This document shows positions 1 to 64,000 of a stretch of 64,000 bases of DNA, piece after piece; the first letter of the stretch is position 1, and every line of letters starts with the position of its first letter. The translations under genes were made by a program, and so were the position numbers. Source of the DNA: a virus (taxonomy: Duplodnaviria; Heunggongvirae; Uroviricota; Caudoviricetes); the IMG/VR virus record IMGVR_UViG_3300037261_000110. One strand, 5' to 3'. Below the pieces are notes generated by a model. The model searched no databases, was not told where the DNA came from, and saw nothing but the letters and a program-made list of their open reading frames with translations.

Positions 1-66
1 ACCTAGCCCGATCTGATAGAATCTAAGGATAGCAAGGGGAAACGCTCGCCGAGCGCTCCCATGTCG

Positions 67-166
67 CGGTAAGGTGAAGGATTAACCTTACCCAGGATGG
101 TTAACGAGCGCCGTTAACCTTACCGAGTGTGGTTAACGGCGTTAACCTTACCCAGCATGGTTAACG
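67..166. repeat. Three tandem ~28-33 bp repeats, each with internal dyad symmetry (CGTTAACC-N11-GGTTAACG), preceded by a GGTAAGG/CCTTACC inverted repeat
   Basis: Seen directly: ttaaccttacccaggatggttaacg / cgttaaccttaccgagtgtggttaacg / cgttaaccttacccagcatggttaacg. Confidence 0.8.
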
Positions 167-190
167 TCGCCGCCTGGGCGCCAAAAACCC

Positions 191-260
191 GCGACTTAGG
201 CGGCGACTTAGGACCGGCGACTTAGGCGGCGACTTAGGATCACGATCGCCGCGACTTAGG
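191..260. repeat. Five direct copies of the 10-mer GCGACTTAGG at 12-22 bp spacing (iteron-like array)
   Basis: Seen directly: copies begin at 191, 203, 217, 229 and 251. Confidence 0.85.
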
Positions 261-566
261 ATCGCCAGCCGAAACCAAAATTGAATTGTCCAGCTCGAAT
301 TTTTAGCAAAAAATTGCTAGAAGCCAGCAAATTAGAAATCCATGCTACTTTCTCGTTGACTTAGCAAATTTTTCATGCTACGAAGCCTTCTGCCGACTGA
401 CCAAGCGCACCTGCTGGCACGAGATCAGTCGATGAGTCCCTGGTTAGCCGTGCCTCCTCACGGTGAGCTGCCTCTGATGCGGTGTTCATGACGCACCAGA
501 CGACTTCCGGGACGATCCTCAGCTCTCCGGCTGTACCTTTCTCGTTTGGTGCGGTCGGAGAGCTGA

Positions 567-622
567 CTTATCAGGTCATAGCTTGATTTATCATACGATT
601 TATCAGGTCACAGCCTGATTTT
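567..622. repeat. Two direct repeats TTATCAGGTCAyAGCyTGATTT, each with internal TCAGG/CCTGA dyad (operator-like)
   Basis: Seen directly in the sequence. Confidence 0.7.
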
Positions 623-708
623 TCGCCAAAATAGTAGATTAGAGCCTCATTTATACTATGATTGCCAATTGTTAATGAAAGCAACGCGCAAGTATAGCGC
701 AAGCAACA

Positions 709-805
709 CAAATTCATAAAAAGCGGACCCATCAAATTCATAAAAAACGGAGATGGGCTAAGTTTTTGGTTTTGCTGGCGATTTCGAGCTGGCAAATTCA
801 TAGAA
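709..805. repeat. Three copies of CAAATTCATA(A/G)AA; the first two extend to the 19-mer CAAATTCATAAAAARCGGA
   Basis: Seen directly; lies upstream of the small plus-strand ORF at 816. Confidence 0.7.
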
Positions 806-975
806 TGAGGAAACTATGAATTTTTTAGACTACTTGAACTACTATACGCAGAAATTGGCGTTACTTTCGTTCGGCTGGGAGGGATTTTTCACGATTCGGG
901 TCGATTCGCTCGCACACTGGACGAGCGCCTTATTCAACCAATCGGTTAAACGACCTATATTAGCGTTTGCTAATA

Positions 976-3879
976 CTATCTTAGCGGTCTACCGCGAAAA
1001 ATAGCCGTCATGATTGTAGGCTCCTCGAAGCCACGAGCGGCGATCTCCTTTTGAATTTGCTCAAGCCCGCCGATAAGGTTGCGAACTGGCGGTAATCCAA
1101 TATAATTTCGACCAGCCACTATACTTTTCGGTAAGGTACCGTCCTTTGGATTTGGCAAGGTACCTGCCTGAGAATCTGACAAGGTACCTGCTCCCTCAGA
1201 ATCTTTACGGTCCTCAGTCAGCTCTTGAAGCTTCGCCTCAACTTCCTTCCTCGCCTTTTCATTGTAGTTGCGAGAGCCAGCATAGCCGACGCCAGTCAGA
1301 CGCTTAGTACCGTACTTACGCTTCGGACGCGCCCAAGCGAGATATTGCGAAGTCGAGTCGCCCTGATCCTTGTACTTGGTCTCAGGCCAACCAAATATCT
1401 CAGCTTCATATTCTGCTAGCCACCCTGAATTCTCAGGTAGATGGACCAGATGCGCTTCCATCATTGGCGTCACACCATCCATGCGAAACTCTTTCGTAGC
1501 GTTATCAGTTGAGATAGCGATAACTGCACGCGGGCAATGTGGCGAGTTTGGATCGGATTGCTGCTGAATGTACTGAGTACCAGAACCCTTGTCTTCGACG
1601 AGAACACAATCCACATCTCTCAGCTCAGCAAGCTTGTTGAGCTTGTTTGCCATCTCAAAGAACTCCACACGCTTGCGGTAGACCTCGATCAAGTAGTGAT
1701 GGTTATCTTTAGTTTCATCCCAAATCGTTGCAACCGTATAAGCTGCACGCTCGTTGTTCTTGTTGGCAGTGTCGACTGACATAACACGACGCTTCACGTC
1801 TTTGCGCTCAGGACCGATGCGATAGCGTGTACTTGTGAACCATTCACGCTTGATGACGCCACCTTGCTCGTCGATCGGCTTGCCCATATACAAGCTGTTC
1901 CAATCCTTTGCGGATTGCTCAGACTTGATCTGCGCGAGAACATCTTTCGAAAAGAACTCAGGCCAAAGCGGATCACCAAACTGGCGTCCGATTGGATCGG
2001 GAACTGAATCGTCCAAGTAAATTGCCGGCAGGTTAATGATTTCCCAAGGGGCTCCATCGACCATACCTGCCTTGATCATCTTGTTTTCGGCCTCTAGGCG
2101 TCCGCAAAGATCGTCCGAATGCCAGCGCGTCGCCACTATGAACAGTGGAGCTTTGGGAAGCAGACGCGTAAGGTAGTCAGCCTTGAACCAAGCATAGGTT
2201 TTATTGCGGATCGTATCGGATTCCGCATCCTCTCTCGACGCAAATGGATCATCGACGCCAGCAAGATTAGTTCTGAAACCTGCAATTCCTTGTCCGACAC
2301 CACGTGTCAGATAAGCAGAGCCGTTATTTAGCACCCAATATCCGGCGGCGCGCGAAGCTGTGCTTAGCTGTATGTTCGGAAACACTTCAGCATAGCGATC
2401 AGACTCAATTATATCTCTGCACTTCTTACCAAATTCGTTCTCGACGAAGTTCTGGCTGTGTCCGGCTTGAAGATATTTCGTCTTTGGAGCAACACCCATC
2501 TTCCAGGTTGGAAATAAGCGCGAGGCATACGTCGAATTATGGGTTACAATATGTCCACGACCAACAAGAAACAAACCATCTTCGCGTTCGACAGTAATGC
2601 ATTGAGTCGATTGAGTTCCTTCAATCTTCTCGAACGAAATGTAACGTCCGTATTTACCTTCAAACTCAGTTGCACGACAGACCTTGCGCCATAGCTGAAA
2701 CGCACTCTTGAAGTAGAAAGACACGCGCCAATATTCACCGCAGTCTTTTCCGTTCAACATAGCACGTCCAGGGATGATTGAATTCTTCACCCCTAACGAA
2801 AACAGAAGTTCACTCACTGCGTCCCTCAAGCGAGAATTGGTTGAACAAAACGAACACTGTCCTGACGGCGAGACCGTTCCATCACTATCCATCAATCCTT
2901 GTAGAATTGATAAACGCACGTGATAAGAATTTCGAAGATACAGCTCAGGAACATGCTTATTGTTCAAGACACCAAGTGATACCAGATGCTTTCTAATGCC
3001 TAACAAACCAAATGCAGTCTTAGTTGTATGATCAGAAGTATGAACTCCGCACCATTCAATGCGCTCACGTACTTCCGGCTGATCCTTCACATCACATGTT
3101 ATTGTCGGTTGATCGGAATGCCCGTCGCCTAACCAATATCCAAGAACATAAGGATCAAGCGGAATCGTACGAGCCTTATATTCGACTGCTTCAAAATTTG
3201 GAAGTTTTGCACGGCGAGGAGATGTTCGATTGGCAAGATATTCAGTTGGATATGTCTTCCAATAATCACGCTTGCGATCTAATCGAACTGTCCACAAATG
3301 TTCCCCATCAACTAAAACAGCTTGTCCATCATCAGTGTATACACGATAGATTGTACGATTTTCAAACACCGGCGATTTTGCGATTATCTTAGTTGTTGTG
3401 CCGTCTGGTCCGTAAACCTTGTCACCGACTTTCAACTCAGCAATCGTTTTGTAACCGAGCGGAGTTGGAACCTTAGTATCCAGCACCATCGCTTTTGCAT
3501 GTCCTGGTGGCGCCGATATCATTAGACGCGAGTGCATTCCCTGTGACAAATCTGTCAGCTTATTCAGCATGAAGACATGCCAATCAGCCGGTGGTTCATC
3601 CGGAAAAATGTATTCACAATATGCAGTTAGGTCTTTTGGCGCGAGCTGAAGCAGAGCGCTCATGTACTCATTCGAAGTGCTTTCGTAAAGCTCTTCAAGT
3701 GCAATCAGCTGTTGCGCGGGATCGGTAGTACCTGTAAGTTCTATTATGAACTTAGTCTTTGTCGGCGTCAACATCGACTGACGTATCAGTGATGTTTCCA
3801 GCTCCGTCGCCACCATCTTCAGGTTCGTCAGTGACTTCCGTATCTGCTTGCGCGTCTTTTGCGAGATTATTTGCAGCAT
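976..3879 (-). CDS. terL: Terminase large subunit (TerL) interrupted by an in-frame intein. The extein N-terminus may start at the internal Met at 3816 or 3774
   Basis: Motifs: ATRWHSDDLCGRL, DGAPWEIINLP, FIVATRWH. A P-loop-like PPGHAK|S is split by about 319 aa that begin with a Hint block A and end in HN+S. Confidence 0.9.
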   Translation of the reverse strand: MLQIISQKTRKQIRKSLTNLKMVATELETSLIRQSMLTPTKTKFIIELTGTTDPAQQLIALEELYESTSNEYMSALLQLAPKDLTAYCEYIFPDEPPADWHVFMLNKLTDLSQGMHSRLMISAPPGHAKAMVLDTKVPTPLGYKTIAELKVGDKVYGPDGTTTKIIAKSPVFENRTIYRVYTDDGQAVLVDGEHLWTVRLDRKRDYWKTYPTEYLANRTSPRRAKLPNFEAVEYKARTIPLDPYVLGYWLGDGHSDQPTITCDVKDQPEVRERIEWCGVHTSDHTTKTAFGLLGIRKHLVSLGVLNNKHVPELYLRNSYHVRLSILQGLMDSDGTVSPSGQCSFCSTNSRLRDAVSELLFSLGVKNSIIPGRAMLNGKDCGEYWRVSFYFKSAFQLWRKVCRATEFEGKYGRYISFEKIEGTQSTQCITVEREDGLFLVGRGHIVTHNSTYASRLFPTWKMGVAPKTKYLQAGHSQNFVENEFGKKCRDIIESDRYAEVFPNIQLSTASRAAGYWVLNNGSAYLTRGVGQGIAGFRTNLAGVDDPFASREDAESDTIRNKTYAWFKADYLTRLLPKAPLFIVATRWHSDDLCGRLEAENKMIKAGMVDGAPWEIINLPAIYLDDSVPDPIGRQFGDPLWPEFFSKDVLAQIKSEQSAKDWNSLYMGKPIDEQGGVIKREWFTSTRYRIGPERKDVKRRVMSVDTANKNNERAAYTVATIWDETKDNHHYLIEVYRKRVEFFEMANKLNKLAELRDVDCVLVEDKGSGTQYIQQQSDPNSPHCPRAVIAISTDNATKEFRMDGVTPMMEAHLVHLPENSGWLAEYEAEIFGWPETKYKDQGDSTSQYLAWARPKRKYGTKRLTGVGYAGSRNYNEKARKEVEAKLQELTEDRKDSEGAGTLSDSQAGTLPNPKDGTLPKSIVAGRNYIGLPPVRNLIGGLEQIQKEIAARGFEEPTIMTAIFRGRPLR
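2536..3492 (-). mobile_element. Intein with a LAGLIDADG homing endonuclease domain, inserted in the TerL P-loop
   Basis: N-terminal block A-like (A)MVLDTKVPTPLGYKTIAELKVGDKV. Two LAGLIDADG motifs, LGYWLGDGH and LQGLMDSDG. C-terminus GHIVTHN followed by the +1 Ser. Confidence 0.8.
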
Positions 3880-4369
3880 CTTCTTGTTCTTTATCCATTT
3901 TTCGGAATGTATGCACTAGATTTGCGAGGCTCGAAGCAGTAGGTGCCTTAGACTTTTTCGTTTCAGAAATTCCGCCACGATCAACACCATTTTTACCGAG
4001 CTTACCCCACATTCCAAGATATTCGCCCATCAGTTCAATGCAACGAAAAGCTGCGTTATGCTGCTTTTCTAGCTTTGCGTTCTGAGCAAGCAACATAAGT
4101 TGTTCAAGCACCCACGTCTTTGTGAGTTCAAGGTCTTCGTCAGTCTTCGGACCATTCTTGAGAATGTCATCGATCGCCACAATCGATCCTTCAGCCGCCT
4201 CTATCTTCAGTTCGCGTATGCGCGCCTGAATCTCAAGCTGATGAAACATTTTTGAAGCGTTGCCTGGGTTTGGCGAATATCCGGCTTTTTCATATGAATC
4301 AGTAATGCCGCCGCCACGAACTATCAGGCTGCAAAAGTTCTCTCGACGAATATCTTGTAATTTCATCAT
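3752..4369 (-). CDS. terS: Terminase small subunit (TerS). The annotated start is an internal Met; the open frame extends to 4546
   Basis: Terminase_2-like motif ITDSYEKAGYSPNPGNASKM, an acidic C-terminal tail, and it overlaps the terL start. Confidence 0.7.
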   Translation of the reverse strand: MMKLQDIRRENFCSLIVRGGGITDSYEKAGYSPNPGNASKMFHQLEIQARIRELKIEAAEGSIVAIDDILKNGPKTDEDLELTKTWVLEQLMLLAQNAKLEKQHNAAFRCIELMGEYLGMWGKLGKNGVDRGGISETKKSKAPTASSLANLVHTFRKMDKEQEDAANNLAKDAQADTEVTDEPEDGGDGAGNITDTSVDVDADKD

Positions 4370-4511
4370 CTTACTTCTTGTTTGAGCCACATGATCAATG
4401 AAGAGTAACCAACCGACCGACCACTTATCTACCCACGTTTTTATTCTGCGGGTCTTCCTTCGATATTTTCCAATACGTATTTTCTGCTGATGTGCAAGCG
4501 GACTCCCTGGT

Positions 4512-5183
4512 TCACTTGGAAACGGTTTCCTTCCCATCGAATTCAATCACTGTTCTTGGTTGGTGTCCCTGATCGAACACACCATACATCGCAATCAGGC
4601 TGGCTTCCGCCCTGCCGTCGTCCTTTTTACGCTTGAACTGCGCGGCTGCACTTGGAAAGAGCTTCGAGGCACGCGCACGCGACAAATCCTTGTCAGCTCC
4701 GCATCCCATGCGCGCCTTCCAGATTGAAGGACGAACTTTGACAACCCTTAAGCGAAGTGATGCAGCAACGCCAAGAATCGTCCCAAGGCTGGCGCCGAAG
4801 GTGAATCCGTTCACACCACCATCGTGGACCATTCCCCAAACATCCTCTATATAAAGGATATTGCTCGGATGCTTACGCAGCCAACTGACGACCGCGTACG
4901 CATCAACCTCGCGTCGATTGGCAGTAGCTCCGAACACGTGGACTGGCATATCCAGGATGGCTAGCTTGCCCGCATACTCGTCAATCGCGGCTAGAGCGCC
5001 GGAATTGCCTGGATCAACTCCAATCGTCCAGAACCCGCTCCCAAGCCCGGCAAAGTTCTTGTCATCGACGAACCTCGCCTTGCAATCAGCCAGCGTCTTA
5101 CCATCTCCGCCCTCTGGCTCCGCCAGATGGCTTCCCGCTACGCGGGCCGAAACCACGTCGTTCGCACGATCTTCAGTAAACAT
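4512..5183 (-). CDS. RuvC-like Holliday junction resolvase
   Basis: Motifs IGVDPGNSGALAAID and ILYIEDVWG, and a basic C-terminal region. Confidence 0.65.
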   Translation of the reverse strand: MFTEDRANDVVSARVAGSHLAEPEGGDGKTLADCKARFVDDKNFAGLGSGFWTIGVDPGNSGALAAIDEYAGKLAILDMPVHVFGATANRREVDAYAVVSWLRKHPSNILYIEDVWGMVHDGGVNGFTFGASLGTILGVAASLRLRVVKVRPSIWKARMGCGADKDLSRARASKLFPSAAAQFKRKKDDGRAEASLIAMYGVFDQGHQPRTVIEFDGKETVSK

Positions 5184-5667
5184 ACTTCGTACATGCCATA
5201 CAACAACGTAAAAGTAAAGTAAAAGCACACATAGGGTCATTTTGGTTTGGTTCCCCACACCCTTCCGTGCGGGGCGCGAAAAGCTAAAAGAGCAACGTTC
5301 AAAAAGTAGTGTTTTTTAGCAAAAGCTAAGCTTTCTGCGGATGTGTCATAAAATCCACAACTTTTCGACCTACCACTTTTGGCCCCAAAACCCTTTATTT
5401 CTTTAGATAAGATCAATCAAAAGAATAAAAGAATAGTGGGAACCAGGAACACCAAACCAGTCAGGGTAAAACGCTTCGAAAAAATTTCTGTGCCTGAGCT
5501 GGTACAGTGAGACACCGGCGCAGATATTTGTGCCGGGCATTTTCCCCGCGACTGGTTCCGTGTTCCTCATTTACACTACGGTTTTTGAGCTTTCGTTGTA
5601 ATTCCAAGCCTTTTCACAACAATTTAATTGTTGATATTGACTTAATTGACCGTTTGTGCTGTACAGC

Positions 5668-5721
5668 TTGACAGAAGTCACTATTTGTGCTATCAACCGA
5701 CATCGCACAAATAGTGACTTC
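5668..5721 (+). promoter_or_regulatory. Sigma70-like promoter (TTGACA, 17 nt spacer, TATCAA) overlapped by a perfect 17-bp inverted repeat (GAAGTCACTATTTGTGC ... GCACAAATAGTGACTTC). A GAGGAA ribosome-binding site and the ATG at 5734 follow
   Basis: Seen directly; lies in the divergent intergenic region between the minus-strand packaging genes and the plus-strand early genes. Confidence 0.7.
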
Positions 5722-5733
5722 TGAGGAACCAAT

Positions 5734-6417
5734 ATGACTCTTTTCGTTAAAAACTTCGAGGAGCTGCACCAGAAGGTGCTCGACTTCGATCCGATCGTTG
5801 CCAATCGGCGCGGGCGTGTTGCGCTCCGTCTCAAGTTCTTTTGCGAGTTTGGCAACCGTAAAATCAGTGTTGGCGTTTATGCGCTCGCTAATGGAGCAAC
5901 CGAACGCAGGCGCTGTTACAACATCGCTGACGCCTTCAATTACCTCAATAAGTGTGGTGTTGAGCAAGATATACCAAAGGTCGAGCCCGGTCATGCAATT
6001 CAACCAGTCCGCAAAGTCAGGACCGGCAATAACGAGTTTGCCACGTCGGCGGTTGACAGAGCGATCTTGCTCAAGCCAATGCTGGACGCTTGGCACGATG
6101 GCGCACGCCGCCGCAACCCGCGCTTTCGCTACAATGGTGCAATTGAAACTCCTTGGGGAACAATCGATCTCGTTGGCTCTTACGATGGTAGGAAGCCACA
6201 TTTCGAATTTCAAGTGACTCGACAGGATACCTCGAAAAAGCTTCGTTACAGAGAAGACGAGCTGGAAAAGGCGTTCGGTGATCTATTCCGTGGCGCGAAT
6301 GGCGTCGAAGTCGAGACCTGGATTGAGCCGACTGACGATGATGTAAGCACCTATCCGAAGGCGGCGCGTTTTCCAACGATGCGCCCGAGCCGTAGAAGTC
6401 ACGCACATGAAAGCTAA
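5734..6417 (+). CDS. Hypothetical protein; first gene downstream of the operator-controlled promoter
   Basis: 227-aa ORF, RBS GAGGAA, no recognised motifs. Confidence 0.6.
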   Translation: MTLFVKNFEELHQKVLDFDPIVANRRGRVALRLKFFCEFGNRKISVGVYALANGATERRRCYNIADAFNYLNKCGVEQDIPKVEPGHAIQPVRKVRTGNNEFATSAVDRAILLKPMLDAWHDGARRRNPRFRYNGAIETPWGTIDLVGSYDGRKPHFEFQVTRQDTSKKLRYREDELEKAFGDLFRGANGVEVETWIEPTDDDVSTYPKAARFPTMRPSRRSHAHES

Positions 6418-6841
6418 TTGGTACGAACAAGGGCGCGGAGCTGCACCGCTGCCAAATCCGAATCCTTTGCCTTGGCCTTATAGTGAGATGACAACGGAGC
6501 GTGACAACGCCAGTCATGTCTTGAGTCAGCTACAGAAAATGCCGATCCATGAGCTTCAATTTGCCAAAATCTACCTGTTCACCAGTCCCGATCCATGTGA
6601 GGTTGTTCGGCGTCTGATGGATGAAGTTCGTTGGACTAAAGACTTTTCGGAAACGTTCTTTCTGGCTGGTTCGGTTATCTGGAACATCCCGCAGCTGGCT
6701 TTGTATCGTTGGACCGTTCCTCACCCGTTGCCACATAAAAAGCTGCCGGGTGTAGCTGGATTAGTCTTGTCAGACTACGTTCCATACCCATTTTCGATTT
6801 CTGTTGACATTTTTTCGAGTTCGTGCAATTTAACAGGATGA
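6407..6841 (+). CDS. Hypothetical protein
   Basis: 144-aa ORF overlapping the stop of the upstream gene. Confidence 0.4.
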   Translation: MKANWYEQGRGAAPLPNPNPLPWPYSEMTTERDNASHVLSQLQKMPIHELQFAKIYLFTSPDPCEVVRRLMDEVRWTKDFSETFFLAGSVIWNIPQLALYRWTVPHPLPHKKLPGVAGLVLSDYVPYPFSISVDIFSSSCNLTG

Positions 6842-7067
6842 CTGACTATTTCCTCTCACTGCCAAACCGGCTCGCCGAAATCGAGGCTGAGGAGCTAGCG
6901 CCCGATGGAAATCTCACCCCAGGTTTCTATCGGTTCTGCCGCAGCTCCAACGACACGCCGTCAGCGGCTGTGGCTCGCAGTCGTCCTAAGACACGTTCGC
7001 AAAGGCAGCGCTACGCCAAATATATCAGGACGCCGAACACGCTCAATCCGTCAAGGAGCTTCTAGCC

Positions 7068-7328
7068 GTGCCGCGCAAGTTTATGTACGCGGTCCTCGCC
7101 GCGTCGTTCCTGTTCTTGACGATTTCACTCGTGAAATACGTGGGTGTCGAGGAGCGCCTTATTCTCCAAATGCAAAGCGACGCAAGGGACCGCGCAAAGT
7201 CTGACGCTGTGTGGCTCGATCGCATTCGCAAGATGGAATTGAATCAGACCCTGGCGCCGAGCAACCCGGTAATCAAGCCGTGCCCGTTCATCGATCAGCA
7301 ACCTCTAGCCACGGGGTGCAGCAAGTGA
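7068..7328 (+). CDS. Small membrane protein
   Basis: N-terminal TM helix YAVLAASFLFLTISLV. Confidence 0.45.
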   Translation: MPRKFMYAVLAASFLFLTISLVKYVGVEERLILQMQSDARDRAKSDAVWLDRIRKMELNQTLAPSNPVIKPCPFIDQQPLATGCSK

Positions 7329-7564
7329 CAATGCATCTGCGCTTCCGTGTTGCCGTCTGGCAAATCTTGCTCGGACTGTTCGTTCTGATTGGCATCATAA
7401 TGTGGGCAGTGTTGTAATGCTGACACAATTGCAACTCAATATGGTGAAAGAAGCGATCGGCAATGGTCACGATTGGCTGAGCACTTTCGCCTGTATGGAC
7501 AGGAGAGCTGACAGCATGCTTGGCTTCGATCCATATGCACGTGTAATGGTGAAGGTTGTCAACC

Positions 7565-7693
7565 ATGACTCTAAGTCATTTCGAACGGCTGGTGATCGGA
7601 CTCAATATCGTTATCCTCACCGTAGTGATGACGCTCGACTACTACGCCGTAAGCCACCAGCTACAGCTGTTCATGTCCTCACCACTTTTCTGA
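7565..7693 (+). CDS. Small membrane protein (42 aa)
   Basis: RBS GGTGAAGG; single TM helix LVIGLNIVILTVVMTL; lies in a different frame from the 148-aa track ORF. Confidence 0.4.
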   Translation: MTLSHFERLVIGLNIVILTVVMTLDYYAVSHQLQLFMSSPLF

Positions 7694-7855
7694 TTTTGGT
7701 CGGGATCGTTGTCGGCATCGAAACCGGCGTCGTGTGGGGAAGCCAGTGTGGTTTCGGTTCGTTCAATTGTGTCGTTCGCAGCCTTGGCCTCGCGGGAGCT
7801 GACGCCTACTATGCCCAACGCTTTGAGAACCATCATGCTCCGCAATAAGGAACGT

Positions 7856-7975
7856 ATGTCGACAATCCAGAAGCTCACCGTCCTCGGCGGTGTTGCTTTT
7901 GCTTTCCTCTACTGTGCGTTCATCATTTTTGGGATCATGCATGCAACCACGGAGCCACCAATCTACTATGAGTGA
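7856..7975 (+). CDS. Small membrane protein (39 aa)
   Basis: RBS AAGGAA; TM helix LTVLGGVAFAFLYCAFIIFGI. Confidence 0.45.
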   Translation: MSTIQKLTVLGGVAFAFLYCAFIIFGIMHATTEPPIYYE

Positions 7976-8120
7976 ACGCCACAATTACAGGCACTGGACA
8001 CCTGGGATGTTTTGGAGCGCATTGCTACTTATCATCCTTTTAGGTTTGGCAGTGTGGGGAGCGATCGATTATGGACAATCGATCGACTACGCTTTTGGAC
8101 ATCTCTTCACCCATGAGTGA
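7968..8120 (+). CDS. Small membrane protein (50 aa)
   Basis: Start overlaps the upstream stop (ATGAGTGA); TM helix FWSALLLIILLGLAVWGAI. Confidence 0.45.
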   Translation: MSERHNYRHWTPGMFWSALLLIILLGLAVWGAIDYGQSIDYAFGHLFTHE

Positions 8121-8232
8121 GTTTGACTTCTGGACGGGCATGTATTATGTCCTCGCGCTCGGCATAAGCTTTGGCTTGGTGTGCGGCCTCGCATGCGCGT
8201 GGTTTGCCAATAATCGAGGCAAACATGCATAA
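8113..8232 (+). CDS. Small membrane protein (39 aa)
   Basis: The same ATGAGTGA start/stop overlap; TM helix YYVLALGISFGLVCGLACAWF. Confidence 0.45.
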   Translation: MSEFDFWTGMYYVLALGISFGLVCGLACAWFANNRGKHA

Positions 8233-8509
8233 CTGGCGCCGTTGGTATCTCTTCGGACTCTGTATTCTAGGGCTCGTCGGTGTCGAATTCATTCAGTTCA
8301 GTTTCGAGCCGCCGGACAAGCCGCAGGTTAGCAAGGAACACTGCGATCTGCAAGCCAGACAGATTTGCATAGCTAATCTTGATCGGACTGGCAAGGTTGC
8401 CTCTCTCAAAAAGCCGGGAGTGTTCTGTTCGTGCTGGCTGAATGGTAAGGGAATAGAGGACAACATATATTATCTGCAATACGAGCTAGACAGGGCGAAG
8501 AAAAAATGA
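8225..8509 (+). CDS. Membrane-anchored small protein with a Cys-containing ectodomain
   Basis: Start overlaps the upstream stop; TM helix YLFGLCILGLVGV. Confidence 0.45.
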   Translation: MHNWRRWYLFGLCILGLVGVEFIQFSFEPPDKPQVSKEHCDLQARQICIANLDRTGKVASLKKPGVFCSCWLNGKGIEDNIYYLQYELDRAKKK

Positions 8510-8655
8510 CCCTCGAACAGCACTCTGAAGTTCTACGTCGTCGCTTGGAGGCTTTAGCCAAGGCTTTGACTGATGCACATCGCGACGGCTACGAAGTTAA
8601 ATATACCGTCGGGTATATTTATGGGGAGACAATGCGTTCGAAATTAAAAAGCTGA
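8506..8655 (+). CDS. Small hypothetical protein (49 aa)
   Basis: ATGA overlap with the upstream stop. Confidence 0.35.
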   Translation: MTLEQHSEVLRRRLEALAKALTDAHRDGYEVKYTVGYIYGETMRSKLKS

Positions 8656-8680
8656 AGCTGACAAAGGACTTTACACACAA

Positions 8681-8800
8681 ATGAAACATGAAATATTGAA
8701 GCTGCTGAAGCAGAAGATGTCAGTCAAAGAAATCGCTCAGATACTTGGTTTGTCTGAGTGGACCGTCGTCGCTTACATTGGAGTCAGGAAGCAATGTTAG
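8681..8800 (+). CDS. Miniature LuxR/GerE-type HTH protein (39 aa)
   Basis: LKLLKQKMSVKEIAQILGLSEWTVVAYIGVRK matches the LuxR C-terminal HTH consensus. Confidence 0.5.
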   Translation: MKHEILKLLKQKMSVKEIAQILGLSEWTVVAYIGVRKQC

Positions 8801-8882
8801 CTCGTCTTGGTTATCCCTTGGTTGGTATGTTTGGCATCGCCTGCGGAGTCCAGCCTCAGCACCATGCTTCAGTCGAGCCTGA

Positions 8883-9209
8883 TTGTATCCAGGCTCGCTG
8901 GTCTTCGTTTGTGTGCTCCTGATGCCACTCACAACGAACGACCCTGAGCCGCTGCACCCACGGGCTTCGGACCTCACCACGCGCGCAGATTGGGAGGAGC
9001 GCGCGACACAGGCGACGCCCAAGGCTGAGCTTGAGCGTCAGATCATGAGTTGGAACGTCCCGAAGAACGAACGCGAGTGGTGGGCGTTGCACGAAATCGA
9101 GCGCTTGCGTGAGATAGTTCGTCTTAAACGCCCGCATCCTGTTTACGGCTTGGCGATACTCATGGTCGTGATCGCCGCGCTTATCCTCTTTCGATTCTGG
9201 CAGGGCTAA
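8883..9209 (+). CDS. Hypothetical protein with a C-terminal TM anchor
   Basis: C-terminal LAILMVVIAALILFRFW. Confidence 0.4.
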   Translation: MYPGSLVFVCVLLMPLTTNDPEPLHPRASDLTTRADWEERATQATPKAELERQIMSWNVPKNEREWWALHEIERLREIVRLKRPHPVYGLAILMVVIAALILFRFWQG

Positions 9210-9210
9210 A

Positions 9211-9441
9211 ATGATTTTCGCCGATTACCCAACAGTTTCACATTCGCTCGAACGTACGTCGCCGAAGGGTCCAGGGATGCTCTTCATCGGCACCTGTCGG
9301 TTGTGTGGAAAAACAGGGTTGACTTTCGAAGATATGAAGCGCGAGATATGCCCGAACCCGCGCGGCGTCACCGCAGACGAAAACCTGCTCAACGCCGTGA
9401 AGGGTTTCGGCGAACCCGACGTGTCAAACAAACGGAGTTAG
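9211..9441 (+). CDS. Hypothetical Cys-containing protein
   Basis: 76-aa ORF with an ATGA-type junction. Confidence 0.4.
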   Translation: MIFADYPTVSHSLERTSPKGPGMLFIGTCRLCGKTGLTFEDMKREICPNPRGVTADENLLNAVKGFGEPDVSNKRS

Positions 9442-9709
9442 AACCCGAATGGACGCTGAACTAAAGAAAAAGGTTGAGACCTTGTTGAGGAAGGCTGCGG
9501 ATGCTACCAATGCCGCAGAAGCCATGAGCTATTCGCAGGCAGCGTGCAACTCGGCAAACGCCTTGCGCGTGCTGGCAGAGATAGAAACTCGTTACGACAA
9601 CAAAGTAGAGGGCTAACCCGCCCCCCAGCGCCCCAGCCCAAGCTACGATGTTGTCGGACGCTCCGCTGCCGGCCTCGGCAGCGGAGCACTCTTTTCCGGG
9701 AGGAATTCA

Positions 9710-9856
9710 ATGGTTAATTATATTGAAACATCGTGCTTTCAGTTTCCCTGGTGGGTTTATTTGATTTGGATCGGCTGCGCTTTCGCCGGTGCTCTGTTAT
9801 TTTCATGCGTGCTTCAGCCGGCGTATAAGTGGTACAAAACGTCGCGGGCACAATGA
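9710..9856 (+). CDS. Small membrane protein (48 aa)
   Basis: RBS GGGAGGAA; TM helix WWVYLIWIGCAFAGALLF. Confidence 0.4.
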   Translation: MVNYIETSCFQFPWWVYLIWIGCAFAGALLFSCVLQPAYKWYKTSRAQ

Positions 9857-9886
9857 TACCCCCCTAAAATTGGGGGGAGGAATAAA

Positions 9887-10030
9887 ATGATTCGTTTATT
9901 GCGTTGGTATAGCTACAAGCGGCTCGATCGTATATGCTCCCGCCGGCTGGTCGCCATGGGATGTTTCCAGGCTGATTGGCGGGCTTACAATGCCATCATA
10001 GAAAAGGTGGGCTTTCCACATGACGACTGA
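9887..10030 (+). CDS. Small protein, MxRLLRW family copy 1 (47 aa)
   Basis: RBS GGGGGGAGG; paralogous to 10251..10400 (MIRLLRWYSYKRLDR...LVAMG vs MVRLLRWRSYKRFDR...LIAMG). Confidence 0.5.
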   Translation: MIRLLRWYSYKRLDRICSRRLVAMGCFQADWRAYNAIIEKVGFPHDD

Positions 10031-10232
10031 TGACAAAAAAGACACGCAGATCAGTGAACTGCGTAGCGAGGTAGCTGATTTGCAGAAATCGCGCGGGTTG
10101 AGAAATTTCGCCCTTGCAAAACTTCTCTCGCGCTGCCATCAACAACTCTTACTAAGATCACGGGTGTTTTGGAACGTGCTCGGGCTTGCCGGTGCCGTTG
10201 CCATCGGCATCGCATGGGCGGTTTATCACTGA
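10020..10232 (+). CDS. Small protein with an N-terminal coiled coil and a C-terminal TM anchor
   Basis: 70-aa ORF; VLGLAGAVAIGIAWAVY. Confidence 0.45.
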   Translation: MTTDDKKDTQISELRSEVADLQKSRGLRNFALAKLLSRCHQQLLLRSRVFWNVLGLAGAVAIGIAWAVYH

Positions 10233-10250
10233 ACTCCGGGGGAGAATGTT

Positions 10251-10400
10251 ATGGTTCGTTTGTTACGCTGGCGCAGCTATAAGCGGTTCGATCGCATGTT
10301 TGCCAGCCGGCTCATAGCCATGGGCTATCTGTTGGCGGAATGGAAATGTTTCGAGGAGATTGGAAAAGTCTTCACAAATCGGCATAATCATCGCCCGTAA
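10251..10400 (+). CDS. Small protein, MxRLLRW family copy 2 (49 aa)
   Basis: RBS GGGGGAGAA; paralogous to 9887..10030. Confidence 0.5.
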   Translation: MVRLLRWRSYKRFDRMFASRLIAMGYLLAEWKCFEEIGKVFTNRHNHRP

Positions 10401-10679
10401 GCTCTACGGCGGTGATCTCGGACGGTTTGCAGAAGTTCTCGCGAGCTGCCTCGCCTACGCTGTCATAGCCCTGCTGGTCTGTCCACTTGATCACAGCTTG
10501 GAGCACGTCAGGCGCGGTCACGACGTGCTGCGGAGCTTCGCCGCAGTAGATTTGATATCGACGCATAGGTTGCTCCGGGGAAACCGCAGGCTCGGCTATC
10601 TCGGAAAAGGAGTCGAACCGAGTGGGCGCCCGCAGAGCATCCCTAAAACCGAACCTGCAACGAACGACATAGCCTGTAA

Positions 10680-11075
10680 CTAGCTCCTTGTCAAGGCCCG
10701 AAATAGTTCTCTCATGGAGTCTTCGGTAAAATCCGGACGGCGGCGTGCTTCGTTGCGCTCGCGAAGGACGCGCCGCATGAGTATGTTGACGTGATTGCTG
10801 AGATTGGTGGCTATCTTGGGAATTGCTGTGTCCTTAACCGTATGATCAGGAGGGATAGCCAGGGCGGCGATGCCGGCGGCGACCACATTGAGGGCATTGG
10901 CGATGTCGACGCGAGTGGAACCGCGCTCGTGTTCGTCGTGGACCCAACTCTCCGCTGTCTCGACGATGCCGGTGGCGAGTAAGCGTCCGAGAGCGCGTTT
11001 GCTAGCGTGTTCGTGAAGCAATAAGTCGTCGATCATCGCTTGGTCGACAAAGCCGGGGGTATGCGCGTCGGTCAT
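10680..11075 (-). CDS. Hypothetical protein in a minus-strand islet
   Basis: 131-aa ORF with a strong RBS (GAGGAGGAAAC ATG). Confidence 0.5.
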   Translation of the reverse strand: MTDAHTPGFVDQAMIDDLLLHEHASKRALGRLLATGIVETAESWVHDEHERGSTRVDIANALNVVAAGIAALAIPPDHTVKDTAIPKIATNLSNHVNILMRRVLRERNEARRRPDFTEDSMRELFRALTRS

Positions 11076-11280
11076 GTTTCCTCCTCTCGTCTTGCATCGC
11101 GTGTAGGATCGCGACCTGTGCCTGGGGTGCTTCTGACTCCGACCATGCTAGCGCTTGTCGGAGGATTGCCAAAGCCTTTTCTGGATCGTTTTCTTCGAGC
11201 ACATCAGTGAGCGCTCGGCGAGTCCAACTGCCTTCGGATACGTCCGCCATGATTTTCTGGATAGCTGCCCGCGTGTTCAT
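11002..11280 (-). CDS. Hypothetical protein; overlaps the downstream minus-strand gene by 74 nt
   Basis: 92-aa ORF. Confidence 0.4.
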   Translation of the reverse strand: MNTRAAIQKIMADVSEGSWTRRALTDVLEENDPEKALAILRQALAWSESEAPQAQVAILHAMQDERRKHDRRAYPRLCRPSDDRRLIASRTR

Positions 11281-11396
11281 ATATTGGCTTGTAGCATATT
11301 ATCCCTCGCGAGATTGGAATGACTTGGTTTATGGTAAATGCCGAGTTGGGACGAATTGTCTTAATTCCGACACAGTTTTGCTGCATAGGTTAAAGG

Positions 11397-12242
11397 ATGA
11401 AACGCCGATTTTACGAAGAGAAGTGGCTACCGCTAAGCATTGCTAGCGAAGGACGTGTGAAAGCCTTGAATAAATTGGCGACGGAAGGTTGGCACGTTGT
11501 CAATTTCGTCCCGCACGAAAATGGCTTTCTCTATCTTTCTCTGCAAAGAGAATCCAACATGACCTCGCTCGCTGATACCCTTCAGGCTGTTTACCGTCAG
11601 CGTGACCATGGCATCAAGCCGCGTGTCCATGGTAACGGCTTCATTCAGCTCGATATGGCGCGTGACGTTCGCCTTCATGTGTGGGGTGATCCGCGCATTC
11701 CACGCCAGAAAACCTTCTGTCAAATTCACGACCACATCTTTTCGTTTGACTCCGAGCTGATCGTCGGACAGCTGATCAATATCTGGTACGACACGGAGTT
11801 GGTTATAGGCGGTCACGGCGCCTACAAAATTTACGAGCCGTTCCCGCGCGGCGGACAGGATACTGGTTTGAAAGACACGGGACATACGGTTGATATTTTT
11901 CAAAAGCCACCGGTTCTTTTAAGGACCATGCATCCTTTTGCTGACCACTACCATATGAAATGGGGTGAGTTTCACGAAACGATTGCGAGCGGTCCTGCTG
12001 CGACCATCATGCACAAGAATGGTCCGTCACAGCTCGAAACATATACCAGCCTCGGAATCGATCTGAACAACATAAACCCTGATGGCAGTGACTATCACCT
12101 GATGGATGCGCTCGACACCCGCAAGCCGCGTGTGCTTGTCCCTGTCGGGCAAGAGCCGGATAACGAGTTCCGCCGTGACATGTTCGACGACAGGTTATTG
12201 TGGACAATCATTTTTGATACGTTGTGGGAGTACAGTCGATGA
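11397..12242 (+). CDS. Hypothetical protein with His-rich motifs (HVWGDP, IHDHIFSFDS, HPFADHYH); possible metal-binding enzyme
   Basis: 281-aa ORF. Confidence 0.5.
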   Translation: MKRRFYEEKWLPLSIASEGRVKALNKLATEGWHVVNFVPHENGFLYLSLQRESNMTSLADTLQAVYRQRDHGIKPRVHGNGFIQLDMARDVRLHVWGDPRIPRQKTFCQIHDHIFSFDSELIVGQLINIWYDTELVIGGHGAYKIYEPFPRGGQDTGLKDTGHTVDIFQKPPVLLRTMHPFADHYHMKWGEFHETIASGPAATIMHKNGPSQLETYTSLGIDLNNINPDGSDYHLMDALDTRKPRVLVPVGQEPDNEFRRDMFDDRLLWTIIFDTLWEYSR

Positions 12243-12550
12243 TTCGCGAACGCAAGGTTGAAGCAACCGCTGGACCGGAAGGGCATCCTGCCGGATACCG
12301 TGTTACCGCCAACGACGAGAACGGCAAAAGGTCTGTGGCATTCTTTGCCCATACCCGCGCCGACGAATATCGCCATGCCGAGTTTATTTACTCGCATCGG
12401 TCGAGCCGCAACGGCAAGCCGTACCGTTCCAAGGCTCAAAAAGAGCTTGCGCGCGAGAAAGCCAAGCGCGTCGATGGGACATGGGTGACTGCTACCGGAA
12501 GGTCGTTTCACGACAGCACGCCGGCAAAGCCAGCGGTGGCAGCGGCGTGA
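12239..12550 (+). CDS. Hypothetical basic protein
   Basis: ATGA overlap with the upstream stop. Confidence 0.4.
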   Translation: MIRERKVEATAGPEGHPAGYRVTANDENGKRSVAFFAHTRADEYRHAEFIYSHRSSRNGKPYRSKAQKELAREKAKRVDGTWVTATGRSFHDSTPAKPAVAAA

Positions 12551-12992
12551 ATATCTGTCGCGACTGTCTGTACTACGGCGAAGGGTATCCAGGCTCGCCG
12601 GAGTGTTTCCATCCTGTCGCAACAACCAGCGTCGCGGCTTATATCGATCCGGTCACGGGAGAGCCGCACCAAGCGTCTAAATGGCAGTCGAGCTGTTACC
12701 TGATGCGTTTGCATTCTCACCAGTGTGGTCCAGCCGGACTGCTTTTTGCGCCGGCTAGGCATGCGTAGAGGGTTCGAACGATCTAGTAGACCCTGGCGCC
12801 TTCGTGGATCGTTTGATGATCGATCTCGTACATTCCTAGCCGACGAATCGGTGTAGCATGTGGAGAGGACTAAACGCAAGCGGCTTCGGCCGCTTTTTGT
12901 TAACTATTTGCGAATTTGGCTCTTGCATTTGCCTCCACGATCATGCATCTATTGGTGCAGAAAGAGTTACGAACATCGCGAAAGGAGTTCAG

Positions 12993-13250
12993 ATGCAAGC
13001 GTTCACCGAAGTCGATTGGACTCTGTGCGCGAAGTCCATTCTCAAGTCCAAAATGAAGCGGCGAGGCTTCACGTACATCGATCTAGCCGAGCGGCTTACT
13101 TCTCTCGGTGGCAAGAAGGAGACTGACGCCAATCTGCGGAATAAGGTTAGTCGCGGAACATTTACGGCGGCGTTTTTCCTTCAGTGCCTTGTCGCGATGA
13201 ACGTCAGAACGCTTCTGATCGACGAAGACATGGAGGTTGAACGTGACTGA
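12993..13250 (+). CDS. HTH DNA-binding protein
   Basis: Perfect RBS AAAGGAG; the HTH guess rests on RRGFTYIDLAERLTSLGGKKETDANLRNKVSRGT. Confidence 0.5.
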   Translation: MQAFTEVDWTLCAKSILKSKMKRRGFTYIDLAERLTSLGGKKETDANLRNKVSRGTFTAAFFLQCLVAMNVRTLLIDEDMEVERD

Positions 13251-13455
13251 GACTCCATACCAGCGTATCGGACGTGAGCAGCGTGAGCGGCAAGTCGCAC
13301 GTGCGGCTAAAATAGAAACCGAGCACAAGGCGAAGATTCGCGACGCTCGTAAGGCGGCGCGGATCGAGCGCGAGGCGCGCAAGGAGCGTGCCTATCACGA
13401 CGCCCTGGTGTCGGATTTCAACATGGACCCTGGCGATGACAATGACGGAGGATAG
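13237..13455 (+). CDS. Hypothetical charged protein
   Basis: 72-aa ORF. Confidence 0.4.
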   Translation: MNVTETPYQRIGREQRERQVARAAKIETEHKAKIRDARKAARIEREARKERAYHDALVSDFNMDPGDDNDGG

Positions 13456-13459
13456 AATA

Positions 13460-13681
13460 ATGGTGCGCGGAACCAGAACCCTTCGTGATGCCGTCGCGGT
13501 CACAGACGAGCCTGTTTTTGCGTTCGGCGTCACAATGGGTAAAATCGACAAGGCGCTGACGATGGGCGAGATGGGTAAAGCCGAAACTAGCGAATATCGC
13601 TCCATCGAAAACGAGCTGCGATTTCGTAAGGCGCAAGTTGCCGCCGCGTTGAGAGCGTTTCAGGATTATAAGGCGCCATGA
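13460..13681 (+). CDS. Hypothetical protein
   Basis: ATG directly after the upstream stop. Confidence 0.4.
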   Translation: MVRGTRTLRDAVAVTDEPVFAFGVTMGKIDKALTMGEMGKAETSEYRSIENELRFRKAQVAAALRAFQDYKAP

Positions 13682-13899
13682 CCGCCTGGACCCGCACTGG
13701 TACGCCCTACTTCGTCAGCCTGAAGACGGCGATCGACTACCATCGCACTTATGGGGCTACCATTGCCGCCGTCAAGCGCAAGATTGAGGCTGGCGAAATT
13801 CACATCGGCAAACCGCCGCTCAAACCCGGCGACCGGCTGGTGACGATCGACAAAGACACGCGGTACGCAATCGAGACACCGGAAGGGAGGAAGGCGTGA
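13678..13899 (+). CDS. Hypothetical protein
   Basis: Start/stop overlap with neighbours. Confidence 0.45.
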   Translation: MTAWTRTGTPYFVSLKTAIDYHRTYGATIAAVKRKIEAGEIHIGKPPLKPGDRLVTIDKDTRYAIETPEGRKA

Positions 13900-14198
13900 T
13901 CACTATTAAGCGGCGCGGCGCTCGAATCAATCTCGCTCAAGCCGAGCGCTCAAGCTACGCTGTTTATAACAGGGGTGACGGACTGATCTGTGGATTCACC
14001 GTCAACGGTGACAAAGGCGTCTACGACGTGCGGATTACGCAAATTGAGTTGGTGGAGTTATTGCAGTCGTGGGAGCGTTCGATGAACCACGATTTCAACG
14101 ACACCATCGGCGTCAAGCTGCCGGCAGAGGATGATGAAACCGACACTGGTGGGTGGCAACCATTTGCTCACGACGCAACGGAAAGGGAAAAGAAGTGA
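13896..14198 (+). CDS. Hypothetical protein
   Basis: Start/stop overlap with neighbours. Confidence 0.45.
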   Translation: MITIKRRGARINLAQAERSSYAVYNRGDGLICGFTVNGDKGVYDVRITQIELVELLQSWERSMNHDFNDTIGVKLPAEDDETDTGGWQPFAHDATEREKK

Positions 14199-14402
14199 CA
14201 ACCGTGAAAAAGAGGCCCACCAAGCAGCCTAGCCGGGGTATAATACCCATACACTCGATTCAAGCCCGGTCGCTGAACATACGCGAGAAAAGCGCGCTGG
14301 CATCTTCGAGGAGCTTTGAAAACACGCACAAGGGCGTGACGCTGCCACACCTGAAGTTCATGGACGACAAACCGTCTCCGCCGCCAAAAAAGAGGAGCCA
14401 TC

Positions 14403-14585
14403 ATGCCCGAACGTCCGGTTAGGTATCTCGACAAGAAGTTCTTCGTGCGCGGCGGGTTTGAGGTTGAGCGCAATGGCAACCTTTTACTGATACGCGACGC
14501 AGAGACCGGCGAGGAACATTGGGCAGCGCCACATGAGGTTAGTCGCGCACCGGAAAGGAAAAACGATGAAAAAAATTCAGGATAG
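14403..14585 (+). CDS. Hypothetical protein
   Basis: 60-aa ORF. Confidence 0.35.
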   Translation: MPERPVRYLDKKFFVRGGFEVERNGNLLLIRDAETGEEHWAAPHEVSRAPERKNDEKNSG

Positions 14586-14781
14586 CAAACACTACGCGGC
14601 TATCGTGCTTGCCGCCACTGGATTGATACCACTATCGGTCAGGCACGAGTATCGTCGCCCGCCCGGTGAGTGTTCCTACTGTGACAGCCATCGCACCGAT
14701 TCCATGATGCCGCCGCACACGGCGAGCAGCCAGTGCGAGAGTGGCAAGCGCGAACACTGTACGTGCGACGTGTGTTTTTGA
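14566..14781 (+). CDS. Hypothetical protein with an N-terminal TM helix and a Cys-rich C-terminus
   Basis: RBS GGAAAGGAAAAACG ATG. Confidence 0.45.
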   Translation: MKKIQDSKHYAAIVLAATGLIPLSVRHEYRRPPGECSYCDSHRTDSMMPPHTASSQCESGKREHCTCDVCF

Positions 14782-14782
14782 C

Positions 14783-15058
14783 ATGGATGCGCTCGACACT
14801 GCCGCCGAGAAATCCCTTCACCGGGTTCTCAACGATCTTATCGTTGACGCTTATCGTACACGGCCAAAGACTGTCGCAGCAGAATTAGCGGAGATCGTCG
14901 GCACGATTCTGGTGGACGACTGGTCCATGCTGTTTAACGCGGTTCGGTCGTATCGGCAGGCAATGGGCGATCCTTGCAGCGACGATACTCTTGACGTATA
15001 TGCTCACGTCCGCGTCACGGAGTTGATCGCGAGCGATTATTTCGAGGGGTATGAGTGA
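14783..15058 (+). CDS. Hypothetical protein
   Basis: ATG directly after the upstream stop. Confidence 0.45.
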   Translation: MDALDTAAEKSLHRVLNDLIVDAYRTRPKTVAAELAEIVGTILVDDWSMLFNAVRSYRQAMGDPCSDDTLDVYAHVRVTELIASDYFEGYE

Positions 15059-15291
15059 TGGGCGTTCACAAAAACATAACCGCGACCACTTTTCCCAAGC
15101 AGGGTAAGTGGGTGGGGAAAAGGGTTAGGGTACAGTTCCATTACGGACCTGATGAATTGATCGGGAAGTTTATTCGGGTAGATATGGAATCCCCGTACGC
15201 GACGATCATTCAGCTGGACGACGGTCGAGTCGTTCTCGGAGAAGAGTGTCAGTATTCTGGTCCATTGGAGGAGAAAAATGACGAAACTTGA
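15055..15291 (+). CDS. Hypothetical protein
   Basis: Start/stop overlap. Confidence 0.45.
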   Translation: MMGVHKNITATTFPKQGKWVGKRVRVQFHYGPDELIGKFIRVDMESPYATIIQLDDGRVVLGEECQYSGPLEEKNDET

Positions 15292-15514
15292 TCACGGCAT
15301 ATCTGTTTCGATATCCGAAATCCACGCGGCTATCGCCAACATCTCGGAAAAGTCTGACGAGCAGGTTGGCACGATCCAGGAGCTGTCGAGCGCCCTGGTT
15401 AATGCAATGTCGCTCGTCAACGCCTTCACACGCGGTACCGACGACGTTGCCAACGCTGTGAGAGCCTGCGCTGAGAAGGCGCAGCAACGGGCTGCGAAGA
15501 TAATTGGCTTTTAA
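15278..15514 (+). CDS. Hypothetical protein
   Basis: Start/stop overlap. Confidence 0.45.
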   Translation: MTKLDHGISVSISEIHAAIANISEKSDEQVGTIQELSSALVNAMSLVNAFTRGTDDVANAVRACAEKAQQRAAKIIGF

Positions 15515-15601
15515 CCATCTTCGGCGTCAGTGCTTGCTTTATTACGCACGATTGATAAGGTCTATTTGAAACGAAAGGAGCTTAACAAAAGGAGGTTAAC
15601 A

Positions 15602-16216
15602 ATGACACGGAACAAGACACGGAACATTGGTACGCTCAATCGGAAAGACCTGCGGGGAATTCCGGAAGAGGCGCTGGACAACTACGTCAACTTTCACGAA
15701 AAGCATCCACTTCTTTCCCGGTACGAGGAAGAGATCGGCAAGGTTTTGGATTCGTGGGGCGGACCAGCGATTGCGCTTTCCTCGATGGCGATCGTCGACG
15801 CCGTGCGCGCCGGCATGATGCCGGTTGAGGCTGCGCTGAGGATGCGAGTCCTCTACCTGGAAAAGGCTCTCGTGGACTATGTGCGCGACGTGGCGACACA
15901 TCCGGACGGTCCCAAGGTTTACGGACTTGCGGCGCTGCGCGCGGCGCTAAAGCTCCCACTTCAGGAAGCTATGGACATGTACGCACGCTTCGAGAAAGGT
16001 GTGCCACGTGCCCAAGAGCCTCAGTCGTCACCTGTTGATCCTAACGTGATCTGGCGCGAGGAGATGAAGGCGTGGACTCGTGGATTTGCGGAGCTTGAGA
16101 AGCGCGTCGACAAGCTCGAAGCGCTGGCAATGCCAGCGCCAGCACCAGCACCAAAGCCGCTGCCGAGGCCGCGTCGAACAATCGATCGGACAGGAACCAA
16201 GAGGACAGTGAAATGA
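15602..16216 (+). CDS. Hypothetical protein with a C-terminal coiled coil and a Pro/Ala-rich tail
   Basis: RBS AAAGGAGGTTAACA ATG. Confidence 0.55.
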   Translation: MTRNKTRNIGTLNRKDLRGIPEEALDNYVNFHEKHPLLSRYEEEIGKVLDSWGGPAIALSSMAIVDAVRAGMMPVEAALRMRVLYLEKALVDYVRDVATHPDGPKVYGLAALRAALKLPLQEAMDMYARFEKGVPRAQEPQSSPVDPNVIWREEMKAWTRGFAELEKRVDKLEALAMPAPAPAPKPLPRPRRTIDRTGTKRTVK

Positions 16217-16530
16217 ACCGGACTATCGTACTCGCAATGCTTGCTTTTACAGCGCTAAGTAGCGCTGCAAGCGCGGATTGGGTGATCCCACAGAAGGGAG
16301 CACCGGACGTGCTGGTCATCGGGACACCCGATGATTTGAAGGCCGGCAACTTTACCAACGGCTGTGCCGATCCCGGCGCCGCAGTTCCGTGCATCGTCCC
16401 GCACGGCGAGAAGCTGTACAAGTGCAGCACGCCGGAGTGTCGCACGCAGGACCGGCTTGATGCGGAGTCGCGGTCATACCGGGACTTCTTGGATCATTCG
16501 AGCAGCGTACTCGACAGGCTTGCCCGGTAA
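16213..16530 (+). CDS. Secreted small protein (Sec signal peptide; four Cys in the mature part)
   Basis: MNRTIVLAMLAFTALSSAASA followed by an ASA-type cleavage site. Confidence 0.5.
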   Translation: MNRTIVLAMLAFTALSSAASADWVIPQKGAPDVLVIGTPDDLKAGNFTNGCADPGAAVPCIVPHGEKLYKCSTPECRTQDRLDAESRSYRDFLDHSSSVLDRLAR

Positions 16531-16745
16531 TGGCAAAGCCGCTTGTGAAGTCCAAGCTTCACACCCCGTTCGAAGCCGAGCGCGCGATGCGCAAGGCCGA
16601 TCGCAAGACCGGGTACAAGATTGTCGTGGAGTATGCCTCCACGACAAACAAGTTTGTTGCGCATGCTTTATCCGACCGGGAAGTCAACGTCGGTATCGGG
16701 CTCACGATTAAGGATGCTGTCGACGAGCTAGTGTCGAAGCTATAA
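16530..16745 (+). CDS. Hypothetical protein
   Basis: ATG overlaps the upstream stop. Confidence 0.45.
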   Translation: MAKPLVKSKLHTPFEAERAMRKADRKTGYKIVVEYASTTNKFVAHALSDREVNVGIGLTIKDAVDELVSKL

Positions 16746-16750
16746 AATAC

Positions 16751-16975
16751 GTGTCATACTGGATTGAGCTTCACTGCGACGTGCTGGCGGACGGAACGCC
16801 GGATGGTATGCAGGCGTGCCAGACGAATCACGGCGACAGTCCAGGAGTAATGGTCGAAAAAGTCTCTGACATTCCAGGGGCGGTTTTAGCACTGCGACAG
16901 GGAGCGCTAAAACACGGCTGGATCGCCTTGAACAAGGTGAAGTTTGCCTGTCCATACTGCAAAGGAGTCAACTGA
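16751..16975 (+). CDS. Hypothetical protein with a C-terminal CPYC motif
   Basis: 74-aa ORF. Confidence 0.45.
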   Translation: MSYWIELHCDVLADGTPDGMQACQTNHGDSPGVMVEKVSDIPGAVLALRQGALKHGWIALNKVKFACPYCKGVN

Positions 16976-16976
16976 T

Positions 16977-17219
16977 ATGCAATTTCTCACTAAGGAAGAC
17001 CGTGAGGCATTCTCCCGACAGCTGGCAGCGATGCCTGTAAGAGATAGTATGGTCGCGCTAGCGATCCTGCATCTGGCGGAAAGCAATCACGAGATCGCCG
17101 ATGCCATCGACGGCTTGACCGGTGCGGTTCGAGATGGCGAGATCGGCGATAATATTGCCGGCGCCATATCCGAGCTTGCTACTGCGGTCACGTCGATCGC
17201 TGGTCAGCCGACTGCATGA
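16977..17219 (+). CDS. Hypothetical protein
   Basis: RBS AAAGGAG. Confidence 0.45.
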   Translation: MQFLTKEDREAFSRQLAAMPVRDSMVALAILHLAESNHEIADAIDGLTGAVRDGEIGDNIAGAISELATAVTSIAGQPTA

Positions 17220-17232
17220 AAGGAGTTTAGTC

Positions 17233-17973
17233 ATGACAATGAGTAAGAAACCGTTGATGGATGCGCAGGAGATCATATACGACGCATGGGAAGAATCCAA
17301 TCCTCGCGTCCGTGTTGCTCTTGCCAACAAGGCACTTGCAATTTCGCCGCTCTGTGCGGATGCCTATAACCTACTTGCCGAAGCGGCAAAAACGTTGGAA
17401 GAAAAACAGGAGCTGTACCACAAGGGAGTTAAGGCAGGAGAAAAGGCACTCGGGTCCGCAGGGTTCAAAAGGTGCGCCGGGGTTTTTTGGTACGCCATTG
17501 AAACCCGACCCTACATGCGCGCTCGCTTCGGTCTTGCGCTGATGCTTGAAGAGCTTGGTGATTTGAAGGCCGCGATAGATCACTATCAAGCTATGCTGAA
17601 GCTCAATCCTAGCGACAACCAGGGCGTTCGCTACTCTCTTTCCGAATGCCTGATGAAAAACGGCGACACGACGGCGTTGAAGAAACTCCTCAAAGACTAT
17701 CGTGAAGAAACCGCGTTCTGGCTTTATACCATTGCGCTCGTTGGCTTTCGGGAGAAAAAGAATGTCATAGGATTCGCAAAGCGAGCCTACTATAGCAACA
17801 AGCATATTCTTGCTGCCTTAATGGGCACTAAGCGAGTCAAGAAATCGAGACATGGAACCTACAGTCACGGCGGCATAGACGAAGCAGCGATATATCTCGA
17901 AGGTTGGACCTCTCATTGGATCAACACACCCGGTGCGGTCGACTGGCTCATGAAGACTGTCACTGTTGCATGA
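17233..17973 (+). CDS. TPR-like repeat protein
   Basis: RBS AAAGGAG; helical repeats with the LNPSDNQG motif. Confidence 0.55.
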   Translation: MTMSKKPLMDAQEIIYDAWEESNPRVRVALANKALAISPLCADAYNLLAEAAKTLEEKQELYHKGVKAGEKALGSAGFKRCAGVFWYAIETRPYMRARFGLALMLEELGDLKAAIDHYQAMLKLNPSDNQGVRYSLSECLMKNGDTTALKKLLKDYREETAFWLYTIALVGFREKKNVIGFAKRAYYSNKHILAALMGTKRVKKSRHGTYSHGGIDEAAIYLEGWTSHWINTPGAVDWLMKTVTVA

Positions 17974-18269
17974 AAGGCCGGGACTGGCTCATTGCCCGTG
18001 GCGTTCCTGTCGTTGAAGGCGATCCCTTCAACGACAGCGACGTGTCCGAGCCGACGTGGGTGCCGACGCAATACGCCTGCGGCTATACCCTGGACCTGTA
18101 CTGCGATCGGCAGACCAAGGAGTACATGCACAATTCCGATTTTCCGCACTCCTTCTTCGGTGAGACCTTTGCCGACTGTGCCCGGCAGGCTCGGGCGAGG
18201 GGTTGGGTAATTCATCGGAAAACGCGGACAGCGACCTGTCCGCGCTGCACAATAAGAAAGGGTAAGTAA
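17970..18269 (+). CDS. Cys-rich small protein
   Basis: ATGA overlap with the upstream stop; C-terminal CPRCTIRKGK. Confidence 0.45.
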   Translation: MKGRDWLIARGVPVVEGDPFNDSDVSEPTWVPTQYACGYTLDLYCDRQTKEYMHNSDFPHSFFGETFADCARQARARGWVIHRKTRTATCPRCTIRKGK

Positions 18270-18270
18270 G

Positions 18271-19302
18271 ATGCTCGCCGACGAAATCCTTGCTCCAAAT
18301 AGCCTCTCGTCAATGTTGGAGGGCTCGAAGATCGGCGCTCAGTTTCTGCGCGATTCGATTAGGCGAGCCCAGCGCTTTGAGCTGAGTGAAAATTTCACGG
18401 CGACGGTTGATTTGATTGTTACCGAGAATCCTAACGCGCTTAAGGAGGTTGACCGGGTTATCGAGTATGCCCGTCCGCCTTACGATTATTGCTGGTTTGA
18501 GTGCGCTTATGCGGATCGAAAGAAAAGTGCCGCGAGGCCAGCACCAACCGAGCCTGATCTGAAGGTGCCTAAGCGGGTTGGCGTCCTCATTCAATTGATG
18601 GACCCTGAAAACCTTTGCTATATGATGACGCTTTGCTGGTCGTTTCATCATGGTAATGAAGAAGGGTATGCGATTCAAATCGCGCCGCTTGCGCACTTTT
18701 TTGATCTAAGCGCCGGTCAGTCACCAATCGTCAAACTGCTTGCTCGGCAAAAACCAACCCGCGAGAATATTCTTCGTGAGATTCCTGATTTGACCGAAGA
18801 GGAAATTAAGCTACATATGCGGCTTTCAAGTTTCTTTGGATGGAATTCGCTCTCTCTATATTGGAGCGAGATATTGGGCGATCCAATGCAGGATCAGACA
18901 TTGGATTGGGCCGAAAGGATCGACAAGACTGCGTGGCGCAATCAGCAGCTTGCAGCCTCGCAGGGAGATTGGCTCGGCGAGCCACAGTTCTGGTTGGTGG
19001 CTCTCGCCTTTATGCAGATACGTAACGCCGTTACGCTTGACGAGCGCCCGGTGCCGGAAAAGTTGAACAAGGCTCGCCTGCGCGCGAAAAAGGAGCCACT
19101 GGTTTCCTTCACTACCTGTCGACTTTCCGAGCGTATCATGCCATCAAAGGGATTGTCGGCGGCAGCAATGCGTGCTGGCATTCGACACCACTTTGTGCGT
19201 GGACATTTTAAGGTTAGAAAGTCTGGTCTGTGGTGGTGGTCATTTTTCTGGCGTGGCAATCGCGGTCTCGGCGCCGTCTATAAGGACTACAAGGTGGAGT
19301 GA
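18271..19302 (+). CDS. Hypothetical protein (343 aa)
   Basis: Long ORF with no recognised motif. Confidence 0.6.
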   Translation: MLADEILAPNSLSSMLEGSKIGAQFLRDSIRRAQRFELSENFTATVDLIVTENPNALKEVDRVIEYARPPYDYCWFECAYADRKKSAARPAPTEPDLKVPKRVGVLIQLMDPENLCYMMTLCWSFHHGNEEGYAIQIAPLAHFFDLSAGQSPIVKLLARQKPTRENILREIPDLTEEEIKLHMRLSSFFGWNSLSLYWSEILGDPMQDQTLDWAERIDKTAWRNQQLAASQGDWLGEPQFWLVALAFMQIRNAVTLDERPVPEKLNKARLRAKKEPLVSFTTCRLSERIMPSKGLSAAAMRAGIRHHFVRGHFKVRKSGLWWWSFFWRGNRGLGAVYKDYKVE

Positions 19303-19324
19303 TCAGGAGGAAGAGGAATCCGAC

Positions 19325-19900
19325 ATGACCGACAACGTTATCGAACTGGACAAACGTCGTAAACTTACCGCCGTATTGAAAAGGCACAGTGCCGGGAGAA
19401 TTAACATCCCTGGTACTGAGCTTTTTTTCCCGCAAATTTACCGGCGGGTAGCTGTTGGTTGGACCGAGGACGATAACCATAGAGGGGTTCCCGGCCTCAG
19501 ACAGTTCATTGAATATACGCTCTCGAATGTGGACGACCATCAACATGCCAGCTCCATTTTCATGCCGATCGATCACATCGATTCGGAATGGGACGATGGC
19601 TGGCTAGTTTTACGGCATCACCTGACTGAGGAATCTTCGAGTTCTTACACGGATGCCAACATGGATTATCCTATCGATCCTTTTCCGCGTCAGACGTGTT
19701 TTCAAACCAGCGATGGCTTCTTTACGTTGGTTCATTACCCGCCGCTGCCAGAGCTACCAAATTTTTTGACGTGCTTCTACACCAGCAGCGACTATGACTG
19801 GTCGCTGGTCATTGACAAGGACGGAAAAGAGTTCACTGCGGAAATTTTGCAGCTGGTCAAGATAGAGGTTGTGCCAGACAGCTGGCTTCCTCCAAAATAA
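19325..19900 (+). CDS. Hypothetical protein
   Basis: RBS AGGAGGAAGAGGAA. Confidence 0.55.
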   Translation: MTDNVIELDKRRKLTAVLKRHSAGRINIPGTELFFPQIYRRVAVGWTEDDNHRGVPGLRQFIEYTLSNVDDHQHASSIFMPIDHIDSEWDDGWLVLRHHLTEESSSSYTDANMDYPIDPFPRQTCFQTSDGFFTLVHYPPLPELPNFLTCFYTSSDYDWSLVIDKDGKEFTAEILQLVKIEVVPDSWLPPK

Positions 19901-19999
19901 TCCATTTTTTGAGTTGACTTCATTTTCGTTTCGTTGTATGGTTCAAAAATTGAGCGAAAGTGAAAATGAACTAGCTAGGGAGGCAATCATGAAGTAATC

Positions 20000-20191
20000 A
20001 TGACGATTTCCATCAAAGAAAGCGACCCGCCCGGCAAGATTATCGTTTTCGACAACGGACTAGAAGTCCATTGCGAACTCGAATACATGGCGGCGGCTCG
20101 ATGGGTCAAGCAAGAATTTGGGCTTACGCACAACGATATGCGCAAGCTCTTCGCCGGCTACCATGAGGATTTCAAGCAGCGCTATCCATGA
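20000..20191 (+). CDS. Hypothetical protein
   Basis: 63-aa ORF. Confidence 0.4.
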   Translation: MTISIKESDPPGKIIVFDNGLEVHCELEYMAAARWVKQEFGLTHNDMRKLFAGYHEDFKQRYP

Positions 20192-20415
20192 TAGTAGATT
20201 GGAAAAATGTAGAGGACGAACCGCTGCCTGAAATCGGTCGATTTTTTGTATGGCTTGAAGAACCGTACCTGCATTGTACACATATGCAAGTTATGGTTCG
20301 TTATTCAAATCTATCATACATTGGCGGTAGTTTTGCTTTCGATTGTAGCAAGGTTCTGTATTGGTCCTACATGCCGGAAGGCCCGAATGGGCTGAAGGAT
20401 AAGGAATGGACATGA
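20188..20415 (+). CDS. Hypothetical protein
   Basis: ATGA overlap with the upstream stop. Confidence 0.4.
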   Translation: MIVDWKNVEDEPLPEIGRFFVWLEEPYLHCTHMQVMVRYSNLSYIGGSFAFDCSKVLYWSYMPEGPNGLKDKEWT

Positions 20416-20611
20416 AACCCGAGTGTGGTGCCAGCGTGCTTACCGACACCGGGCTTGGTGTCATCAATCGGGTTAGCGGAATCACGGTTACGGTCGCCGG
20501 GCATAAACGGACAGACGGGAAAGATATCCCCTGGTGCGAGTTCTATTGCTCGCACTCTTTCGAGGAACATTGGAATCGCAGTTTACATTTTTTCGACATG
20601 CGGGGTGTGAT

Positions 20612-20887
20612 ATGAAAAGTAAAGTGATCCAGCTGCCGACGAGAAAAGCAGCGGTTCAGCAATCGATCATCGAAACTCTCGAAGAGGCTTTGGATCGCGC
20701 TCGTGAAGGCGAATTTGAATCGGTCGCCGTCTCGGTGATTTATGCAGACGGTAGCAGCGGCTGCTTTACCAGCCTGTCGGATGGTTTGAGCGCCCTGATT
20801 GGTTCGACGTTTGAAACGACAGTTGCGTTGACGGCACACAAGCTTGAAAATGGTTTCAGGCTACCTGAAAGACCAAAAAAGGGGTGA
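20612..20887 (+). CDS. Hypothetical protein
   Basis: 91 aa from the internal Met. Confidence 0.4.
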   Translation: MKSKVIQLPTRKAAVQQSIIETLEEALDRAREGEFESVAVSVIYADGSSGCFTSLSDGLSALIGSTFETTVALTAHKLENGFRLPERPKKG

Positions 20888-20891
20888 CGTA

Positions 20892-21347
20892 ATGTCCTGG
20901 TCCTGGTTTTGGTTTCGCTGGCACTGGCGCGAGTTTTGGCGCTGGTTTTGGAATCAGTGGCGCGGTACAACGCCCAAACATACCGCAACCACTGTGTCAC
21001 TCACGTTTGGGCAGATAGGTGATCCTCTTATGAGCAAGATCGTTCTGAAGCTGGGTGACAAGGGCGCTACAGCGACTCTCGTGCCCAAGGATGCGCAAGG
21101 CAATCCGGCGACGCTGAATGGTGCGCCGGTATGGTCGATGGGTACGGCAGGCGTCGCCGCGATCACACCGTCAGCGGACGGTTTGTCGGCATCGTTTGTT
21201 TCGATCGCGCCCGGCGACACGACAGTCAATGCCGTCTGCGAAGGCGATCCACAGGCAGGCATTGATACCATCAACGCGACCGGCGAGATTCAGGTGCTTC
21301 CGCTCGAAGCAGCTACCGTCGACATGAACTTCGTACCGAATCCGTAA
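20892..21347 (+). CDS. Ig-like (BIG-type) domain protein with an extremely Trp-rich N-terminal segment
   Basis: RBS AAGGGGTGA; N-terminus SWSWFWFRWHWREFWRWFWNQW; the C-terminal part resembles a bacterial Ig-like domain. Confidence 0.5.
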   Translation: MSWSWFWFRWHWREFWRWFWNQWRGTTPKHTATTVSLTFGQIGDPLMSKIVLKLGDKGATATLVPKDAQGNPATLNGAPVWSMGTAGVAAITPSADGLSASFVSIAPGDTTVNAVCEGDPQAGIDTINATGEIQVLPLEAATVDMNFVPNP

Positions 21348-21427
21348 GCCGTTCGCATAGCGTCCGGCTTCCAGTAGAGCCTCGCGGCAACGTGTCTGCC
21401 GCGAGGTTTTTCTTCAGGGAGGATAAA

Positions 21428-21670
21428 ATGCCACATCATAGTGGAGACAGGCGAACGCTGCTGAAACAGCTGACGCAGCTCGCCGACGAAATGGGAGCGA
21501 TCAAGGTTGATAAGATTCGGCTTAAGGATCACGACGCGCTCGACGTGGTATTGTCGAACAAAGCGAAGTTCCGATTCATCTGCAATCCGAATCCTATGAA
21601 CCGATTGAACAATCTCCTTCAGTTCAAGCGCAAGGTTCGGGAGTTAACTATTCCAACATCTATGGCTTGA
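21428..21670 (+). CDS. Hypothetical protein
   Basis: RBS GGGAGGATAAA ATG. Confidence 0.45.
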   Translation: MPHHSGDRRTLLKQLTQLADEMGAIKVDKIRLKDHDALDVVLSNKAKFRFICNPNPMNRLNNLLQFKRKVRELTIPTSMA

Positions 21671-22017
21671 CGAAAATCCCGAGTTCGCGTACATTCTCAA
21701 ATAGACCCAACGAGCGGAAACCCAAGAAGCCCGCAAGTCATCCAGGGATAAGCCACACCAGCGGGTCGCAACGTGGCACTTTGATTGGAATTGCAATGCC
21801 TTGGACTAACGGAAAAGGAGTGGTGATTTCTGACGAAAAGGGCTGGACTCAGTTCGCGAATCAGTATGTCATCAAGCTCAAGAAATGGGGTGGCGGAGTC
21901 AAACACAGCGGTGGTGCCGGGCGTACTTCGCGTGGGTATCACGCAATAATGAGAGCGCTCGCCGATATTGGTGTGGCAGCGCGCAAGGCACAGAGGCAGA
22001 AGAAGGAAAGGAACTAG
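21667..22017 (+). CDS. Hypothetical basic, Gly-rich protein
   Basis: 116-aa ORF. Confidence 0.4.
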   Translation: MTKIPSSRTFSNRPNERKPKKPASHPGISHTSGSQRGTLIGIAMPWTNGKGVVISDEKGWTQFANQYVIKLKKWGGGVKHSGGAGRTSRGYHAIMRALADIGVAARKAQRQKKERN

Positions 22018-22028
22018 AAGAGGATCAC

Positions 22029-22133
22029 TATATCTTCGCTTTTCGTTGGCGTGGAACAGATTACTACGTCAATGAGAAATACTGTAAACCACGCGGCGCG
22101 TTTGCTTTTCGCTGGCGAGGAAAAGACTACTAC
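22029..22133. repeat. Two imperfect 33-bp direct repeats (22035..22067 and 22101..22133) that encode FAFRWRGxDYY in one frame
   Basis: Seen directly: ttcgcttttcgttggcgtggaacagattactac vs tttgcttttcgctggcgaggaaaagactactac. Confidence 0.6.
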
Positions 22134-22390
22134 TTCGAGAAAGGTCAAGGATACCGATAGCAGTTTACCGGAGCGGAGTTCCACTCAGGCATTCCCGAAA
22201 ACCAAGCTGATCACTTGGCATACCGACGCTCGTTCCGAAGTACAAGGACTCGTCGAGAGGGGATTGGATGGCGCGCGTGCAAATCGACGCCCTAAATGGA
22301 GAGTGGTTTAGTGGCCTTGTGCCTATACCGCTGTCGTGCAGGCCCAACCTGCGCCCGTTCCGGTAAGCTGCTATAAAGGAGTTTGAAATT

Positions 22391-22483
22391 ATGCGCGCTG
22401 GATGTATGATTTTTTTCGTCTGGTTGGTGGTCGTCATCGGCGCCGCCTTTGTCGTTGCTCACTTCGTCGAGAAGTTTTGGTAG
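22391..22483 (+). CDS. Hydrophobic micropeptide (30 aa, single TM helix)
   Basis: Strong RBS AAAGGAG; MRAGCMIFFVWLVVVIGAAFVVAHFVEKFW. Confidence 0.45.
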   Translation: MRAGCMIFFVWLVVVIGAAFVVAHFVEKFW

Positions 22484-22486
22484 CTA

Positions 22487-22681
22487 GTGAACCACGCTGA
22501 GTTCAGGATCGGGGAGCGGTTTCGCACCGGCGCTGGCTGGTGGCTTTGTACCGACGTAGGGACGCGGACAATCATCGCGATTCGCGATGATACTAAACAT
22601 AAACGTGATCTCTCTGGACCGCCTTACATGTTCGCTGAGCATATTTTTGACGAATACGACATCGGGGGATGCGAGAAATGA
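22487..22681 (+). CDS. Hypothetical protein
   Basis: GTG start; 64-aa ORF. Confidence 0.4.
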   Translation: MNHAEFRIGERFRTGAGWWLCTDVGTRTIIAIRDDTKHKRDLSGPPYMFAEHIFDEYDIGGCEK

Positions 22682-22968
22682 TCGGGCAGATGATGACGAT
22701 CCTGGCGCGGACGACAAATAAATCCGATATTGTTCGTGTCGATCTGCACACGCCGCCGGATGTATCCGTCCTCTCACGCATTCCTGACTTTGATTATTAT
22801 CTCGAACAGCGGTGCATCGCCTTCCATGACAAGAACGGTGGACTGTACAACTGGACGGCGACGGCAATGTGGGAAGTTGCTGCGAAGCGTAACGCTGGTT
22901 CGCTTGCCGGCACGGTCTTCGTGATCTTCGGCGACGACGAGCTGATCGACGCATTAACCATGCCGTAA
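22669..22968 (+). CDS. Hypothetical protein
   Basis: 99-aa ORF. Confidence 0.45.
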   Translation: MREMIGQMMTILARTTNKSDIVRVDLHTPPDVSVLSRIPDFDYYLEQRCIAFHDKNGGLYNWTATAMWEVAAKRNAGSLAGTVFVIFGDDELIDALTMP

Positions 22969-23005
22969 GCAGGAGCTTGCCAAGAAGCTCAAACGCGCTT
23001 ATACA

Positions 23006-23326
23006 GTGTCCATGACCGAACTCAAAGACTCTGGCTTCTGGATCGAAAAGCCTATATGGGCTGCTGACCGTCCGAAGAAGTTTTACACTTACTTCGTGGT
23101 TGGCAGGGGCATCTTTCCGCTCGACATGCTGCGTGAGCAACAGGCGTGGCCTGCGTCGAAGTCGGATGTCGTCGCGCTTGACAGCGTTGCCTACAAGTCC
23201 GATCGTACGGTTCAGCTTTGTTCCTATGCCGAGCCGTCGCGGCAGCGGTGGCTGTCGGCTGGCTGGCCTTGCACTTCACAACTAAAGGAGAAGACAAGTG
23301 GCGCCAAGAACGAAAGAACCGCCTAA
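23006..23326 (+). CDS. Hypothetical protein
   Basis: 106-aa ORF. Confidence 0.45.
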   Translation: MSMTELKDSGFWIEKPIWAADRPKKFYTYFVVGRGIFPLDMLREQQAWPASKSDVVALDSVAYKSDRTVQLCSYAEPSRQRWLSAGWPCTSQLKEKTSGAKNERTA

Positions 23327-23504
23327 GCCGATCCTGGCTGTCAAGTTCGACTTTTATGAGAGCCTGGACGCTTTTATTCAGTCGGGTATGAATCTCCTTC
23401 AAGCGGCTGAGTTCACGCTTGCGCACGGTGATCTAAAATCGCCGGTTCATGACAATCTCAAGGAGCAGGCTGACAAGTTTCGCGCGCTGCTATCGAGCGT
23501 ATAA
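23298..23504 (+). CDS. Hypothetical protein
   Basis: 68-aa ORF. Confidence 0.4.
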   Translation: MAPRTKEPPKPILAVKFDFYESLDAFIQSGMNLLQAAEFTLAHGDLKSPVHDNLKEQADKFRALLSSV

Positions 23505-23994
23505 AGGGAGACAAAGGTGGTCAACATTGAAAGCTCTCCGCCACGCGATCACGCGTGATCCGGAAACCGGTAAGTCACCCGTGATACCAGGGTTAGGGTT
23601 CAACATGTGCGACTTTGGCGCGCGGGTCGGGCATGACGACCGCTATTATCCGATCAAGGACCATCTCGACGCTTGTGGTACGGTCGCTTGCCTGGGAGGC
23701 TGGTGCTACGCCATACTGCATCCCGAGCTGGCTGACGATCAAGGAGTGATTCTTGTTCCTAGCTGTAGAGCCTACGATGGGGCAGGGCGCAAGGTTCTCC
23801 AAGAGGCAGGAGATTGGTTAGGTTTAACCAGGGAGGAAGCGCACTGGCTTTTCCAGTTCGATATGGATACAAGCAGCCAGTCACTATCGAAAGTCCCGCT
23901 TGAGAGAGCGTTGGCGGTTCTGGATCGCATAATCGAAACGGGCGAAATCATCAGAAGCTGTTGGAAAGACGCGCAGCTGGTGCTCGCCGGTTAA
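23449..23994 (+). CDS. Hypothetical Cys-containing protein; the true start is probably the internal TTG near 23528
   Basis: CGTVACLGGWCY motif; start is uncertain. Confidence 0.4.
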   Translation: MTISRSRLTSFARCYRAYKGRQRWSTLKALRHAITRDPETGKSPVIPGLGFNMCDFGARVGHDDRYYPIKDHLDACGTVACLGGWCYAILHPELADDQGVILVPSCRAYDGAGRKVLQEAGDWLGLTREEAHWLFQFDMDTSSQSLSKVPLERALAVLDRIIETGEIIRSCWKDAQLVLAG

Positions 23995-24373
23995 CTATAG
24001 CAATACATTCGGGTTGCTATTTTTCTGAGTTGGCGTACATTTCAAGCAACGAAAGGAGCCAAAGAAATGTGCAACGCATACGAGTTGATCCCTGGTCGCA
24101 ATCCCGACTCGATCTGGTGGCGGGATTGGAACGATGCGCCGGCTGAGATACCGCCGCGAGCGCAGAAGACCGCGAAGACGCGCGAGCGTGAGCGGGAGAT
24201 CACCATCCTCAACCGGGATTGGCAGCGGTCATGAGCCCGTTCGAAGAAGCTCTCGACGATCTGATCAACAAGTATCTCGGCGACATGGACGAAATCATCT
24301 CGGTCTTGGAGCTGAAGGTGATGGCGCTCAAGGAAGAGCAAAGACATGCCAATGACGGCGATCGGGAGGGCGC

Positions 24374-24835
24374 ATGAAATCGATCGGCGCTTCCAGCATG
24401 CTTGACCGGGCTATCAGCTCTTTACGAAAAACGTATGAAGGCAGAGTTTTTGCCTTCACCGTCGTTACCAATCAACAACAGCACCCGCAGTTTGCGCCCG
24501 CTGTAGCGATCCTGGGCGAGCCCGGTTATACCTGTCTATCTACCAAGCTGTATGGCGCCCATGACGACTACAAGGTCATGGCAGCGCTCGTGGACGGCGC
24601 CAACGCCAAGCTTGGCTATACGTCCGACACGGCTTTAGCAATCGTCGCCGACACCATGCATCGTTCGAACTGGAAGGCGGACCAGGAGGCGGGCATAACG
24701 TCGGTGAAAATGAGCAAAGAAGAGCTGATAGCTCTGAAGGAAGTGCTCGACGCCGCCGACAACTACGGTTCGTTGGGCATCCTCAAGCGTTATCACGAGC
24801 GGATCGACGACGCAATTGAAAGCTACGCTCTATGA
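24374..24835 (+). CDS. Hypothetical protein
   Basis: 153-aa ORF. Confidence 0.5.
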   Translation: MKSIGASSMLDRAISSLRKTYEGRVFAFTVVTNQQQHPQFAPAVAILGEPGYTCLSTKLYGAHDDYKVMAALVDGANAKLGYTSDTALAIVADTMHRSNWKADQEAGITSVKMSKEELIALKEVLDAADNYGSLGILKRYHERIDDAIESYAL

Positions 24836-25455
24836 GTGGTGATCGAAAGTTTCCGCTGGTAGGTATCAGGCGAGGCGATGACGGTCACAGTAAGGCCGCG
24901 CAAGTCTCTTGCTCGCGATGCCCCAGGAAAGGCTACATGCCGATGACCGGCAAAATGGCTCCGCCGGAAGTCGTACGGAAAAAGTTCATCGACCTTGGTT
25001 GGTGGATTGGCACACGTCATGAGAAGGGCGACGTTTGCCCTGATTGCGTCAAACTCGAAAGGTCTAACAACATGCTTTCCACTAAGAAAATAGGCGTGCC
25101 CGCGCTCGCCGCCGTGCCGCCGCGCACGATGACGCGCGAAATTCGGCGATTGATCTTCATGAAGCTCAACGAGATTTATTTGAGCGAAGAGGCGGGGTAT
25201 GGTAAGGGCTGGACCGACAAGCGCGTCGCCGAAGATATGGACTATCCCGCCGCGTGGATTGTGACCGTCCGCGAGGAGAATTTTGGTCCGCTGCGTGACA
25301 ACGAAGACCTGCGTGCGCTCCGCGAGGATATGGCGAAGCTCGAACGCGACCGGGTGGTGCTCGACGATTCCGTCAAGGCGATCGTCGCAAACCAAACGAA
25401 GCTCAACGCGCGGATTGACGATCTGCTGCGCCGGGCGAAGGAGATTGCGGCGTGA
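24832..25455 (+). CDS. Zn-ribbon-containing protein with a C-terminal coiled coil
   Basis: CSRCPRKG ... CPDC; stop overlaps the start of the downstream nucleotidyltransferase gene. Confidence 0.55.
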   Translation: MSGDRKFPLVGIRRGDDGHSKAAQVSCSRCPRKGYMPMTGKMAPPEVVRKKFIDLGWWIGTRHEKGDVCPDCVKLERSNNMLSTKKIGVPALAAVPPRTMTREIRRLIFMKLNEIYLSEEAGYGKGWTDKRVAEDMDYPAAWIVTVREENFGPLRDNEDLRALREDMAKLERDRVVLDDSVKAIVANQTKLNARIDDLLRRAKEIAA

Positions 25456-26066
25456 AAATCGACAAAGAGATCGCCGGCTACCCGATGAAACCGGTTAGGA
25501 ACTTCCTCAAGTGGATGGCTCTCCGCCAAAATGGAGTGCTCCTGGAAGATGCCAAAGTCGAAGCCAAAGCTCATGGAGTTGCGGTATCACGACTGATGTC
25601 TGCCGGACTGGTTACAAAAGAAAAGCACTTATATCATGCAACCGATCTTGGCATCCGCATCGCTCGTACCCTTTTAATTAAACGATTCAATCGAGCCACG
25701 GCAACACGGCTGATACGGGAGCTACTTGATCGGGCCGAGCAAATCAACGCTGATCCTAAGCTGGCGCATTTTATCAAGGAAATTCGTTTGTTCGGGAGCG
25801 TGCTCAATAATTCGACTGCCGATGACTATGGTGACATTGATTTGGCACTTATCCTAGAGCGTAAAACAAACTGGAAGGAAATTCTTAAAGCGGAATACGG
25901 TCGTCGGATTACCTGGACCGTCGATGACTATATACATGACCGTAAAAAAGTTCAAAGCCTTTTGAAAAATCGCGATGGACGCTTCTCATTTACCGATCCG
26001 GAAAATTTGAAAGATATTTTTACGAACAACGTGCAGCTCTATCCAGTTTGTGAGATTGAGTTGTGA
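25452..26066 (+). CDS. Winged-HTH plus Pol-beta-superfamily nucleotidyltransferase domain protein
   Basis: NTase signature FGSVLNNSTADDYGDIDLALIL (GS...DxD); N-terminal wHTH-like RQNGVLLEDAKVEAKAHGVAVSRLMSAGLV. Confidence 0.6.
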   Translation: MKIDKEIAGYPMKPVRNFLKWMALRQNGVLLEDAKVEAKAHGVAVSRLMSAGLVTKEKHLYHATDLGIRIARTLLIKRFNRATATRLIRELLDRAEQINADPKLAHFIKEIRLFGSVLNNSTADDYGDIDLALILERKTNWKEILKAEYGRRITWTVDDYIHDRKKVQSLLKNRDGRFSFTDPENLKDIFTNNVQLYPVCEIEL

Positions 26067-26293
26067 GTGACACCTTCACCCTGATCGTGGACGTGAAGCA
26101 GCGGCGTCCAGGCTGCGCTTTGATCCAGGCTGTCGGCGGTGACACCATGCTCCTCAAGCAGCTGTTCGACGCAGAGAGCTGGCTTGTAGCGCCGACGCCG
26201 GATATGTACAGTGTGACCGGCACGTTGGAACAATGGGAGGACTTCGCGGCCGAGTGCCGGCAGCGCTTCCCGCTGCCGAGGTTAAAGCCATGA
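26063..26293 (+). CDS. Hypothetical protein
   Basis: GTG/ATG overlap; 76 aa. Confidence 0.4.
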   Translation: MSDTFTLIVDVKQRRPGCALIQAVGGDTMLLKQLFDAESWLVAPTPDMYSVTGTLEQWEDFAAECRQRFPLPRLKP

Positions 26294-26490
26294 GAATCGA
26301 TATCCATGTTGTTGAGGATACTGATCGTCACACTCGGCAGGCGCTTGCCGATGCGCAGGAAGCCATGTTGGTGGACGACTACAGCAAGGCTCTCGCCATG
26401 TTGCGGATCGCGCTGGCGTGGGCTGATGTAGAACGCCCGTCTGCCCGGACCTATATCATGTGGATGATAGACGGTACGCGGCCTCCATGA
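26290..26490 (+). CDS. Hypothetical protein
   Basis: ATGA overlap with the upstream stop. Confidence 0.4.
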   Translation: MRIDIHVVEDTDRHTRQALADAQEAMLVDDYSKALAMLRIALAWADVERPSARTYIMWMIDGTRPP

Positions 26491-26535
26491 GCTTTTTTAC
26501 TTGACAACACCAAGAAAATATGGAACATAGAAAAA

Positions 26536-26781
26536 ATGGCACAAGTTCCGAAAAATCAATCTGGCGTCCCTCTCAAGTGGAAGGACCATTTTCCGCTAGG
26601 CTTCATCACGAAGCCAGCTGGCGGCGCCGGACAAGGCTACAAGTCGAAGCGCACCTTGCTCTACGATCGCATGGGCAACCTTCTTGGCGAGTTCGATAGC
26701 CGCGTCGCGGCGGAAGCCGAAGCCGAACGTTACCGCAAGGACCCTGATTTGCTTGCAACGAAAGGAGGGAAGACAAAATGA
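26536..26781 (+). CDS. Hypothetical protein
   Basis: 81-aa ORF. Confidence 0.45.
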   Translation: MAQVPKNQSGVPLKWKDHFPLGFITKPAGGAGQGYKSKRTLLYDRMGNLLGEFDSRVAAEAEAERYRKDPDLLATKGGKTK

Positions 26782-27044
26782 GTCGCCGTCAAGATGCCAT
26801 AGCCCACGCCCTGAAGACAGCTAGCATTCAGACAGGTGCTTTCGGTCGTGTGAAAGCGCTTAGTAATGCCCTTGTCCTGAAGTCACGAATGCCGGAGCGC
26901 TATCGAGATGACGCTGAGCAGCTTGTCGGGCTGCTGAGCGAGTTCGAGGATCGTCCTGGCTCTTACATGCTCTCGGCGCACGCCGATCTGCACAAGAAGT
27001 CCCGGCAACTGTTTCAGCGCTTACTGAGGACGGAGCATCCATGA
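26778..27044 (+). CDS. Hypothetical protein
   Basis: Start/stop overlap. Confidence 0.45.
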   Translation: MSRRQDAIAHALKTASIQTGAFGRVKALSNALVLKSRMPERYRDDAEQLVGLLSEFEDRPGSYMLSAHADLHKKSRQLFQRLLRTEHP

Positions 27045-27259
27045 AGATGTCCGATGTGCGCGTTGGAATGCGCCTACGCAGCACTCTCGGCAATAGTCCA
27101 TTTACGCCGATAACCGTAACCGCGCTTACTGAGCGCGGCTTCGAATATCGGTTCGACGAGCCGGTGGCGCTCGTGCCACGTTTAGGCATCATCTATCCGA
27201 CCGAAGGGCACGAGCACTTCGGCCTGGACGGCGAGGCGTTCTATGAAGTTTTGGAATGA
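27041..27259 (+). CDS. Hypothetical protein
   Basis: Start/stop overlap. Confidence 0.45.
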   Translation: MKMSDVRVGMRLRSTLGNSPFTPITVTALTERGFEYRFDEPVALVPRLGIIYPTEGHEHFGLDGEAFYEVLE

Positions 27260-27265
27260 ACTGAT

Positions 27266-27415
27266 ATGGACACCAGATATGCGGATGCGATAGTAGTCTT
27301 CGAAGAGGCGGTATCAAGCGCATGCGAGAAGGCTAATCGGGCAGGCGTCACCGATAAAGAGCTTGTGGAAGAACTGCGACGCCTTGCGAGTGCTCTTGAG
27401 AAGGAACTAAAATGA
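27266..27415 (+). CDS. Small hypothetical protein (49 aa)
   Basis: ATGA coupling with the downstream gene. Confidence 0.35.
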   Translation: MDTRYADAIVVFEEAVSSACEKANRAGVTDKELVEELRRLASALEKELK

Positions 27416-27591
27416 ACACCTATGACGCATTCTTGAATTGGGCGGTCAAGGAAATCCCGGTCGACGACATGGGTGCTCTTCGCGGTGCCTGTCAGGCAGC
27501 TGCCTTTATTTTCCGAAGGAATCCTGGACAGGTCCAGAACGACGTGCGCGAGCGCCGTGCTCGTCTTTTGTCGGGTGTCCATGCCAGCTGA
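27412..27591 (+). CDS. Small hypothetical protein (59 aa)
   Basis: ATGA overlap with the upstream stop. Confidence 0.35.
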   Translation: MNTYDAFLNWAVKEIPVDDMGALRGACQAAAFIFRRNPGQVQNDVRERRARLLSGVHAS

Positions 27592-27596
27592 GTGTC

Positions 27597-28052
27597 ATGA
27601 CCAAGCGAAAACGAAAACAAACTCGACAACCTGAAAAAGAAGAGAGAATAAAGATCGCGTTCGACAAGGACGATCCGGTCGACCGTTTTCTTTATACGCT
27701 TCGTCGACCGTATCCACGCATGATTTGCAGTATTTTTCTTAACGGCGGCTGTTTCGAACTGTACAGAATTTTGAAAGAACGCTGGCCTAATGCGATTTGT
27801 TATTATGCATCGGTCGAATCTCACATCTATACCAAGATCGGGCTGAAATACTACGATATTCGCGGTGCATATTCCGAGCTGAATCGCGACGCGCATATTG
27901 CCTTGTCAGAAACCATCGAAAAAGCAAAGAAGTGGCGCGAAGGCTTAACGGTCGGTTGGCTCGTCGACTGCATGTACAAAGACCTGGGAGTTGGAGAAGA
28001 CAAAGCCCATGACCCTAGAGAATTCGATTCCGATCATGAGCTTGACTTCTAA
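27597..28052 (+). CDS. Hypothetical protein with a basic N-terminus
   Basis: 151 aa from the internal ATG. Confidence 0.5.
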   Translation: MTKRKRKQTRQPEKEERIKIAFDKDDPVDRFLYTLRRPYPRMICSIFLNGGCFELYRILKERWPNAICYYASVESHIYTKIGLKYYDIRGAYSELNRDAHIALSETIEKAKKWREGLTVGWLVDCMYKDLGVGEDKAHDPREFDSDHELDF

Positions 28053-28260
28053 CGAGTTTGATGTGCTGCTGCGTCTATACGAGTCACGCTCGGGGCGTGC
28101 TTTGTTCATGGGGGAGCGCGCCAAAAACGCCCGTAGACTCTGCTTCAAAAATCCGCCACTATGCGGCGGCTATGAGATGGGTAACGACAGCTTCGTTGCT
28201 TCGATAACGCCAGCTGGTTCGCTTTTCGTAAACGAGAGACTGATGGCAGAGGCTGCATGA
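28036..28260 (+). CDS. Hypothetical protein
   Basis: Start is uncertain; 28009 is an alternative. Confidence 0.35.
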   Translation: MSLTSNEFDVLLRLYESRSGRALFMGERAKNARRLCFKNPPLCGGYEMGNDSFVASITPAGSLFVNERLMAEAA

Positions 28261-28592
28261 TGTACACCATCGACCAATGCATCACCATCCTCGAAGGTGA
28301 TACCTCCCTTTCGCGCTTAGAGGCGCAGTCGATCTTGGAGCACTTGAAGGAACTTAAAGGGCTCGCCGCCTATCACATTCAACTTGGACATGAGTTGGCA
28401 CAGCAAACTAAACGTCACAGAAAATTGACTCACACAGATGCAGTCGACATTGCTGCCGGCGCCGAAGTTGGTAAAGTGACGATCGCGGAAGCTGATGCGG
28501 AGTGGCCTTTGCCCGGCGGTATGGCGCAAGCGCTTGCTGAAGGCTATCTTGGCGGTAGCCCGCAGAATGAAGGGTTGGAGCCGCACAAATGA
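28257..28592 (+). CDS. Hypothetical protein
   Basis: ATGA overlap with the upstream stop. Confidence 0.45.
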   Translation: MMYTIDQCITILEGDTSLSRLEAQSILEHLKELKGLAAYHIQLGHELAQQTKRHRKLTHTDAVDIAAGAEVGKVTIAEADAEWPLPGGMAQALAEGYLGGSPQNEGLEPHK

Positions 28593-28831
28593 GCACGATG
28601 ATTCAGCGTAACAATGCGGCGTTCAATAATCGTGCAATGATGAATCGCGAACGCGAAAGAATGAAGCGCTCGTGGCGTCGAAAGCAGAAACACCAACTCT
28701 TTTACTTTGTGCTTCTGTTGGCAGGGCTTGGTAGCATCGGCTGGCTCGCCTGGACCCGCTGCATTATATGGTCGATGCCGCTCGATCCCTACGGTTACTG
28801 GATATTCAGTTTTACGGCGGCGTGTCATTGA
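28589..28831 (+). CDS. Membrane protein
   Basis: TM helix LFYFVLLLAGLGSIGWLAW. Confidence 0.45.
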   Translation: MSTMIQRNNAAFNNRAMMNRERERMKRSWRRKQKHQLFYFVLLLAGLGSIGWLAWTRCIIWSMPLDPYGYWIFSFTAACH

Positions 28832-29184
28832 CACGCTGTCCAAAATGCGGCGCCTTTTCCGGCGACGATTGGAAGCAGTGCAAAGGAGGAGAATGTCCTA
28901 TGTCCGGAGTGATACCGACGCCGATGTCCAGTGATCCAGCTGAGTTTGACGGGACGCACATAATCTTTCGCATTTGTGTTGAACCGGGAGACAAGCGGAA
29001 GACGGCGATATGGCTAGTCGCCTCAAAATATGGGGGCGATCCTCTCGGCTACGTGAAGTGGTTCGCGCGCTGGCGGAAGTACAGCTTCTTTCCGGCGGAT
29101 GGTTGTGTCTTCGAGGGCACCTGCATGCGCGAGTTGTCTCAGTTCATTGAGGACCGCACGCGCGAGCATAAGACGGGGATTTGA
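28822..29184 (+). CDS. Zn-ribbon (CPKC ... C ... C) protein
   Basis: GTGA overlap with the upstream stop. Confidence 0.4.
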   Translation: MSLTRCPKCGAFSGDDWKQCKGGECPMSGVIPTPMSSDPAEFDGTHIIFRICVEPGDKRKTAIWLVASKYGGDPLGYVKWFARWRKYSFFPADGCVFEGTCMRELSQFIEDRTREHKTGI

Positions 29185-29456
29185 AAGTGTCTAAAGTTGG
29201 CATGAGCATGCAGACTGCCATGGATATCTTGGATACGAGAGAGGGTCCATACGAAGTCAGTGATGTACTATCAGGATTCTTTCTCGACGGTGACGACGAT
29301 GGGCACTGGTACGTGATCCCCGTTACGATGCGCAAGCAGTGGCAGACGTGGATCAATCGCGCTGCGGGCGATCCTGAACCTTCCTGGGCGCTTCCGGTTG
29401 ATGATCCGTCGAAGGTGATCTTTCCTAGCTTCACGATACCTGATGACACACGCTAG
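29181..29456 (+). CDS. Hypothetical acidic protein
   Basis: 91-aa ORF. Confidence 0.4.
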   Translation: MKVSKVGMSMQTAMDILDTREGPYEVSDVLSGFFLDGDDDGHWYVIPVTMRKQWQTWINRAAGDPEPSWALPVDDPSKVIFPSFTIPDDTR

Positions 29457-29881
29457 TGAAAATTCTCGTTTGTGGTGGGCGCAAAATCACTGACAGGGGC
29501 TTTGTGTTCGATGGGCTCGATACGTTTGTCGAAGAATACGGCAAGCCTGACTTCGTTGTGCAGGGCTATGCTAAGGGGGTTGATAAGCTCGCTTTGCAGT
29601 GGGCAATTCTGCGTCGAATTCCGAACTCGGGGCAGACGTATCGTGCGGATTGGGCGGGCGAAGGCATCGCTGCTGGACCGATCCGCAACCGGCGCATGCT
29701 CAACGAGCAGCATCCAGATTTTGTGGTTGCATTCCCAGGCGACGCCGGCACTCACAATATGGTGGAACAATCCTTTTCATCCAACGTTTCAGTCGTTTTC
29801 GTGACCCTGGATCGCATTTTATGTGCGCCCGTGTCGTCCTTCGAAGCCTTGAAAGTGCAACTTGAGGAGTCTATCCTATGA
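29456..29881 (+). CDS. DUF2493/YpsA-like (SLOG superfamily Rossmann-fold) protein
   Basis: ILVCGGRKITDRGFVFDGLD ... QGYAKGVDKLALQWA ... ADWAGEGIAAGPIRNRRM. Confidence 0.55.
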   Translation: MKILVCGGRKITDRGFVFDGLDTFVEEYGKPDFVVQGYAKGVDKLALQWAILRRIPNSGQTYRADWAGEGIAAGPIRNRRMLNEQHPDFVVAFPGDAGTHNMVEQSFSSNVSVVFVTLDRILCAPVSSFEALKVQLEESIL

Positions 29882-29953
29882 AGTAGAAAAGCTAAACGGG
29901 TCTTGATTATATCAGGTGGTGGCAATGCAAAAACGGAGAAGGAACTGGAAAAA

Positions 29954-30268
29954 ATGTTAGACAGACCTACTGTCCCTGTCGATCGATTTGTCGACTTCGA
30001 CAACTTCATGCGGCTGTACACTGAAACGAAATCGCCGAAGAATCGGGAGTTCTTGCGGAACCTCTACGACACAGCGCCACATGTTTTTGGCGCAAACGGT
30101 ATCGTCATCTCGGCCGAAGTTGCCAGCGAAATTCGGGCACTGACAACGCGCGAGCATGAGGAGCCGGCGGTGCCGCAGCCAAAGCGGCGGGAGCCAACGA
30201 TTGAGCCCGAGCAACCGAAAGTGATGCAGACGTTCAAGTCTTTCGCAGAGGCTTTCAGCGATAACTAA
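29954..30268 (+). CDS. Hypothetical protein
   Basis: RBS AAGGAA. Confidence 0.4.
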   Translation: MLDRPTVPVDRFVDFDNFMRLYTETKSPKNREFLRNLYDTAPHVFGANGIVISAEVASEIRALTTREHEEPAVPQPKRREPTIEPEQPKVMQTFKSFAEAFSDN

Positions 30269-30290
30269 ACGGCTTCGACGACCAACCCAA

Positions 30291-30329
30291 CGCCGCTAGA
30301 GAGTCAGCTCTCTGGCGGCGTTTATTTTT
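30291..30329 (+). terminator. Rho-independent terminator (13-bp stem, CGCCGCTAGAGAG/CTCTCTGGCGGCG, then TTTATTTTT)
   Basis: Seen directly. Confidence 0.75.
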
Positions 30330-30416
30330 CGCTTGCTATGTTAACCATATTGTGTTAGCGGTTTTTCTCGAAAAAGCGAATGAACTCGAAAATTTTCGTT
30401 TCAAAGGAAAACCAAA

Positions 30417-30962
30417 ATGACCGCAAAGAAAATTTCTGTATCGTCGTCGGCTAACAGGTACGGTGGTCTTCCAGACAAGCTCTGGCAGATGCTGTCTCTC
30501 GCGCTCGACGATTTAGCTGCGGTCGAGAAGATGAAGGATAAGTACGTCGTTCGCATGGACATATGGTACATGCACGGCTATGTCAATGAAGCCGTGCGCG
30601 TGGCTAATCGTCCAGATTCTTTCGAGAAATACGACGACTTCATGGCAAAGCCGACAGAGATTTGCGGAATCTGTTTTGCCGGCGCTGTCATGGCTTGCAC
30701 ACTCGGCGACGGTCCTGATGATCTTCAGCCAGAAGATTTTCCCGAGTTTATCAAGTGCAAGCTTAAGGCTTGTGATATGGCTCGCGGCGGCGGCATGGAA
30801 ACGACGCTCAATACCTTTTACGGTAATTGGGATTGGGACCCGGATTCAAGCAAAACCAGAAAGCTGAAGAATGTTGTCGTGCCAGCGTATGATCGCGATC
30901 GCGCCGGCTTCAAGCGCGGGATTAACACAATGATCAAGCAGTTAAAGGCAGTGGACCTTTAG
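30417..30962 (+). CDS. Hypothetical protein
   Basis: 181-aa ORF. Confidence 0.55.
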   Translation: MTAKKISVSSSANRYGGLPDKLWQMLSLALDDLAAVEKMKDKYVVRMDIWYMHGYVNEAVRVANRPDSFEKYDDFMAKPTEICGICFAGAVMACTLGDGPDDLQPEDFPEFIKCKLKACDMARGGGMETTLNTFYGNWDWDPDSSKTRKLKNVVVPAYDRDRAGFKRGINTMIKQLKAVDL

Positions 30963-30964
30963 TA

Positions 30965-31219
30965 ATGAAGCAGGTATCAACCGAAGGTCCGATCCTTTTC
31001 GCGAAACATACCTTCAAGACGAAAAAAGGCGAGCGCAAAGTCGAGACTCCGGTCTTCGGCATCAATTATCTCGACAACTCACGCTATCCGCGCGGCAAGA
31101 TGAAGCCTTGTATGTATTCGATCCCGCTTCCAGTTGCGACGACTGCGCAGGACATATCCCACATCGCGGCTGCGGTCGCCAAACGTGAGCGCAAAAATGC
31201 CAGACGCGCAGCTCACTGA
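30965..31219 (+). CDS. Hypothetical protein
   Basis: 84-aa ORF. Confidence 0.45.
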   Translation: MKQVSTEGPILFAKHTFKTKKGERKVETPVFGINYLDNSRYPRGKMKPCMYSIPLPVATTAQDISHIAAAVAKRERKNARRAAH

Positions 31220-31448
31220 TGCCGAGCGTCACCGTTTCGTCGATTATCTCCGCCTCGAAGCCGCGAACGAAAAAGAACTTGTCAAGCAACTAGCAAAAGC
31301 GGCCGGTCCTGTGACGACTGGTATTGTGGAATCAGGTGTCCTCAGTGTCATGCCAGAAGCAATTCGGCGCCGCATGATGGAAATCATAGCGATGGAGTTG
31401 GTCGCTAACATGCTCGACGAGACGGAAAGTGTAGTGGTAGAATCATGA
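31197..31448 (+). CDS. Hypothetical protein
   Basis: 83 aa from the internal Met. Confidence 0.4.
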   Translation: MPDAQLTDAERHRFVDYLRLEAANEKELVKQLAKAAGPVTTGIVESGVLSVMPEAIRRRMMEIIAMELVANMLDETESVVVES

Positions 31449-31582
31449 TCGAATTCATCGGTGAAGCTGTAGTCATCGTCATCCTGGTAGTCGGGACGCT
31501 GAAAGCTCTACAGTGGATATCTCACAAACAAACGACTACCTATATCGTCGAAAATGAAAAGGACAAGGACGAACATGCCTAG
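31445..31582 (+). CDS. Small single-pass membrane protein (45 aa) immediately upstream of the SPFH gene
   Basis: ATGA overlap with the upstream stop; TM helix AVVIVILVVGTLKAL. Confidence 0.4.
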   Translation: MIEFIGEAVVIVILVVGTLKALQWISHKQTTTYIVENEKDKDEHA

Positions 31583-32501
31583 ATCAAATTTCGGTGACAG
31601 TGAAAGGGGCACACGCAGCCGTTCTCTTTCATTCGGTGGCATCGGTCTGATCGTTGTCGTCGTGCTCGGACTCATAGTAGCCTGGGATGGCTATTACACG
31701 GTCGATGCCACGCAGGCGGCGATCGTCAAGCAATGGGGCGCCCTTTCTGACGTGACCTTCGAGGGGCTGCATTTCAAGATACCGTTTGCGCAGACCGTGG
31801 AGTATATCGATCTGAAGCAACAGACCGATCTGTACAATCCGGTTGAGGGCTATACAGCTGATCAGCAAATCGCCAATATGTCGGTTGGCGTCCAGTGGCA
31901 CGTCAATCGAGATCGCGCCAGTCTGGAAGCGCTCTATCGGCAATACACTGACGTGCCCGGCGTCAAGGCGAAGCTGATCGACTCAAACCTGCCGACGTTC
32001 CTGAAGAATGTCTTCGGGCAGTACACGGCGGTCAAAGCCATTCAAGATCGTGCCAAGTTGAACTCTGATATCACGACGGCGATCGTCGCCTCTATCGGCA
32101 AAGACTCGCCGATACAGGTAGAGCACGTCAACGTACAAGATATCAAGTACGATCCGACTTATGAACGCGCCATTACAGAGCGCAATCAAGCCGAAGTCGC
32201 GGTTCGTACCAAGGAACAGGACTTGGCGAAGGCCAAGGTCGAAGCCGATATTGCTGTGGCGCAGGCGACAGGTCAAGCAAATTCTGCACGCGCTAAGGCG
32301 GAAGGCGATCGTGATGCCGCTATCGCCGCCGGCAACGGCAAGGCCAGCGCTATCAAGGCAGTCTCTGACGCGCTCACGCAGAATCCGTCCTATCTGGAAC
32401 TATCGAGAATTGAGAAGTGGTCCGGTGGGGTGCCCCAGCAAATGATCCCCGGTGCCACGGTGCCGTTCATCAATCTCGGACAACCGGTCGCGAGCAAGTA
32501 A
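31575..32501 (+). CDS. SPFH/band-7 (HflK/HflC/prohibitin-like) membrane protein
   Basis: N-terminal TM helix, SPFH core (VKQWGALSDVTFEGLHFKIPF...) and a long Ala/Gln-rich coiled coil. Confidence 0.7.
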   Translation: MPRSNFGDSERGTRSRSLSFGGIGLIVVVVLGLIVAWDGYYTVDATQAAIVKQWGALSDVTFEGLHFKIPFAQTVEYIDLKQQTDLYNPVEGYTADQQIANMSVGVQWHVNRDRASLEALYRQYTDVPGVKAKLIDSNLPTFLKNVFGQYTAVKAIQDRAKLNSDITTAIVASIGKDSPIQVEHVNVQDIKYDPTYERAITERNQAEVAVRTKEQDLAKAKVEADIAVAQATGQANSARAKAEGDRDAAIAAGNGKASAIKAVSDALTQNPSYLELSRIEKWSGGVPQQMIPGATVPFINLGQPVASK

Positions 32502-32531
32502 CTTCCTTTCCTTCCCGCGATCGGAAACTAG

Positions 32532-32560
32532 CCGGGGAGTAAAATCCCCGGCTTTTTTGG
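32532..32560 (+). terminator. Rho-independent terminator (GCCGGGGA-gtaaaa-TCCCCGGC, then TTTTTT)
   Basis: Seen directly. Confidence 0.8.
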
Positions 32561-32693
32561 AGCCATACAGTGAAAAAGCGTAAAATCAAATCACCTACAG
32601 CCTTCTTGCGCGCGGTGGAGAAGAGGATGCACCATAATCGCGCCATTTCGTCGAGACAGTTTTACACTAGGAAGGGAGCCAATAGGCACGCAA

Positions 32694-32951
32694 ATGACAA
32701 AAATTCATGACACGCCATACACGTTCGCCGGCATGCCGGTGGTCGTCCACGAAGCCAAGATCGTTACGCGCACCTGGAAGGAACGCCTGTTTTCTCGCCC
32801 CTGGCGTCCGTTTCGAAACTTCAAAATCGTTCCGCCAGCAATCCCGGATGGACAGGTTTTTCGTGTGGTTGACACATGGCATATGACTGTTGTCACCTGG
32901 AATAACCTTATGAGAGAGCTTGAGAGGGTTCCTCGAACCTTGGAAATGTGA
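32694..32951 (+). CDS. Hypothetical protein
   Basis: 85-aa ORF. Confidence 0.45.
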   Translation: MTKIHDTPYTFAGMPVVVHEAKIVTRTWKERLFSRPWRPFRNFKIVPPAIPDGQVFRVVDTWHMTVVTWNNLMRELERVPRTLEM

Positions 32952-33081
32952 ACGAACTCAGGAATCCTGTCATTTCGAGATTATTTTTCGAAAAGCCTTT
33001 ACATCTTGGTTAATAAATGCTATCTAGCCGAAAGTTGACGCGAACACTCGCGCCTTTTGGTAACAATCACAAGGAAAATCC

Positions 33082-33813
33082 ATGCGTCTGACTCCCCAAG
33101 ACATACTCGATTCACCAGAAATCACAGAACCCGCCATTCTCATTTTTAAGAGCGGCGCTGAGATTCTGGTGGATGATTTGTCACCCGTTCAAGATGACGA
33201 GACTGACAACTTCGTTGCCGACGACTTCGGCTATTGTCGCATGGTAGCGATCGATGAAGCAGGTGCTGTCCTGGTTTTTGACAGTGACGCTCTCGAATCG
33301 ATCACATTCAGCCCCAAAGACAGCGCCGCCATCATCGGCGACGAGTATGTCGAGCAGGGCGCTTCAGGTGAAGCAACGCTCGGCTATGCCGATTCGGCGC
33401 CTCCCATGTACGCCGACAACGGTGGCTTCGACGAAGACGAGTACATTGGTCCGGACGCCGATCCCGATGGCTATATCGACGAAGCGGACTTCGCCAATCT
33501 CGTCAAGCTCGGTTTGAGCGACATCGACGATAACGATGGCGAGGGCGAGGAATACGTCGTTGGTGGCTTCCGCGAAGACAACGGAATGCCGTACGCTCTC
33601 ACGGTCACGATGTTTGATCCCTTGACCGGCGAGGAAGTCGAGATGCCGGCGGAGCTTACGGCGGTCCTCGATTCCATGTTCCTCGGCCTCGGCGGCGAGA
33701 ATATCCCCGACAACGGCTTCCTGGACCCGTCAGCGCAAGCTGGTGCCGGCGTCGGCGACCATCATGCTCGCATGTCCGTTGAAGGCGCCGACACATGGCT
33801 GGATCGCTCCTAA
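33082..33813 (+). CDS. Highly acidic (Asp/Glu-rich) protein; candidate DNA mimic
   Basis: 243 aa with very high D/E content throughout. Confidence 0.6.
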   Translation: MRLTPQDILDSPEITEPAILIFKSGAEILVDDLSPVQDDETDNFVADDFGYCRMVAIDEAGAVLVFDSDALESITFSPKDSAAIIGDEYVEQGASGEATLGYADSAPPMYADNGGFDEDEYIGPDADPDGYIDEADFANLVKLGLSDIDDNDGEGEEYVVGGFREDNGMPYALTVTMFDPLTGEEVEMPAELTAVLDSMFLGLGGENIPDNGFLDPSAQAGAGVGDHHARMSVEGADTWLDRS

Positions 33814-34169
33814 TCGATCCCAAACTTCGATCGATCACGACAATCAAAATCATCAACAACGCGGATATCTTCCGCGTTGTTGGCGGTGATTTTGTCTCGA
33901 AGAGGACACCTGACAATAATCTGGTTCACTATCTTGTCGAACCAGATGCGAATGAATGCGGATTTTGCATTCGCGGCATGCACATGCCAGAAGATTTTAT
34001 TTTCAGTATGAGCGTCATTACCGGTTCTCGTCCTTATCAGGATTCTCCTTATTGGAATGCAAATTTCAGTTACTTTAATATTCTCAACAATGTCTTATTT
34101 TTGACAAGAACTGAGAGTAACGAATACATACTAACACAGCCGGAAAAGGTTGTTTGGAGTAGCAAATGA
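33795..34169 (+). CDS. Hypothetical protein with visibly AT-richer codon usage
   Basis: 124-aa ORF. Confidence 0.35.
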   Translation: MAGSLLIDPKLRSITTIKIINNADIFRVVGGDFVSKRTPDNNLVHYLVEPDANECGFCIRGMHMPEDFIFSMSVITGSRPYQDSPYWNANFSYFNILNNVLFLTRTESNEYILTQPEKVVWSSK

Positions 34170-34645
34170 ATGTAGATCGTCTTAGGCGGCTAGCAACCGC
34201 TTTGCGTAGTCGAGAGTTCCCCGAACATGTCGCTTTCAATCTTTGCTATGTGAAGCATGACTTCGCTTCCGGCGATCTGACAGTGGATGCGGACGGAGAT
34301 TTGTACGACACCAGCATGGATGTGAAACTTCACGTCAATGGAAAACAGCCGAAAGGCACTGACTGGTGCGGGACTTGTTGCTGCAATGCCGGCATGACCA
34401 TCATGCTTTTTGAACCGTTGACTTATTGGGACAAGTCACCACGTTTTCCAGCTTACCAGCTGGCGCAGAAGCTCCTCGGGCTTGACGACGACGAAGCGGA
34501 ACAGCTCTTCATTCCTGATCCTCGCTTCTGTCCGCTCGATTGGGAGAAAGTTACGCCGGAGCAATCTGCCGACGTGATTGACAATCTGATCGCGACCGGG
34601 AAGGTTGACTGGTTTGTAATCGCTCCGCTGGCAATGGCGGCATAA
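34166..34645 (+). CDS. Hypothetical protein
   Basis: 159-aa ORF. Confidence 0.5.
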   Translation: MNVDRLRRLATALRSREFPEHVAFNLCYVKHDFASGDLTVDADGDLYDTSMDVKLHVNGKQPKGTDWCGTCCCNAGMTIMLFEPLTYWDKSPRFPAYQLAQKLLGLDDDEAEQLFIPDPRFCPLDWEKVTPEQSADVIDNLIATGKVDWFVIAPLAMAA

Positions 34646-34656
34646 AAGGACGAACC

Positions 34657-34956
34657 ATGGCGATGCGCTTTGTTGACCCGTCCGTCTGGAATGCGGTCAA
34701 AGTTAAGGAAATGACGAAGAAAGAGATTCGTGCTCTGATCAAAGACGCGAAGAGTCTTCAATTCTTTGTTCATCCTGGGTACTGCACCTTTACCGACGAG
34801 ACAGTCTTTCGCGTCGAAGTGAGCAAGGCTTGGGCGAGCGAGTTTGTCACTACTGTCCCGGTTGATGATCTTCCAGGCATTCAGGTGATCGATTACGAGG
34901 GTGAAAAACTAATGCGTTTCTGGCCGAAGGGAACGTTCAACGTCATCTCGGGATGA
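34657..34956 (+). CDS. Hypothetical protein
   Basis: 99-aa ORF. Confidence 0.45.
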   Translation: MAMRFVDPSVWNAVKVKEMTKKEIRALIKDAKSLQFFVHPGYCTFTDETVFRVEVSKAWASEFVTTVPVDDLPGIQVIDYEGEKLMRFWPKGTFNVISG

Positions 34957-35354
34957 ATAATCATCTTGAATATCAGCGAGCTTGGACAAAGAAAAATCTC
35001 GCTCGCGTACGTGCTCAGCAGCGAGCATGGTATCAAAGAAACATAGAGACAGTACGGAAGAAAGCAAAAGAGAAAAACGCTTTACATCCTGAGATAAAGC
35101 GTAACGAAAAACTTCTAACGAGATACGGTATCTCGGCAGAAGAGTGGCAAAAACTCTTCGAGACTCAAGGGTCGTGTTGTGCTATTTGCCGGACGCCCGA
35201 ACCCGGTTCTCAGGATTGGCATACTGATCACGATCATGCGACTAAAGTGGTTAGAGGTATCTTGTGCTTTAATTGCAATATCGGACTTGGAAAGTTCAAA
35301 GAGAGTTCCGATTTGCTATTAGAGGCGGCAGACTATTTGGACAGGTTCAGATGA
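34953..35354 (+). CDS. Endonuclease VII-family (His-Me finger) nuclease, copy 1
   Basis: CCAICRTPEP...DHDHATKVVRGILCFNCNIGLGKF matches the T4 gp49 Endo VII core. Confidence 0.7.
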   Translation: MNNHLEYQRAWTKKNLARVRAQQRAWYQRNIETVRKKAKEKNALHPEIKRNEKLLTRYGISAEEWQKLFETQGSCCAICRTPEPGSQDWHTDHDHATKVVRGILCFNCNIGLGKFKESSDLLLEAADYLDRFR

Positions 35355-35611
35355 TAGCTAATCCGAAGGAAAGGTTCGCTACGAGCTTCATTCTCGTCGT
35401 CGTCACCTTTGTTGTCGTATGCAGCTTCTTCGCAGCGCTTGCGGAGATACGGAAGTCGCCATACGCCGATCTTCATGATTGTTCTGCGGCGGAATTTCTC
35501 AATTTGGAAAAGCCACCGGTGTGGCATTGCACGGATCGATATCAAACCAAAGCAGAAGCTGCGGCTGAACTTCGTTGGGTTCAACGTTATTTCTATGAGG
35601 CCAACAAGTGA
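35351..35611 (+). CDS. Membrane protein
   Basis: ATGA overlap with the upstream stop; TM helix FILVVVTFVVVCSFFAALA. Confidence 0.4.
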   Translation: MIANPKERFATSFILVVVTFVVVCSFFAALAEIRKSPYADLHDCSAAEFLNLEKPPVWHCTDRYQTKAEAAAELRWVQRYFYEANK

Positions 35612-36057
35612 CTTTTCGCTTTCAATCAATGATAAAGCGCGCCGATCTTCGGGAGAACCCCGACGTGATCTACCTCTTCGGCGACAACGACCAGCGCAGC
35701 GGCTACGGCGGGCAGGCAGAGGAGATGCGTGGCGAACCCAATGCTCGTGGCGTCCGCACGAAGAAAGCGCCTAGCAGGCGTCCTGATGCATTCTTCTCCG
35801 ACGCGGAGTTCGAAGAGAACCGCTTGCAGATAGATAATGATCTGTTCGGTTTGTGGGACCACCTAGCAGCGGGCGGCGATGTAGTCTGCCCGATGAATGG
35901 GCTCGGAACCGGCTTGTCAGACCTTGCGGCGACCGCGCCGCGCACTAACAATTTTTTGAGACATCAGCTCGAAAACTTGCACACGCACTTTGGATACGAG
36001 CGTCATCCGGAGCGCCTGGAATCTGCCCGTAAATGCCAACCTAACAGGAGCTACTAA
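35608..36057 (+). CDS. Hypothetical protein, paralogue of 52443..52820; possibly LOG/SLOG-like
   Basis: IYLFGDN ... NARGVRTK ... GGDVVCPMNGLGTGLSDL. Confidence 0.5.
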   Translation: MTFRFQSMIKRADLRENPDVIYLFGDNDQRSGYGGQAEEMRGEPNARGVRTKKAPSRRPDAFFSDAEFEENRLQIDNDLFGLWDHLAAGGDVVCPMNGLGTGLSDLAATAPRTNNFLRHQLENLHTHFGYERHPERLESARKCQPNRSY

Positions 36058-36058
36058 A

Positions 36059-36376
36059 ATGTGGGACTGGTTTCATCAAATCTTCGCCGGTACGCAGACG
36101 CGTGTCGACTTCATCATCGCTGATGCGAAGCGTGTTTCAGATCGTTTCGACACCTTCCAGCAGCAAGCCACTGTCAAGGCTGACTCGCTGGTCGTGAAGA
36201 GCAGCATGCTTACCGACCAACATGCGGCTATGGTCGCTCGCTTGGACGCTGCGCATGCCTCTACGCAGGCAAAGATCGGCAGCTCTGTGGTCGACTTACA
36301 CACTCAGGCTGCGATTGCCGCTACTGCCAAGGCTGCGCTCGCGCCTGTCATCGCGCTCGCGCCGGCAAAAGCATGA
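36059..36376 (+). CDS. Hypothetical protein
   Basis: 105 aa. Confidence 0.45.
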   Translation: MWDWFHQIFAGTQTRVDFIIADAKRVSDRFDTFQQQATVKADSLVVKSSMLTDQHAAMVARLDAAHASTQAKIGSSVVDLHTQAAIAATAKAALAPVIALAPAKA

Positions 36377-36573
36377 CGCTGAATCTCTATGGCTCGTGCC
36401 CTACCTGCGGCGCTCAAGGCGAATATCGCGAGAGGCGCCCAAATGGCAACGATAAGTGCGTCAACGGGCACACCTACCCGTCGTCGAAAGCCATCGGGGC
36501 GCCAAAAAAGCCTAGCCAACCGAATCTTGGCAGGCTTGCTAAGTCTCCATGGTGGAAACGTCAACATACCTGA
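36373..36573 (+). CDS. Zn-ribbon small protein, possibly the N-terminal part of a frameshifted gene
   Basis: CPTCGAQGEY...CVNGH. Confidence 0.4.
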   Translation: MTLNLYGSCPTCGAQGEYRERRPNGNDKCVNGHTYPSSKAIGAPKKPSQPNLGRLAKSPWWKRQHT

Positions 36574-36952
36574 GCTGCGTTTGTCGTCGGGGTTCGCAAA
36601 TGAATCTCGAATTGATTTATGGTCGATAGACCCGTCACCGGCAACCGGCAATGTCGCGACGGCTTACGAAATAAAGATCAGCCGTGACGATTGGAAAAGG
36701 GACAATGCGATCAAGCAGCGCGGGGCTCGACTGTTTGCCGATCGCTTCTACTATGTGACGCCGCCGGGCTTGCTGAAGCCGGAAGAGATTCCGGATTGGG
36801 CAGGACTGATCGAAGTTGATCCAGACGAGAAAGACGCCTGGGATAATTTGGTTCGGTGCAAAACAATTGTCACCGCGCCAAAGTTGGACAAAGCACACCC
36901 GACTTGGGGTTTGGTCGTTTCCATGCTCCGTCGTGTGCCAATGGAAGTGTAA
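36443..36952 (+). CDS. Putative PD-(D/E)XK-type nuclease domain protein; possibly joined to 36373..36573 by a frameshift
   Basis: IDLWSID ... AYEIKISRDDWKRD. Confidence 0.4.
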   Translation: MATISASTGTPTRRRKPSGRQKSLANRILAGLLSLHGGNVNIPELRLSSGFANESRIDLWSIDPSPATGNVATAYEIKISRDDWKRDNAIKQRGARLFADRFYYVTPPGLLKPEEIPDWAGLIEVDPDEKDAWDNLVRCKTIVTAPKLDKAHPTWGLVVSMLRRVPMEV

Positions 36953-36957
36953 AGCAA

Positions 36958-37185
36958 ATGTTGTGGATGATGCTTGTCTTGTTCGTAGGCTCTTCGACGG
37001 TTGTTCCGTATGAAGTGCCATTCAGGTACAACAGTTATCAGGATTGTGCTGACGCAGCTTTGTGGATTAGTGGGCAGGCAGTCCGTTACATTGGTGAAAT
37101 CTACTGCGTTCCAGATCATCCGGCGAAGTTTCCGCAAGACATGAAACCATTGAAACCATATCAGTATCAGTATGTCCCTCGTTGA
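36958..37185 (+). CDS. Small secreted protein (signal peptide)
   Basis: MLWMMLVLFVGSSTVVP. Confidence 0.45.
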   Translation: MLWMMLVLFVGSSTVVPYEVPFRYNSYQDCADAALWISGQAVRYIGEIYCVPDHPAKFPQDMKPLKPYQYQYVPR

Positions 37186-37405
37186 GCCTTTCACGAAAGA
37201 CGAAGAGATTGATCGTCTTCACCAAGTAATTGATGCCCGTCTGTTTGGCACGCGCGTTGGAGCTGTGCGCGAGCTACAGTATAAGGTTAAGGTATTCGCA
37301 GAGTGCTTCGATATTCTCGATACGCTGCCGCTGGATGCCGAAGCACGTATAGTGATCGAAGTTTGTAAAGACAGGCTAGGAGTGAAAAATGGCAACGGGC
37401 ATTGA
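37172..37405 (+). CDS. Hypothetical protein
   Basis: 77-aa ORF. Confidence 0.4.
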   Translation: MSLVEPFTKDEEIDRLHQVIDARLFGTRVGAVRELQYKVKVFAECFDILDTLPLDAEARIVIEVCKDRLGVKNGNGH

Positions 37406-37724
37406 TTTTCCTGAAGCGAACTTTACTTATGGTCCGCCGGCAGGGATGACCGAAGATCAAGTGAAGTCGTTGCGCGTTTTTACCGGTCCTACCCATTCGG
37501 AGGATCGGTTAGACCGTGAAGTCATCTCGAAGTGGCAGCTCACCCCGGAAGAGCTTGCAGAGATAGCCCGCACTGGTGTCGTTTGGCTTTACATCATCGG
37601 CGATGGTCATCCGCCAGTCTATGTCACCGGTACATCACCGTTCGCGTCTGTCACTAAGACCGAAGAGAAGGCTGCGCAGACGTGGTGGGAGTGGTTATCT
37701 GGTTGCGATACGAAGTACGTCTAA
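37389..37724 (+). CDS. Hypothetical protein
   Basis: 111-aa ORF. Confidence 0.45.
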   Translation: MATGIDFPEANFTYGPPAGMTEDQVKSLRVFTGPTHSEDRLDREVISKWQLTPEELAEIARTGVVWLYIIGDGHPPVYVTGTSPFASVTKTEEKAAQTWWEWLSGCDTKYV

Positions 37725-37990
37725 TGCCGCCACTCAAGCCGGGTCATTATTGCTACTTGGCTCGCTGTGCGACAGATACGTGCGCAAATGATCGGTATGG
37801 ACCATTCGACAGCTCCGACGAGATGTTCGCTTGGTTCAAAGAGCATAATATAGAATACCGTCCAGGTGCGCCTTATTTCGGCCGTGCGCCACTTTTCTTC
37901 GAGGAAATGTCGGATGGCGAAGCTGATCATCCGTGGGCAACCGGAGCTTACTACCTATACCCAGCTTTAGCTAAGGCGTTTGAAAAATGA
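37724..37990 (+). CDS. Hypothetical Cys-containing protein
   Basis: TAATG overlap with the upstream stop. Confidence 0.4.
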   Translation: MPPLKPGHYCYLARCATDTCANDRYGPFDSSDEMFAWFKEHNIEYRPGAPYFGRAPLFFEEMSDGEADHPWATGAYYLYPALAKAFEK

Positions 37991-38244
37991 TCGAACTCAA
38001 AGTCATGTACTATCCGAACGGTGAGCGTCATCGCGCCAAAGAGATAGGCTATCTGCAAATCTCCAATATTTCTGATTTGGAGGATGTCTCGGACTATGAA
38101 TATACTTTGCACAGCGCAACTTCTCCGATGACGTGGCGCGGGCCTGAAACTCACCACGGCATCTGGCGTGGACACAATCGCAAGCATGAAAGCATCTGGT
38201 CTCTCGTGCGCAAAATCCTAGAGCAGAACAAGGACTGGCTGTGA
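37987..38244 (+). CDS. Hypothetical protein
   Basis: ATGA overlap with the upstream stop. Confidence 0.45.
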   Translation: MIELKVMYYPNGERHRAKEIGYLQISNISDLEDVSDYEYTLHSATSPMTWRGPETHHGIWRGHNRKHESIWSLVRKILEQNKDWL

Positions 38245-38317
38245 TTTACCTCCTCGCAGCTGTCGTCTTTGGCGTCATTGTTCTTTGCACTTACGTAGTT
38301 CTGAAAGGGTAACGATT

Positions 38318-39319
38318 ATGAGCTGGTACGTTTTTGATCTTGATGGCACGTTAGCCGACAACGCACATCGGCAAAATCTGCTTCCAGATAATTGGGATGC
38401 TTTCTTTGAGGCGTGCGATAAAGACACGCCGATTTGGCCTGTCCTCGATCTGATGACGAACCTATGGTCGGACGGACACCGTATCGAAATTTGGTCAGGT
38501 CGTGCCGCTGCGGTACGTGACAAGACCGTTCGTTGGTTCGAGGATCAGTGTGGCATCTTTCTCGACTTGTCCAAGATCGTGTTGCGCATGCGCATGGAGA
38601 GCGACTATCGTCCGGACGAAATCATAAAGGCTGAGTGGTTGGCGGAGTCACCTGCAAAACCAGATATCATTTTTGACGATCGCCAAAAAGTCGTTGACAT
38701 GTGGAGAAAATCTGGTGTCGTCTGCGCCCAGGTCGCGCCCGGCGATTATGACATGAAGATTCGTCCGTCGAGCAGTGTCGCGACCGGCGAGGATCACATC
38801 CTGGTCCTCATGATCGGACCTTCCGGAACCGGTAAGTCCAGCTGGATCAAGCATGGTATGGAGATTTGGGAAAAGAATGATCCCGACGACTATGATCCTA
38901 CCTGTGTGATTTCGACCGATTTCATCCGCGCAAATCTGACGAACGATTATAAGAATCAGAAGCGCAATGGGGATGTTTTCAAGGCGGTCGAAGCCTTGGT
39001 TCGAACGCGCATGAGCTGCGGACTGCGCACGATCGTGGACGCCACTCACCTGGACCCGGCATGGCGCAAAAAACTTGTCTCGCTTGTTCCGCCGGGCATG
39101 AAGGTGATGTATTGTGTTGTCAACGCAAGCCTCGCCGTCAAGCTCGCGCACGCAAACGGACGCGAACCAGATGTGATCATAAGCCAGCATCATACCTTCA
39201 ATCACCAACTTTCGGACATTCTCGCGGGCGATGGCTTGCCCAATGTGATCGTCCAGGCAGATATTCACAATGATGACGGCTCCTCAATCATTATCGATCC
39301 CTACGAGAATGATCAGTGA
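38318..39319 (+). CDS. pnk: Polynucleotide kinase/phosphatase with an N-terminal HAD phosphatase and a C-terminal P-loop kinase
   Basis: HAD motif VFDLDGTLADN and Walker A GPSGTGKSS. Confidence 0.75.
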   Translation: MSWYVFDLDGTLADNAHRQNLLPDNWDAFFEACDKDTPIWPVLDLMTNLWSDGHRIEIWSGRAAAVRDKTVRWFEDQCGIFLDLSKIVLRMRMESDYRPDEIIKAEWLAESPAKPDIIFDDRQKVVDMWRKSGVVCAQVAPGDYDMKIRPSSSVATGEDHILVLMIGPSGTGKSSWIKHGMEIWEKNDPDDYDPTCVISTDFIRANLTNDYKNQKRNGDVFKAVEALVRTRMSCGLRTIVDATHLDPAWRKKLVSLVPPGMKVMYCVVNASLAVKLAHANGREPDVIISQHHTFNHQLSDILAGDGLPNVIVQADIHNDDGSSIIIDPYENDQ

Positions 39320-39783
39320 CTGAAACAACCGTAAAGCGTCGTGAGTACATACAGAAATGGCGGCGCGAACATAAAGAGCATATACTAGAAGTCCAGCGAA
39401 GATGGCGTGAAAGTCCAGGAGTTCGCGAACGAATCCGTGCTTCAGGGCGAAGAAGTCATGAAAAGTATCGAGATGAAAGAAATAAACGTCAGCACGCTCG
39501 TCGACAGCATCCAGATTACAATCAGATGTTTGAACAACAAAATGGATTATGTGCTATTTGTAAGAAACCTGAAACAAGCATAGATAGTCGCTCTGGTAAG
39601 CCCAAACAGCTGGCTCTTGATCATGACCATATCACAGGAAAAATCCGTGGCTTGCTCTGTCAGAAGCATAATATAGGCTTAGGTTGTTTTGACGATGATC
39701 CTGTGCTTATGGAAGACGCCGCCAGCTACGTTCAAGAGCATCGTGATCTACAACGATTCGAGAGTATGCTAAATGTCACCTGA
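39316..39783 (+). CDS. Endonuclease VII-family nuclease, copy 2
   Basis: CAICKKPE...LDHDHITGKIRGLLCQKHNIGLGCF; AT-richer than neighbours. Confidence 0.7.
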   Translation: MTETTVKRREYIQKWRREHKEHILEVQRRWRESPGVRERIRASGRRSHEKYRDERNKRQHARRQHPDYNQMFEQQNGLCAICKKPETSIDSRSGKPKQLALDHDHITGKIRGLLCQKHNIGLGCFDDDPVLMEDAASYVQEHRDLQRFESMLNVT

Positions 39784-40057
39784 TTCACTAGATTTTCAAA
39801 TGGGCATCTCAATTGGCAGACTAATTGAGCGATGCGAGCGCAAGCAAAGATTCGATATGGTCGTCGAAAAGGTGATCGTCGAGCATGCCCGCAAGGTGTG
39901 TCTCGAACACAAGTTCATCCTAATGGAAACCCATTACGCTGACACGCGTTCGCGTATTTGGGGTGCCCCTTCACATCTCCCGAAAGAGCCGACGCCTCAG
40001 CCTCCCGGCACGCCAATGCTAAAGCGTATGATGGCTGGTATGGGACGCGCCGCATAA
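39773..40057 (+). CDS. Hypothetical protein
   Basis: 94-aa ORF. Confidence 0.4.
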   Translation: MSPDSLDFQMGISIGRLIERCERKQRFDMVVEKVIVEHARKVCLEHKFILMETHYADTRSRIWGAPSHLPKEPTPQPPGTPMLKRMMAGMGRAA

Positions 40058-40911
40058 TGTCGATAGTAGCTTACTCAGCCGGGCTCGTTATCACGGATGG
40101 ACGCATAACCGTTGACGATTATATTGCGTCCGATTCGTGGGTAAAATTCCAAGAGCTGAAAAATGGCAATGGGTATATCGCGTTTACCGGCGATCTCTCC
40201 GCTTTTCAACCCATGAAGGAATGGGTAGAGGCAGGTGCCGATAATCAGGAGTGGCGTCCTAAAATAGAAGCGACGGTTATTGTGTTCGATTCCAATGGAA
40301 CGATCCGCGAGTTTGAAGATGATGGGCTTATAATTACCGAAGCGCATTACACACGTGTATGGGGCTCAGGAGCGCCGTACGCGTCAGCAGCGATGTGTGC
40401 CGGCGCTTCCCTACTGGAAGCGGTTAAGGTCGCGATCAAGTGCTGTTCGAGCTGCGGCGGCCTTATACAGACCTACGATTACCCATCTGCCTGGGTTCGC
40501 CGGATTTGCCTCCCGCGATTAAACCGGGTAGTTTTCCTTCTTCAGACGATCGCGAACTTCCTGCATCGGCGGGAACGGAATCGTGCTTGTGCGGACTCTC
40601 GTATTCGTTGTTACGACGATATCCACACCGAAGTATTTCTTCACCTTCTTCTCGAAGGCTGGATAAGGTCTGGCGCGGCGCGTTGCGCCAACGCCGGCAG
40701 TGCTCATGGCTCGACGGTAATGCTGGTAGACCAGATCGGCGTCATGCTCAGCGCCTTCATCGTCGGAAATGAAGAACGGCTCAAGATCGTCATCCTTGAC
40801 TCCGGTACGAGAACCGTTTGCACGGATCAAGTCCAGAAAGAACTCGTCTTCCGGAGGAGTCGATTGGATGACCTGTTCCTTGAGCCACTTAGTGTTCGGC
40901 GGAAAGCGTAG
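40057..40911 (+). CDS. HslV-like (proteasome beta-type, Ntn-hydrolase) peptidase. The 3' end is uncertain and the protein probably terminates near 40520-40600
   Basis: MSIVAYSAGLVITDGRIT (Thr/Ser nucleophile after Met1) and VWGSGAPYASAAMCA (HslV GSGGxYAxAA). The open frame continues only because it is antisense to the primase gene. Confidence 0.55.
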   Translation: MSIVAYSAGLVITDGRITVDDYIASDSWVKFQELKNGNGYIAFTGDLSAFQPMKEWVEAGADNQEWRPKIEATVIVFDSNGTIREFEDDGLIITEAHYTRVWGSGAPYASAAMCAGASLLEAVKVAIKCCSSCGGLIQTYDYPSAWVRRICLPRLNRVVFLLQTIANFLHRRERNRACADSRIRCYDDIHTEVFLHLLLEGWIRSGAARCANAGSAHGSTVMLVDQIGVMLSAFIVGNEERLKIVILDSGTRTVCTDQVQKELVFRRSRLDDLFLEPLSVRRKA

Positions 40912-43338
40912 AACGTTCCAATCATCTACTTCGGTATTGAGCATGTCGTAAAGGAACGCGGCTTGTACGTCCGGATCAGCCACGGCTTCGGCGAGCTTGA
41001 CAAAATACTCCTTATCACCAACCTTTTCCTCAGACGGGCTTATAATGAAGAAGCGGCGCTCGTCATAAGTTGCCGGAACAACCCATTCTTCATTCGAGAG
41101 GAAAGCGACGCGAGTATAATTGCTGCCCTGGAATGGCATCATGCCCTTGAACTCGTAGGTGATGTTCTCGCCCGTCAATAGGTGCTTTAGAACTCCTTCA
41201 CCTGCCATGTCACCCGCCCACACTGCTTCTTCGAGGCAAACATAGAGCTTGCCGAATAGATGCGCATTGAACTGTCCAACGATCTGCGTGCGATTGGCGA
41301 TCGTTTGTGCATATTGTTGGAGTAGCTTGTTCAGGAATACGTCGAAGATAAGCGACTTGCCGGTTCCCTTCTTGCCGCGCACAACTATAGCCGCGCCAGT
41401 CTTCTCGCCTGGACGTTGAAAGATGTGTGCAATCAAAGTCATCAAATACTGAAAATTTGCATCGTCGCCACGGCAGATGATGTCTTTGATGTGATTGCGG
41501 ACCAATGACCAATCGCCTTCTTCTGGTTCTAGGTTAAACCCACGCCAATGATTAAAGACGCGACCGCGTACGATGTTTGGCGGCGGTTCGAAGATCAGTC
41601 CTGCATCATAAGTTTTGCGACCATCCCATTCCATGAAGCATTTCCCGATGTTGAATTTTTTCATTTGCATGCCGGTGCCACTCGGCTGCATGACACCAAC
41701 GTTTTCGTTGCAGCGGAGCTGCTTGTAGGTTTCGACTGACATGATGTCATACGGATCGTTCGGATAGGTGGTTTTTTCATTGGCTTTCAGTACGGAAAGA
41801 TCACCCTTGATCAGGACCACGGAAAATCTTTCGGTTTCTCTTTCGAGCCGATGAAGAACTACCTCCGGAAAGTCGCCGATCTTGTCGTCTTCTTTTTTGA
41901 CTGGCGTTGCTTCCGCCTTCTGGTAGTCGGCTATCGTCTTTTTGATGACGCCGGCTTTCGCGCCTTTCGTCTTATTGTACGTGAGCGTAGCGATTTCATC
42001 AAGTTGGATCGCAGTAGGAAAAGTCTTGGCAACGGCTTTAGCGAAAGCATCGGTGTTTGTTCCGTGGATTTTGTTGTCGTCGTTTTTCAGCCAGTCGATG
42101 ACTTCGGCGGCGGACGCAAATGTCGTCTTGTTGGCTTCGGCGTCCTCTTCGTCGGCGATCTCCGCGACGAACGGCATTAGGTCTTCGACCGTGAAATTGG
42201 CTTCTTGGCAGATCAGGTCGAGTAGGTCGACGCGATCCAGCTCCGCGCATGAGTCGTGCATGCACTTGAGAATGAAGTGATGGCTGGTCGGGTCTGTGCT
42301 CGCGAAGAAACCCATGTCATCGACGTTGCCGGCGTCGCTGTGCGCGTCGTCATTGGGACAGGCGACCGTGACCTTCTGTCCATCATCCTTGCGCACGTCG
42401 AACAGGCTGCGACACATTTCGGCGGCGTCAAAGTGAGTGCTGTGCTTCGCGACGAAGCGCATGAGCCCTTCGGTTTTATGATCCTTGCGTGCTTCTTCAC
42501 CTTCTTCGATCCATGGGTTGTCTGTCTCAAAACCCTTGGGATCGATACCCTTGATTTCTTCGATATCGAGTGCTTCGCCGGTGGTGACGCGGAAAACAAA
42601 GTCGTCGCGTCCCTTGGGATGGCGCGGGGTGTACATCAGGCGGGACGGATCGGAGCACGCGCGATCGGCGGTCGCGTTCAAAAGCCTCGCCACGCCAAAA
42701 TACTTTGACTTCCACTCCTCGATAGCCTTTTTCTGGCTACCGCCGCGCTCGGCGATCACAAACGGTTTGGATAGGACCAGGATGACGCGCAGCTTCGGCA
42801 TCGGCGCGTGCTCGATTATGAGCTGGATGCCGTCATTGTCCTGAATTGTCGATGCGATATGCATCGTTTTCAGGATACTAGGGTTGACGCGTTTGATTTC
42901 GCGCATGTAGCCGATGACCTGATCATCAGTCAGCTCGGAGTCGCTCTTCGCCCAGGTCAGAACCTTGTCCTTCTTGATTTTGGTTTGGGTTCCATTGTGC
43001 GAATAGGTTGTGTGAATGATTGCGAACAGTCCAAGCTCTTCGCATTTTTTCTCTATGCGTTCGATCGAATCGCCGGTGTCGATGTCGAGAATGACAAGAG
43101 AGAGCTGATCGACGGCGGTCGATTTTCTGTCGCTTACGTTGCGCTGTCCGGAAGGCAAAACTGTGCCCTGCAAGATGGACATGCCATCCTTTTGGCCTTC
43201 TTCATGGTGCGAGAGAAATTCGACGAGCTGGCGTACAGTCGAAGTGTGGGCAGGCCACTTGAATGCACGAGCTTCCTTGGCTGACGCGATCGAAACAGTC
43301 TGGTCGAGAATTGGGCAATCTTCAAGTTCGTCTGACAT
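40519..43338 (-). CDS. Primase-helicase with an N-terminal AEP/PrimPol-like domain and a C-terminal D5/P4-type SF3 helicase domain
   Basis: LVILDIDTGD (DxD motif) and Walker A VVRGKKGTGKSL; 939 aa. Confidence 0.7.
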   Translation of the reverse strand: MSDELEDCPILDQTVSIASAKEARAFKWPAHTSTVRQLVEFLSHHEEGQKDGMSILQGTVLPSGQRNVSDRKSTAVDQLSLVILDIDTGDSIERIEKKCEELGLFAIIHTTYSHNGTQTKIKKDKVLTWAKSDSELTDDQVIGYMREIKRVNPSILKTMHIASTIQDNDGIQLIIEHAPMPKLRVILVLSKPFVIAERGGSQKKAIEEWKSKYFGVARLLNATADRACSDPSRLMYTPRHPKGRDDFVFRVTTGEALDIEEIKGIDPKGFETDNPWIEEGEEARKDHKTEGLMRFVAKHSTHFDAAEMCRSLFDVRKDDGQKVTVACPNDDAHSDAGNVDDMGFFASTDPTSHHFILKCMHDSCAELDRVDLLDLICQEANFTVEDLMPFVAEIADEEDAEANKTTFASAAEVIDWLKNDDNKIHGTNTDAFAKAVAKTFPTAIQLDEIATLTYNKTKGAKAGVIKKTIADYQKAEATPVKKEDDKIGDFPEVVLHRLERETERFSVVLIKGDLSVLKANEKTTYPNDPYDIMSVETYKQLRCNENVGVMQPSGTGMQMKKFNIGKCFMEWDGRKTYDAGLIFEPPPNIVRGRVFNHWRGFNLEPEEGDWSLVRNHIKDIICRGDDANFQYLMTLIAHIFQRPGEKTGAAIVVRGKKGTGKSLIFDVFLNKLLQQYAQTIANRTQIVGQFNAHLFGKLYVCLEEAVWAGDMAGEGVLKHLLTGENITYEFKGMMPFQGSNYTRVAFLSNEEWVVPATYDERRFFIISPSEEKVGDKEYFVKLAEAVADPDVQAAFLYDMLNTEVDDWNVLRFPPNTKWLKEQVIQSTPPEDEFFLDLIRANGSRTGVKDDDLEPFFISDDEGAEHDADLVYQHYRRAMSTAGVGATRRARPYPAFEKKVKKYFGVDIVVTTNTRVRTSTIPFPPMQEVRDRLKKENYPV

Positions 43339-43665
43339 GGTATATCCTCAAGAGGTAGTGAACGATAACGTGTCCTCCGGAGGCTTACGCGCGGTTGACG
43401 CCATCAATTCCTGTTGGTGTGAACTTGCCTTGATAGCATGATAACTTGAAATAAGCAAAGGTTTTATTAGTGACCCTAAGCTTGACACAAGTTGTTGTGG
43501 TTCACTGGAAGGCAAGCCACAGGAAAAAGAGAAACAGAGGAATGAGTAACACCAAAAATAAAGCTAGTCGTCGACCAGCTGCTTGCCTGTTGTCCGAAAT
43601 ATGTGGTACTTTTCGGTCAACGTATTTCTCTGTCACAATAGGGCCGATATAAGGCGGTTCTGTCG

Positions 43666-44256
43666 TCATCCCAAATTCCTCACTAACTTCGTAACACCTT
43701 TTGACGGTTCAATGTAGTGTTGTGTCGTCTCAATGCTCGCGTGTCCCGCGAGTTCTTGAACGTCTCGAAGCGAGCACTTGTACATGTTCACCGACCGCGC
43801 CAGAGCCGTGATCATAGAACGGCGTCCAGAGTGGCTGGAAGCCCCCTGGAAGCCAGCGCTGCGGTAGAGCTGCCAGAGATAGACCGCGATGTGGTTAGGC
43901 GTCATGGCGCCCCCCTTGACGGCGCGGATGACCCTGGTCTCCAAATAGGTAATTTTCTTACCTTGACTCAGTTCGCGGAGTGCCTGATAAAGTTCAGCAT
44001 GGATCGGAATTTGCCGTCGTTTGTCACCCTTTCCGATCACATCAAAATAGTCGGTATGGAGGCGTCCCTGTGCGTCGCACAAATTGGACCAGTCCAAATC
44101 TGCAACCTCGGATGCTCGCAAGCCGGCCCTATATGTCAGGAGAATCATCACTTTATCCCGCAGGGGATGACGCTCGTTCGCGGCAAATTTTAGAAGCTCT
44201 CGAAGTTGAGGCTCCGTCAGGATTTGCGCCTGTTTCCGCCGACGCCGTAAACGCAC
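43666..44256 (-). CDS. Minimal tyrosine recombinase (catalytic domain only, 196 aa)
   Basis: Catalytic residues R (YRAGLRASE), K (GKGDKRR), HxxR (HSGRR) and H...Y (GHASIETTQHY). Confidence 0.75.
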   Translation of the reverse strand: MRLRRRRKQAQILTEPQLRELLKFAANERHPLRDKVMILLTYRAGLRASEVADLDWSNLCDAQGRLHTDYFDVIGKGDKRRQIPIHAELYQALRELSQGKKITYLETRVIRAVKGGAMTPNHIAVYLWQLYRSAGFQGASSHSGRRSMITALARSVNMYKCSLRDVQELAGHASIETTQHYIEPSKGVTKLVRNLG

Positions 44257-44268
44257 TGAAACTCCTTC

Positions 44269-44703
44269 TCAATTGAGCCAGTGGTGCTCAACTTTTTTGC
44301 CACCGGCTTCGTATTTATCTTTGATCCTCAGATAGTGATAATAGTGCAGGTGGTAGTGATAGTCAAATCGACGCTCGTCGTCCTTCGATTTTGACTCTCG
44401 CATCAGCTGAAGAAACACGACGGCGCGAAGGCGCGCAATGAATCCGTAAGCCAGTAGCCGAGAGTTGATTTCCCATTCGTACGCACGGTCGAAGTCGACA
44501 CTCGCGAAAAAACCTTGCGCGCGAATCTCGTCGAGTTCCGACAGCACGAAGTTCCATTTGTGTTGATTCGAAAGCCCTTGGTCATCCTTTTCCTCTTGAA
44601 GGATGATTTCACGGGCAAGGCTGAGTGCCTTCTGCGCGTTCTGCGCGGCTACGTTGCTAACAGCCTTTTGCGGTGTTACGTCTTCTAGGATGCGACCTGT
44701 CAT
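44269..44703 (-). CDS. Hypothetical protein
   Basis: 144-aa ORF. Confidence 0.5.
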   Translation of the reverse strand: MTGRILEDVTPQKAVSNVAAQNAQKALSLAREIILQEEKDDQGLSNQHKWNFVLSELDEIRAQGFFASVDFDRAYEWEINSRLLAYGFIARLRAVVFLQLMRESKSKDDERRFDYHYHLHYYHYLRIKDKYEAGGKKVEHHWLN

Positions 44704-44709
44704 ATGACA

Positions 44710-45051
44710 TTACAGCGTCACCGGATCGAAATCATGCCGCGTGCCATCAACCGTGATCGACACTAACGTGTCCAGGTTGATTGACCGAATCGCTTTTGGT
44801 TCGCCTGCTTTGCAGGCACGCACGTCAACGACCGGATATATCTCCGGATGGTTGACGCGGCGGGTTTCAATGCCCTTCTTTGCCGACTCGGACGCCGCTA
44901 CGCCTACTAGGCGGTGTTCGATTGCAGTCGGATGAACATTCATTTTACGCAGCGTGCCGTCCTTCTTGAAGAATTCGACGCTGATGAAATGAGTGCCGGC
45001 GCCTTCTATTAGCGCCTTGGCTCGGGCATGTGTGTCTTCGCGATTCGTCAT
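44710..45051 (-). CDS. Hypothetical protein, DUF2693-like
   Basis: FISVEFFKKDGTLRKMNV. Confidence 0.5.
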   Translation of the reverse strand: MTNREDTHARAKALIEGAGTHFISVEFFKKDGTLRKMNVHPTAIEHRLVGVAASESAKKGIETRRVNHPEIYPVVDVRACKAGEPKAIRSINLDTLVSITVDGTRHDFDPVTL

Positions 45052-45322
45052 GTGACTCCCCTTTTCACTTTTGCTAGACGAAATGTAAGAAAAGGTGGGC
45101 GGGAATCAAGCGATTTGAGTTCTTGTGGTTAACTGCTCCCTGGTTGTTGGCGGGGCGGGTAAATGTGTCGTCCAATTCCATGCACGGGGCAGTTTTTGTT
45201 GAGATAGAAAAGCAGCTTACCGTGCTGGTCGAAGTAGCAAACAGACTGGTCTTTCGTCGTATTAGGACAGATGCAGTCGGCGCCTCCGTTGTTTTGAATG
45301 TCAATCAGAAGATCATCGATGG

Positions 45323-45946
45323 TCACTCGCCAGGACCTTTCTTGAGAACGTCTTCCGGCTTGGTGACTTTGAACTGGTATCCGCCGCTTCCGTCGTCGGG
45401 AACATCGCCCTGAGCGCCAGATGATGTGTCTTTGTCTCCTTCGAGACCCGGCTTACCTTTGCCGCCTTTTCCCTTGCCGCCTTTGCCACCGGCGCCGCCG
45501 ATGTCGTCGCCTTGTCCGTTTTTCTCGATGTCGACGACATCTCCGCTCTCGACTTGTTTCTTTGCGGCAGCGAATTTCTTAGCAGCTTCTTTCGAGTAGG
45601 GCAAGGCGTAATTCAGCGGTGCCAAATCCGAGTCCGAATAGACGAAATTGCTAAGCCAGGGAACGACTTGACCCTTCCTGTCAGGGTACAGCCATAGGTA
45701 AATATGACCGTTAGTGTTGATCCCTGGATTGATAATTTCGACTCCTTTCAGCCGACCTTTTATGAAATTCGCTTCCGCAGGCCAGCCTTTGTAACTCTCG
45801 AAGGAGTAGCTGATCGACGTGATGACGACGATTGCCAGCGCTGTCAGCACGAATTTGAACGGGCGCGTCGCCCGGTGATTGATGAAAGCTAGGGCAACGA
45901 GCGCCACTAGCAAGACCGTGTACAGACCTAAGAAAAAGTTGGACAA
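45323..45946 (-). CDS. Two-TM membrane protein with a Gly/Lys-rich C-terminal region
   Basis: TM helices LGLYTVLLVALVALAFI and FVLTALAIVVITSI; GGAGGKGGKGKGGKGKPG. Confidence 0.55.
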   Translation of the reverse strand: MSNFFLGLYTVLLVALVALAFINHRATRPFKFVLTALAIVVITSISYSFESYKGWPAEANFIKGRLKGVEIINPGINTNGHIYLWLYPDRKGQVVPWLSNFVYSDSDLAPLNYALPYSKEAAKKFAAAKKQVESGDVVDIEKNGQGDDIGGAGGKGGKGKGGKGKPGLEGDKDTSSGAQGDVPDDGSGGYQFKVTKPEDVLKKGPGE

Positions 45947-45958
45947 GATTGGCGCTCC

Positions 45959-46669
45959 TTATGGGTGGCTGTAGGGCGACGCTACCGGCATGGTGCTCAT
46001 GCCAGGAATGCCGCTGCCGGAAGAATCGCCGCTTAGCTCGGTCACGCGCGAGGCTACCAGCTCTTCATCGCTCTGTTCGATATTGAGGATGGTTCCCTGT
46101 GCATCCACGTCAAACATGACGACCGGAACCTCTTCCCAAACTCTGTGGAAAGTGGCGACGCGGGAATCAGCCACGACATACGTCGGATTGACCTTTTCGA
46201 CCGAAGTCTTCACGTCGAAGGTTTTCTCGGCGCCATGTGGCATTCCGACGTTTTCGATGCGACAGGCGAACAGATGGATACTCACCTTGTAGGTGCCGGG
46301 AACGATTCCGCGCATCGAATAGAACTCTTTGTGATCGTGCGAGACCACAAGGGTTCCATCCGGGAGCTTGGTCGAGCTGTTTACGTCGCCGCGATCGTCA
46401 AACTCCAAGTGAGCCAAGCCGTTGACTTTCTGCTTGAAGTAGGTGACGGCGCCAGTCGGGTCCTTCACCCAAAGGTCTACGTCACAGTTGTCAACTGCCC
46501 AACTGGCAGAGACTACGAGCTGAGCGTTACGCGTGGCGTCGGCGTCACTTTTCGACGGGTTCGTGTCGACAATGGCAAGCAGGAACAGCGCCGCCAACGT
46601 GGTTATGAAGGCGTTGGCGAAGTCGATGTAGCTGAGCTGCCACGACGAATCTGTGGTGAACGGGTTCAT
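45959..46669 (-). CDS. MotB/ExbD/TolR-like membrane protein with a non-OmpA periplasmic domain
   Basis: SWQLSYIDFANAFITTLAALFLLAIV aligns with the MotB consensus [22 protein letters not shown], including the conserved Asp; start overlaps the MotA-like gene stop. Confidence 0.65.
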   Translation of the reverse strand: MNPFTTDSSWQLSYIDFANAFITTLAALFLLAIVDTNPSKSDADATRNAQLVVSASWAVDNCDVDLWVKDPTGAVTYFKQKVNGLAHLEFDDRGDVNSSTKLPDGTLVVSHDHKEFYSMRGIVPGTYKVSIHLFACRIENVGMPHGAEKTFDVKTSVEKVNPTYVVADSRVATFHRVWEEVPVVMFDVDAQGTILNIEQSDEELVASRVTELSGDSSGSGIPGMSTMPVASPYSHP

Positions 46670-47166
46670 TATTCGTCATCCATGACGCCCGAGAGCGCGC
46701 TGTACCAGAAGAGCTGGTTGCTGAGAAAGAGAGCGGACGCAACCCCGAGACCGGTTGTCGAGAACACGATGCCGAGCGGCGGAAGCAGGTGCGGAGCCAA
46801 TGTCGCCATCGTGAAGCTAGCAAGGTTGCTAGTTCCGCCGAATGAGCTGTAAAATAGGAACATGCTGCCGCAAACGGTTCCGAGAATGCCCCACAGGAAC
46901 ACCTGAGTGGCATAGAACCAAACACCAGCTAGCCACTTGCGGACGCGGCGCTTGTGCCATTCTTTCGGATCGGTAGCGTGCTTCCAGGCGACGTAGCCGA
47001 TCGTTAAGTTTGCCGTGACTGCTATGGCTGCGATGATCTGCGTGATGTGGGTCACGTCAAACGAATAGATCAGCGTCGCAATGCCTTTTGAGGACAAGTA
47101 GAAGACGATAGTTCCGACAAGCAGTGTGATGACGAACCACACATAGAGTGGGGTAAATTTTCCCAT
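46669..47166 (-). CDS. Minimal MotA/TolQ/ExbB-family channel protein (4 TM, 165 aa)
   Basis: Family signature LWGILGTVCGSMFLF (GLLGTVxGMI) and TTGLGVASALFLS (TTaxGLxvAIP). Confidence 0.65.
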   Translation of the reverse strand: MGKFTPLYVWFVITLLVGTIVFYLSSKGIATLIYSFDVTHITQIIAAIAVTANLTIGYVAWKHATDPKEWHKRRVRKWLAGVWFYATQVFLWGILGTVCGSMFLFYSSFGGTSNLASFTMATLAPHLLPPLGIVFSTTGLGVASALFLSNQLFWYSALSGVMDDE

Positions 47167-47171
47167 GGTAG

Positions 47172-48248
47172 CTATTCTTTCTCTTTCGCTTGCGGTTGAT
47201 GTTCTACTTCAATCGCTTGGATGATTTTGGAGCTGGTATTGCCTGCACCTACGGCTACGTTTACCGTACTTATTTTGTTCTCTTGAGAAAGAACTTTGAG
47301 GGTCACACGGTCGCCTGTGTCCAGGACAAAGATGTGATTTGGAAGGTCATCTTCTTCGACGAGCGGGAAAGGCGAATTGGTGAACTTGGTAGAGACTTCG
47401 AGAATCCTGTCACCAACCTTAGCCTTACCCTTCAGCACTGAGTCCGGCAGGATTTCCTTAATAAGCATACCAACGCCTTCCGGTGATGGCGTGTACGAGA
47501 CGCCAAGCCGAGGCCAGACGATTTTCTTGGTGTCCTGATGGAGATCGCGGATGACTTTCTCGACGATTTCACTCGGGATCGCGAACGGAATCGAGCCGCC
47601 TTGAACGACTTTGATCATGTTGTTGATGCCGACAACCTGTCCCGCCATATTGAAGAGAGGACCGCCGCTGTTGCCATTGGTGATACGTAGATCGGACTGC
47701 ATGTAGTAAACCGGCGACAGCGGCTCTATCTTGCGATAGGAAGCCGAGAGGTAGCCATGCGTCATTGTCCACGTCAGCTCGACGGGCATGCCGATCGCCC
47801 ACACTTCGTCGCCCACCTTCAGATCGGAGGCTGGTGCGAAGCGAAGAATCTTGTACGGTACTTCTTTTCTGAATTTCTGCCAATCGTCCACGCGGAGCTG
47901 GGCAACATCCGCCAGCACGTCAGCGCCGACGACCGTCGCCTGATACCATTTCGTGCTTTTCTTAGTCCTGATGCGCAGCTGGTCTGCCTTCTGCATTCCC
48001 TCGATGACGTGCGCGTTGGTCGTGATCATCCCGGAATCGTCACTGAAAAACCCGGTTCCGACAGCGGTTCCCTGCTGTCCGGTTGCTGGATCAACCGTGC
48101 CGCCGGCTTCAATGAAAACGACGCCTTCCATTGTGCGGTCGACGAGATTGGGGAAGTCATTTCCGAAAATGTAAGAATTTCCGAGGAGCACGAGGAGGGA
48201 AACGCAGCTGATAAGCGTTATCAGCAAAGGGCGAAGCTGGATTTTCAT
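47172..48248 (-). CDS. HtrA/DegP-family (S1C) serine protease with a signal anchor and a PDZ domain
   Basis: His (TTNAHVI), Asp (DVAQLRV), Ser (TNGNSGGPLF) and a PDZ segment (GKAKVGDRILEV). Confidence 0.8.
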   Translation of the reverse strand: MKIQLRPLLITLISCVSLLVLLGNSYIFGNDFPNLVDRTMEGVVFIEAGGTVDPATGQQGTAVGTGFFSDDSGMITTNAHVIEGMQKADQLRIRTKKSTKWYQATVVGADVLADVAQLRVDDWQKFRKEVPYKILRFAPASDLKVGDEVWAIGMPVELTWTMTHGYLSASYRKIEPLSPVYYMQSDLRITNGNSGGPLFNMAGQVVGINNMIKVVQGGSIPFAIPSEIVEKVIRDLHQDTKKIVWPRLGVSYTPSPEGVGMLIKEILPDSVLKGKAKVGDRILEVSTKFTNSPFPLVEEDDLPNHIFVLDTGDRVTLKVLSQENKISTVNVAVGAGNTSSKIIQAIEVEHQPQAKEKE

Positions 48249-48413
48249 AATTTGTGGCCTTTCCGGCTTTTTGGATAATGCTCGCATTAACCTAAATTGT
48301 CAATCGAAAAATAATGTGAACGAACTCGGGAATTTTTGGCGGTGTACGATCTCGCTTGACAAATCGAAGAAATTGTAGCATGAATCTGGCGAAAGATAGG
48401 AAAACAGGTAGAG

Positions 48414-50678
48414 ATGAAAATAGAGACCGCCGAGAGAGTAGCCGAGTTTGCTGGTTTTCTTGAAGAGAAAAGCTTCACGATAGCAGCAAACGGTAAAGCT
48501 TTTCGGGTCCTCATTGATAAACTTTACTCAAACGTTCATCAAGCTATTGTACGCGAGCTGATGACGAATGCTTGGGATGCGCATGTTTCGGCGGCAAATC
48601 TAAAACCTTTCGAAATTCACGTGCCGACAGCGTTTGAGCCCTTCTTTTCTATTCGTGACTTCGGCTGTGCAATGACTCACTCAGAAGTCATGAACGTCTA
48701 CTCGACGATATTCGAGTCAACCAAGGATGCTCGTGACGATCAGGTCGGCGCCTGGGGCCTTGGCTCAAAAACACCTTTCGCCTACACTGACACTTTTGGC
48801 GTGCAAGTCTGGCTAGATGACCGCCATAGGGTGTATAATGTCTTCATAGATGCGACCGGTGTCCCAAAAATCGCCCTGGCGCTCGACGAAGAGAATGACG
48901 GTGCCGCGAACGGCGTTGAGGTATCCTTTCCAGTCGGTGTCAAAGATGCCGGTCTTTTTCGAACCGCGCTCGAAGTGGTTAGCATTGGCTTCGAAGTCAA
49001 GCCAAAATTTTCTGGTTCGCTCAATGTTCTGGAATTAGAGAAGCGTCGTCAAGGTGCTGGCTGGTTCACGTTCGTCTATTCCAGTGGACCAACATGGTTG
49101 AAAAAGCCGGTTGCTCGGGTCGGCTGCGTCCTCTATCCGATCAAGCTGGACGTGGTGTGTGATCTCATAAGAGACAAAGCGACGAAGCCAGAGTGCTGGC
49201 AGCTTTTGTCCAGCGTGCATGGTTTTCCGGGCACGCCAATGATCCTCGATTTCCCAATTAGCTCGATCGAAGTCACAGCCAATCGTGAAGACTTATACTA
49301 TTCGGAACGAACTGTCAAGTCTATTGTTGATAGATTCGAGACAATCGTTCAGGAAATGAAAGCTGAGTTTTTAGCTAATATCAAGAAAGGCAAGACTCTC
49401 TATGAAGTGAATATGGAAGTCCTCGAAGTCTGCGAGATGTTCGCCGACGTTGCCTCTGGCGTCTCTAGCTATCTCCGTGATTTTGCTCGGCAACAGAGCT
49501 TCAAAGGACGAAAGCTTCTTCACAAAATCGTTTTTCGACATAGATACAAAACGGTTGAGGAAAAGAACGCTGCCGGTGAGGCAGTCATTTATCGAGTTCC
49601 GACTCGTTACAATAGCATTCAATTCGTCTACTATCTAGGCTCGAAATTCATTCGTCAACCAGGACTGCAATTCTGTGATTCTGAGGAAATGTCTTGGACT
49701 CCGCGTGTTACCGACTTCTTCGTTGAGCTGCCGGGCGAAAAGGGTAAGCGCGTGCCGTACGCTGCTCGCCGCATTCGTCACGAGCGCAACGAAGCCGGCA
49801 CGACCGTGCGCCACGATCTTATGTGGATCAAGACACCCTCACTCTCGGACCCTCACTTCGTAAAAATGTGGATCGGGCTCGGGCGCCCGCCTTATAAACT
49901 GGTCAACGATCTGGTGAGACCGCCGGGCATTCCGACCGAGCGCTATATAACCCCGATGCGCATTTATAATTCGAATGCAGATACGTGGGAAAGGTATGAC
50001 GATTTCGACGTTGAGAATGACGCCGGGTTTTATGTGATGCTCAACTGCGGGCTTCCGGAGCATATAAAGAGCGTGAAGCTCTGCGATCTGATCGGATTTC
50101 TGGAATCAAAGCGCGCGATCCACAATGCCCGTCATATCATTGGCATCCCAAAGAGCCGCAAGTCAGTTCTCTCAAAATCCGATCAATGGATTGACATGGT
50201 TCCCGTCCTTAAAGCAGCCTACCGCAAAGCGCTCAACGTGAAGCAGGCAGCGGTCAGTTTCAGTGTTAAAGAGATCACAATCGACAAAGGGGATCAAGGC
50301 ACGTTAGAAAGATTGAACCGCAAGCTTGGTAGGTTTGATCCGGCGTCGCCGTTCGTTCAAGCGATTAAAGCCTATGATCGGTTGGGAGCGATTGAGGCGA
50401 CAGCTGCCGAATTTAAGAGTGCCTGGAATCATCGATGGGTGCTTGATTATGAGGAGCGTGCGAAGCTCGACGAAGAATACAACGCGCTCGCCAAAAGTGA
50501 CCCGGCGCTGGTTTCTGAGATTGGCTCTATCAAGTCTGCCATCGAAGGTGTTTTTCAAGCCTATCCTTTACTGCAAAAAGTGCCATATCCCGATCAAGAT
50601 GCTTTGAAAGCACTCGACGACTATATTGTAGCGATGGACTGTTTTAGAGGGGCGCTTGCTAGTGGCTTACAAAAATAA
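48414..50678 (+). CDS. rIIA: rIIA-like protein (GHKL ATPase-domain protein)
   Basis: FRVLIDKLYSNVHQAIVRELMTNAWDAH matches the T4 rIIA N-terminus (VVRELITNMIDAH); also GAWGLGSKTPF. Confidence 0.8.
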   Translation: MKIETAERVAEFAGFLEEKSFTIAANGKAFRVLIDKLYSNVHQAIVRELMTNAWDAHVSAANLKPFEIHVPTAFEPFFSIRDFGCAMTHSEVMNVYSTIFESTKDARDDQVGAWGLGSKTPFAYTDTFGVQVWLDDRHRVYNVFIDATGVPKIALALDEENDGAANGVEVSFPVGVKDAGLFRTALEVVSIGFEVKPKFSGSLNVLELEKRRQGAGWFTFVYSSGPTWLKKPVARVGCVLYPIKLDVVCDLIRDKATKPECWQLLSSVHGFPGTPMILDFPISSIEVTANREDLYYSERTVKSIVDRFETIVQEMKAEFLANIKKGKTLYEVNMEVLEVCEMFADVASGVSSYLRDFARQQSFKGRKLLHKIVFRHRYKTVEEKNAAGEAVIYRVPTRYNSIQFVYYLGSKFIRQPGLQFCDSEEMSWTPRVTDFFVELPGEKGKRVPYAARRIRHERNEAGTTVRHDLMWIKTPSLSDPHFVKMWIGLGRPPYKLVNDLVRPPGIPTERYITPMRIYNSNADTWERYDDFDVENDAGFYVMLNCGLPEHIKSVKLCDLIGFLESKRAIHNARHIIGIPKSRKSVLSKSDQWIDMVPVLKAAYRKALNVKQAAVSFSVKEITIDKGDQGTLERLNRKLGRFDPASPFVQAIKAYDRLGAIEATAAEFKSAWNHRWVLDYEERAKLDEEYNALAKSDPALVSEIGSIKSAIEGVFQAYPLLQKVPYPDQDALKALDDYIVAMDCFRGALASGLQK

Positions 50679-51147
50679 AGATGATGACAAAAAATGGAGA
50701 GAAGCTAACGAGGATCATCTAAAGCAATATAAAAGAGACTACTACAGACGGAAGTATGGAAAAAATCGTGAAAAAATGTGTCCTAAACCTAAAAGACGCA
50801 CAGATCACTTGAAGAGATACGGTATCACTATAAATGAGTGGGAGAAGATGTTTGAAAAACAGGGTAAAATATGTGCTCTGTGTGGATCAGATGTCCCTGC
50901 CAAACACTCAAATCGATGGAATACGGATCATGATCACGATACAGGGATAATTAGAGGAATTATTTGTTGCAGTTGTAACAATGGATTAGGTCTATTCAAG
51001 GATGATCCAGTGCTACTGCGCAAGGCCGCCAACTATATAGAACTAAGCAAACCTCTTAATTTTTTACTTGACAATCGGAAAAAACCCGAGCATTATGCCG
51101 AAACTCAAACCATAGAGACGGACAGCAATGAGCACGATCCCGCATAG
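50656..51147 (+). CDS. Endonuclease VII-family nuclease, copy 3, inserted between rIIA and rIIB
   Basis: CALCGSD...TDHDHDTGIIRGIICCSCNNGLGLF; AT-rich codon usage. Confidence 0.75.
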   Translation: MLVAYKNKDDDKKWREANEDHLKQYKRDYYRRKYGKNREKMCPKPKRRTDHLKRYGITINEWEKMFEKQGKICALCGSDVPAKHSNRWNTDHDHDTGIIRGIICCSCNNGLGLFKDDPVLLRKAANYIELSKPLNFLLDNRKKPEHYAETQTIETDSNEHDPA

Positions 51148-52156
51148 CATTACCGCCAATTCGATCTCGGTTCTGATCGATTATCGGATGCGCGTCATTC
51201 CGAAGTCGTCTGTGAACTTCGATGCAATTCGAGCCGAACTCGGCAAGGGCGAGAAGGCGGATATCGGCAAGCTCAAGTCGCTGGTTGACATTCCATCGTT
51301 CATCGCTCGGGTCACGGCTGGACGTATTCGCGTCTCCGACGACGAAGTGTATTTCAAGTCGGAAAAAGTCAACAGCTACGCGGCTCAGCGTCTTTTGGAG
51401 CACCTGAGAGACGGTGATTCGATCGAACCGCTTGCCAAGCTGCTCGACAAGCTGATGGACAATCCGAACCCGGCACTCCGCAACGATCTGTGGCTGTGGA
51501 TCGAACAAGCCAATCTGCCGATTGCCGGTGACGGTGATATCTTGGCCTTCAAAAAGGTCGATCCGGAATATAAGTCGTTCCACAAGAACACCGATGGCAC
51601 GTACCACGTTCATCGTGTCGGAACACGCGTTCACATGCCACGTGAGCATTGTGACCCGAACCGTCATTCGGTTTGTTCGACCGGGCTGCACTTCTGTTCA
51701 TATGGCTATCTGCACACGTATGAAGGAACCAGCGGGCACGTCGTTATCGTGAAAATCAACCCACGTGACATTACCGCGATTCCGTCTGACGCCTCCGATC
51801 AAAAGGGACGCTGCTGTCTCTATGAAGTGGTCCAGGAAATCGACCAGGAGGAAGCTAAGCAGTTTTTCAGGGGTAACGTCGTCTCGCACGTCGGCACTTA
51901 TGACGAGCCAGAGCCCGACGAACCGCCGGTGGATTGGGACGATCATGAAGGCGGCTACGAGATCGGCGAGGGAGCTGCCGAGCCAGAGGCTGTGGTCAAT
52001 GCCAGTGATGACGGATTCACGATCGTCATCGGCAGCAAGCGCGTCAGCCGCCAGCACCTGAATGATACCGTCGCCAGTCTCGGACAGCGCGGCGCCGCCA
52101 AGAAGCTCGGCATACCACGCACGTCGCTTCAGGACGCACTCAAGCGCATGAAGTGA
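51128..52156 (+). CDS. rIIB: rIIB-like protein with a C-terminal HTH
   Basis: CSTGLHFCSYGY ... VVIVKINPRDITAIPSD ... CCLYEVVQE matches the T4 rIIB core. Confidence 0.75.
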   Translation: MSTIPHSITANSISVLIDYRMRVIPKSSVNFDAIRAELGKGEKADIGKLKSLVDIPSFIARVTAGRIRVSDDEVYFKSEKVNSYAAQRLLEHLRDGDSIEPLAKLLDKLMDNPNPALRNDLWLWIEQANLPIAGDGDILAFKKVDPEYKSFHKNTDGTYHVHRVGTRVHMPREHCDPNRHSVCSTGLHFCSYGYLHTYEGTSGHVVIVKINPRDITAIPSDASDQKGRCCLYEVVQEIDQEEAKQFFRGNVVSHVGTYDEPEPDEPPVDWDDHEGGYEIGEGAAEPEAVVNASDDGFTIVIGSKRVSRQHLNDTVASLGQRGAAKKLGIPRTSLQDALKRMK

Positions 52157-52398
52157 TGAAGATGGTGGTTCAGCCAATCGATCAGCTTCGCACGCTGCAA
52201 CAGTCCGCAGCAACGCGTGCTGAGAAACTTCGCGCCGAATCGGCACGCGCAAGCTGTGAAGCGCAGATCGCCGAAGCGGAGAGAAACGCCTATCGCGAGG
52301 CAATCAGCTTGCTTGAAGAGAAAGCGAAGCAACCGGTTTTACGAACTGCACCTGAAACCTTGGAGGCGCTTGGCGCCAAGACATTCCACGACAGATAG
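52153..52398 (+). CDS. Hypothetical coiled-coil protein
   Basis: 81-aa ORF. Confidence 0.45.
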   Translation: MMKMVVQPIDQLRTLQQSAATRAEKLRAESARASCEAQIAEAERNAYREAISLLEEKAKQPVLRTAPETLEALGAKTFHDR

Positions 52399-52442
52399 CA
52401 ACCTCGCCAGTACCCGGCTGGCTAAAAACAAGAAGAAAATGC

Positions 52443-52820
52443 ATGCCGGTAATTTACAAACGTTCAATCACTGTCAAGGACCTGAATGACAATCCGGATA
52501 CGCTGTTTTTATTCTGCGAGAATGCGGAATATTCCGGCGACGATGAAGGACTCGCTAAATTCAGAGGCGAAGAAAACGCCGTTGGCATTCGCTTAAAGTA
52601 CCGTTCAGGGAATAAGCGCTCCGCTCACATCTCTTGCGAGTCTAGCTTCGAAGGGTTCGCCTTCTTAGACGAAGATTTAGAGCCCGTCTTAGAGCACGCC
52701 AAAGCTGGCGGCACTGTTGTCATCCCGTCTCATGGTTTCGTTCCCTCGCGTCTCTGCGAGGACGTGAAGGCGTATCTGCTTGAGAAGTTAGAGGAGATGG
52801 AAGACGATGGTGACGAATAA
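52443..52820 (+). CDS. Hypothetical protein, paralogue of 35608..36057
   Basis: Shared blocks LFLFCEN ... NAVGIRLK ... GGTVVIPSHG. Confidence 0.5.
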   Translation: MPVIYKRSITVKDLNDNPDTLFLFCENAEYSGDDEGLAKFRGEENAVGIRLKYRSGNKRSAHISCESSFEGFAFLDEDLEPVLEHAKAGGTVVIPSHGFVPSRLCEDVKAYLLEKLEEMEDDGDE

Positions 52821-53166
52821 ACCTTTTACTCACGATTTTTGTCCTGAAGGGCGTGATGAATTCGCGGAGTATCTTGCCAGAAATGTGGATAAAGAGGGCT
52901 TTGCAATAGCACTGGCATTGTTGCATGTCGCGGCGGTGGCGGAAGAGTTGCCGGGTGCCATAAAAGAGCTTGGATATATGTCCGGTCTTTTAGACCAAGA
53001 CAAAAACACGTTCGAAGTGATTGGCGATAAGCTCGGCGAGATTGCTGAGGCAATGGGCCTGCATCGCGTAAATAGCGTTGCCGATGCCGGCAACGATATT
53101 CGTATAGGGCTTGACGGAGTTGCTGATGCAATTAGCAGTCTTACATCGGCAGTGGAAAGCAAATGA
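52807..53166 (+). CDS. Hypothetical protein
   Basis: 119-aa ORF. Confidence 0.45.
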   Translation: MVTNKPFTHDFCPEGRDEFAEYLARNVDKEGFAIALALLHVAAVAEELPGAIKELGYMSGLLDQDKNTFEVIGDKLGEIAEAMGLHRVNSVADAGNDIRIGLDGVADAISSLTSAVESK

Positions 53167-53663
53167 TGACAAACCCGGATGACACTCTTCGAAATCGTAT
53201 TGCTGCTCTTCATGACGCACTCCATTTCGATGGAATAAGAGATAGAGCGAGAAGAATATACGAGAACCGTGTCTGGTTTAACTTAAACGAGTTACGAAAA
53301 GAAGCTGCGCTTTCTTTTGCAGAGAGCCGTGGCTGGAAATTATCAAAAGCCTCTTTCTCGTTCAGACAATTACGTGAAGGAAAATTCAGGCCAAATAGTG
53401 ATGATTGGCGCTCAGACTTGCATTACAACGAACCAGGAGCGTCGGCTCCCGATCATTGTGAATATTTTCGCAAGCCAAAGTGCGAGGGCGGTAGGTTCAT
53501 TATGCCGGCAGCTATCGTCAGCCATCCCTATGGACCACCTGACGCTAATGTCCGTTTTTTCGAAGGAAATGGTTTCATCGCCGAACTACTTCCCTGGTCA
53601 TGGTACTATCCACAAGGAACGTGTGCTATTGTGGTCACGATGAATGAAGATCGAGCTGCTTGA
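53163..53663 (+). CDS. Hypothetical protein
   Basis: 166-aa ORF. Confidence 0.5.
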   Translation: MMTNPDDTLRNRIAALHDALHFDGIRDRARRIYENRVWFNLNELRKEAALSFAESRGWKLSKASFSFRQLREGKFRPNSDDWRSDLHYNEPGASAPDHCEYFRKPKCEGGRFIMPAAIVSHPYGPPDANVRFFEGNGFIAELLPWSWYYPQGTCAIVVTMNEDRAA

Positions 53664-55447
53664 CGGCGGCATTTACGCCGCGACGATCGCCTTCCAGCAA
53701 CGACTGCGCTTTCGAGCTGACGGCTGGCTTTGGAATCCAGACCTAAAAAAGTGGACGACCAAGGATAGGACGAAAGTCATCCCTTGGCTTCCATTCTGCG
53801 TCGGGCGCGCGCGTGAAGTTCTCGACGATCAGATAGAGCACGAGCGCGTCAGGATGGCGCCTAGTTTCGCTGCGGACGCCGATATCGACATACCGGTGCC
53901 CGTAGCCTTTCATATACGGGACAGAAAACCGTTTGAGTATCATCCTTTTCAAAAAGCGGGAATCAAATTCATTCACGAGCACAAGGATACCCTGCTCGCC
54001 GATCCTCCTGGGCTCGGTAAAACCATTCAGGCGATCGGCGCCTCAAACTTGGACGCATCAATCCGTCGCGTGCTTATTATCTGCCCGGCTTTCATGAAAA
54101 TCCATTGGGAGCGTACCTGGACGGATTGGGACGTTAAACACTTATCGGTCGGCATCGCCCGAACGCACTCATACCAGAAGGATCGAGTTATTCATCGGGA
54201 GCATGTTTGGCCGAATAGCGACGTTGTGATTATCAACCCGGAGCTGTTGGAGGCGTTTGACGAACATACCAAGGCGCTCGAATGGGACTTGATGGTTATC
54301 GATGAATGGCACCTTGGATTCCCAACCGGCAAATCAAAGCGCTTCAAGTCAGTCTTCGGCGGACGTTACACCAAACCCAAAAAGAAAGAAAAAGCCGAAG
54401 CCGGTGACGATGGACTTCCGTCCGATACGGGCGAAGAAGCGCCTGTTTCTAACCGGGACTCCCCTCACGGCGAGGCCGATTCAGCTGTGGTCGCTGTGTG
54501 AGAAGGTCGATCCGCGCGGGCTCGGACGCAGCTGGAAGAGTTTCATCTATCGCTACTGCGGCGCCCATCATGACGGGTTCGGCATTGACACTCGCGGCGC
54601 GACCAATCTGGATGAACTACAGTACAAACTGAGAACATCCTTCATGATTCGCCGTGACAAAAAGGAAGTCATGGGAGAGCTGCCGCCGAAGTCGCGTCAA
54701 GTTATCGTGATGCCGGACGATGGCATTCAGAAAAAGGTCGAAAACGAGCTGTCGGCGGTTCGCGGGCTGGTTTCGCTCTACGAGAATTTAGTCGGGCTAG
54801 CGCCAGCAGAGTCGATCGAACAAACCGATAATCGCTTCTGGCAGGCAGTGGCAACGGTTCATGGGCGCTTCATCGACGCCAGCTTGCAGCTCTCGCAGGA
54901 TTACAGTCTCGCCTTCGAGGAGCTGTCGAAGGCGCGCAAGGAGCTAGCTTTAGCTAAAGTTCCGCTCGCAATCCAGTACATCAACAACCTAATGGAATCG
55001 GGCGAAAAGGTCATCGTTTTCTGCCACCATACGGTCGTCGCTGAGGCGTTAAAATCACACTATCCTCAGTGTGCTTATATCACCGGCAAAGTCCCTACGC
55101 AGAAGCGCCAGGGGCAGGTAGACCGCTTCCAGGACGATCCGAGCTGCAACCCAATGATCGGCAACATCGACGCTGCCGGCGTTGGATTCACGATGACAGC
55201 GGCGTCCCACGTCGTCTTCGTTGAACTGGTGTTCAACCCGTCAAATATGGAGCAAGCCGAAGACCGTGCATGGCGCGACGGGCAAGAGAACGCTGTGCTT
55301 GTTCATTTTCTCGTGGTGGATCACTCTTTCGATGCTCGAAATATCACGATTCTAGAAGAAAAAGCTGAGGTTTTAGAACAAGTTCTGGATTCCAACAAGT
55401 ATCGTAGCTTAAGCTTTCTTGCGGATATGCTAGCCGAGAATCGTTAG
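53644..55447 (+). pseudogene. SNF2-family helicase split into two frames (53644..54501 and 54302..55447) by a 1-nt shift inside an A-rich tract at 54372..54395
   Basis: ORF1 carries motifs I (ADPPGLGKT) and II (MVIDEWH). ORF2 carries motif III (LFLTGTP) and motif VI (QAEDRAWRDGQ). Confidence 0.75.
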
Positions 55448-55525
55448 AAAAATTTGCTAAAAACTTGACTCTTTCCGTTAACCGTGCTACGTAGAGAAAT
55501 CATTTTCTACGGAAGCAGCTTTTCC

Positions 55526-56140
55526 ATGTTGAATATCACAGTCACCACATGCTCTCGGATGATCGATCTGGATGATTATCGTGTAGGGGATGTGATCATT
55601 GACGATATCGCAAATTCGTTGTCGAAACAATGTCGCTACAACGGCAACATACCGGGCAAAGCCATATACAGCGTGGCAGAGCACGCGCCGTACGTAGCTC
55701 GTCTAGCCAAGCTCTACATCCTTCAGCACGAAGCGCCGTTCATCGAACAGTGGAGCAATGACGACAAGGCAATGTGCTGCCTTGGCGCCGTCTGTCATGA
55801 CAATCCGGAGTACATTACTGGCGATATCACCCGTCCGATCAAGCGTCATATCTCCAACTTCAGAGAGATTGAAGCTGTGATTACGCCAATCATGGAGAAG
55901 GCTTTCGGGATAGAACTGACTGACGAAATGCATGCAGTCATCAAACGTGCCGACGACGTTATGGCTGATATCGAGATGCGCTATTTCTTTCCCTGGAAGG
56001 TAATGGGCAAGGCGCCATCCGAATATCGTCTGACAGATTTTTCCGGCGTGAGCAAGCCGGGTCTACCACCAAGCAAAGCGAAGAGGTTATTCATGGTTGC
56101 GTTCAATAAGGCGATTGCCGGGAAGTGGACGGAACTATGA
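55526..56140 (+). CDS. HD-domain 5'-deoxynucleotidase (YfbR-like)
   Basis: YSVAEHAPYVARLA ... CHDNPEYITGDITRPIK. Confidence 0.65.
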   Translation: MLNITVTTCSRMIDLDDYRVGDVIIDDIANSLSKQCRYNGNIPGKAIYSVAEHAPYVARLAKLYILQHEAPFIEQWSNDDKAMCCLGAVCHDNPEYITGDITRPIKRHISNFREIEAVITPIMEKAFGIELTDEMHAVIKRADDVMADIEMRYFFPWKVMGKAPSEYRLTDFSGVSKPGLPPSKAKRLFMVAFNKAIAGKWTEL

Positions 56141-56811
56141 ACCTGGAAGAATTTAACGAGTATCGTCGAACGCTGAATGTTTCCGATCCTGCCGTAATTA
56201 ACCTTGGCTACGAAAAGATCGCTCGTGATCTGTATCCAAGTCCGGAGTGGATTGGATATTCGCTCTTAAACGCGAAGGTTATCCCAAAGAACTACGTGAT
56301 ATGGGAGCCGGCGGCTGGTAATGGTGTACTAGCAAATGCTGCCAGAGAAAGTGGCTATGACGTAGTATCTTCAGATATTCATCCCAATTGGGTTGTCAAC
56401 GATTTCACTTTCGATTTTCTAAAACTAAAAACCGGAGAAATACCATACGGCAAGCTGCAAAACTGCAATCGACTGGCTATTTGGACAAACCCACCGTTCG
56501 GAGATCGCTGCAAGCTTGCTGAGAAGTTTATCGAGCACGCGATAGAGCTGACCGAGCCGATGCTTGGCATGGTCGTAATGCTCGGGCGCAGTGACTTCGA
56601 CTTCGCTCGTAGCCGCAGGCATCTGTTCGGGGAGAGCCCGATATTTGCTGGTCGCTTGAACATGTCAAAGCGTCCACGTTGGATTGCCGGCACCACCGGA
56701 GCACCACGTTTTAACTACTCTTGGTATTTTTGGGATTGGCAGAAAAACCCGAAAGAAAACCCGATTGTTTTGTACGACTACTACAATGGGAAAGATGACG
56801 ATGACGATTGA
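56137..56811 (+). CDS. N6-adenine DNA methyltransferase (orphan)
   Basis: Motif I EPAAGNGVL and motif IV IWTNPPFG. Confidence 0.75.
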   Translation: MNLEEFNEYRRTLNVSDPAVINLGYEKIARDLYPSPEWIGYSLLNAKVIPKNYVIWEPAAGNGVLANAARESGYDVVSSDIHPNWVVNDFTFDFLKLKTGEIPYGKLQNCNRLAIWTNPPFGDRCKLAEKFIEHAIELTEPMLGMVVMLGRSDFDFARSRRHLFGESPIFAGRLNMSKRPRWIAGTTGAPRFNYSWYFWDWQKNPKENPIVLYDYYNGKDDDDD

Positions 56812-58402
56812 GAAAAAGCCATACAAGGATTATACCTTGTTCGAACTGATTGAGCTTGAAGAAGAGCTTGGTAGCGAGCGTCAAGTCTGCAAATTCTTGG
56901 AGTGTCCGCGTTCGTCGTTTCAGAACCACATAGCTGAACTCAAGGCGGAGGCTTTCAAGGATCGACCGCAGAAGGCAGCTGTTCGCATCGATCCACTGAA
57001 GACCGGAGTTAAGCGCTTCATCTTTACATCAGCCCAAGACTCAACCAACGTCTTCAAGCCGTTCCTTATCAATCTCCTCGCCTACGCCGACTATTGGGAC
57101 GCGGACCTTCGCATCGGTGGCTTCACTTACAACAAGAAGCTGTTCGAGGATCACTCGAAATACCACGCCTATTTCGTCGAAGAAGTTCGTCCATATCTCT
57201 GCAACGATCGACTAGAGATTGGTCCAAATCTCGTATTTCTCGGCGAGATGAACACTCTTCCGACTGCCGTGTCTCCGCTGAGTGGTCTTGAGGGCTATAC
57301 CCAAAATCGCTCGGGTATCTTCCCGCATGCCAAGGTCCAGATGCAATCGATCGGGACGATAAAAGGGCAACGTCCGAAGACACTGGTTACGACAGGTTGC
57401 GTGACGCTGCCAAACTATGTGCCTAAGAAGGCGGGTATCAAGGCTGAGTTTCATCATATCCAAGGCGCCGTGTTTGTCGAGCTGATGCCGAACGGTGATC
57501 CTTTCATGCGTCACCTGATGGCAGATCACAATGGCAACTTCCAGGATTTAGACTGGCGCATGGACGATGGTGAGATCAGCTTCGGAAATCCAGTCGAAGC
57601 AATCACTCATGGTGACATTCATTGGGAGAATATGGATCGTACCACCGCCGGGCTTGTTTGGTTTAACGAGAAGGACACACTGGTCGACGTGTTGAAGCCA
57701 CGCTTTCAGATTTTCCACGACACACTCGACTTCGACAATCGCAGTCATCATCGTATTAAGGACTCGCATCATTTGTTCAAGATGCATGTTCGTGGTGACG
57801 ATTCGATCGAAGAGAATATGATAGGTATCGGTGATTTCCTTCTACAAACCTCGCGCGACTTCTCTCATTCGGTTGTTATTGAATCCAACCACGATCGTCA
57901 TTATCTCAACTGGCTCAAGACGGCAGATTTTCGTCTTGATCCGGCGAATGCTCAATTGTTCCTTTGGGCTACGCTTGAGTGCTATAAGGCAATCGAAGCC
58001 GGCAATGATAAGTTCTCGATCTTCGAACACACTGTTCGTGAATATGGTCCGGAGTTGCTAAAGGATAAAGTGGAATTCGTTCGCGAGGACGGTTCCTTCG
58101 TCATCTGTGAGACGCCCGATCGCGCTGGTATCGAGAATGGTTTACACGGGCATCTCGGAGTCAACGGCTCGAAGGGCTCGGTAAAGGCTCTCACCAAGAT
58201 CGGGCCTCGCACGAATAGCGCTCACACGCACTCGCCAACGATCATTGACGGCGCCTATTGTGCCGGCACTTATTCGAAACTCGATCTGGAATGGAACCGT
58301 GGGCCTAGCTCGTGGGCGCACGCCTGCATCGTCACTTACCCGAACGGTAAGCGCACGATTGTTCAATTTTGTAACGGGATGTGGCGCGCTCCGCTCGACT
58401 AA
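56795..58402 (+). CDS. Large protein with an N-terminal HTH and calcineurin-like metallophosphoesterase motifs
   Basis: HTH (LGSERQVCKFLECPRSSFQNHI); GDIHWEN, ESNHDRH, HGHLG, AHTH in canonical order. Confidence 0.5.
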   Translation: MTMTIEKKPYKDYTLFELIELEEELGSERQVCKFLECPRSSFQNHIAELKAEAFKDRPQKAAVRIDPLKTGVKRFIFTSAQDSTNVFKPFLINLLAYADYWDADLRIGGFTYNKKLFEDHSKYHAYFVEEVRPYLCNDRLEIGPNLVFLGEMNTLPTAVSPLSGLEGYTQNRSGIFPHAKVQMQSIGTIKGQRPKTLVTTGCVTLPNYVPKKAGIKAEFHHIQGAVFVELMPNGDPFMRHLMADHNGNFQDLDWRMDDGEISFGNPVEAITHGDIHWENMDRTTAGLVWFNEKDTLVDVLKPRFQIFHDTLDFDNRSHHRIKDSHHLFKMHVRGDDSIEENMIGIGDFLLQTSRDFSHSVVIESNHDRHYLNWLKTADFRLDPANAQLFLWATLECYKAIEAGNDKFSIFEHTVREYGPELLKDKVEFVREDGSFVICETPDRAGIENGLHGHLGVNGSKGSVKALTKIGPRTNSAHTHSPTIIDGAYCAGTYSKLDLEWNRGPSSWAHACIVTYPNGKRTIVQFCNGMWRAPLD

Positions 58403-58403
58403 T

Positions 58404-58874
58404 ATGATCGCCCTTCAATTCTCAACTCATACAGGACTAGCATCACTAGCGATCCGCAGCTTCACTAGAGGCTGGGTGACTCATGTTGACTGTGTGCTGC
58501 CGGATGGACGCCTATATGGCGCGCGTATGCATGGAGGCGTCCAGGCACGTTTGCCGGACTATACCAAATTCAAGCAAACAAAAATTCTCTATCTTCAGAC
58601 GACGCGCGAACAAGAGAACGCCTTTTATAGCTTCCTGGATGCACAATTAGGTAAGCCGTACGATTGGACGGCGATATTCGCCTTTGTCGTCAATCGTGAT
58701 TGGCGTGAGGATGATAGCTGGTTTTGCTCCGAGTTGATCATAGCTGCCTTAGAGTTCGCCAAGATTATTCGCAAGCTTTCAACGTCCTCGAACAGAGTAA
58801 CACCTGAAATGGGTATGTTCATGATTTCGGCGATCTGTATCGATCCGCCCGGTTTTGTGGAAGCAGTCTTTTGA
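58404..58874 (+). CDS. Hypothetical protein
   Basis: 156 aa; ATG directly after the upstream stop. Confidence 0.5.
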   Translation: MIALQFSTHTGLASLAIRSFTRGWVTHVDCVLPDGRLYGARMHGGVQARLPDYTKFKQTKILYLQTTREQENAFYSFLDAQLGKPYDWTAIFAFVVNRDWREDDSWFCSELIIAALEFAKIIRKLSTSSNRVTPEMGMFMISAICIDPPGFVEAVF

Positions 58875-61039
58875 TCAACACCAACTTCGCCTACGATACG
58901 CTTGTCTATGATTTGGAATCGGACGGTTTACTAGACCGGCTGACGCGTATCCATAGCCTTATCATTCGTCATTATGAGACCGGCGATGTTTATGTGTTCC
59001 GCAGAAACAAGACGGAAGATACGATTATAAACGGCGTGCGCATGCTTGAGCGCGCGAAAGTCCGTGTCGGACATAATGTCATTGCTTTCGACGAAGAAGC
59101 CATCAAGCTAGTCTATCCGGATTATAACCCGCAAGGAAAATTGCGCGACACCCTGCCTATGGTCCGCATGCTGTTTGCCGATCAGAAGGATAAGGATTTT
59201 CGTCTATGGGAGCGCAACCAGCTCCCTGGTCAGTTGATCGGTGCCAATACCCTAAAAGCATGGGGCTATCGCGTTGGGCTTAACAAAGGTGACTATGCCG
59301 ATGATAAAGCCGCCGAGGCTAAGGAAAAAGGCATCACTGATCCTGACGAGATAATTCAATACGTTTGGGGCTCCTGGAATCAGGAGATGGAGGATTACTG
59401 TGAGCTTGACGTTGATGTGAATGTTGCATTGTGGGCGAAGTGTTTGCGCGCGCAATGGCCCGAGCCATCGATTGTATTTCAGCATCAGGCGCACAGCTTG
59501 TGGTCGGACGCAGAGAAGAACGGTATATATTTTAGGAAAGAGGAAGCGGAAAAGCTCGCCGAGGAAATCAAGGTCGAAGCAGAGAAGTTAGGTAAGATCG
59601 CGATCGAGCATTATGGGGTTTGGTTCGCGCCTGGGAAAAAGTACATCGTAGCGCCACTATGGGACGATCCCGGTGGCGTCAACAAGAAGAAAAAATATCC
59701 CGAGCCGCGTAAGAAATGGGGCGAGGATTTGTCTCGCTCGATTTGGGGCGAGATATGCATTCCTAAAAAGTCGCTGAAATTCAAGGACCCGAACCGTGGC
59801 GATCGGTTCGAAGGCGCAGCTTTCTGTCCGATTGTCTATAAGGAGTTCAAACCGACTTCACGCCAGATGATCATTGACCGTTTTACGGTGATCTATAACT
59901 GGAAGCCGTTCGAAGACGATTTCACCGAGAAGGGTAATCCGGAAATCAATGACGAAGTGCTCCGCAACCTGATTGGGAAGATTCCCATGGCTGAGGAGCT
60001 GGCGGAAGTCTTCTATCTTAACAAACGACTAGGACAGATCGCGACCGGTAAAGAGGCGTGGCTAAAACACGTCGATGCGGAGGGAAAAATTCACCCACGC
60101 TTCAACGTCGGCGCAACGTTGTCTGGTCGTGTCGCGCATTCTAATCCCAACATCGGTCAAGTCCCGCGCGTCGTTAAAGTCGACGTGAAAAACAAGGATG
60201 GCTCACTTAACAAAAAGGTTTTAGGACCGGACGGTAAACCAATTGCCGCCTGCTTTGATGCGAATGGTGAGTTCAAAAAGAAGGTTGTCTTAAAGGGTAG
60301 AAAAGGCAAGCACGGCTGGGATTGTCGCCATCTGTTTTATGTGCCTCCGGAATGGGGCATCATGGTTGGTTGCGATCTAGCCGGTATCGAGCTGCGCTGT
60401 CTCGCCAATCTCGCGCAGCCGTTCGACGACGGCGTGCTGATCGATATCATCCTGAATGGTGACATTCACGCCATCAACCAAGCTGCCGCCGGCCTCGATA
60501 ATCGCGATCAAGCCAAGACACTGATCTACGCGCTGATCTATGGTGGCGGAGATCGTAAGCTCGGAGCCATCGTCCAGCCGCTCGCCGACGAAGAGACGCA
60601 GCGCAAGCTTGGCGCTGAGATGCGCGCTCGACTGATGCTCAACGTGCCGTCGCTGCGCTTCGCCGTTGAGTGGGTGAAGAAACATGCCTCAAAAGGGATT
60701 TTACCAGGACTCGACGGTCGTCGTCTGTTCGTCCGCTCGCCGCACTCGGCGCTCAATTTGAAATTGCAAAGCGACGCGACGCTGATTGCGCAGAAGTGGG
60801 GTTTGCTGTGCGAAGAAAGCTTGCTCGATATGGGCTTGGAGCATTCCTGGAACGGTGACTTTGTATTTCTTATGTGGGTCCATGATGAAATACAGATTGC
60901 TCTTCGTCATGGTGTCGATGTTGCAGAAGTTGAGACTCGCTTGACCGACGCCGCAGCTAAAGCAGGGCTGTATTTCGGGTACGTTTGCCCGGTCGCGGCT
61001 GAAGCAAAGCATGGAGCTGATTGGGCGATCACGCACTAG
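58871..61039 (+). CDS. Family A DNA polymerase with an N-terminal 3'-5' exonuclease domain (T7-like)
   Basis: Exo I (VYDLESDG), Exo II (GHNVIAFDEEAI), motif A (DLAGIELRCLANLA), motif B (RDQAKTLIYALIYGGG), motif C (VHDEIQI). Confidence 0.85.
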   Translation: MINTNFAYDTLVYDLESDGLLDRLTRIHSLIIRHYETGDVYVFRRNKTEDTIINGVRMLERAKVRVGHNVIAFDEEAIKLVYPDYNPQGKLRDTLPMVRMLFADQKDKDFRLWERNQLPGQLIGANTLKAWGYRVGLNKGDYADDKAAEAKEKGITDPDEIIQYVWGSWNQEMEDYCELDVDVNVALWAKCLRAQWPEPSIVFQHQAHSLWSDAEKNGIYFRKEEAEKLAEEIKVEAEKLGKIAIEHYGVWFAPGKKYIVAPLWDDPGGVNKKKKYPEPRKKWGEDLSRSIWGEICIPKKSLKFKDPNRGDRFEGAAFCPIVYKEFKPTSRQMIIDRFTVIYNWKPFEDDFTEKGNPEINDEVLRNLIGKIPMAEELAEVFYLNKRLGQIATGKEAWLKHVDAEGKIHPRFNVGATLSGRVAHSNPNIGQVPRVVKVDVKNKDGSLNKKVLGPDGKPIAACFDANGEFKKKVVLKGRKGKHGWDCRHLFYVPPEWGIMVGCDLAGIELRCLANLAQPFDDGVLIDIILNGDIHAINQAAAGLDNRDQAKTLIYALIYGGGDRKLGAIVQPLADEETQRKLGAEMRARLMLNVPSLRFAVEWVKKHASKGILPGLDGRRLFVRSPHSALNLKLQSDATLIAQKWGLLCEESLLDMGLEHSWNGDFVFLMWVHDEIQIALRHGVDVAEVETRLTDAAAKAGLYFGYVCPVAAEAKHGADWAITH

Positions 61040-61045
61040 CATGTA

Positions 61046-61717
61046 GTGCTTGACAGATTAACCACGATGTGCTACGACAGACAAATAATGCCGATCACGA
61101 TTTACGTCATTGAGAACGGTGTCAATGACAAGAAATATGTAGGGCAGACTTGCGGACCTGTTGATAACAGGTTCCGACAGCATTGCACTAAAAATGGCTG
61201 CACAGCCATCTATCGAGCTATCACAAAGCACGGTAGAGAACAATTTTCGATCCGTACGCTTTTCGTCTGTCCAGACGATCAAGCGTATGCAGACGAGATG
61301 GAGTGTTGCGCGATCAAGGTATTCGGAACGACGGTCCCGAATGGTTACAATCTTCAAGAAGGTGGATCGAATGGAAAGCACTCCATAAAGACAAAGGAGA
61401 AAATGTCAGCTACCGCAATGGGACATGAGGTTTCAATTGAAACGAGAGCAAAATTAGCATCTGCTAATATTGGAAATAAACATGCTCTTGGATTCAAGCC
61501 ATCAACTGAAACTAGAGCTAAAATGGCGGCAGCTCAGAGAGGTAATAAAAATCAACTTGGACTAAAACGATCGCCAGAGACTTTGATAAAGATGGCAGCA
61601 GCTCAACGAGACAAGAAGTGTTCAGCTGCCACAGCCGCTAAAATATCAGCATCACTGGTTAACTACCACAAAAACAAGAAAAAGAAGACAACAAACGATG
61701 CGCGTACTTACATTTGA
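61046..61717 (+). CDS. GIY-YIG homing endonuclease with NUMOD3 repeats
   Basis: IYVIENGVNDKKYVGQT and three repeats of SxETRAKMAAAQRGNK. Confidence 0.8.
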   Translation: MLDRLTTMCYDRQIMPITIYVIENGVNDKKYVGQTCGPVDNRFRQHCTKNGCTAIYRAITKHGREQFSIRTLFVCPDDQAYADEMECCAIKVFGTTVPNGYNLQEGGSNGKHSIKTKEKMSATAMGHEVSIETRAKLASANIGNKHALGFKPSTETRAKMAAAQRGNKNQLGLKRSPETLIKMAAAQRDKKCSAATAAKISASLVNYHKNKKKKTTNDARTYI

Positions 61718-62318
61718 CTGTGAGACTACAGGGTTGGAAGTTAACACTAATAACCTTTTAGCAGAAACTAACGATTATCCCTTATCCATCGCCGCGTTTC
61801 TGTATGATATGGATAAGATTGGTGAGACCTTCGAGCTAATGAAGGTTGAGCCAGATAGCATGCTTGCGTGCTATTTCAATTATGGGATCGACAACAAACC
61901 CGATGCACAGCGCATCAATGGAATAACGAGAGAGAAGCTAGATACGTTTGGCCTGTCGCCGCATGAAATCCTGCCTCTCTTCGCTGAATTCCTGGACAAG
62001 GCCGATCGCATAGTTGGACACAACGTCAAGTATGACGCCGACATAATGCGCATCGCTTTTGCGCGCGCCGGATGGGAAGGAGACCCGTTCGAAGGACGTG
62101 ATCTATACTGCACGTGCCGCGAGGCACGCACAGTTTGCAAAATACCAAAGTATCGCATGGATCATGCTGAAGATTGGAAGCTCCCGAAACTGATCGAGGC
62201 TTACAAGTTTTTCTTTGGTGATGGTTTCAATGGCGCGCACGGCGCCGTCAATGACACGAAAGCAGCGTTTGACGTGTATCTCGCGCTGCAAGGCAAGAAA
62301 GCAAAGGTTCAAGGTTAG
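61698..62318 (+). CDS. DEDDh 3'-5' exonuclease (DnaQ/epsilon-like)
   Basis: Exo I (FDCETTGL), Exo II (GHNVKYDADIM), Exo III (HGAVNDTKAAFDVY). Confidence 0.8.
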   Translation: MRVLTFDCETTGLEVNTNNLLAETNDYPLSIAAFLYDMDKIGETFELMKVEPDSMLACYFNYGIDNKPDAQRINGITREKLDTFGLSPHEILPLFAEFLDKADRIVGHNVKYDADIMRIAFARAGWEGDPFEGRDLYCTCREARTVCKIPKYRMDHAEDWKLPKLIEAYKFFFGDGFNGAHGAVNDTKAAFDVYLALQGKKAKVQG

Positions 62319-62320
62319 TG

Positions 62321-62815
62321 ATGCCGATTACAGTTTACATGATCGAGAATACCGTCAACGATAAGAAGTACATAGGGCAAACCTGTGATACTATAAAGAA
62401 GAGATTTGCCGATCATTGTAAGCCAAGTCAAAATGCTGTCATTGCTGATGCTGTGCGTAAATATGGTAGGGATAGTTTTTCGATCTGTGCGCTCTTTGTT
62501 TGTCCAGATGACCATGACTACGCCAATCAAATGGAGCGTCGTGCGATTGAAATTTACGGAACGTTAGCACCAAATGGCTACAATCTCATGGATGGCGGTT
62601 CATTAAACGGAAGACATTCCGAGGAAACTATCTTGAAAATGAAGGAGGCTAGAAAGACAAATCGGCCTAATTATAGACATTCCGATAAAACCAAGCAGAA
62701 AATGTCGGAGACCAGAAAAGGTAAGCCTAATGGCTTGCTAGGGTACAAGCATAGAGAAGATTCTAAGCAAAAAATGTCAGAGTCTCAGAAGAGAAGACAT
62801 CAGAATGTCGCTTGA
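62321..62815 (+). CDS. GIY-YIG homing endonuclease with NUMOD3 repeats, copy 2
   Basis: VYMIENTVNDKKYIGQT and HSEETILKMKEARK / HSDKTKQKMSETRKGK. Confidence 0.8.
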   Translation: MPITVYMIENTVNDKKYIGQTCDTIKKRFADHCKPSQNAVIADAVRKYGRDSFSICALFVCPDDHDYANQMERRAIEIYGTLAPNGYNLMDGGSLNGRHSEETILKMKEARKTNRPNYRHSDKTKQKMSETRKGKPNGLLGYKHREDSKQKMSESQKRRHQNVA

Positions 62816-63893
62816 TTTTGAATCCATCTTTCACAACTACGTTCAAGCTAATAAGCGCGTCTTCTCTCATGATCGAAGCAAAACGCTCGGTGCTTCGGAA
62901 ACCTTTAGCTGTCTACGCCGTTCTTGGTTTACTAAATTTGGCGAAGCTGCTGGTTTCATTCAGGATGAAGATGAAGCTGAGCGCTCTTGGGGGGCTATGG
63001 AGCGTGGTAACGTAATTGAGAATGCTTTCGTAGTTCCTGCCTTTCGACATTCTGATCTTGAGCTGCTTTATGCTGGCGAAGAACAGGAAACATTAGTTGA
63101 TGGCTTGAACTCGGCAACGCTGGACGGACTGATCACAGGCTTAAAATCTGACGCGCTGAAGAAATACGGTATCAATGATATTGAGTCTGACTGTATTGTG
63201 TTGGAGATAAAGTCGATTGATCCGCGCGTCTCTCTTGATGAAGAGAAAGCAGTTCACCATGGACAGGCGCAAGTCCAATTAGGCATCGTTCGAGCCTTAA
63301 CTGAATTCAAGCCAGTATATGCCGTCATTATTTACGTGGATGCCTCATTTCTCGACGTTATCTATCCTTTCGTCGTCAAGTACGATCCACTTAAATACAA
63401 GGCAGGTAAGACAAGAGCCCGCATTCTATTCGAGGAAGTTGGCGCCGATGGTTATCCCGGCGACATTCACCCGGAAGGCAAGCTCTCAGACGAGTGTCGC
63501 TACTGCCCCTGGTTCGGCGCGTGCTCGGCTGTCACCAAGAATCTAATCCCAACGGAAGATGATTCTAAAAATCTCGACAGTGAGACGATTTCTCAAATGG
63601 AGGGGTTGATCTTTGAGCAAAGAAATGCTAAGAGACTAGAAGAAGATGCGCACGAAGTTAATGAGTCTGTGAAGCAGCGCATCAAAGACATGCTAGTCGC
63701 TAACAGCACGAAGCGTATGCGCTCCCTGCCTAAGAAGAAAGGGAGCAACGAACCTACTTGGTCTGTTTCTTGGTCGTCGCTCGACGGTAAAGAGACGCTA
63801 GACAAAGATGCAGCCAAGGCCGCCGGCATTGACTTGCAGAAGTACATGAAGTCCGGCAACCCGTACGATCGTTTGACGATCACAACAAAGTAA
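62805..63893 (+). CDS. PD-(D/E)XK (Cas4/RecB-like) nuclease with a C-terminal Cys cluster
   Basis: DGLITG ... VLEIKS (D...E-x-K) and CRYCPWFGAC. Confidence 0.6.
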   Translation: MSLDFESIFHNYVQANKRVFSHDRSKTLGASETFSCLRRSWFTKFGEAAGFIQDEDEAERSWGAMERGNVIENAFVVPAFRHSDLELLYAGEEQETLVDGLNSATLDGLITGLKSDALKKYGINDIESDCIVLEIKSIDPRVSLDEEKAVHHGQAQVQLGIVRALTEFKPVYAVIIYVDASFLDVIYPFVVKYDPLKYKAGKTRARILFEEVGADGYPGDIHPEGKLSDECRYCPWFGACSAVTKNLIPTEDDSKNLDSETISQMEGLIFEQRNAKRLEEDAHEVNESVKQRIKDMLVANSTKRMRSLPKKKGSNEPTWSVSWSSLDGKETLDKDAAKAAGIDLQKYMKSGNPYDRLTITTK

Positions 63894-63901
63894 CCCGAAG
63901 G

Positions 63902-64000
63902 AAAGATATCAATGGGAACCGCACTCACTACTGCAAAGAGCACGGCAGTCGCCACGACAGGCGACAATCCGTGGCTCGCAGCCGCTGCCGATTCGAACAG
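63902..64000 (+). CDS. Hypothetical protein, 5' partial at the window edge
   Basis: RBS GAAGGAAAG; ORF runs off the window. Confidence 0.35.

Follow-up and report, generated by a model that had tools for sequence, protein, structure and literature searches.

No part of phage genomes is less well annotated than the small membrane proteins, although those that are known govern superinfection, DNA entry and the timing of lysis. The Imm, Sp and RI/RIII-type proteins of phage T4 are small (about 80-100 aa) products of small accessory gene clusters, are targeted to the inner membrane or the periplasm, are not required for basic replication, show little conservation, and influence DNA entry or the timing of lysis. 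Lysis cassettes such as lambda S/Rz/Rz1 and T4 T/RI encode small single-pass, bitopic (N-in/C-out) proteins with periplasmic domains, and include dual starts and a nested frame (Rz1 in Rz). Phage small genes in general (<100 aa) are unannotated and often overlooked by gene callers, at least as summarised in PMC11323111 and the catalogue cited there, and the Sgl lysis proteins of ssRNA phages are short single-TM (transmembrane) ORFans, some of them encoded in the alternative frame of another gene, with a rapid and lineage-specific turnover (PMC7693330).

The locus described here resembles the T-even exclusion proteins in that its products would be small, membrane-targeted and encoded in an accessory cluster of small genes; it differs in that its seven TM genes directly adjoin one another, and its ORFs have no sequence similarity to those proteins (no match at E ≤ 1 in PHROGs, which include these families, and no match to the Imm and Sp families in Pfam). 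With the lysis cassettes of lambda and T4 it has in common small single-pass proteins with a predicted N-in/C-out layout and periplasmic domains, possible dual starts and a possible nested frame (D42 in C143), but it is without an adjacent endolysin, a lipoprotein partner or a family match, and is instead placed in an operon of small non-structural genes beside the packaging genes. As a specific contiguous array of seven genes it also differs from phage small genes in general (PMC11323111). The short single-TM ORFans and the possible embedded frame are reminiscent of the Sgl proteins (PMC7693330), although the present array belongs to a dsDNA phage, a lytic function is demonstrated only for the Sgl proteins, and a de novo origin would here be a possibility only.

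The window (the whole stretch of DNA that was analysed, 64,000 nucleotides) comes from an uncultured phage of ~150 kb, the nearest isolates of which have Gram-negative hosts (Alphaproteobacteria, Microcystis). Its phage origin, assumed in the original prediction, was corroborated by the presence of genes for a terminase, rIIA/rIIB, a T5 A1-like protein and PolA. The cassette (7068-8509, + strand, 1442 nt) is part of an operon (5734-9616) of 16 small genes, divergent from the resolvase, TerS and TerL genes and otherwise composed of small non-structural genes, including one for a 39-aa HTH protein. The promoter-like site at the operon head is located 10 nt upstream of the first gene (start 5734), and the inverted repeat that it overlaps is unique within the window and could form a hairpin of -30.2 kcal/mol (z -6.2). 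Because the small-gene operon is divergent from the terminase genes and has a TTGACA-17-TATCAA site upstream, the placement of the cassette in an early region is plausible. The features of the operon are as follows:

5668..5723, + strand: promoter-like site TTGACA-17-TATCAA at the operon head, overlapping a perfect 19-bp inverted repeat
7068..7328, + strand: A86, 86-aa bitopic protein, GTG start, Shine-Dalgarno (SD) motif AAGGAG 9 nt upstream, KD19 1.99
7331..7417, + strand: B28, 28-aa single-TM mini-protein, KD19 2.43, coding score 0.23 per codon
7417..7848, + strand: C143, 143-aa protein, its ATG overlapping the B28 stop (TAATG)
7565..7693, + strand: D42, 42-aa TM ORF in another frame, wholly within C143
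7856..7975, + strand: E39, 39-aa single-TM mini-protein, SD TAAGGA 4 nt upstream, KD19 2.43, coding score 0.22 per codon
7968..7975, + strand: ATGAGTGA, 8-nt stop/start overlap of E39 and F50
7968..8120, + strand: F50, 50-aa single-TM mini-protein, start inside the ATGAGTGA overlap, KD19 2.38
8113..8120, + strand: ATGAGTGA, 8-nt stop/start overlap of F50 and G39
8113..8232, + strand: G39, 39-aa single-TM mini-protein, start inside the ATGAGTGA overlap, KD19 2.17
8225..8509, + strand: H94, 94-aa bitopic protein, ATG within the 8-nt overlap ATGCATAA with the G39 stop, SD GAGG upstream
8506..8655, + strand: I49, 49-aa protein, soluble, start in an ATGA overlap with H94 (predicted coupling), coding score 0.17 per codon, KD19 -0.32
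8922..9209, + strand: L95, 95-aa protein with a C-terminal TM helix, KD19 2.53 at residues 74-92
9660..9697, + strand: intrinsic-terminator-like hairpin (12-bp stem, 10 G-C pairs, then a T-run) that ends the operon

The cassette is fully tiled by seven same-strand ORFs (A86, B28, C143, E39, F50, G39 and H94) of 28-143 aa, each with one strongly hydrophobic segment of ~19 residues; D42 is perhaps an eighth gene, in another frame inside C143. All six ORFs listed in the original prediction (86, 42, 39, 50, 39 and 94 aa) were recovered, each with one 19-residue window in which the mean Kyte-Doolittle hydropathy (KD19) is at least 1.94. The description of them as consecutive holds for most, but not for the 42-aa ORF, which is wholly inside the 143-aa frame. 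B28 (7331-7417) had been overlooked, and C143 is one of the seven tiling ORFs. I49 is the first gene without a TM segment downstream, and L95, outside the reported span, is a further membrane protein of the operon (5 K/R residues on the N-side of its helix and 0 on the C-side).

This KD19 level is attained by 5 of the 54 confident genes of the window and, among 339 off-frame ORFs of 28-100 aa, by just 1.8%. When TM-bearing ORFs were chained, with gaps and overlaps of up to 10 nt allowed, the observed chain comprised seven ORFs over 1442 nt, as compared with two ORFs over 567 nt for the best of 300 dinucleotide shuffles, and no chain elsewhere in the 64-kb window exceeded two ORFs. Moreover, the six-frame coding score was highest in the chosen frame for every member of the cassette except the low-scoring G39, which tied with one antisense frame; the remaining minus-strand frames scored lower throughout, and antisense genes were thus not indicated in this region. 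B28, E39 and H94 (0.23 per codon for the last) score as high as the best 0.3% of the off-frame null. The helices are flanked by aromatic residues (Trp/Tyr), and an excess of K/R on the N-side of the helix was seen in 4-5 of the seven proteins (B28, C143, E39 and F50 by name; 3 residues against 0 on the C-side in both B28 and F50). The cassette DNA is identical in at least six independent assemblies, so its frame structure is not an assembly error, and its GC content is that of the remaining genome, which gives no sign of recent import. Structured RNAs or tRNAs were not found in the cassette region. The cassette ORFs are therefore a non-random, coding-like and partly conserved array that behaves like real genes, as had been supposed for the small hydrophobic ORFs: they tile exactly, their frames score best (G39 tied), and A86 and H94 are conserved in the sister phage L007. 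Arrays of hydrophobic ORFans are expected in phage accessory regions and the cassette overturns nothing; it is, however, a statistically solid case, with seven abutting TM genes of which one was never called and two are called inconsistently.

The junctions in the cassette and up to I49 measure +2, +2, -1, +7, -8, -8, -8 and -4 nt, and SD motifs precede A86, E39 and H94, whereas none was found at C143, F50, G39 and I49. This is the pattern of a translationally coupled operon, with touching or overlapping stops and starts and with downstream starts often devoid of an SD, and it fits the coupling originally proposed. Since the stops and starts touch or overlap and several starts have no SD, ribosomes would probably enter at the few starts that bear an SD (A86, E39 and H94) and reach the other genes by termination-reinitiation. 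Both ATGAGTGA overlaps, at 7968 and 8113, are present as had been reported. Their recurrence is in itself not significant: the window has four copies where 2.1 would be expected, and four are attained in 16 of 100 shuffles. No DNA duplication was found around the two junction copies. A third 8-nt overlap, at 8225 (G39/H94), has the sequence ATGCATAA.

In C143 a charged linker joins the soluble N-terminal part to a TM helix (about residues 83-107, preceded by RLLRRK), and two of the protein's three Cys residues are in the C-terminal tail; in an AlphaFold2 model from the single sequence (low confidence, pLDDT 47) a helix spans residues 82-106. An alternative start (ATG 7516, SD AGGAG) exists, and pipelines call either 143 or 110 aa. 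The original prediction had set aside the long frame (148 aa, 7402..7848) as less plausible, and this was wrong at least in part, since the protein of 143 aa from ATG 7417 has its own TM segment and its frame has a positive coding score in its N- and C-terminal thirds (7417-7563 and 7693-7848, about two thirds of the length), where the other frames are negative. Between these parts the local codon-position composition favours the D42 frame (GC3 0.67 and T2 0.52 at 7565-7690) over that of C143 (GC3 0.28 and T3 0.51 at 7564-7692, the latter a value met by only 0.45% of training-gene windows), and the codon scores of both frames are about equal. A nested overlap is likely. D42, the TM segment of which is the weakest of the set (Hessa-type sum +3.3), may be an overprinted gene nested in C143, and this possible dual-coding stretch is a concrete case to examine.

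For five of the seven genes (B28, C143, E39, F50 and G39) homologues were found nowhere among the collections searched, and searches of the cassette proteins against Pfam, PHROGs, PADLOC and PDB sequences gave no meaningful match. The under-annotation anticipated for such genes is evident, as the exact sequences of B28 and D42 are absent from a collection of 15 billion proteins (no gene caller ever called either), while the longest contigs have no gene call for F50 and G39, and callers differ on the starts of the cassette genes. Alternative in-frame starts are located upstream of E39 (ATG 7835, giving 46 aa), F50 (ATG 7941, 59 aa) and G39 (ATG 8071 with GGAG 9 nt upstream, 53 aa).

The two outermost genes have a homologue each in L007, the only relative found, whose TerL is 76% identical and in which both genes are syntenic. 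A86 is composed of an N-terminal TM helix (about residues 6-27) and a helical C-terminal domain of ~60 aa, is 42% identical to its homologue over 52 aa (E 1e-10), and has the conserved motif LxLQMQxDAxxRxxxDAxWxxRI. H94 has a Gly-rich N-terminal TM helix with a conserved Glu, followed by a C-terminal domain of ~65 aa in which four Cys are invariant and the motif CSCWLxGKGxEDN occurs; it was modelled with AlphaFold2 from a two-sequence alignment (low confidence, pLDDT 56), and is 40% identical over 93 aa (E 4e-21) to the L007 protein, the only true H94 relative among 1.84 billion representatives. A SAR domain in H94 was considered and rejected, as Gly, Ala and Ser make up only about 20-25% of the TM helix, which is too low. 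Judged by these comparisons, A86 and H94 (the latter with a predicted Cys4 periplasmic domain) are two new small families, so far restricted to two phage lineages. Further relatives were found neither in a DNA search of isolated phages with 6000-10000 nor when IMG/VR, JGI metagenomes and GTDB genomes were scanned with patterns derived from p227, H94, A86 and the respective alignments. The TerL relatives P0002, P0005, P0007 and P0008 were discarded as comparison loci (contigs too short or not syntenic), as was Microcystis phage Mwe-JY26, the layout of which differs.

The interval between A86 and H94 comprises ~900 bp of ORFan TM genes here versus a single 45-aa TM ORF in L007, so that, at the level of one diverged relative, the interior of the cassette is lineage-specific. 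The L007 ORF is uncalled, has a gene-like coding score (0.20 per codon) and weakly resembles E39 (z 4.7, based on shuffles that overstate significance for TM segments). Along with its neighbours it makes up an uninterrupted series of six genes, five of which have a TM segment or a TM-like N-terminal signal (KD19 of at least 1.77), the remaining one having only a weaker, signal-peptide-like N-terminus. The more distant Erythrobacter phage XM05 and Roseobacter phage DSS3P8, with the same operon layout, encode only 1-2 TM proteins among 12-18 small genes. A layout of this kind, conserved at the flanks and variable in the core, could guide the search for comparable accessory slots among related phages.

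Taken together, the cassette is best read as a block of seven co-transcribed, abutting genes for single-pass membrane proteins that constitute an accessory, envelope-modifying module, a reading to which we assign a probability of roughly 0.55. The products would insert into the host inner membrane, most of them in an N-in, C-out orientation, which is predicted because most have K/R residues N-terminal to the helix. A86 and H94 would probably expose small periplasmic domains, that of H94 with two disulfides, and the module as a whole would alter the envelope of the infected cell. Judged by analogy, superinfection exclusion, or a block of DNA entry by rival phages, appears the most likely function, and modulation of the membrane or of lysis timing would be the next possibility. 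The superinfection exclusion and host takeover offered in the original prediction are likewise suggested by analogy.

A further proposal concerns the origin of the array, and we regard it as tentative and on balance rather unlikely: the A86-H94 interval could be a hot spot for the birth and replacement of single-pass membrane genes, including overprinting of D42 and C143 (in either direction) at 7565-7693. If true, it would show for a dsDNA phage that membrane mini-proteins serving in phage-host or phage-phage conflict had arisen de novo or by overprinting.

It is improbable, in our view, that only A86, C143, E39 and H94 are genes and that B28, D42, F50 and G39 occur by chance in spacer or leader sequence and are not translated. 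The four are without homologues and have no equivalent in the sister phage, the stretch 7976-8224 is left uncalled by some pipelines, and F50 and G39 have no SD and coding scores within the off-frame null (-0.06 and 0.03 per codon, with 17% and 7% of the null equally good), even though all remaining frames score worse at F50 and G39 has a (tied) top score. However, this explanation would leave gene-less gaps of 249 and 88 nt in an operon whose other junctions are at most 25 nt, and spacer ORFs would have to abut their neighbours exactly and carry TM-grade helices with Trp/Tyr flanks and N-side K/R, despite the 1.8% frequency of such helices among off-frame ORFs and the failure of all 300 shuffles to chain more than two. 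B28, moreover, is in the top 0.3% of the null, and the conserved A86 and M76 score no higher than G39, which means that a low coding score is no proof of absence.

About equally improbable is the view that the cassette is lysis machinery made of holin/antiholin pairs and spanin-like proteins, in which A86 would correspond to an i-spanin, H94 to an RI-like periplasmic antiholin and the mini-proteins to holins or pinholins, with E46/E39, F59/F50 and G53/G39 as holin/antiholin isoforms from dual starts. Size, single TM helices and an N-in/C-out layout are compatible with this, the upstream in-frame ATGs lengthen the N-termini by charged residues in the manner of dual-start holins, the nesting of D42 in C143 recalls that of Rz1 inside Rz, the phage encodes rIIA and rIIB, and F50 gave a faint match to phrog_1152 ("Rz-like spanin", E 0.061), limited to the TM segment. 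On the other hand, none of the eight ORFs matched a holin family at E ≤ 1 in Pfam and PHROGs, and significant antiholin or spanin matches were equally lacking there. A86 has the general layout of an i-spanin, with an N-terminal TM helix and an ectodomain, but the latter is only ~60 aa as compared with the ~100-aa periplasmic coiled-coil of an i-spanin, and A86 has no family match. The lipobox [LVIMF][ASTVIGL][GAS]C occurs in no candidate protein, and hence no o-spanin is present; the + frames contain a single strict match (LTAC, 7508), which falls in the soluble N-terminal part of the C143 frame with no preceding signal peptide. Neither the operon (5734-9616) nor the 45 other proteins scanned in the 64-kb window include an endolysin or muramidase, the rest of the operon consists of small non-structural genes such as that for the HTH protein, and lysis genes do not typically lie where this cassette does, at the start of the replication/early arm and transcribed away from the packaging genes. 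The cassette is not the canonical lysis cassette, and the holin/antiholin function offered in the original prediction found no support in these searches. Other small membrane proteins fared no better: type I toxins (Hok/Gef, Ldr, TisB-like) had no match in Pfam or PADLOC and no Rfam antitoxin RNA lies in 5000-11500, the cassette ORFs being, unlike the solitary type I toxin ORFs, part of an operon; and cyanophage Hli/Scp proteins and small photosystem subunits, which came into question since the nearest TerL belongs to a Microcystis phage, had no Pfam match at E ≤ 1 (Chloroa_b-bind and Psb/Pet families) and no ExxNGRxAMxGF-like motif.

It is highly improbable, and sequence-based speculation, that ribosomes translating D42 slip by -1 at CUU-UUC-UGA (7685-7693) into the C143 frame, and just as improbable that a hairpin protein of ~93 aa with two TM helices is thereby made besides or instead of C143: the coding signature does move from the D42 to the C143 frame at about 7655-7670, a U-run immediately precedes the D42 stop and downstream of 7549 no canonical start codon is available for the C-terminal TM segment alone, but a canonical X_XXY_YYZ slippery heptamer and a downstream stimulatory structure were not found, and the coding signal of the C143 frame in its N-terminal third would be left unexplained.

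Paralogy among the mini-proteins was considered but not established. F50 and G39 have in common the motif MSE...WT(P)GM[FY][WY], B28 and F50 the string ILLGL, and E39 is similar to the 45-aa ORF of L007, with z of only 3-5 against composition-preserving shuffles, which overstate the significance of TM segments; DNA repeats that would point to duplication were not found.

The array of small transmembrane (TM) ORFs at 7068-8509 (+) is a genuine feature with strong statistical support. Its 1442 nt are fully tiled by seven ORFs, each designated here by a letter and its length in amino acids, with all junctions within +/-10 nt, and a possible eighth (D42) is nested within one of them. These are:

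A86: 7068-7328, plus strand, GTG start
B28: 7331-7417, plus strand
C143: 7417-7848, plus strand
D42: 7565-7693, plus strand, within C143 in a different frame
E39: 7856-7975, plus strand
F50: 7968-8120, plus strand
G39: 8113-8232, plus strand
H94: 8225-8509, plus strand

Each of the eight contains one 19-residue window with a mean Kyte-Doolittle hydropathy (KD19) of 1.94-2.43; values of at least 1.9 were found in 1.8% of 339 off-frame ORFs (28-100 aa) and in 5 of 54 training genes. A simple Hessa-type insertion sum was at or below zero for B28, C143, E39, F50 and G39, and marginal for A86 (+1.4), H94 (+2.7) and D42 (+3.3). In 300 dinucleotide-preserving shuffles the best chain composed solely of TM ORFs spanned 567 nt with 2 ORFs; 7068-8509 read in reverse complement gave none, and across the window, both strands included, chains of more than two occurred in no other stretch of 1442 nt. 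The array noticed from the sequence alone is thus present beyond chance, but it was parsed incorrectly, as B28 and C143 belong among the tiling genes. The overlapping stop/start sequence ATGAGTGA does join ORFs at 7968 and 8113, and ATGCATAA forms a third 8-nt overlap at 8225; the recurrence of ATGAGTGA is, however, weak evidence, with 4 copies in the window versus 2.1 expected (16 of 100 shuffles reach 4) and no DNA-level duplication found around the two junction copies. Since the DNA of 6400-9200 recurs at 99.96-100% identity on six retrieved metagenome contigs (ENA, JGI, Logan), and the H94 protein on at least 22 contigs (the longest of 152,899 bp), the frame structure is not an assembly artefact.

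Coding potential was scored with a codon model trained on 54 confident genes, with 6800-9700 left out. The own frame scored highest of all six for every member except G39, whose score was near zero and was equalled by one antisense frame. Against the scores of off-frame ORFs, B28, E39 and H94 ranked in the top 0.3%, followed by C143 (2.7%), A86 (4.7%), G39 (6.8%) and F50 (17%). The score discriminates poorly among small genes here, because M76 (9211-9441, +), a later gene of the same operon, scores near zero despite its conservation in the sister phage contig L007 (4597-4794, -; 54% identity, with a small-zinc-ribbon-like CxxC...C pattern kept), and the likewise conserved A86 does no better than G39. 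Lys/Arg residues lie on the N-terminal rather than the C-terminal side of the helix in B28 (3 v 0), C143 (5 v 0), E39 (2 v 0) and F50 (3 v 0), which fits the positive-inside rule and predicts an N-in, C-out topology; the helices are bordered by Trp and Tyr.

Every junction of the operon (5734-9616) is at most 25 nt, and those of the cassette are +2, +2, -1, +7, -8, -8, -8 and -4 nt. Shine-Dalgarno (SD) matches of at least 4 nt precede about 41% of the genes of this phage versus 17% of random ATGs, and were found before A86 (AAGGAG), E39 (TAAGGA) and H94 (GAGG). No such motif precedes C143, F50, G39 and the downstream small gene I49, the starts of which touch the preceding stop, as would be expected of termination-reinitiation coupling. 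Alternative starts exist for C (7417, or 7516 with AGGAG upstream), E (7835 or 7856), F (7941 or 7968) and G (8071 with GGAG upstream, or 8113), and public gene calls disagree at the same places: one set gives products of 110, 46, 59 and 53 aa, and another gives 143 and 39 aa with F and G uncalled. F59 and G53 are absent from the calls on the longest contigs, while exact look-ups in about 15 billion proteins never returned B28, D42, or the short F50 and G39. The original prediction was therefore correct that such genes are under-annotated.

It had also dismissed the 148-aa frame, to which C143 belongs, as a less plausible frame hiding small TM ORFs, and for most of its length this was wrong. 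The C143 frame scores 0.16 per codon at 7417-7563 and 0.11 at 7693-7848 (top 1-2% of the null), the remaining frames being all negative there, and it encodes its own TM helix (residues ~83-107), with RLLRRK just before it and two of the three Cys in the tail after it. From about 7565 to about 7655 the composition by codon position is inverted: in the C143 frame GC3 drops to 0.28 while T3 climbs to 0.51, a value matched in only 0.45% of 43-codon windows of training genes, and the D42 frame shows GC3 of 0.67 and T2 of 0.52, the signature of the other TM genes of the cassette. No canonical start codon for the C-terminal TM segment of C143 is present downstream of 7549, so ribosomes must cross the D42 region to reach this segment. 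In the inverted stretch the two frames have roughly the same codon score, and the openness of the D42 frame is uninformative because 43 codons without a stop are often found off-frame (12-18%); the inverted composition speaks for D42. All these features would be accounted for most simply if C143 were one protein, with a linker encoded opposite the nested gene D42. Alternatively, C143 alone may be translated, or, far less probably, ribosomes may slip by -1 at CUU-UUC-UGA. The probability that C143 (or its 110-aa form) is translated is put at about 0.75, while for D42 the chances are roughly even. C143 has no homologues besides itself; AF2 models it with low confidence and predicts a disordered linker.

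The window comes from a phage genome, in which the following genes were identified:

976-3879, minus strand, large terminase (TerL) with LAGLIDADG intein
3752-4546, minus strand, small terminase
4512-5258, minus strand, RuvC-like resolvase

TerL has 967 aa as the ORF listed (932 and 945 aa in public gene calls), with the LAGLIDADG-type intein at residues about 320-370; Hint or LAGLIDADG domains are present in many TerL relatives, and the L007 TerL has 562 aa. The isolates closest by TerL (45-49% identity) are Microcystis phage Mwe-JY26 and ~130-150-kb phages of Ruegeria, Erythrobacter, Rhodobacter and Sphingobium, all with Gram-negative hosts. Farther along the window are rIIA, rIIB, a helicase, a T5 A1-like protein, DNA polymerase I and a RecE-like nuclease, with no tRNAs in the window. 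A 196-aa ORF (43666-44256, -) matches tyrosine integrase families (phrog_216, E 1.5e-34) over their C-terminal part only; it is a short or truncated recombinase, and the rest of the genome looks lytic.

The operon starts at 5734, after a 476-bp intergenic region with a promoter-like TTGACA-17-TATCAA. Overlapping this site, and ending 10 nt 5' of the first gene, is a perfect 19-bp inverted repeat (5668-5723; CAGAAGTCACTATTTGTGC ... GCACAAATAGTGACTTCTG, 14-nt loop; -30.2 kcal/mol, z -6.2), which occurs once in the window and may act as an operator palindrome or as a hairpin in the 5' UTR. The last gene, N55 (ending at 9616), is followed by a strong terminator-like hairpin (9660-9687) and a T-run. 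The GC content of the cassette (0.48-0.55) is in line with that of the genome (0.516). Just past the cassette, a 39-aa ORF (8681-8800, +) is almost entirely helix-turn-helix (HTH_Tnp_ISL3, E 3e-7; GerE, E 3e-6) and may be a mini transcription regulator. Membrane targeting reaches beyond 8509, because L95 (8922-9209, +; KD19 2.53) and a 70-aa ORF (10020-10232, +; KD19 1.82) carry C-terminal hydrophobic helices.

The sole diverged relative found was L007 (Logan contig SRR21686420_9822), whose intein-free TerL is 76% identical. Synteny with the window is clear:

resolvase (p248): 66% identity, E 2e-68
p227: 42% identity, E 7e-51
p144: 27% identity, E 8e-5
A86: 42% identity over 52 aa, E 1e-10
H94: 40% identity over 93 aa, E 4e-21
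M76: 54% identity, E 3e-19

A86 and its homologue share LxLQMQxDAxxRxxxDAxWxxRI directly past the TM helix. Common to both H94 proteins are W4/W7/Y8, three Gly and one Glu within the helix, four Cys, and CSCWLxGKGxEDN, features that fit a disulfide-bonded periplasmic domain. The interval between A86 and H94 is ~150 bp in L007 versus ~900 bp in the window (B28 to G39), and holds one uncalled 45-aa TM ORF (6165-6302, -), which under the window's codon model scores 0.20 per codon, on par with confirmed genes. Located 3' of the L007 H94 homologue are genes for three further proteins, one of 167 aa, one of 106 aa whose N-terminus is signal-like, and a TM protein of 60 aa. At this locus both phages therefore hold several envelope-targeted genes in a row, of which only two are shared. 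The 167-aa protein (5352-5855, -) combines a twin-arginine-like N-terminus (NRRSFFGLL) with a tail-collar domain (PF07484), and is an unusual, apparently exported product of a non-structural operon.

Among 1.84 billion cluster representatives H94 had one true relative (L007), and pattern scans of IMG/VR, JGI metagenomes and GTDB genomes gave no further ones. A word-indexed protein search with a 570-aa concatenation of the small proteins returned zero matches, even though the identical 94-aa protein was in the collection; hydrophobic words apparently saturate its 8000-candidate list, and negatives for TM-rich queries are unreliable in such searches. Two more distant phages, Erythrobacter phage XM05 and Roseobacter phage DSS3P8, show the same layout (a terminase operon and a divergent small-gene operon) but, unlike the window, just 1-2 TM proteins among 12-18 small genes, so the concentration of TM genes is specific to the window's sub-lineage.

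No cassette member matched Pfam, PHROGs, PADLOC or PDB sequences. The functions originally proposed (superinfection exclusion, holin/antiholin or host takeover) are only partly supported. Lysis, a less likely reading, lacks its defining companions: no endolysin was found in the operon or in 45 other scanned proteins of the 64-kb window, there was no significant match to a holin or spanin family, and the candidate proteins have no lipobox. Profile searches and operon context excluded Hli proteins, small photosystem subunits and type I toxins. The cassette lies in an operon of small accessory genes with an HTH mini-protein; this operon is at the head of the non-structural arm and possibly driven by a host-type promoter. 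Its position, predicted targeting and rapid turnover around two conserved anchors make an accessory module at the inner membrane and periplasm the best inference; by analogy, such a module would work in the manner of T4 Imm/Sp-type exclusion or of other early functions that modify the envelope. The cassette belongs to a familiar class and is not a new kind of system; it is possible, though unlikely, that the locus is a hot spot where membrane mini-proteins arise and are replaced, and that it includes a dual-coding stretch.

Other parts of the window also encode membrane proteins, among them a trypsin-like serine protease and an SPFH/Band-7 protein (31554-32501, +; PF01145, E 7e-28), whose N-terminal segment is TM-grade. 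The protease (371 aa) is one of four successive larger genes (207, 236, 165 and 371 aa; 45323-48287, -), each with a TM-grade hydrophobic segment, which form a second membrane-protein cluster directly upstream of, and divergent from, rIIA/rIIB.

Follow-up and report, generated by a model that had tools for sequence, protein, structure and literature searches.

Overlapping stop and start codons raise the question of whether two neighbouring phage genes make up a functional pair or simply follow one another. The question was posed by a 64,000-nucleotide stretch of viral DNA (the window), in which a gene for a zinc-ribbon/coiled-coil protein runs into a second gene whose product joins a winged helix-turn-helix (wHTH) to a minimal nucleotidyltransferase domain (NTase, or MNT). 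The original prediction had described the two genes as translationally coupled and, with no HEPN gene in sight, had suggested a possible distinct phage-side arrangement.

Location and features of the two genes

The window belongs to a large lytic phage, with genes for terminase, primase, rIIA/rIIB, DNA polymerase I and helicase, and the NTase and zinc-ribbon genes lie within its early or accessory gene array. Both open reading frames proved to be real, and the overlap of the GTG start with the upstream stop was confirmed in the sequence (Table 1). GTG is well supported as the true start of the NTase gene, because a perfect Shine-Dalgarno sequence occurs 8 nt before it and because the predicted N-terminus (MKIDKEIAGYP...VRNFLK) aligns with that of the protein family (MxxDxxxxIAGxP...VRDFLR). 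The NTase gene was identical in all recovered variants of the phage, and the identical protein was encoded on 21 metagenomic contigs. A consensus scan of the plus strand between 23439 and 27267 returned no promoter-like or terminator-like sites; such a stretch is consistent with a single long transcription unit, though it is not evidence for one.

Table 1. Positions of the genes, translation signals and predicted domains at the locus (window coordinates).
Feature	Position	Strand	Details and basis
Zinc-ribbon/helical/coiled-coil gene, judged not to be a partner	24832..25455	+	207 aa, ATG start; phrog_21667 match, homologue alignment, AF2 model
Shine-Dalgarno AAGGAG	25438..25443	+	read from sequence; within 3' end of upstream gene
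Start/stop overlap GTGA of zinc-ribbon and NTase genes	25452..25455	+	4 nt; sequence
Winged-helix/minimal-NTase gene	25452..26066	+	204 aa, GTG start; ORF list and sequence
IAGxP..VRxFL motif and winged helix-turn-helix	25470..25676	+	residues 7-75, N-terminal
Basic linker helix	25677..25751	+	residues 76-100; near-invariant R81, A84, R94, N99; conservation over ~227 family sequences
Minimal NTase domain	25752..26042	+	residues 101-197; FGS 25791-25799, D128-x-D130 25833-25841

Domain architecture of the nucleotidyltransferase

Motifs, family alignment and AF2 model agreed on a Pol-beta NTase signature fused to an N-terminal winged helix, in keeping with the original prediction. The motif GSVLNNSTADDYGDIDLALIL was present, with F114-G115-S116 and D128-I-D130 following the pattern hG[GS] and then [DE]h[DE] 9–13 residues on, while the Pfam model NTP_transf_2 (PF01909) scored 21.5 bits and thereby just passed its cut-off of 21. 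The alpha-beta-alpha-beta-alpha-beta arrangement of the minimal NTase fold could be traced in the 204-aa protein. In the AF2 model (pLDDT 88.8) the linker formed a helix (residues 81–100), and only short elements extended beyond the NTase core, as far as residue 197. Judged from its sequence, the phage protein is a winged helix fused to a Pol-beta-superfamily MNT with intact catalytic motifs, and it is probably enzymatically active.

No residue could be assigned as the canonical third catalytic carboxylate, which this superfamily carries on its third strand. The strand at residues 178–181 reads FSFT, against a family consensus of [LI]S[LF]H, and the next residue, D182, is not conserved. At two positions the phage copy departs from residues that are moderately conserved among its relatives: E166, found in 74% of the family, is K166 here, and H181 is T181; just 8 of 205 family members share the loss of both. 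Since both residues are replaced, the activity of the phage enzyme may be altered or weakened. The motif GWTDKRVAEDL may resemble GcrA, though the Pfam search produced no GcrA match at E ≤ 1.

The wHTH-MNT family and its genomic settings

Relatives of the phage NTase comprised 783 clusters (E ≤ 1e-3) of proteins of about 210 aa, constituting a large, unnamed family whose members carry the JGI label 'predicted nucleotidyltransferase'. Matches were collinear and full-length (approximately residues 1–200 of 204), with E-values down to 2e-15; the phage protein was about 30% identical to the family, and 33–38% identical to its best relatives. Six residues were invariant in approximately 227 family sequences (R16, F114, G115, S116, D128 and D130) and seven others nearly so (R81, R94, N99, G150, K172, R174 and S179), and all were retained in the phage copy. 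It therefore displays the family hallmarks throughout its length, that is, the IAGxP..VRDFLR region, R81/A84/R94/N99, FGS, DxD, SG[RK], LKxR and S179. NTP_transf_2 was matched by 14 of 40 family members at E ≤ 0.01. With a mean net charge of -1.4 among family members, the recognition helix and wing are on average not basic, which weakens the case for a generic DNA-binding role. Longer relatives were considered as 'Rosetta stone' fusions and found uninformative; their C-terminal extensions lacked Pfam matches and one protein was a tandem duplication of the module.

No relatives of the NTase were found among 50,697 deposited phage genomes and PHROGs, and IMG/VR contained no close relatives of either the NTase or the zinc-ribbon protein. 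A literature search did not recover any description of a stand-alone winged-helix-MNT family. On these comparisons, the phage NTase appears as a lone, divergent member of that family.

The genomic setting of the family was assessed at 32 non-redundant loci other than the phage, retrieved with a degenerate DNA pattern for FGSY-TD-x4-GD-D, a pattern that favours one subclade and so biases the sample. Across these loci there was no conserved neighbour, large or small, and no conserved upstream gene, and HEPN was absent from the families listed for the neighbouring genes. The phage locus was similar: as had been noted, no HEPN partner was visible, and the Pfam matches on record for the 55 genes called up to 10 kb to either side of the NTase include no HEPN. 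Its immediate neighbours had no significant Pfam match, the single weak one having an E-value of 0.53. The absence of HEPN is not specific to the phage, therefore, since the family loci are likewise HEPN-less and without a conserved neighbour. The suggestion of a distinct phage-side arrangement was not upheld; by this comparison, the partner-less, HEPN-less state is the norm for the family on bacterial chromosomes and plasmids.

Family genes occurred in variable regions of bacterial genomes, some of them near defence genes. The neighbours included integrases, transposases, a type I restriction enzyme, GmrSD, AIPR, IetA/IetS, AbiU, PbeA and PDC-S01, an association with defence islands that is qualitative only. 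The family was also present on 17 plasmid records, 11 of which were conjugative.

Relationship to known systems and probable function

A minimal NTase is usually taken to be the antitoxin of a HEPN/MNT pair. Foldseek comparison of the NTase model with the PDB identified MNT antitoxins from such pairs as its nearest structural relatives (2rff, 8xeh chain E, HI0073 1no5 and 6m6u), with no full-length match at E ≤ 1e-3. In contrast to these antitoxins, the phage NTase begins with a winged helix, followed by the conserved basic linker helix, and has a helical insertion bearing the SG[RK] and LKxR motifs; an adjoining HEPN gene is missing both here and at the 32 family loci. The NCBIfam MntA model (NF047752) gave 14.3 bits (E = 0.029) for the phage protein against an equivalog cut-off of 60 bits, and was matched, weakly, by 5 of 40 family members.

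AbiEi/AbiEii and MenA/MenT likewise bring together a regulator containing a winged helix and an NTase of the Pol-beta type; as here, they are borne by mobile elements and, as is probable here, they are concerned with genetic conflict. They consist of two separate proteins, with a DUF1814-type NTase of about 280 aa, whereas here there is one chain of 204 aa with an MNT-like core. Neither the phage NTase nor 40 relatives produced an AbiEii/MenT (DUF1814) profile match in Pfam or PADLOC; one family member showed a weak match to AbiEi (E = 0.0045). PDC-S09 is a single-gene putative defence candidate in PADLOC, as yet unvalidated, with an NTase embedded in defence islands (PMC12988326). Its models were matched by 28 of 40 family members (best E = 4e-7), but they are about 100 aa long, lack the winged helix and cover only residues 103–144 of the phage NTase (E = 1.6e-3). 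This weak match was the only one that PADLOC returned for the phage protein; there was none to CBASS. CD-NTases, HalB and CloB have an adjoining effector, whereas none is conserved here; for HalB and CloB the comparison is one of gene context. An assignment to housekeeping or antibiotic NTases, named at the outset as the finding that would count against the prediction, did not emerge: no match of the ANT/KNTase/Lnu type was obtained in Pfam or NCBIfam, the C-terminal helical substrate-binding domain of those enzymes is missing from the phage model, and AAD(9) aligned with it over the core alone.

The preferred reading, given a probability of roughly 0.55, is that the gene encodes a catalytically competent wHTH-MNT, the lone divergent phage copy of a partner-free, mobile, single-gene family, and that the zinc-ribbon gene is a mere neighbour. 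Most likely, the NTase is a single-gene mobile-element enzyme that nucleotidylylates a macromolecule in the course of host-element conflict. NTP-Mg2+ would be bound by the GS loop and D128/D130, and the winged helix would grip the target together with a set of conserved basic residues (R16, R81, R94, R/K151, K172 and R174). NMP would then pass to a hydroxyl of the macromolecule, either on a protein side chain (like MntA) or at a nucleic-acid 3' end (like MenT/AbiEii), and the phage may deploy the enzyme against a component of the host or of a competing element during infection. The phage NTase is an uncharacterised accessory enzyme and not a new system. Its comparison delimits a large branch without a name, comprising several hundred clusters or more, in which the MNT stands alone and shares its chain with a winged helix; the branch travels on plasmids and genomic islands and has entered a lytic phage at least once. 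If the target were found, a single-gene nucleotidylylation module would join the repertoire of defence or counter-defence, and for such work the phage copy, isolated by nature, would offer a convenient starting point.

MntA neutralises HepT via polyadenylylation (PMC7641770), and the phage protein could be an orphan counter-defence factor of this kind that AMPylates and silences host HEPN RNases (HepT-type toxins or other HEPN nucleases), that is, an antitoxin acting in trans. The structural proximity to MNT antitoxins and the weak MntA and PDC-S09 matches are consistent with such a role, as is the position of the gene, without a cognate HEPN, in the early/accessory array of a lytic phage. This explanation is nonetheless considered unlikely. 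Bacterial and plasmid relatives are HEPN-less too, which indicates that the family did not evolve as the antitoxin of an adjoining toxin; the NCBIfam MntA model falls well short of its threshold; and the winged helix, the linker helix and the conserved C-terminal motifs are left unexplained.

It is similarly doubtful that the protein is a toxin-type NTase serving exclusion or abortive infection, a fused equivalent of AbiEi and AbiEii/MenT that, once triggered, would modify tRNA or some other RNA by nucleotidylylation and that the phage would turn on competing phages or use to shut off the host. The parallel in domain logic with AbiE, the one AbiEi match and the occurrence of a single-gene family in variable regions beside known or candidate defence genes all point in this direction. 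A broader proposal, that wHTH-MNTs represent a new HEPN-independent class of single-protein conflict enzymes and that the phage copy serves counter-defence, through nucleotidylylation of an effector (e.g., a HEPN RNase) or a fake Hailong/Clover signal, is tentative and improbable. The notion that the phage NTase makes a short oligo- or dinucleotide, like HalB (Hailong) or CloB (Clover), and so fakes an inhibitory immune signal is very unlikely: small Pol-beta-superfamily NTases with just the [DE]h[DE] core do make inhibitory signals in those systems (PMC12265719) and the phage enzyme is an orphan, but HalB and CloB always adjoin their effector, the wHTH-MNT family has no conserved neighbour, and PDC-S09 alone was matched in PADLOC.

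The zinc-ribbon gene and the meaning of the overlap

The upstream protein has the zinc-ribbon and coiled-coil character originally ascribed to it. Its N-terminal domain contains a Cys4-type zinc-binding arrangement, C27-x2-C30...C69-P-x-C72, in which C27, C30 and C69 were invariant and position 72 was Cys or His in an alignment of about 6–7 homologues; a conserved helical domain (residues 102–150) and a long C-terminal coiled-coil helix of 50 residues (157–206) follow (AF2 pLDDT 80.6). The protein matched phrog_21667 over residues 15–206 (E = 1.2e-36), a family with no assigned function. Homologues were identified in Sinorhizobium phage phi3LM21 (p23) and Microcystis phage Mae-JY30, while the C-terminal half was also found in Caulobacter phiCbK-like phages. 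Elsewhere these relatives adjoin CcrM-like or MT-A70 methyltransferases and replication genes, in contrast to the NTase neighbour seen here.

A coupled two-gene module, in which the zinc-ribbon protein regulates or neutralises the NTase in the manner of a toxin-antitoxin pair, would account for the GTGA overlap and for the NTase ribosome-binding site lying inside the upstream gene. The genes also adjoin in every recovered variant of this one phage; no variant without the NTase was found, and every contig with the zinc-ribbon gene also had it. A Bradyrhizobium subclade of the NTase family has an upstream Cys-containing ORF, though this is unrelated in sequence to the phage zinc-ribbon protein. 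Such a module is highly improbable, being largely refuted by the comparative data. Four-nucleotide overlaps are the default in the surrounding array (17 of 52 junctions), and both genes overlap their outer neighbours also, the zinc-ribbon gene through ATGA at 24832–24835 and the NTase gene through GTGA at 26063–26066, such that the 'coupling' is a chain rather than a pair. Each family occurs without the other: the zinc-ribbon family is NTase-free in phi3LM21, Mae-JY30 and the contig L048, and no zinc-ribbon relative was found near any of the 32 other NTase-family loci. The zinc-ribbon protein was thus rejected as a partner, and the initial idea of coupling, when judged by these comparisons, does not hold; the gene is interpreted as an unrelated neighbour, the next in a tightly packed array.

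Base composition also sets the NTase gene apart. The NTase gene has a GC content of 45.9% and a GC3 of 48%, compared with 55–62% and 61–79%, respectively, among its immediate neighbours, and 67–79% GC3 in the three overlapping genes. A recent horizontal gain of the NTase gene is only weakly supported by its low GC. GC content varies along the entire window (mean 51.6%, SD 3.6), so that the NTase gene deviates by only z = -1.6, and the gene for terminase is just as rich in AT.

The nucleotidyltransferase family

The 204-aa NTase barely passed the Pfam threshold for NTP_transf_2 (21.5 bits against 21), and the Polbeta and winged-helix models matched below threshold. PADLOC returned weak PDC-S09 matches alone (residues 103–144), NCBIfam MntA scored 14.3 bits against a cut-off of 60, and PHROGs gave no match. 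HMMER, run exhaustively over 1.84 billion representatives, recovered 783 relatives at E<=1e-3 (48 at E<=1e-10), many of them full-length proteins of about 205–230 aa; the top identity was 48%, for a partial match only, and full-length matches shared 30–38%. An alignment of 40 sequences showed a collinear architecture: an N-terminal IAGxP...VRDFLR motif, a winged helix, a basic helix (KRIxRAKA...R....N), FGS...GDIDL, and then SG[RK] and E.V..LK.R.P..S.H in the C-terminal part. When profiled against the PDB, the family matched the winged helices of AspA and MarR (E 2e-4 to 2e-3), and Pol lambda at E about 0.3–0.9 only. The Pfam, alignment and PDB results together upheld the original prediction of a winged helix fused to a minimal nucleotidyltransferase (MNT). 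The NTase is a true, if divergent, member of a winged-helix-MNT family that has no name. None of the Pfam, NCBIfam or PHROG models spans the full length of this family, and no description of it was found in the searchable literature. Where its members are named at all, sources use 'predicted nucleotidyltransferase', 'hypothetical protein' and, once, 'predicted transcriptional regulator'.

R16, F114, G115, S116, D128 and D130 are invariant in the family, and the phage protein keeps all strongly conserved residues (~227 sequences). Its NTP-Mg2+ binding motif is intact and sits on an MNT fold, and the family has a conserved Arg/Lys set outside the nucleotide site. The enzyme looks catalytically competent from its motifs. 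No position could be assigned to the canonical third carboxylate. Two moderately conserved residues are replaced, E166 by Lys (codon 25947–25949) and H181 by Thr (codon 25992–25994); E166 and H181 are found in about 75% of the family and are both absent in just 8 of 205 members, so that K166 and T181 may give the phage enzyme an activity or specificity differing from the family norm. Size variants were also seen: P0012 is a family protein in which the whole module is duplicated in tandem, its second copy reading GDIEI; three others (P0023, P0073 and P0083; 526–548 aa) have a C-terminal extension of ~320 aa with no Pfam match, and a Sinorhizobium plasmid carries a long form of 577 aa.

Genomic context of the family

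Family loci were collected by look-ups of three family proteins and by a degenerate FGSY-TD-x4-GD-D DNA pattern, which gave 27 loci in 185,579 species genomes and 2 in IMG/VR; nearly all encoded a family member. The 55 called genes within ±10 kb of the phage NTase included none with a HEPN hit on record, as had been noted, and its immediate neighbours had no significant Pfam hit (one weak match, E 0.53). Across 32 non-redundant loci, no neighbour family recurred beyond near-identical or same-genus loci (BLASTP, phmmer), nor did any small ORF of at least 30 aa within 700 bp. The lack of a HEPN gene is thus the family norm, and not the distinct phage-side arrangement that had been proposed. The exception was a Bradyrhizobium/alphaproteobacterial subclade of four loci (L022, L028, L030 and L033), which share a related upstream ORF showing no sequence relationship to the phage zinc-ribbon protein. 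The ORF in L030 has 4 nt in common with the NTase start and had no relative in the PDB; that in L028 bears a CPLCG...HRC motif.

Among 118 neighbours scanned with Pfam and PADLOC, the top 25 families per scan included three phage-type integrases, two transposases, KfrA, DUF6527 (twice), ThiF, a type I restriction enzyme, GmrSD (type IV restriction), AIPR, IetA/IetS, AbiU, PbeA, PDC-S01, HEC-05 and PDC-M16A, with no HEPN among them. The neighbourhood is mixed, leaning clearly towards mobile elements and defence; this is a qualitative statement, since it concerns the top 25 families per scan without a background control. With tblastn, members turned up on 17 plasmid records, of which 11 are conjugative and all annotate the gene as 'hypothetical protein'; none occurred in 50,697 deposited phage genomes. 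The absence of a recurring neighbour and the plasmid and mobile-gene setting mark the family as a stand-alone, mobile-element-associated gene. On an Arthrobacter plasmid the gene lies a few kb from a relaxase, and on a Curtobacterium plasmid it adjoins a coupling protein.

Predicted activity

The NTase is predicted to work like an MNT. It would add NMP to a hydroxyl of a macromolecular target, which would be held with the help of the winged helix and basic linker, and the phage would use the enzyme for host take-over, counter-defence or inter-element competition; this reading was given a probability of about 0.55. RNA 3'-end nucleotidylylation by MenT/AbiEii-type toxins provides one of the two best-understood precedents among small NTases of this fold. 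Protein poly-AMPylation by MntA is the other (PMC7641770), and a third comes from HalB and CloB, which make inhibitory nucleotide signals (PMC12265719). With a mean net charge of -1.4 across the family, the recognition helix and wing are on average not basic, and therefore protein binding or dimerisation is as likely a role for the winged helix as DNA binding.

Two alternatives, an enzyme directed against HEPN proteins and a toxin or exclusion factor, are unlikely, to a similar degree. Production of a signal, after HalB and CloB, is very improbable. The NTase falls outside MntA, as it lacks a HEPN gene and scores below threshold, and outside AbiEii/MenT, having neither a profile match to these proteins nor a separate antitoxin. 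It belongs neither to the CD-NTases nor to the antibiotic NTases, whose C-terminal domain it lacks, and is similar at most in its core to PDC-S09, itself an unvalidated candidate (PMC12988326).

The gene array and the zinc-ribbon protein

The two overlapping ORFs originally described were recovered in the ORF list and the sequence. They belong to a chain of four (see table), in which every junction is a 4-nt ATGA or GTGA overlap, rather than forming a specially coupled pair.

Coordinates of features in the window and at compared loci (L-numbers)
Feature	Sequence	Coordinates	Strand	Source
153-aa ORF, first of overlapping chain	window	24374–24835	+	ORF list
Zinc-ribbon protein ORF, 207 aa, ATG start	window	24832–25455	+	ORF list
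NTase ORF, 204 aa, GTG start	window	25452–26066	+	ORF list
76-aa ORF downstream of NTase	window	26063–26293	+	ORF list
Zinc-ribbon family: conserved central helical block (GWTDKRVAEDL..P.AWV) in the window; relatives in L011 and L048	window	25135–25281		
	L011	3992–4666		
	L048	534–1217		
Subclade upstream ORF	L022	4140–4637	same as NTase	
	L028	7298–7933	same as NTase	
	L030	2182–3039	same as NTase	
	L033	512–811	same as NTase	
Large terminase, 967 aa, unusually long	window	976–3879	-	
rIIA-like (754 aa) and rIIB-like (342 aa) genes	window	48414–52156		

The chain is part of an extended array of small + strand genes; of the 52 same-strand junctions in the 20.6 kb surrounding the NTase, 26 show some overlap, which is a 4-nt one in 17 cases. 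Translational coupling is therefore the default of the array and uninformative on function. A consensus scan of the + strand from ~23.4 to 27.3 kb found no promoter-like or terminator-like site. A perfect AAGGAG (25438–25443) precedes the GTG of the NTase ORF with an 8-nt spacer, and homology confirms this start: in the 40-sequence alignment, the N-terminal MKIDKEIAGYPMKPVRNFLK lines up with the conserved beginning of the family proteins. In public gene calls the zinc-ribbon gene begins at 24937 (172 aa), which would drop its first CxxC (C27/C30). Since homology begins at residues 5–15 and takes in that CxxC, the longer reading, whose ATG overlaps the preceding stop, is correct. In the metagenomic variant L003 (3537–3971), the small genes at 26063–26490 (76 and 66 aa) are merged into one 144-aa call and upstream genes differ too, the NTase protein being identical; this indicates micro-variation in the array.

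The full-length zinc-ribbon protein matched phrog_21667 (E 1.2e-36). Sinorhizobium phage phi3LM21, Microcystis phage Mae-JY30 and Rhizobium phages encode homologues, and Caulobacter phiCbK-like phages have a counterpart of the C-terminal half. C27, C30 and C69 do not vary, and position 72 holds either Cys or His; the most conserved part is a central block (PPREM..EDRR.IF.K...Y.....Y..GWTDKRVAEDL..P.AWV..VRE.NFG). Relatives elsewhere lie in early or replication regions: in phi3LM21 between a CcrM-like methyltransferase and a replication initiator with NusG, in L048 immediately before an MT-A70 methyltransferase, and in Mae-JY30 after an ATP-binding protein. In temperate alphaproteobacterial phages the family adjoins CcrM-like/MT-A70 methyltransferase, replication-initiator and NusG genes. 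The GWTDKRVAEDL..P.AWV motif may resemble that of GcrA; Pfam gave no GcrA hit at E<=1. The family is a candidate methylation-linked DNA-binding regulator, offered here as a lead.

That this protein and the NTase form a functional module, as first proposed, is highly doubtful. Every recovered variant has their genes side by side, and all these variants represent one phage population. No ORF near any other NTase family member resembled the zinc-ribbon protein, even at E<=1, and genes adjoining the phi3LM21 relative had no NTase Pfam hit at E<=0.1; each family thus occurs elsewhere without the other, and the pair is best taken as a chance adjacency in one lineage. The NTase is left as a real, probably active and unusual accessory enzyme, without the two-gene system.

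Base composition and the phage

The NTase gene has 45.9% GC (GC3 48%), compared with 55–62% (GC3 61–79%) in its neighbours; GC varies considerably along the window, so that the gene has a z of -1.6 on the window scale. This composition is compatible with acquisition from elsewhere, as weak evidence. The protein is roughly equidistant from all sampled relatives (24–43% identity by BLASTP, ~30–32% near full length), among which no donor lineage could be named. A YunG-like gene at 27600–28052 (phrog_4814; Pfam Phage_YunG-like on the public call) has 45.9% GC and GC3 49%, and the similar dips suggest several compositionally foreign inserts in the array.

The window is part of a large lytic phage, encoding a large terminase, primase-like protein, rIIA, rIIB, helicase and DNA polymerase I, with no tRNA genes found; the same NTase gene occurs on contigs up to 152,899 bp. 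The phage has no close cultured relative; no deposited phage was similar at the DNA level to region 23000–28000, and the AT-rich terminase (~44–46% GC) had best protein matches of ~30% identity (Gordonia phages), its C-terminal part sharing 50% with Microcystis phage Mwe-JY26. The lowest GC of the window (40%) was observed at ~50400–50700, at the 3' end of rIIA ahead of rIIB.

Follow-up and report, generated by a model that had tools for sequence, protein, structure and literature searches.

Cages built from SPFH proteins, among them HflK/C, prohibitin, stomatin, flotillin and erlin, are under intense structural study. The related cage former QmcA faces the cytoplasm. QmcA is encoded together with YbbJ (8z5g), and this pair, YqiK-YqiJ and the archaeal PH1511/PH1510, of which PH1511 is a stomatin, belong to the SPFH-NfeD operons, two-gene arrangements in which the membrane protein encoded beside the SPFH gene is a dedicated partner of the SPFH protein. 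The closest known counterparts of the protein studied here are E. coli HflK/HflC (7vhp, 7vhq, 7wi3, 9cz2) and the prohibitins PHB1/PHB2 (8rrh, 9o9z). In bacteriophages, SPFH homologues have been noted in genome papers since 2006 (PMC1524935), and GenBank labels them 'prohibitin family protein'. Phage SPFH genes are already widely annotated and are not new as such; the proteins are described as functionally uncharacterised (PMC7760394, PMC13239085, PMC8540360). Mass spectrometry of virion preparations has picked up some of them (PMC7760394; PMC10892097), which could mean a different role or membrane contamination of the preparations. Our literature search brought up no work on the function of phage SPFH proteins, or of gp19 and gp20 of coliphage N4, in agreement with the original prediction made for the locus described below.

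Here, we have analyzed an SPFH gene and the mini membrane protein gene preceding it in a stretch of 64,000 nucleotides of viral DNA, hereafter called the window. The new point is the partner: as judged from sequence comparison, the mini-TM protein is one of a conserved family of proteins associated with the SPFH genes of phages, and the gene pair recurs in many unrelated phages.

The SPFH protein

The SPFH gene is located on the + strand (31575..32501) and encodes a prohibitin/HflK-C-type protein of 308 aa, as identified with Pfam, PHROG and an AlphaFold2 model. The longest frame starts at 31554 and gives a 315-aa form; the likely start is ATG 31575, which is preceded by AAGGA...AAGGAC and yields a product identical to the protein called in public assemblies (P0001). 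The original prediction had read an SPFH/band-7 protein from the letters alone, and this assignment stood in profile searches: residues 49-228 of the 315-aa form aligned to positions 2-173 of the 176-position Pfam Band_7 profile (PF01145) with E=7.4e-28 and 98.2 bits (cut-off 23.6), and PHROG 200 was matched with E=1.8e-53 (residues 25-310, profile positions 79-361 of 379).

The AlphaFold2 monomer model (mean pLDDT 79.7) displayed the architecture of a cage former with anchor helix, alpha-beta SPFH domain, long helix and C-terminal tail. The N-terminal anchor helix (residues 20-38; 31632..31688, + strand) follows an Arg-rich segment and is predicted to be oriented N-in/C-out. The SPFH/Band_7 alpha-beta domain, supported by Pfam, AlphaFold2 and Foldseek, comprises residues 40-192 (31692..32150, + strand). 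The long helical region expected downstream of this domain appeared as a single helix of 76 residues (residues 194-269; 32154..32381, + strand), the counterpart of the cage wall helices of HflK/C and prohibitins. Towards the C-terminus, the motif K-W-x-G-x-[LV]-P-x-x-M-x-P-G-x-x-x-P-F (32418..32471, + strand) is conserved in the homologue alignment, with W282, G284, P287 and P297 invariant in 17 homologues; a W-x-G-x-L-P motif at the C-terminus is also common to the chromosomal homologues of Bradyrhizobium and its relatives.

A Foldseek search with the model returned full-length matches to HflC (7vhq_G, the top match, E=6e-17), PHB2 (8rrh_B), HflK, erlin, stomatin and QmcA, all of them cage formers; the full-length fold shared with HflK/HflC includes the C-terminal cap region. 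PHB2 was also the best PDB sequence match (E=2.5e-9), although with an identity of only about 20%, followed by HflC and HflK, and the HflK/C-FtsH complex structures 7vhp, 7wi3 and 9cz2 were found among the top PDB and fold matches. These results agree with the predicted HflK/C-prohibitin type. Subtyping by profile HMMs, which had been proposed as a check, gave a divided answer: HflK and HflC were the only NCBIfam matches, but the protein scored far below the equivalog cut-offs, with 49.1 bits against 159.4 for HflK (TIGR01933) and 35.5 bits against 134.4 for HflC (TIGR01932). The models PRK10930 (HflK) and PRK11029 (HflC) were matched with 29-34 bits against cut-offs of 427-660.

SPFH homologues were found in 204 of 50,697 GenBank phage records and in at least 498 IMG/VR contigs; the latter were gathered with a narrower alignment (A2), a single-protein query having given none. 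The claim that phage SPFH proteins are uncommon is thus correct only in relative terms. Matches in Stx2a-converting phages and in phiP27 were not counted as SPFH homologues, since they extend only over the C-terminal 40%, which is helical, and carry the annotation serine protease.

The mini-TM protein and its family

Directly 5' of the SPFH gene and on the same + strand, an ORF (31445..31582) encodes a single-pass mini-TM protein of 45 aa (MIEFIGEAVVIVILVVGTLKALQWISHKQ...), as originally predicted. Its TM helix spans approximately residues 5-21 (nt 31457-31507), with a Kyte-Doolittle maximum of 2.44 over 17 residues. The end of the mini ORF overlaps the SPFH start at ATG 31575 by 8 nt (ATGCCTAG), and the Shine-Dalgarno sequence of the SPFH gene falls inside the mini ORF. 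The mini ORF has no strong Shine-Dalgarno sequence of its own; its ATG overlaps the TGA of the preceding gene (ATGA), an arrangement typical of translational coupling. Gene finders called the ORF in every public copy. It is also conserved, again 5' of SPFH, in three relatives that have diverged from the window; dN/dS is 0.14-0.6 overall and 0.14-0.21 for the closer pairs. The mini-TM and SPFH genes are real, coupled and conserved. Scans of eight mini proteins against Pfam and PHROG gave no significant match; those to holin, spanin and Insulin_TMD families all had E>0.01 and were far below the curated cut-offs.

For a mini-family HMM, 27 mini ORFs were taken from viral contigs outside the window clade. 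Searched against the 1912 six-frame segments of the 64-kb window, it recognised the window ORF as the sole significant match (E=3e-7, 27 bits), the next-best match having E=1.3. The HMM was applied with a threshold of E<=0.01 to 54 dereplicated phage SPFH loci (350 kb). A match directly 5' of SPFH on the same strand was obtained in 34 of the 54 loci and nowhere else; all 35 family matches adjoin the SPFH 5' end, including that in locus L016, where the ORF overlaps the SPFH start. Most family members stop within about 30 nt of the SPFH start. The Gly/Val/Ile-rich anchor helices of the SPFH proteins were not scored by the HMM, which argues against a composition artefact. Counting any small TM ORF, 39 of the 54 phage loci carry one 5' of SPFH, as compared to 9% at random anchor positions (p=4e-29). 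The remaining 20 loci, including those of Skarpretter, AD45-P1, Serratia BF and RHph_N1_10, contain no detectable family member; the mini partner is therefore not obligatory.

Bacterial prohibitin-family homologues, unlike the phage genes, stand alone in the loci examined: only one of 80 (934 kb; a taxonomically narrow set, mostly Bradyrhizobium and relatives) was matched by the mini HMM, and this one is a prophage. Within the sets sampled, the mini-TM and SPFH pair is restricted to phage loci. Since the mini protein is a member of a conserved family linked to phage SPFH genes, the evidence for a real partner is stronger than it was in the original prediction.

Predicted membrane topology

The distribution of charges suggests opposite orientations for the two proteins. 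Summed over 31 mini proteins, five K+R residues are located in the N flanks as compared to 99 in the first 15 residues past the helix. For the SPFH proteins, the N flank contains 90 K+R and 30 D+E, and the segment past the helix 63 K+R and 112 D+E. The mini protein is hence predicted to be N-out/C-in; it would have almost no periplasmic residues and would place a charged tail, basic next to the membrane, in the cytoplasm. The SPFH protein is predicted to have an N-in anchor, with SPFH domain and 76-residue helix in the periplasm, as in HflK/HflC. From the positive-inside rule alone, the two helices are predicted to be antiparallel.

Coliphage N4, a phage with delayed lysis, carries a comparable arrangement. 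Its gp20, annotated 'lipoprotein', is a Band_7 protein (E=1e-23) that belongs to PHROG 200 like the window protein, and the gp20 start overlaps the end of gp19, a small 'membrane protein' that directly precedes it and ends in a basic tail. Unlike the window proteins, however, gp20 has a lipobox (LTSC) and no anchor helix, and gp19, with its two helices, is missed by the mini-family HMM. In phage 4MG, the lipoprotein-type SPFH protein gp233 likewise lacks a TM helix and is preceded by gp235, a two-TM protein with a basic tail, a 54-aa soluble gene lying between them. Each of these pairs thus again contributes two helices. No sequence similarity was detectable between N4 gp19 and 4MG gp235 despite the same architecture. 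The N4-like Agrobacterium phage OLIVR3 possesses a bona fide single-TM mini partner. We regard the gp19-gp20 arrangement of N4 as analogous to the window pair, with a partner that is not detectably homologous.

The gene block and its terminators

The mini-TM and SPFH genes are the last two of five translationally coupled genes (30417-32501) which together form a terminator-bounded unit. Upstream, a terminator-like hairpin on the + strand (30289..30329; 15-bp stem, loop of 4, then TATTTTT; -25.1 kcal/mol) closes the preceding transcription unit; it has a positional counterpart in the relative L001 at 4747-4777. The downstream hairpin (32530..32560, + strand; 9-bp stem with 7 G-C pairs, then TTTTTT; -20.0 kcal/mol) starts 29 nt past the SPFH stop, and a near-identical hairpin is present in L001 at 6959-6982. 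The hairpins themselves span 30289-30322 and 32530-32553. Of all + strand sites in the window that combine a hairpin with a T-run, these two belong to the strongest five or six by folding energy, and the strong flanking terminators that had been predicted are therefore confirmed.

The first gene of the block (30417..30962, + strand) encodes p181, a 181-aa protein with a conserved C-x-x-C-F-A-G-S-V-M-A motif. It belongs to a widespread family that adjoins the SPFH pair only in the window clade; an exhaustive search gave 625 relatives, with no Pfam family and no PDB relative among them. An AlphaFold2 model of p181 from a two-sequence alignment had a pLDDT of 36.5. A 159-aa protein (34166-34645) also carries a Cys-rich motif; its candidacy as a paralogue of p181 was rejected at a BLASTP E of 1.5. 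The second gene (30965..31219, + strand) encodes p84, an 84-aa protein conserved in L001, L002 and L004 only, for which no homologues were found in the word-indexed database. The third gene encodes an 83-aa protein (31197..31448, + strand; start taken at ATG 31197); it overlaps the p84 gene, is present in L001 and is missing from L002 and L004.

An NfeD-like fold in the neighbourhood, which was to be looked for according to the original prediction, was not found at the sequence level: Pfam searches for the NfeD domain (PF01957) gave no match in nine proteins at E<=0.01, nor at E<=1 in the mini proteins, p84 and p181. Unlike the partners in SPFH-NfeD operons, the mini protein has one helix and no OB-fold. 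Eight neighbours were also scanned for a second Band_7 gene that could form a K/C-type pair, and the block contains none.

The block together with both terminators is syntenic in L001, where the SPFH protein is 78% identical, and block synteny was also seen in L002 and L004. Its GC content of 0.51-0.53 is the same as that of the flanks. No sigma-70-like promoter was found between the upstream terminator and the first gene; the sigma-70 consensus may not fit the phage's own promoters. Near the pair, a single sigma-70-like site was seen (31414-31443); its end is 2 nt 5' of the mini ATG, and such sites occurred at chance level (9 found, 5.5 +/- 2.5 expected). A search for a shared promoter motif 3' of strong terminators was negative. 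The phage, which is large, encodes rIIA/rIIB and its own polymerase, primase and helicase; from these genes, its lifestyle looks lytic. Megablast matched the region to none of the GenBank phages, and PADLOC assigned no defence system to the SPFH protein, the mini protein or their neighbours, two insignificant matches being returned. The window contains no endolysin gene adjoining the pair. Across phages, the pair is usually found among early/middle nucleotide-metabolism genes and outside lysis cassettes.

Discussion

Cells infected by the window phage would, on the reading we favour, contain a phage-built HflK/C-like membrane cage with the mini-TM protein as an integral subunit, encoded as a coupled two-gene module of a lytic phage; we give this reading an even chance of being correct. 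We propose that, like HflK/C and prohibitins, the SPFH protein assembles into an oligomeric ring or cage that sits on the host inner membrane, on its periplasmic side. The mini protein would be a stoichiometric membrane subunit of this assembly, with its helix packed against the SPFH anchor in antiparallel orientation; the assembly would owe its cytoplasmic face to the tail of the mini protein. During early to middle infection, the assembly may fence off a patch of the inner membrane and thereby sequester or shield membrane clients. Oligomerisation, physical interaction of mini and SPFH protein, and the client are each proposed by analogy only. The host protease FtsH is the best-precedented candidate client, as solved HflK/C-FtsH complexes (7vhp, 7wi3, 9cz2) are among the top matches.

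A wider form of the proposal, which we put forward tentatively and consider doubtful, is a hitherto unrecognised, phage-specific two-component membrane-compartment system. Each unit would supply exactly two antiparallel helices, either those of the mini protein and the SPFH anchor, or two from an N4 gp19-type partner accompanying a lipid-anchored SPFH protein. Many lytic phages without relation to one another would use the system (N4-like, Rak2-like jumbo, RHEph10-like, Vequintavirinae and the window phage), and its cage would capture a machine of the host inner membrane, e.g. FtsH, or armour the membrane against premature collapse, e.g. by abortive-infection pore formers.

The membrane-cage reading has to be weighed against more specific functions. 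The cage may be a true HflK/C mimic that specifically captures host FtsH, so that substrates of the protease from phage or host, e.g. small phage membrane proteins, LpxC or sigma-32, would be stabilised during infection; the mini-TM tail would touch the cytoplasmic part of FtsH. HflK/C with FtsH are among the closest solved relatives in both sequence and fold, the prohibitins as further close relatives partner the m-AAA protease, HflK and HflC are the only NCBIfam matches, and the predicted orientation is that of HflK/C. However, the scores are far below the equivalog levels, a single phage-encoded SPFH gene takes the place of the K/C pair, and the 45-aa single-pass partner is a feature that sets the window protein apart from HflK/HflC; furthermore, nothing in the locus points to FtsH, a link that would be drawn by analogy only, and a need to tune cII-type substrates is not known for lytic phages. 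We thus regard specific FtsH capture as unlikely.

A quite improbable reading is that the mini protein itself is the active component, a small peptide that perturbs membranes in the manner of a holin, antiholin or type I toxin and is restrained or timed by the SPFH cage; lysis timing or membrane potential would then be under the control of the pair. Holins and type I toxins, like the mini proteins, generally consist of one helix and a highly charged C-terminal tail, and in several phages, among them RHph_N1_10, SH-Ab 15599 and N4, the pair is located within a few kb of rIIA/rIIB. Yet the mini proteins match no holin, spanin or toxin family significantly, and the mostly early/middle genomic setting of the pair, together with the lack of an adjoining endolysin in the window, does not resemble a lysis cassette.

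We consider it very unlikely that the assembly serves superinfection exclusion or competition by blocking DNA entry of rivals or receptor-associated functions of the inner membrane. The pair is part of a host-takeover-type array of small early genes, the N4 pair directly follows gp18, annotated 'superinfection exclusion', and a role of phage SPFH proteins in adsorption or DNA entry was put forward as speculation in a genome paper (PMC13239085); however, these arguments are purely contextual, no similarity to known exclusion proteins was found, and PADLOC gave no match.

The strong terminators on both sides had led to the suggestion of an independently expressed moron-like unit. Taken as a recently acquired pair of genes that serves the host or a lysogen, this reading is highly improbable: five coupled genes lie between the terminators, a promoter-like site was not seen downstream of the first of them, and the replication and rII genes of the phage are of lytic type; synteny of the block and both terminators in the 78%-identical relative and its local GC content likewise argue against a moron. 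Least credible of all is a chance open frame in the SPFH 5' leader, as the 45-aa ORF, although short, devoid of a strong Shine-Dalgarno sequence and without a Pfam or PHROG family, is called in all public copies, kept in three diverged relatives under dN/dS of 0.14-0.21 in the closer pairs, recognised by the leave-clade-out HMM at E=3e-7 and joined to the upstream gene by the ATGA overlap.

For twenty years, genome papers have recorded phage SPFH proteins without assigning them a function. Most phage SPFH genes carry a dedicated, coupled mini membrane protein gene, and the bacterial homologues sampled stand without one; this provides the first specific handle on these proteins. It also defines a family for dozens of 'hypothetical' or uncalled ORFs of 33-65 aa. 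The system is small, with two genes and possibly a homo-oligomer plus one helix, and the analogous gp19-gp20 pair of the model coliphage N4 makes it directly testable in E. coli; RHEph10, Pasto and OLIVR3 are further culturable carriers. Should capture of FtsH or protection of the membrane be the role of the pair, it would represent a new type of phage device for host takeover or counter-defence and a minimal model for the way in which SPFH cages engage transmembrane partners.

Fold and family of the SPFH protein

The SPFH reading frame ends at 32501 on the plus strand and its longest version opens at 31554. ATG 31575 is the better start. It is preceded by AAGGA/AAGGAC and yields a 308-aa product identical to a public call (P0001); exactly this product has been called on 21 metagenome contigs in public assemblies, of which the longest has 152,899 bp. 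The protein matched Band_7 of Pfam with E=7.4e-28, far above the gathering score, and PHROG 200 (labelled 'lipoprotein') with E=1.8e-53. A PDB sequence search gave prohibitin-2 as best match (E=2.5e-9), followed by HflC, HflK and prohibitin-1, and weakly QmcA; flotillin was absent from these matches. Among NCBIfam models only those of HflK and HflC were matched, all far below their equivalog cut-offs; hence, the protein is HflK/C-like, not an orthologue. The original prediction of an HflK/HflC/prohibitin-like SPFH protein was thus confirmed, with the subtype placed nearest to PHB2, HflC and HflK and short of HflK or HflC proper.

An AlphaFold2 model built with 17 homologues (pLDDT 79.7) predicted that residues 20-38 form an anchor helix, followed by the SPFH domain (residues 40-192) and a single 76-residue helix (residues 194-269) where a long coiled coil had been foreseen. 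Foldseek aligned the model over its full length with a set of cage-forming proteins: HflC (7vhq_G, E=6e-17), PHB2 (8rrh_B), HflK, erlin, stomatin and QmcA. Homologues retain an invariant K-W-x-G-x-[LV]-P...P-F motif towards the C-terminus. The prohibitin/HflK-C-type fold is firmly established, and the gene itself is unremarkable within a phage family that is known and widely annotated but unstudied. Some homologues of 400-425 aa (P0008, P0026, P0028) are extended at the N-terminus by about 120 aa, which add two or three hydrophobic helices and a basic segment ahead of the usual anchor helix; the extension may be a fused counterpart of a membrane partner and showed no detectable homology to the mini-TM family described below.

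A 2006 paper listed SPFH genes of T4-like phages (PMC1524935), and later ones recorded them in Rak2-like jumbo phages (PMC7760394), Schitoviridae (PMC13239085), Bruynoghevirus relatives (PMC8540360) and others; all of these papers state the function to be unknown. Their authors have speculated about control of lysogeny, on the model of HflK/C, and at the other end of the range about a role in adsorption or DNA entry. Mass spectrometry of purified virion preparations detected SPFH proteins in Eneladusvirus phages and Sajous1 (PMC7760394; PMC10892097), reflecting either true virion association or co-purifying membrane; the homologue of phage CBB (GenBank KU574722) is annotated 'structural protein'. 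We found no functional study in the phage SPFH literature and no mention of a small partner.

Gene block and neighbouring genes

The mini ORF (45 aa, 31445-31582, plus strand) ends in an 8-nt overlap of its stop with the SPFH ATG (ATGCCTAG). Its own ATG overlaps the TGA of the upstream 83-aa ORF (ATGA), which in turn overlaps an 84-aa ORF starting 2 nt past the end of a 181-aa ORF; 30417-32501 is therefore a five-gene, tightly coupled block. The strong terminators predicted to flank the pair were recovered as hairpins with T-runs at 30289-30322 (15-bp stem, -25.1 kcal/mol) and 32530-32553 (9-bp stem, -20.0 kcal/mol), among the strongest such sites of the 64-kb window; both positions are conserved in the diverged relative L001, not in L002. 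The proposal that they delimit a moron-like unit is not supported, since they bound five coupled genes and GC content is uniform across the long co-directional run of small ORFs in which the block lies. A 13-bp perfect inverted repeat (TCAACAACGCGGA...TCCGCGTTGTTGG) at 33853-33883, within ORF 33795-34169, scored as a terminator on both strands.

The 181-, 84- and 83-aa proteins were found beside the SPFH pair only in the window clade and are thus lineage-specific neighbours outside the widely conserved module. The note had advised looking for an NfeD-like fold in the neighbours; no NfeD domain was found by sequence in these three proteins. The relatives of the 181-aa protein (30417-30962) number 625 representatives at E≤1e-3 and make up a large uncharacterised family of 130-190-aa proteins. 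C-x-x-C is invariant in this family and an A-G-...-A-x-x-L motif nearly so; neither a Pfam family nor a PDB relative was found for it. Just upstream of the block, 29456-29881 encodes a 141-aa protein with a YAcAr / YspA-cpYpsA-related SLOG domain (PF10686, E=8.5e-13; PHROG 289 'GTP-binding domain'); L001 and L002 both retain it. At 34953-35354, 2.5 kb downstream of SPFH, lies the gene of a protein with an Endonuclease VII domain (PF02945, precomputed annotation on identical contigs).

Judged by its genes, which include large terminase, primase, rIIA, rIIB, helicase and a T7-like DNA polymerase, this large phage looks lytic. It has no close isolated relative: polymerase identity reaches at most 50% with Microcystis phage Mwe-JY26 and about 47% with phiCbK-like phages, and a megablast of the region against GenBank phages gave no match. 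The terminase (976-3879, minus strand) is unusually long at 966 aa; residues 7-867 match the 760-position profile PHROG 38, so it may hold an insertion (intein or extra domain). The rIIA/rIIB homologues (48414-52156) lie 16 kb downstream of the SPFH gene; in several other phages (RHph_N1_10, SH-Ab 15599, N4) the SPFH pair lies 1-6 kb from rIIA/rIIB.

A recurrent mini-TM partner

Three diverged relatives (SPFH identity 78%, 63% and 61%) encode a single-TM ORF of 44-59 aa at the same position, left uncalled by the gene finder in one of them; dN/dS was 0.14-0.21 in the closer pairs. We surveyed 96 loci from IMG/VR contigs (80 of at least 498 confirmed by homologue-alignment search), GenBank phages and relatives of the window phage, which dereplication at 80% SPFH identity reduced to 54. 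In 39 of these, a TM-bearing ORF of 25-120 aa ended no more than 250 nt before the SPFH anchor helix; anchors placed at random in these loci gave a rate of 9% (p=4e-29). Most mini ORFs share the pattern M-x(2-4)-[LIF]-[IL]-G-[GAE]-x-V-...-G-..., after which come a K/R-rich stretch and often an acidic tail.

An HMM was built from 27 mini ORFs, the window clade being left out. Against 1912 six-frame segments of the window, the 45-aa ORF was the sole significant match (E=3e-7; runner-up E=1.3). Among the 9755 segments of the 54 loci (350 kb), every match with E≤0.01 fell on the SPFH strand, immediately upstream of the SPFH gene, giving a family match in 34 loci (L016 counted after inspection). 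The Gly/Val/Ile-rich SPFH anchor helices do not score, which speaks against an artefact of composition. In a taxonomically narrow sample of 80 loci from bacterial genomes that encode SPFH homologues (934 kb), one gave a match; this locus is a prophage already present in IMG/VR. A chromosomal homologue of Bradyrhizobium has no such partner beside it. The mini proteins are covered by no family of Pfam or PHROG. The foreseen mini-TM partner thus forms with SPFH a real, conserved and translationally coupled gene pair, and the link of its family to phage SPFH loci is, in the sets sampled, likewise firmly established; the family is apparently phage-restricted.

In IMG/VR contig 3300009095_000063 (L051:2649-2954), the ORF that immediately precedes SPFH joins a mini-TM family member to an N-terminal methylation motif of the type-IV-pilin kind (PF07963, E=5.9e-7, above gathering score). 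As 44RR ORF097c, which has an N-methylation motif, adjoins the SPFH gene ORF098c (PMC1524935), pseudopilin-like partners may recur as a second variant.

Isolated phages and the N4-type arrangement

The partner is labelled 'hypothetical' or 'putative membrane protein' in RHEph10 (gp166), V1VFA-S (_159) and Pasto (_010), and is unannotated in Mesorhizobium phage Cp1R7A-A1 and N4-like Agrobacterium phage OLIVR3. In OLIVR3 (MT234340.1, ~15.5-16.5 kb; L185:1098-2068) an intact 283-aa Band_7 ORF follows a 38-aa mini-TM partner; the two GenBank CDSs ('band 7-like protein') lie on the opposite strand and are probably mis-annotated. No mini partner was found in Skarpretter, AD45-P1, Serratia BF, Kc166B and RHph_N1_10.

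Coliphage N4 (L182:3058-4093) has an analogous pair. Its gp19, a 68-aa protein with two helices and the basic tail KKRMRRKHV, overlaps the beginning of the Band_7 protein gp20; unlike the window protein, gp20 has a lipobox in place of the anchor helix. Similarly, the Vequintavirinae 4MG (L183:716-1954) and Mydo (L184:746-1993) encode a two-TM small basic-tailed protein upstream of a lipoprotein SPFH protein, with a 54-aa soluble, seemingly ribbon-helix-helix-like protein in between. N4 gp19 and 4MG gp235 showed no detectable sequence similarity. TM-anchored SPFH proteins accordingly go with one-helix partners and lipid-anchored ones with two-helix partners, so that each pair would contribute two helices, a suggestive pattern drawn from two lineages.

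Predicted topology and proposed assembly

In 31 mini proteins, the N flank (0-6 residues) holds 5 K+R in total, and the first 15 residues past the helix hold 99 K+R and 26 D+E, which predicts an N-out/C-in orientation. For 54 SPFH proteins, the N flank holds 90 K+R and 30 D+E, and the 15 residues past the anchor helix 63 K+R and 112 D+E; this predicts the HflK/C orientation, N-in and with the SPFH domain in the periplasm. The lipobox of N4 gp20 is in keeping with an exported domain.

We propose that the SPFH protein forms a periplasm-facing cage, of which the mini protein would be the membrane subunit, its helix antiparallel to the SPFH anchor helix and its basic tail cytoplasmic. Such an assembly might sequester or shield inner-membrane clients during early or middle infection. 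Capture of FtsH by the assembly, restraint of a membrane-active mini peptide by its partner, and superinfection exclusion are live rivals to this sequestering or shielding role. The mini-TM partner is, as far as we found, undescribed in the literature, and with it the locus becomes a variation on the known theme of two-gene SPFH membrane modules, testable in phage N4.
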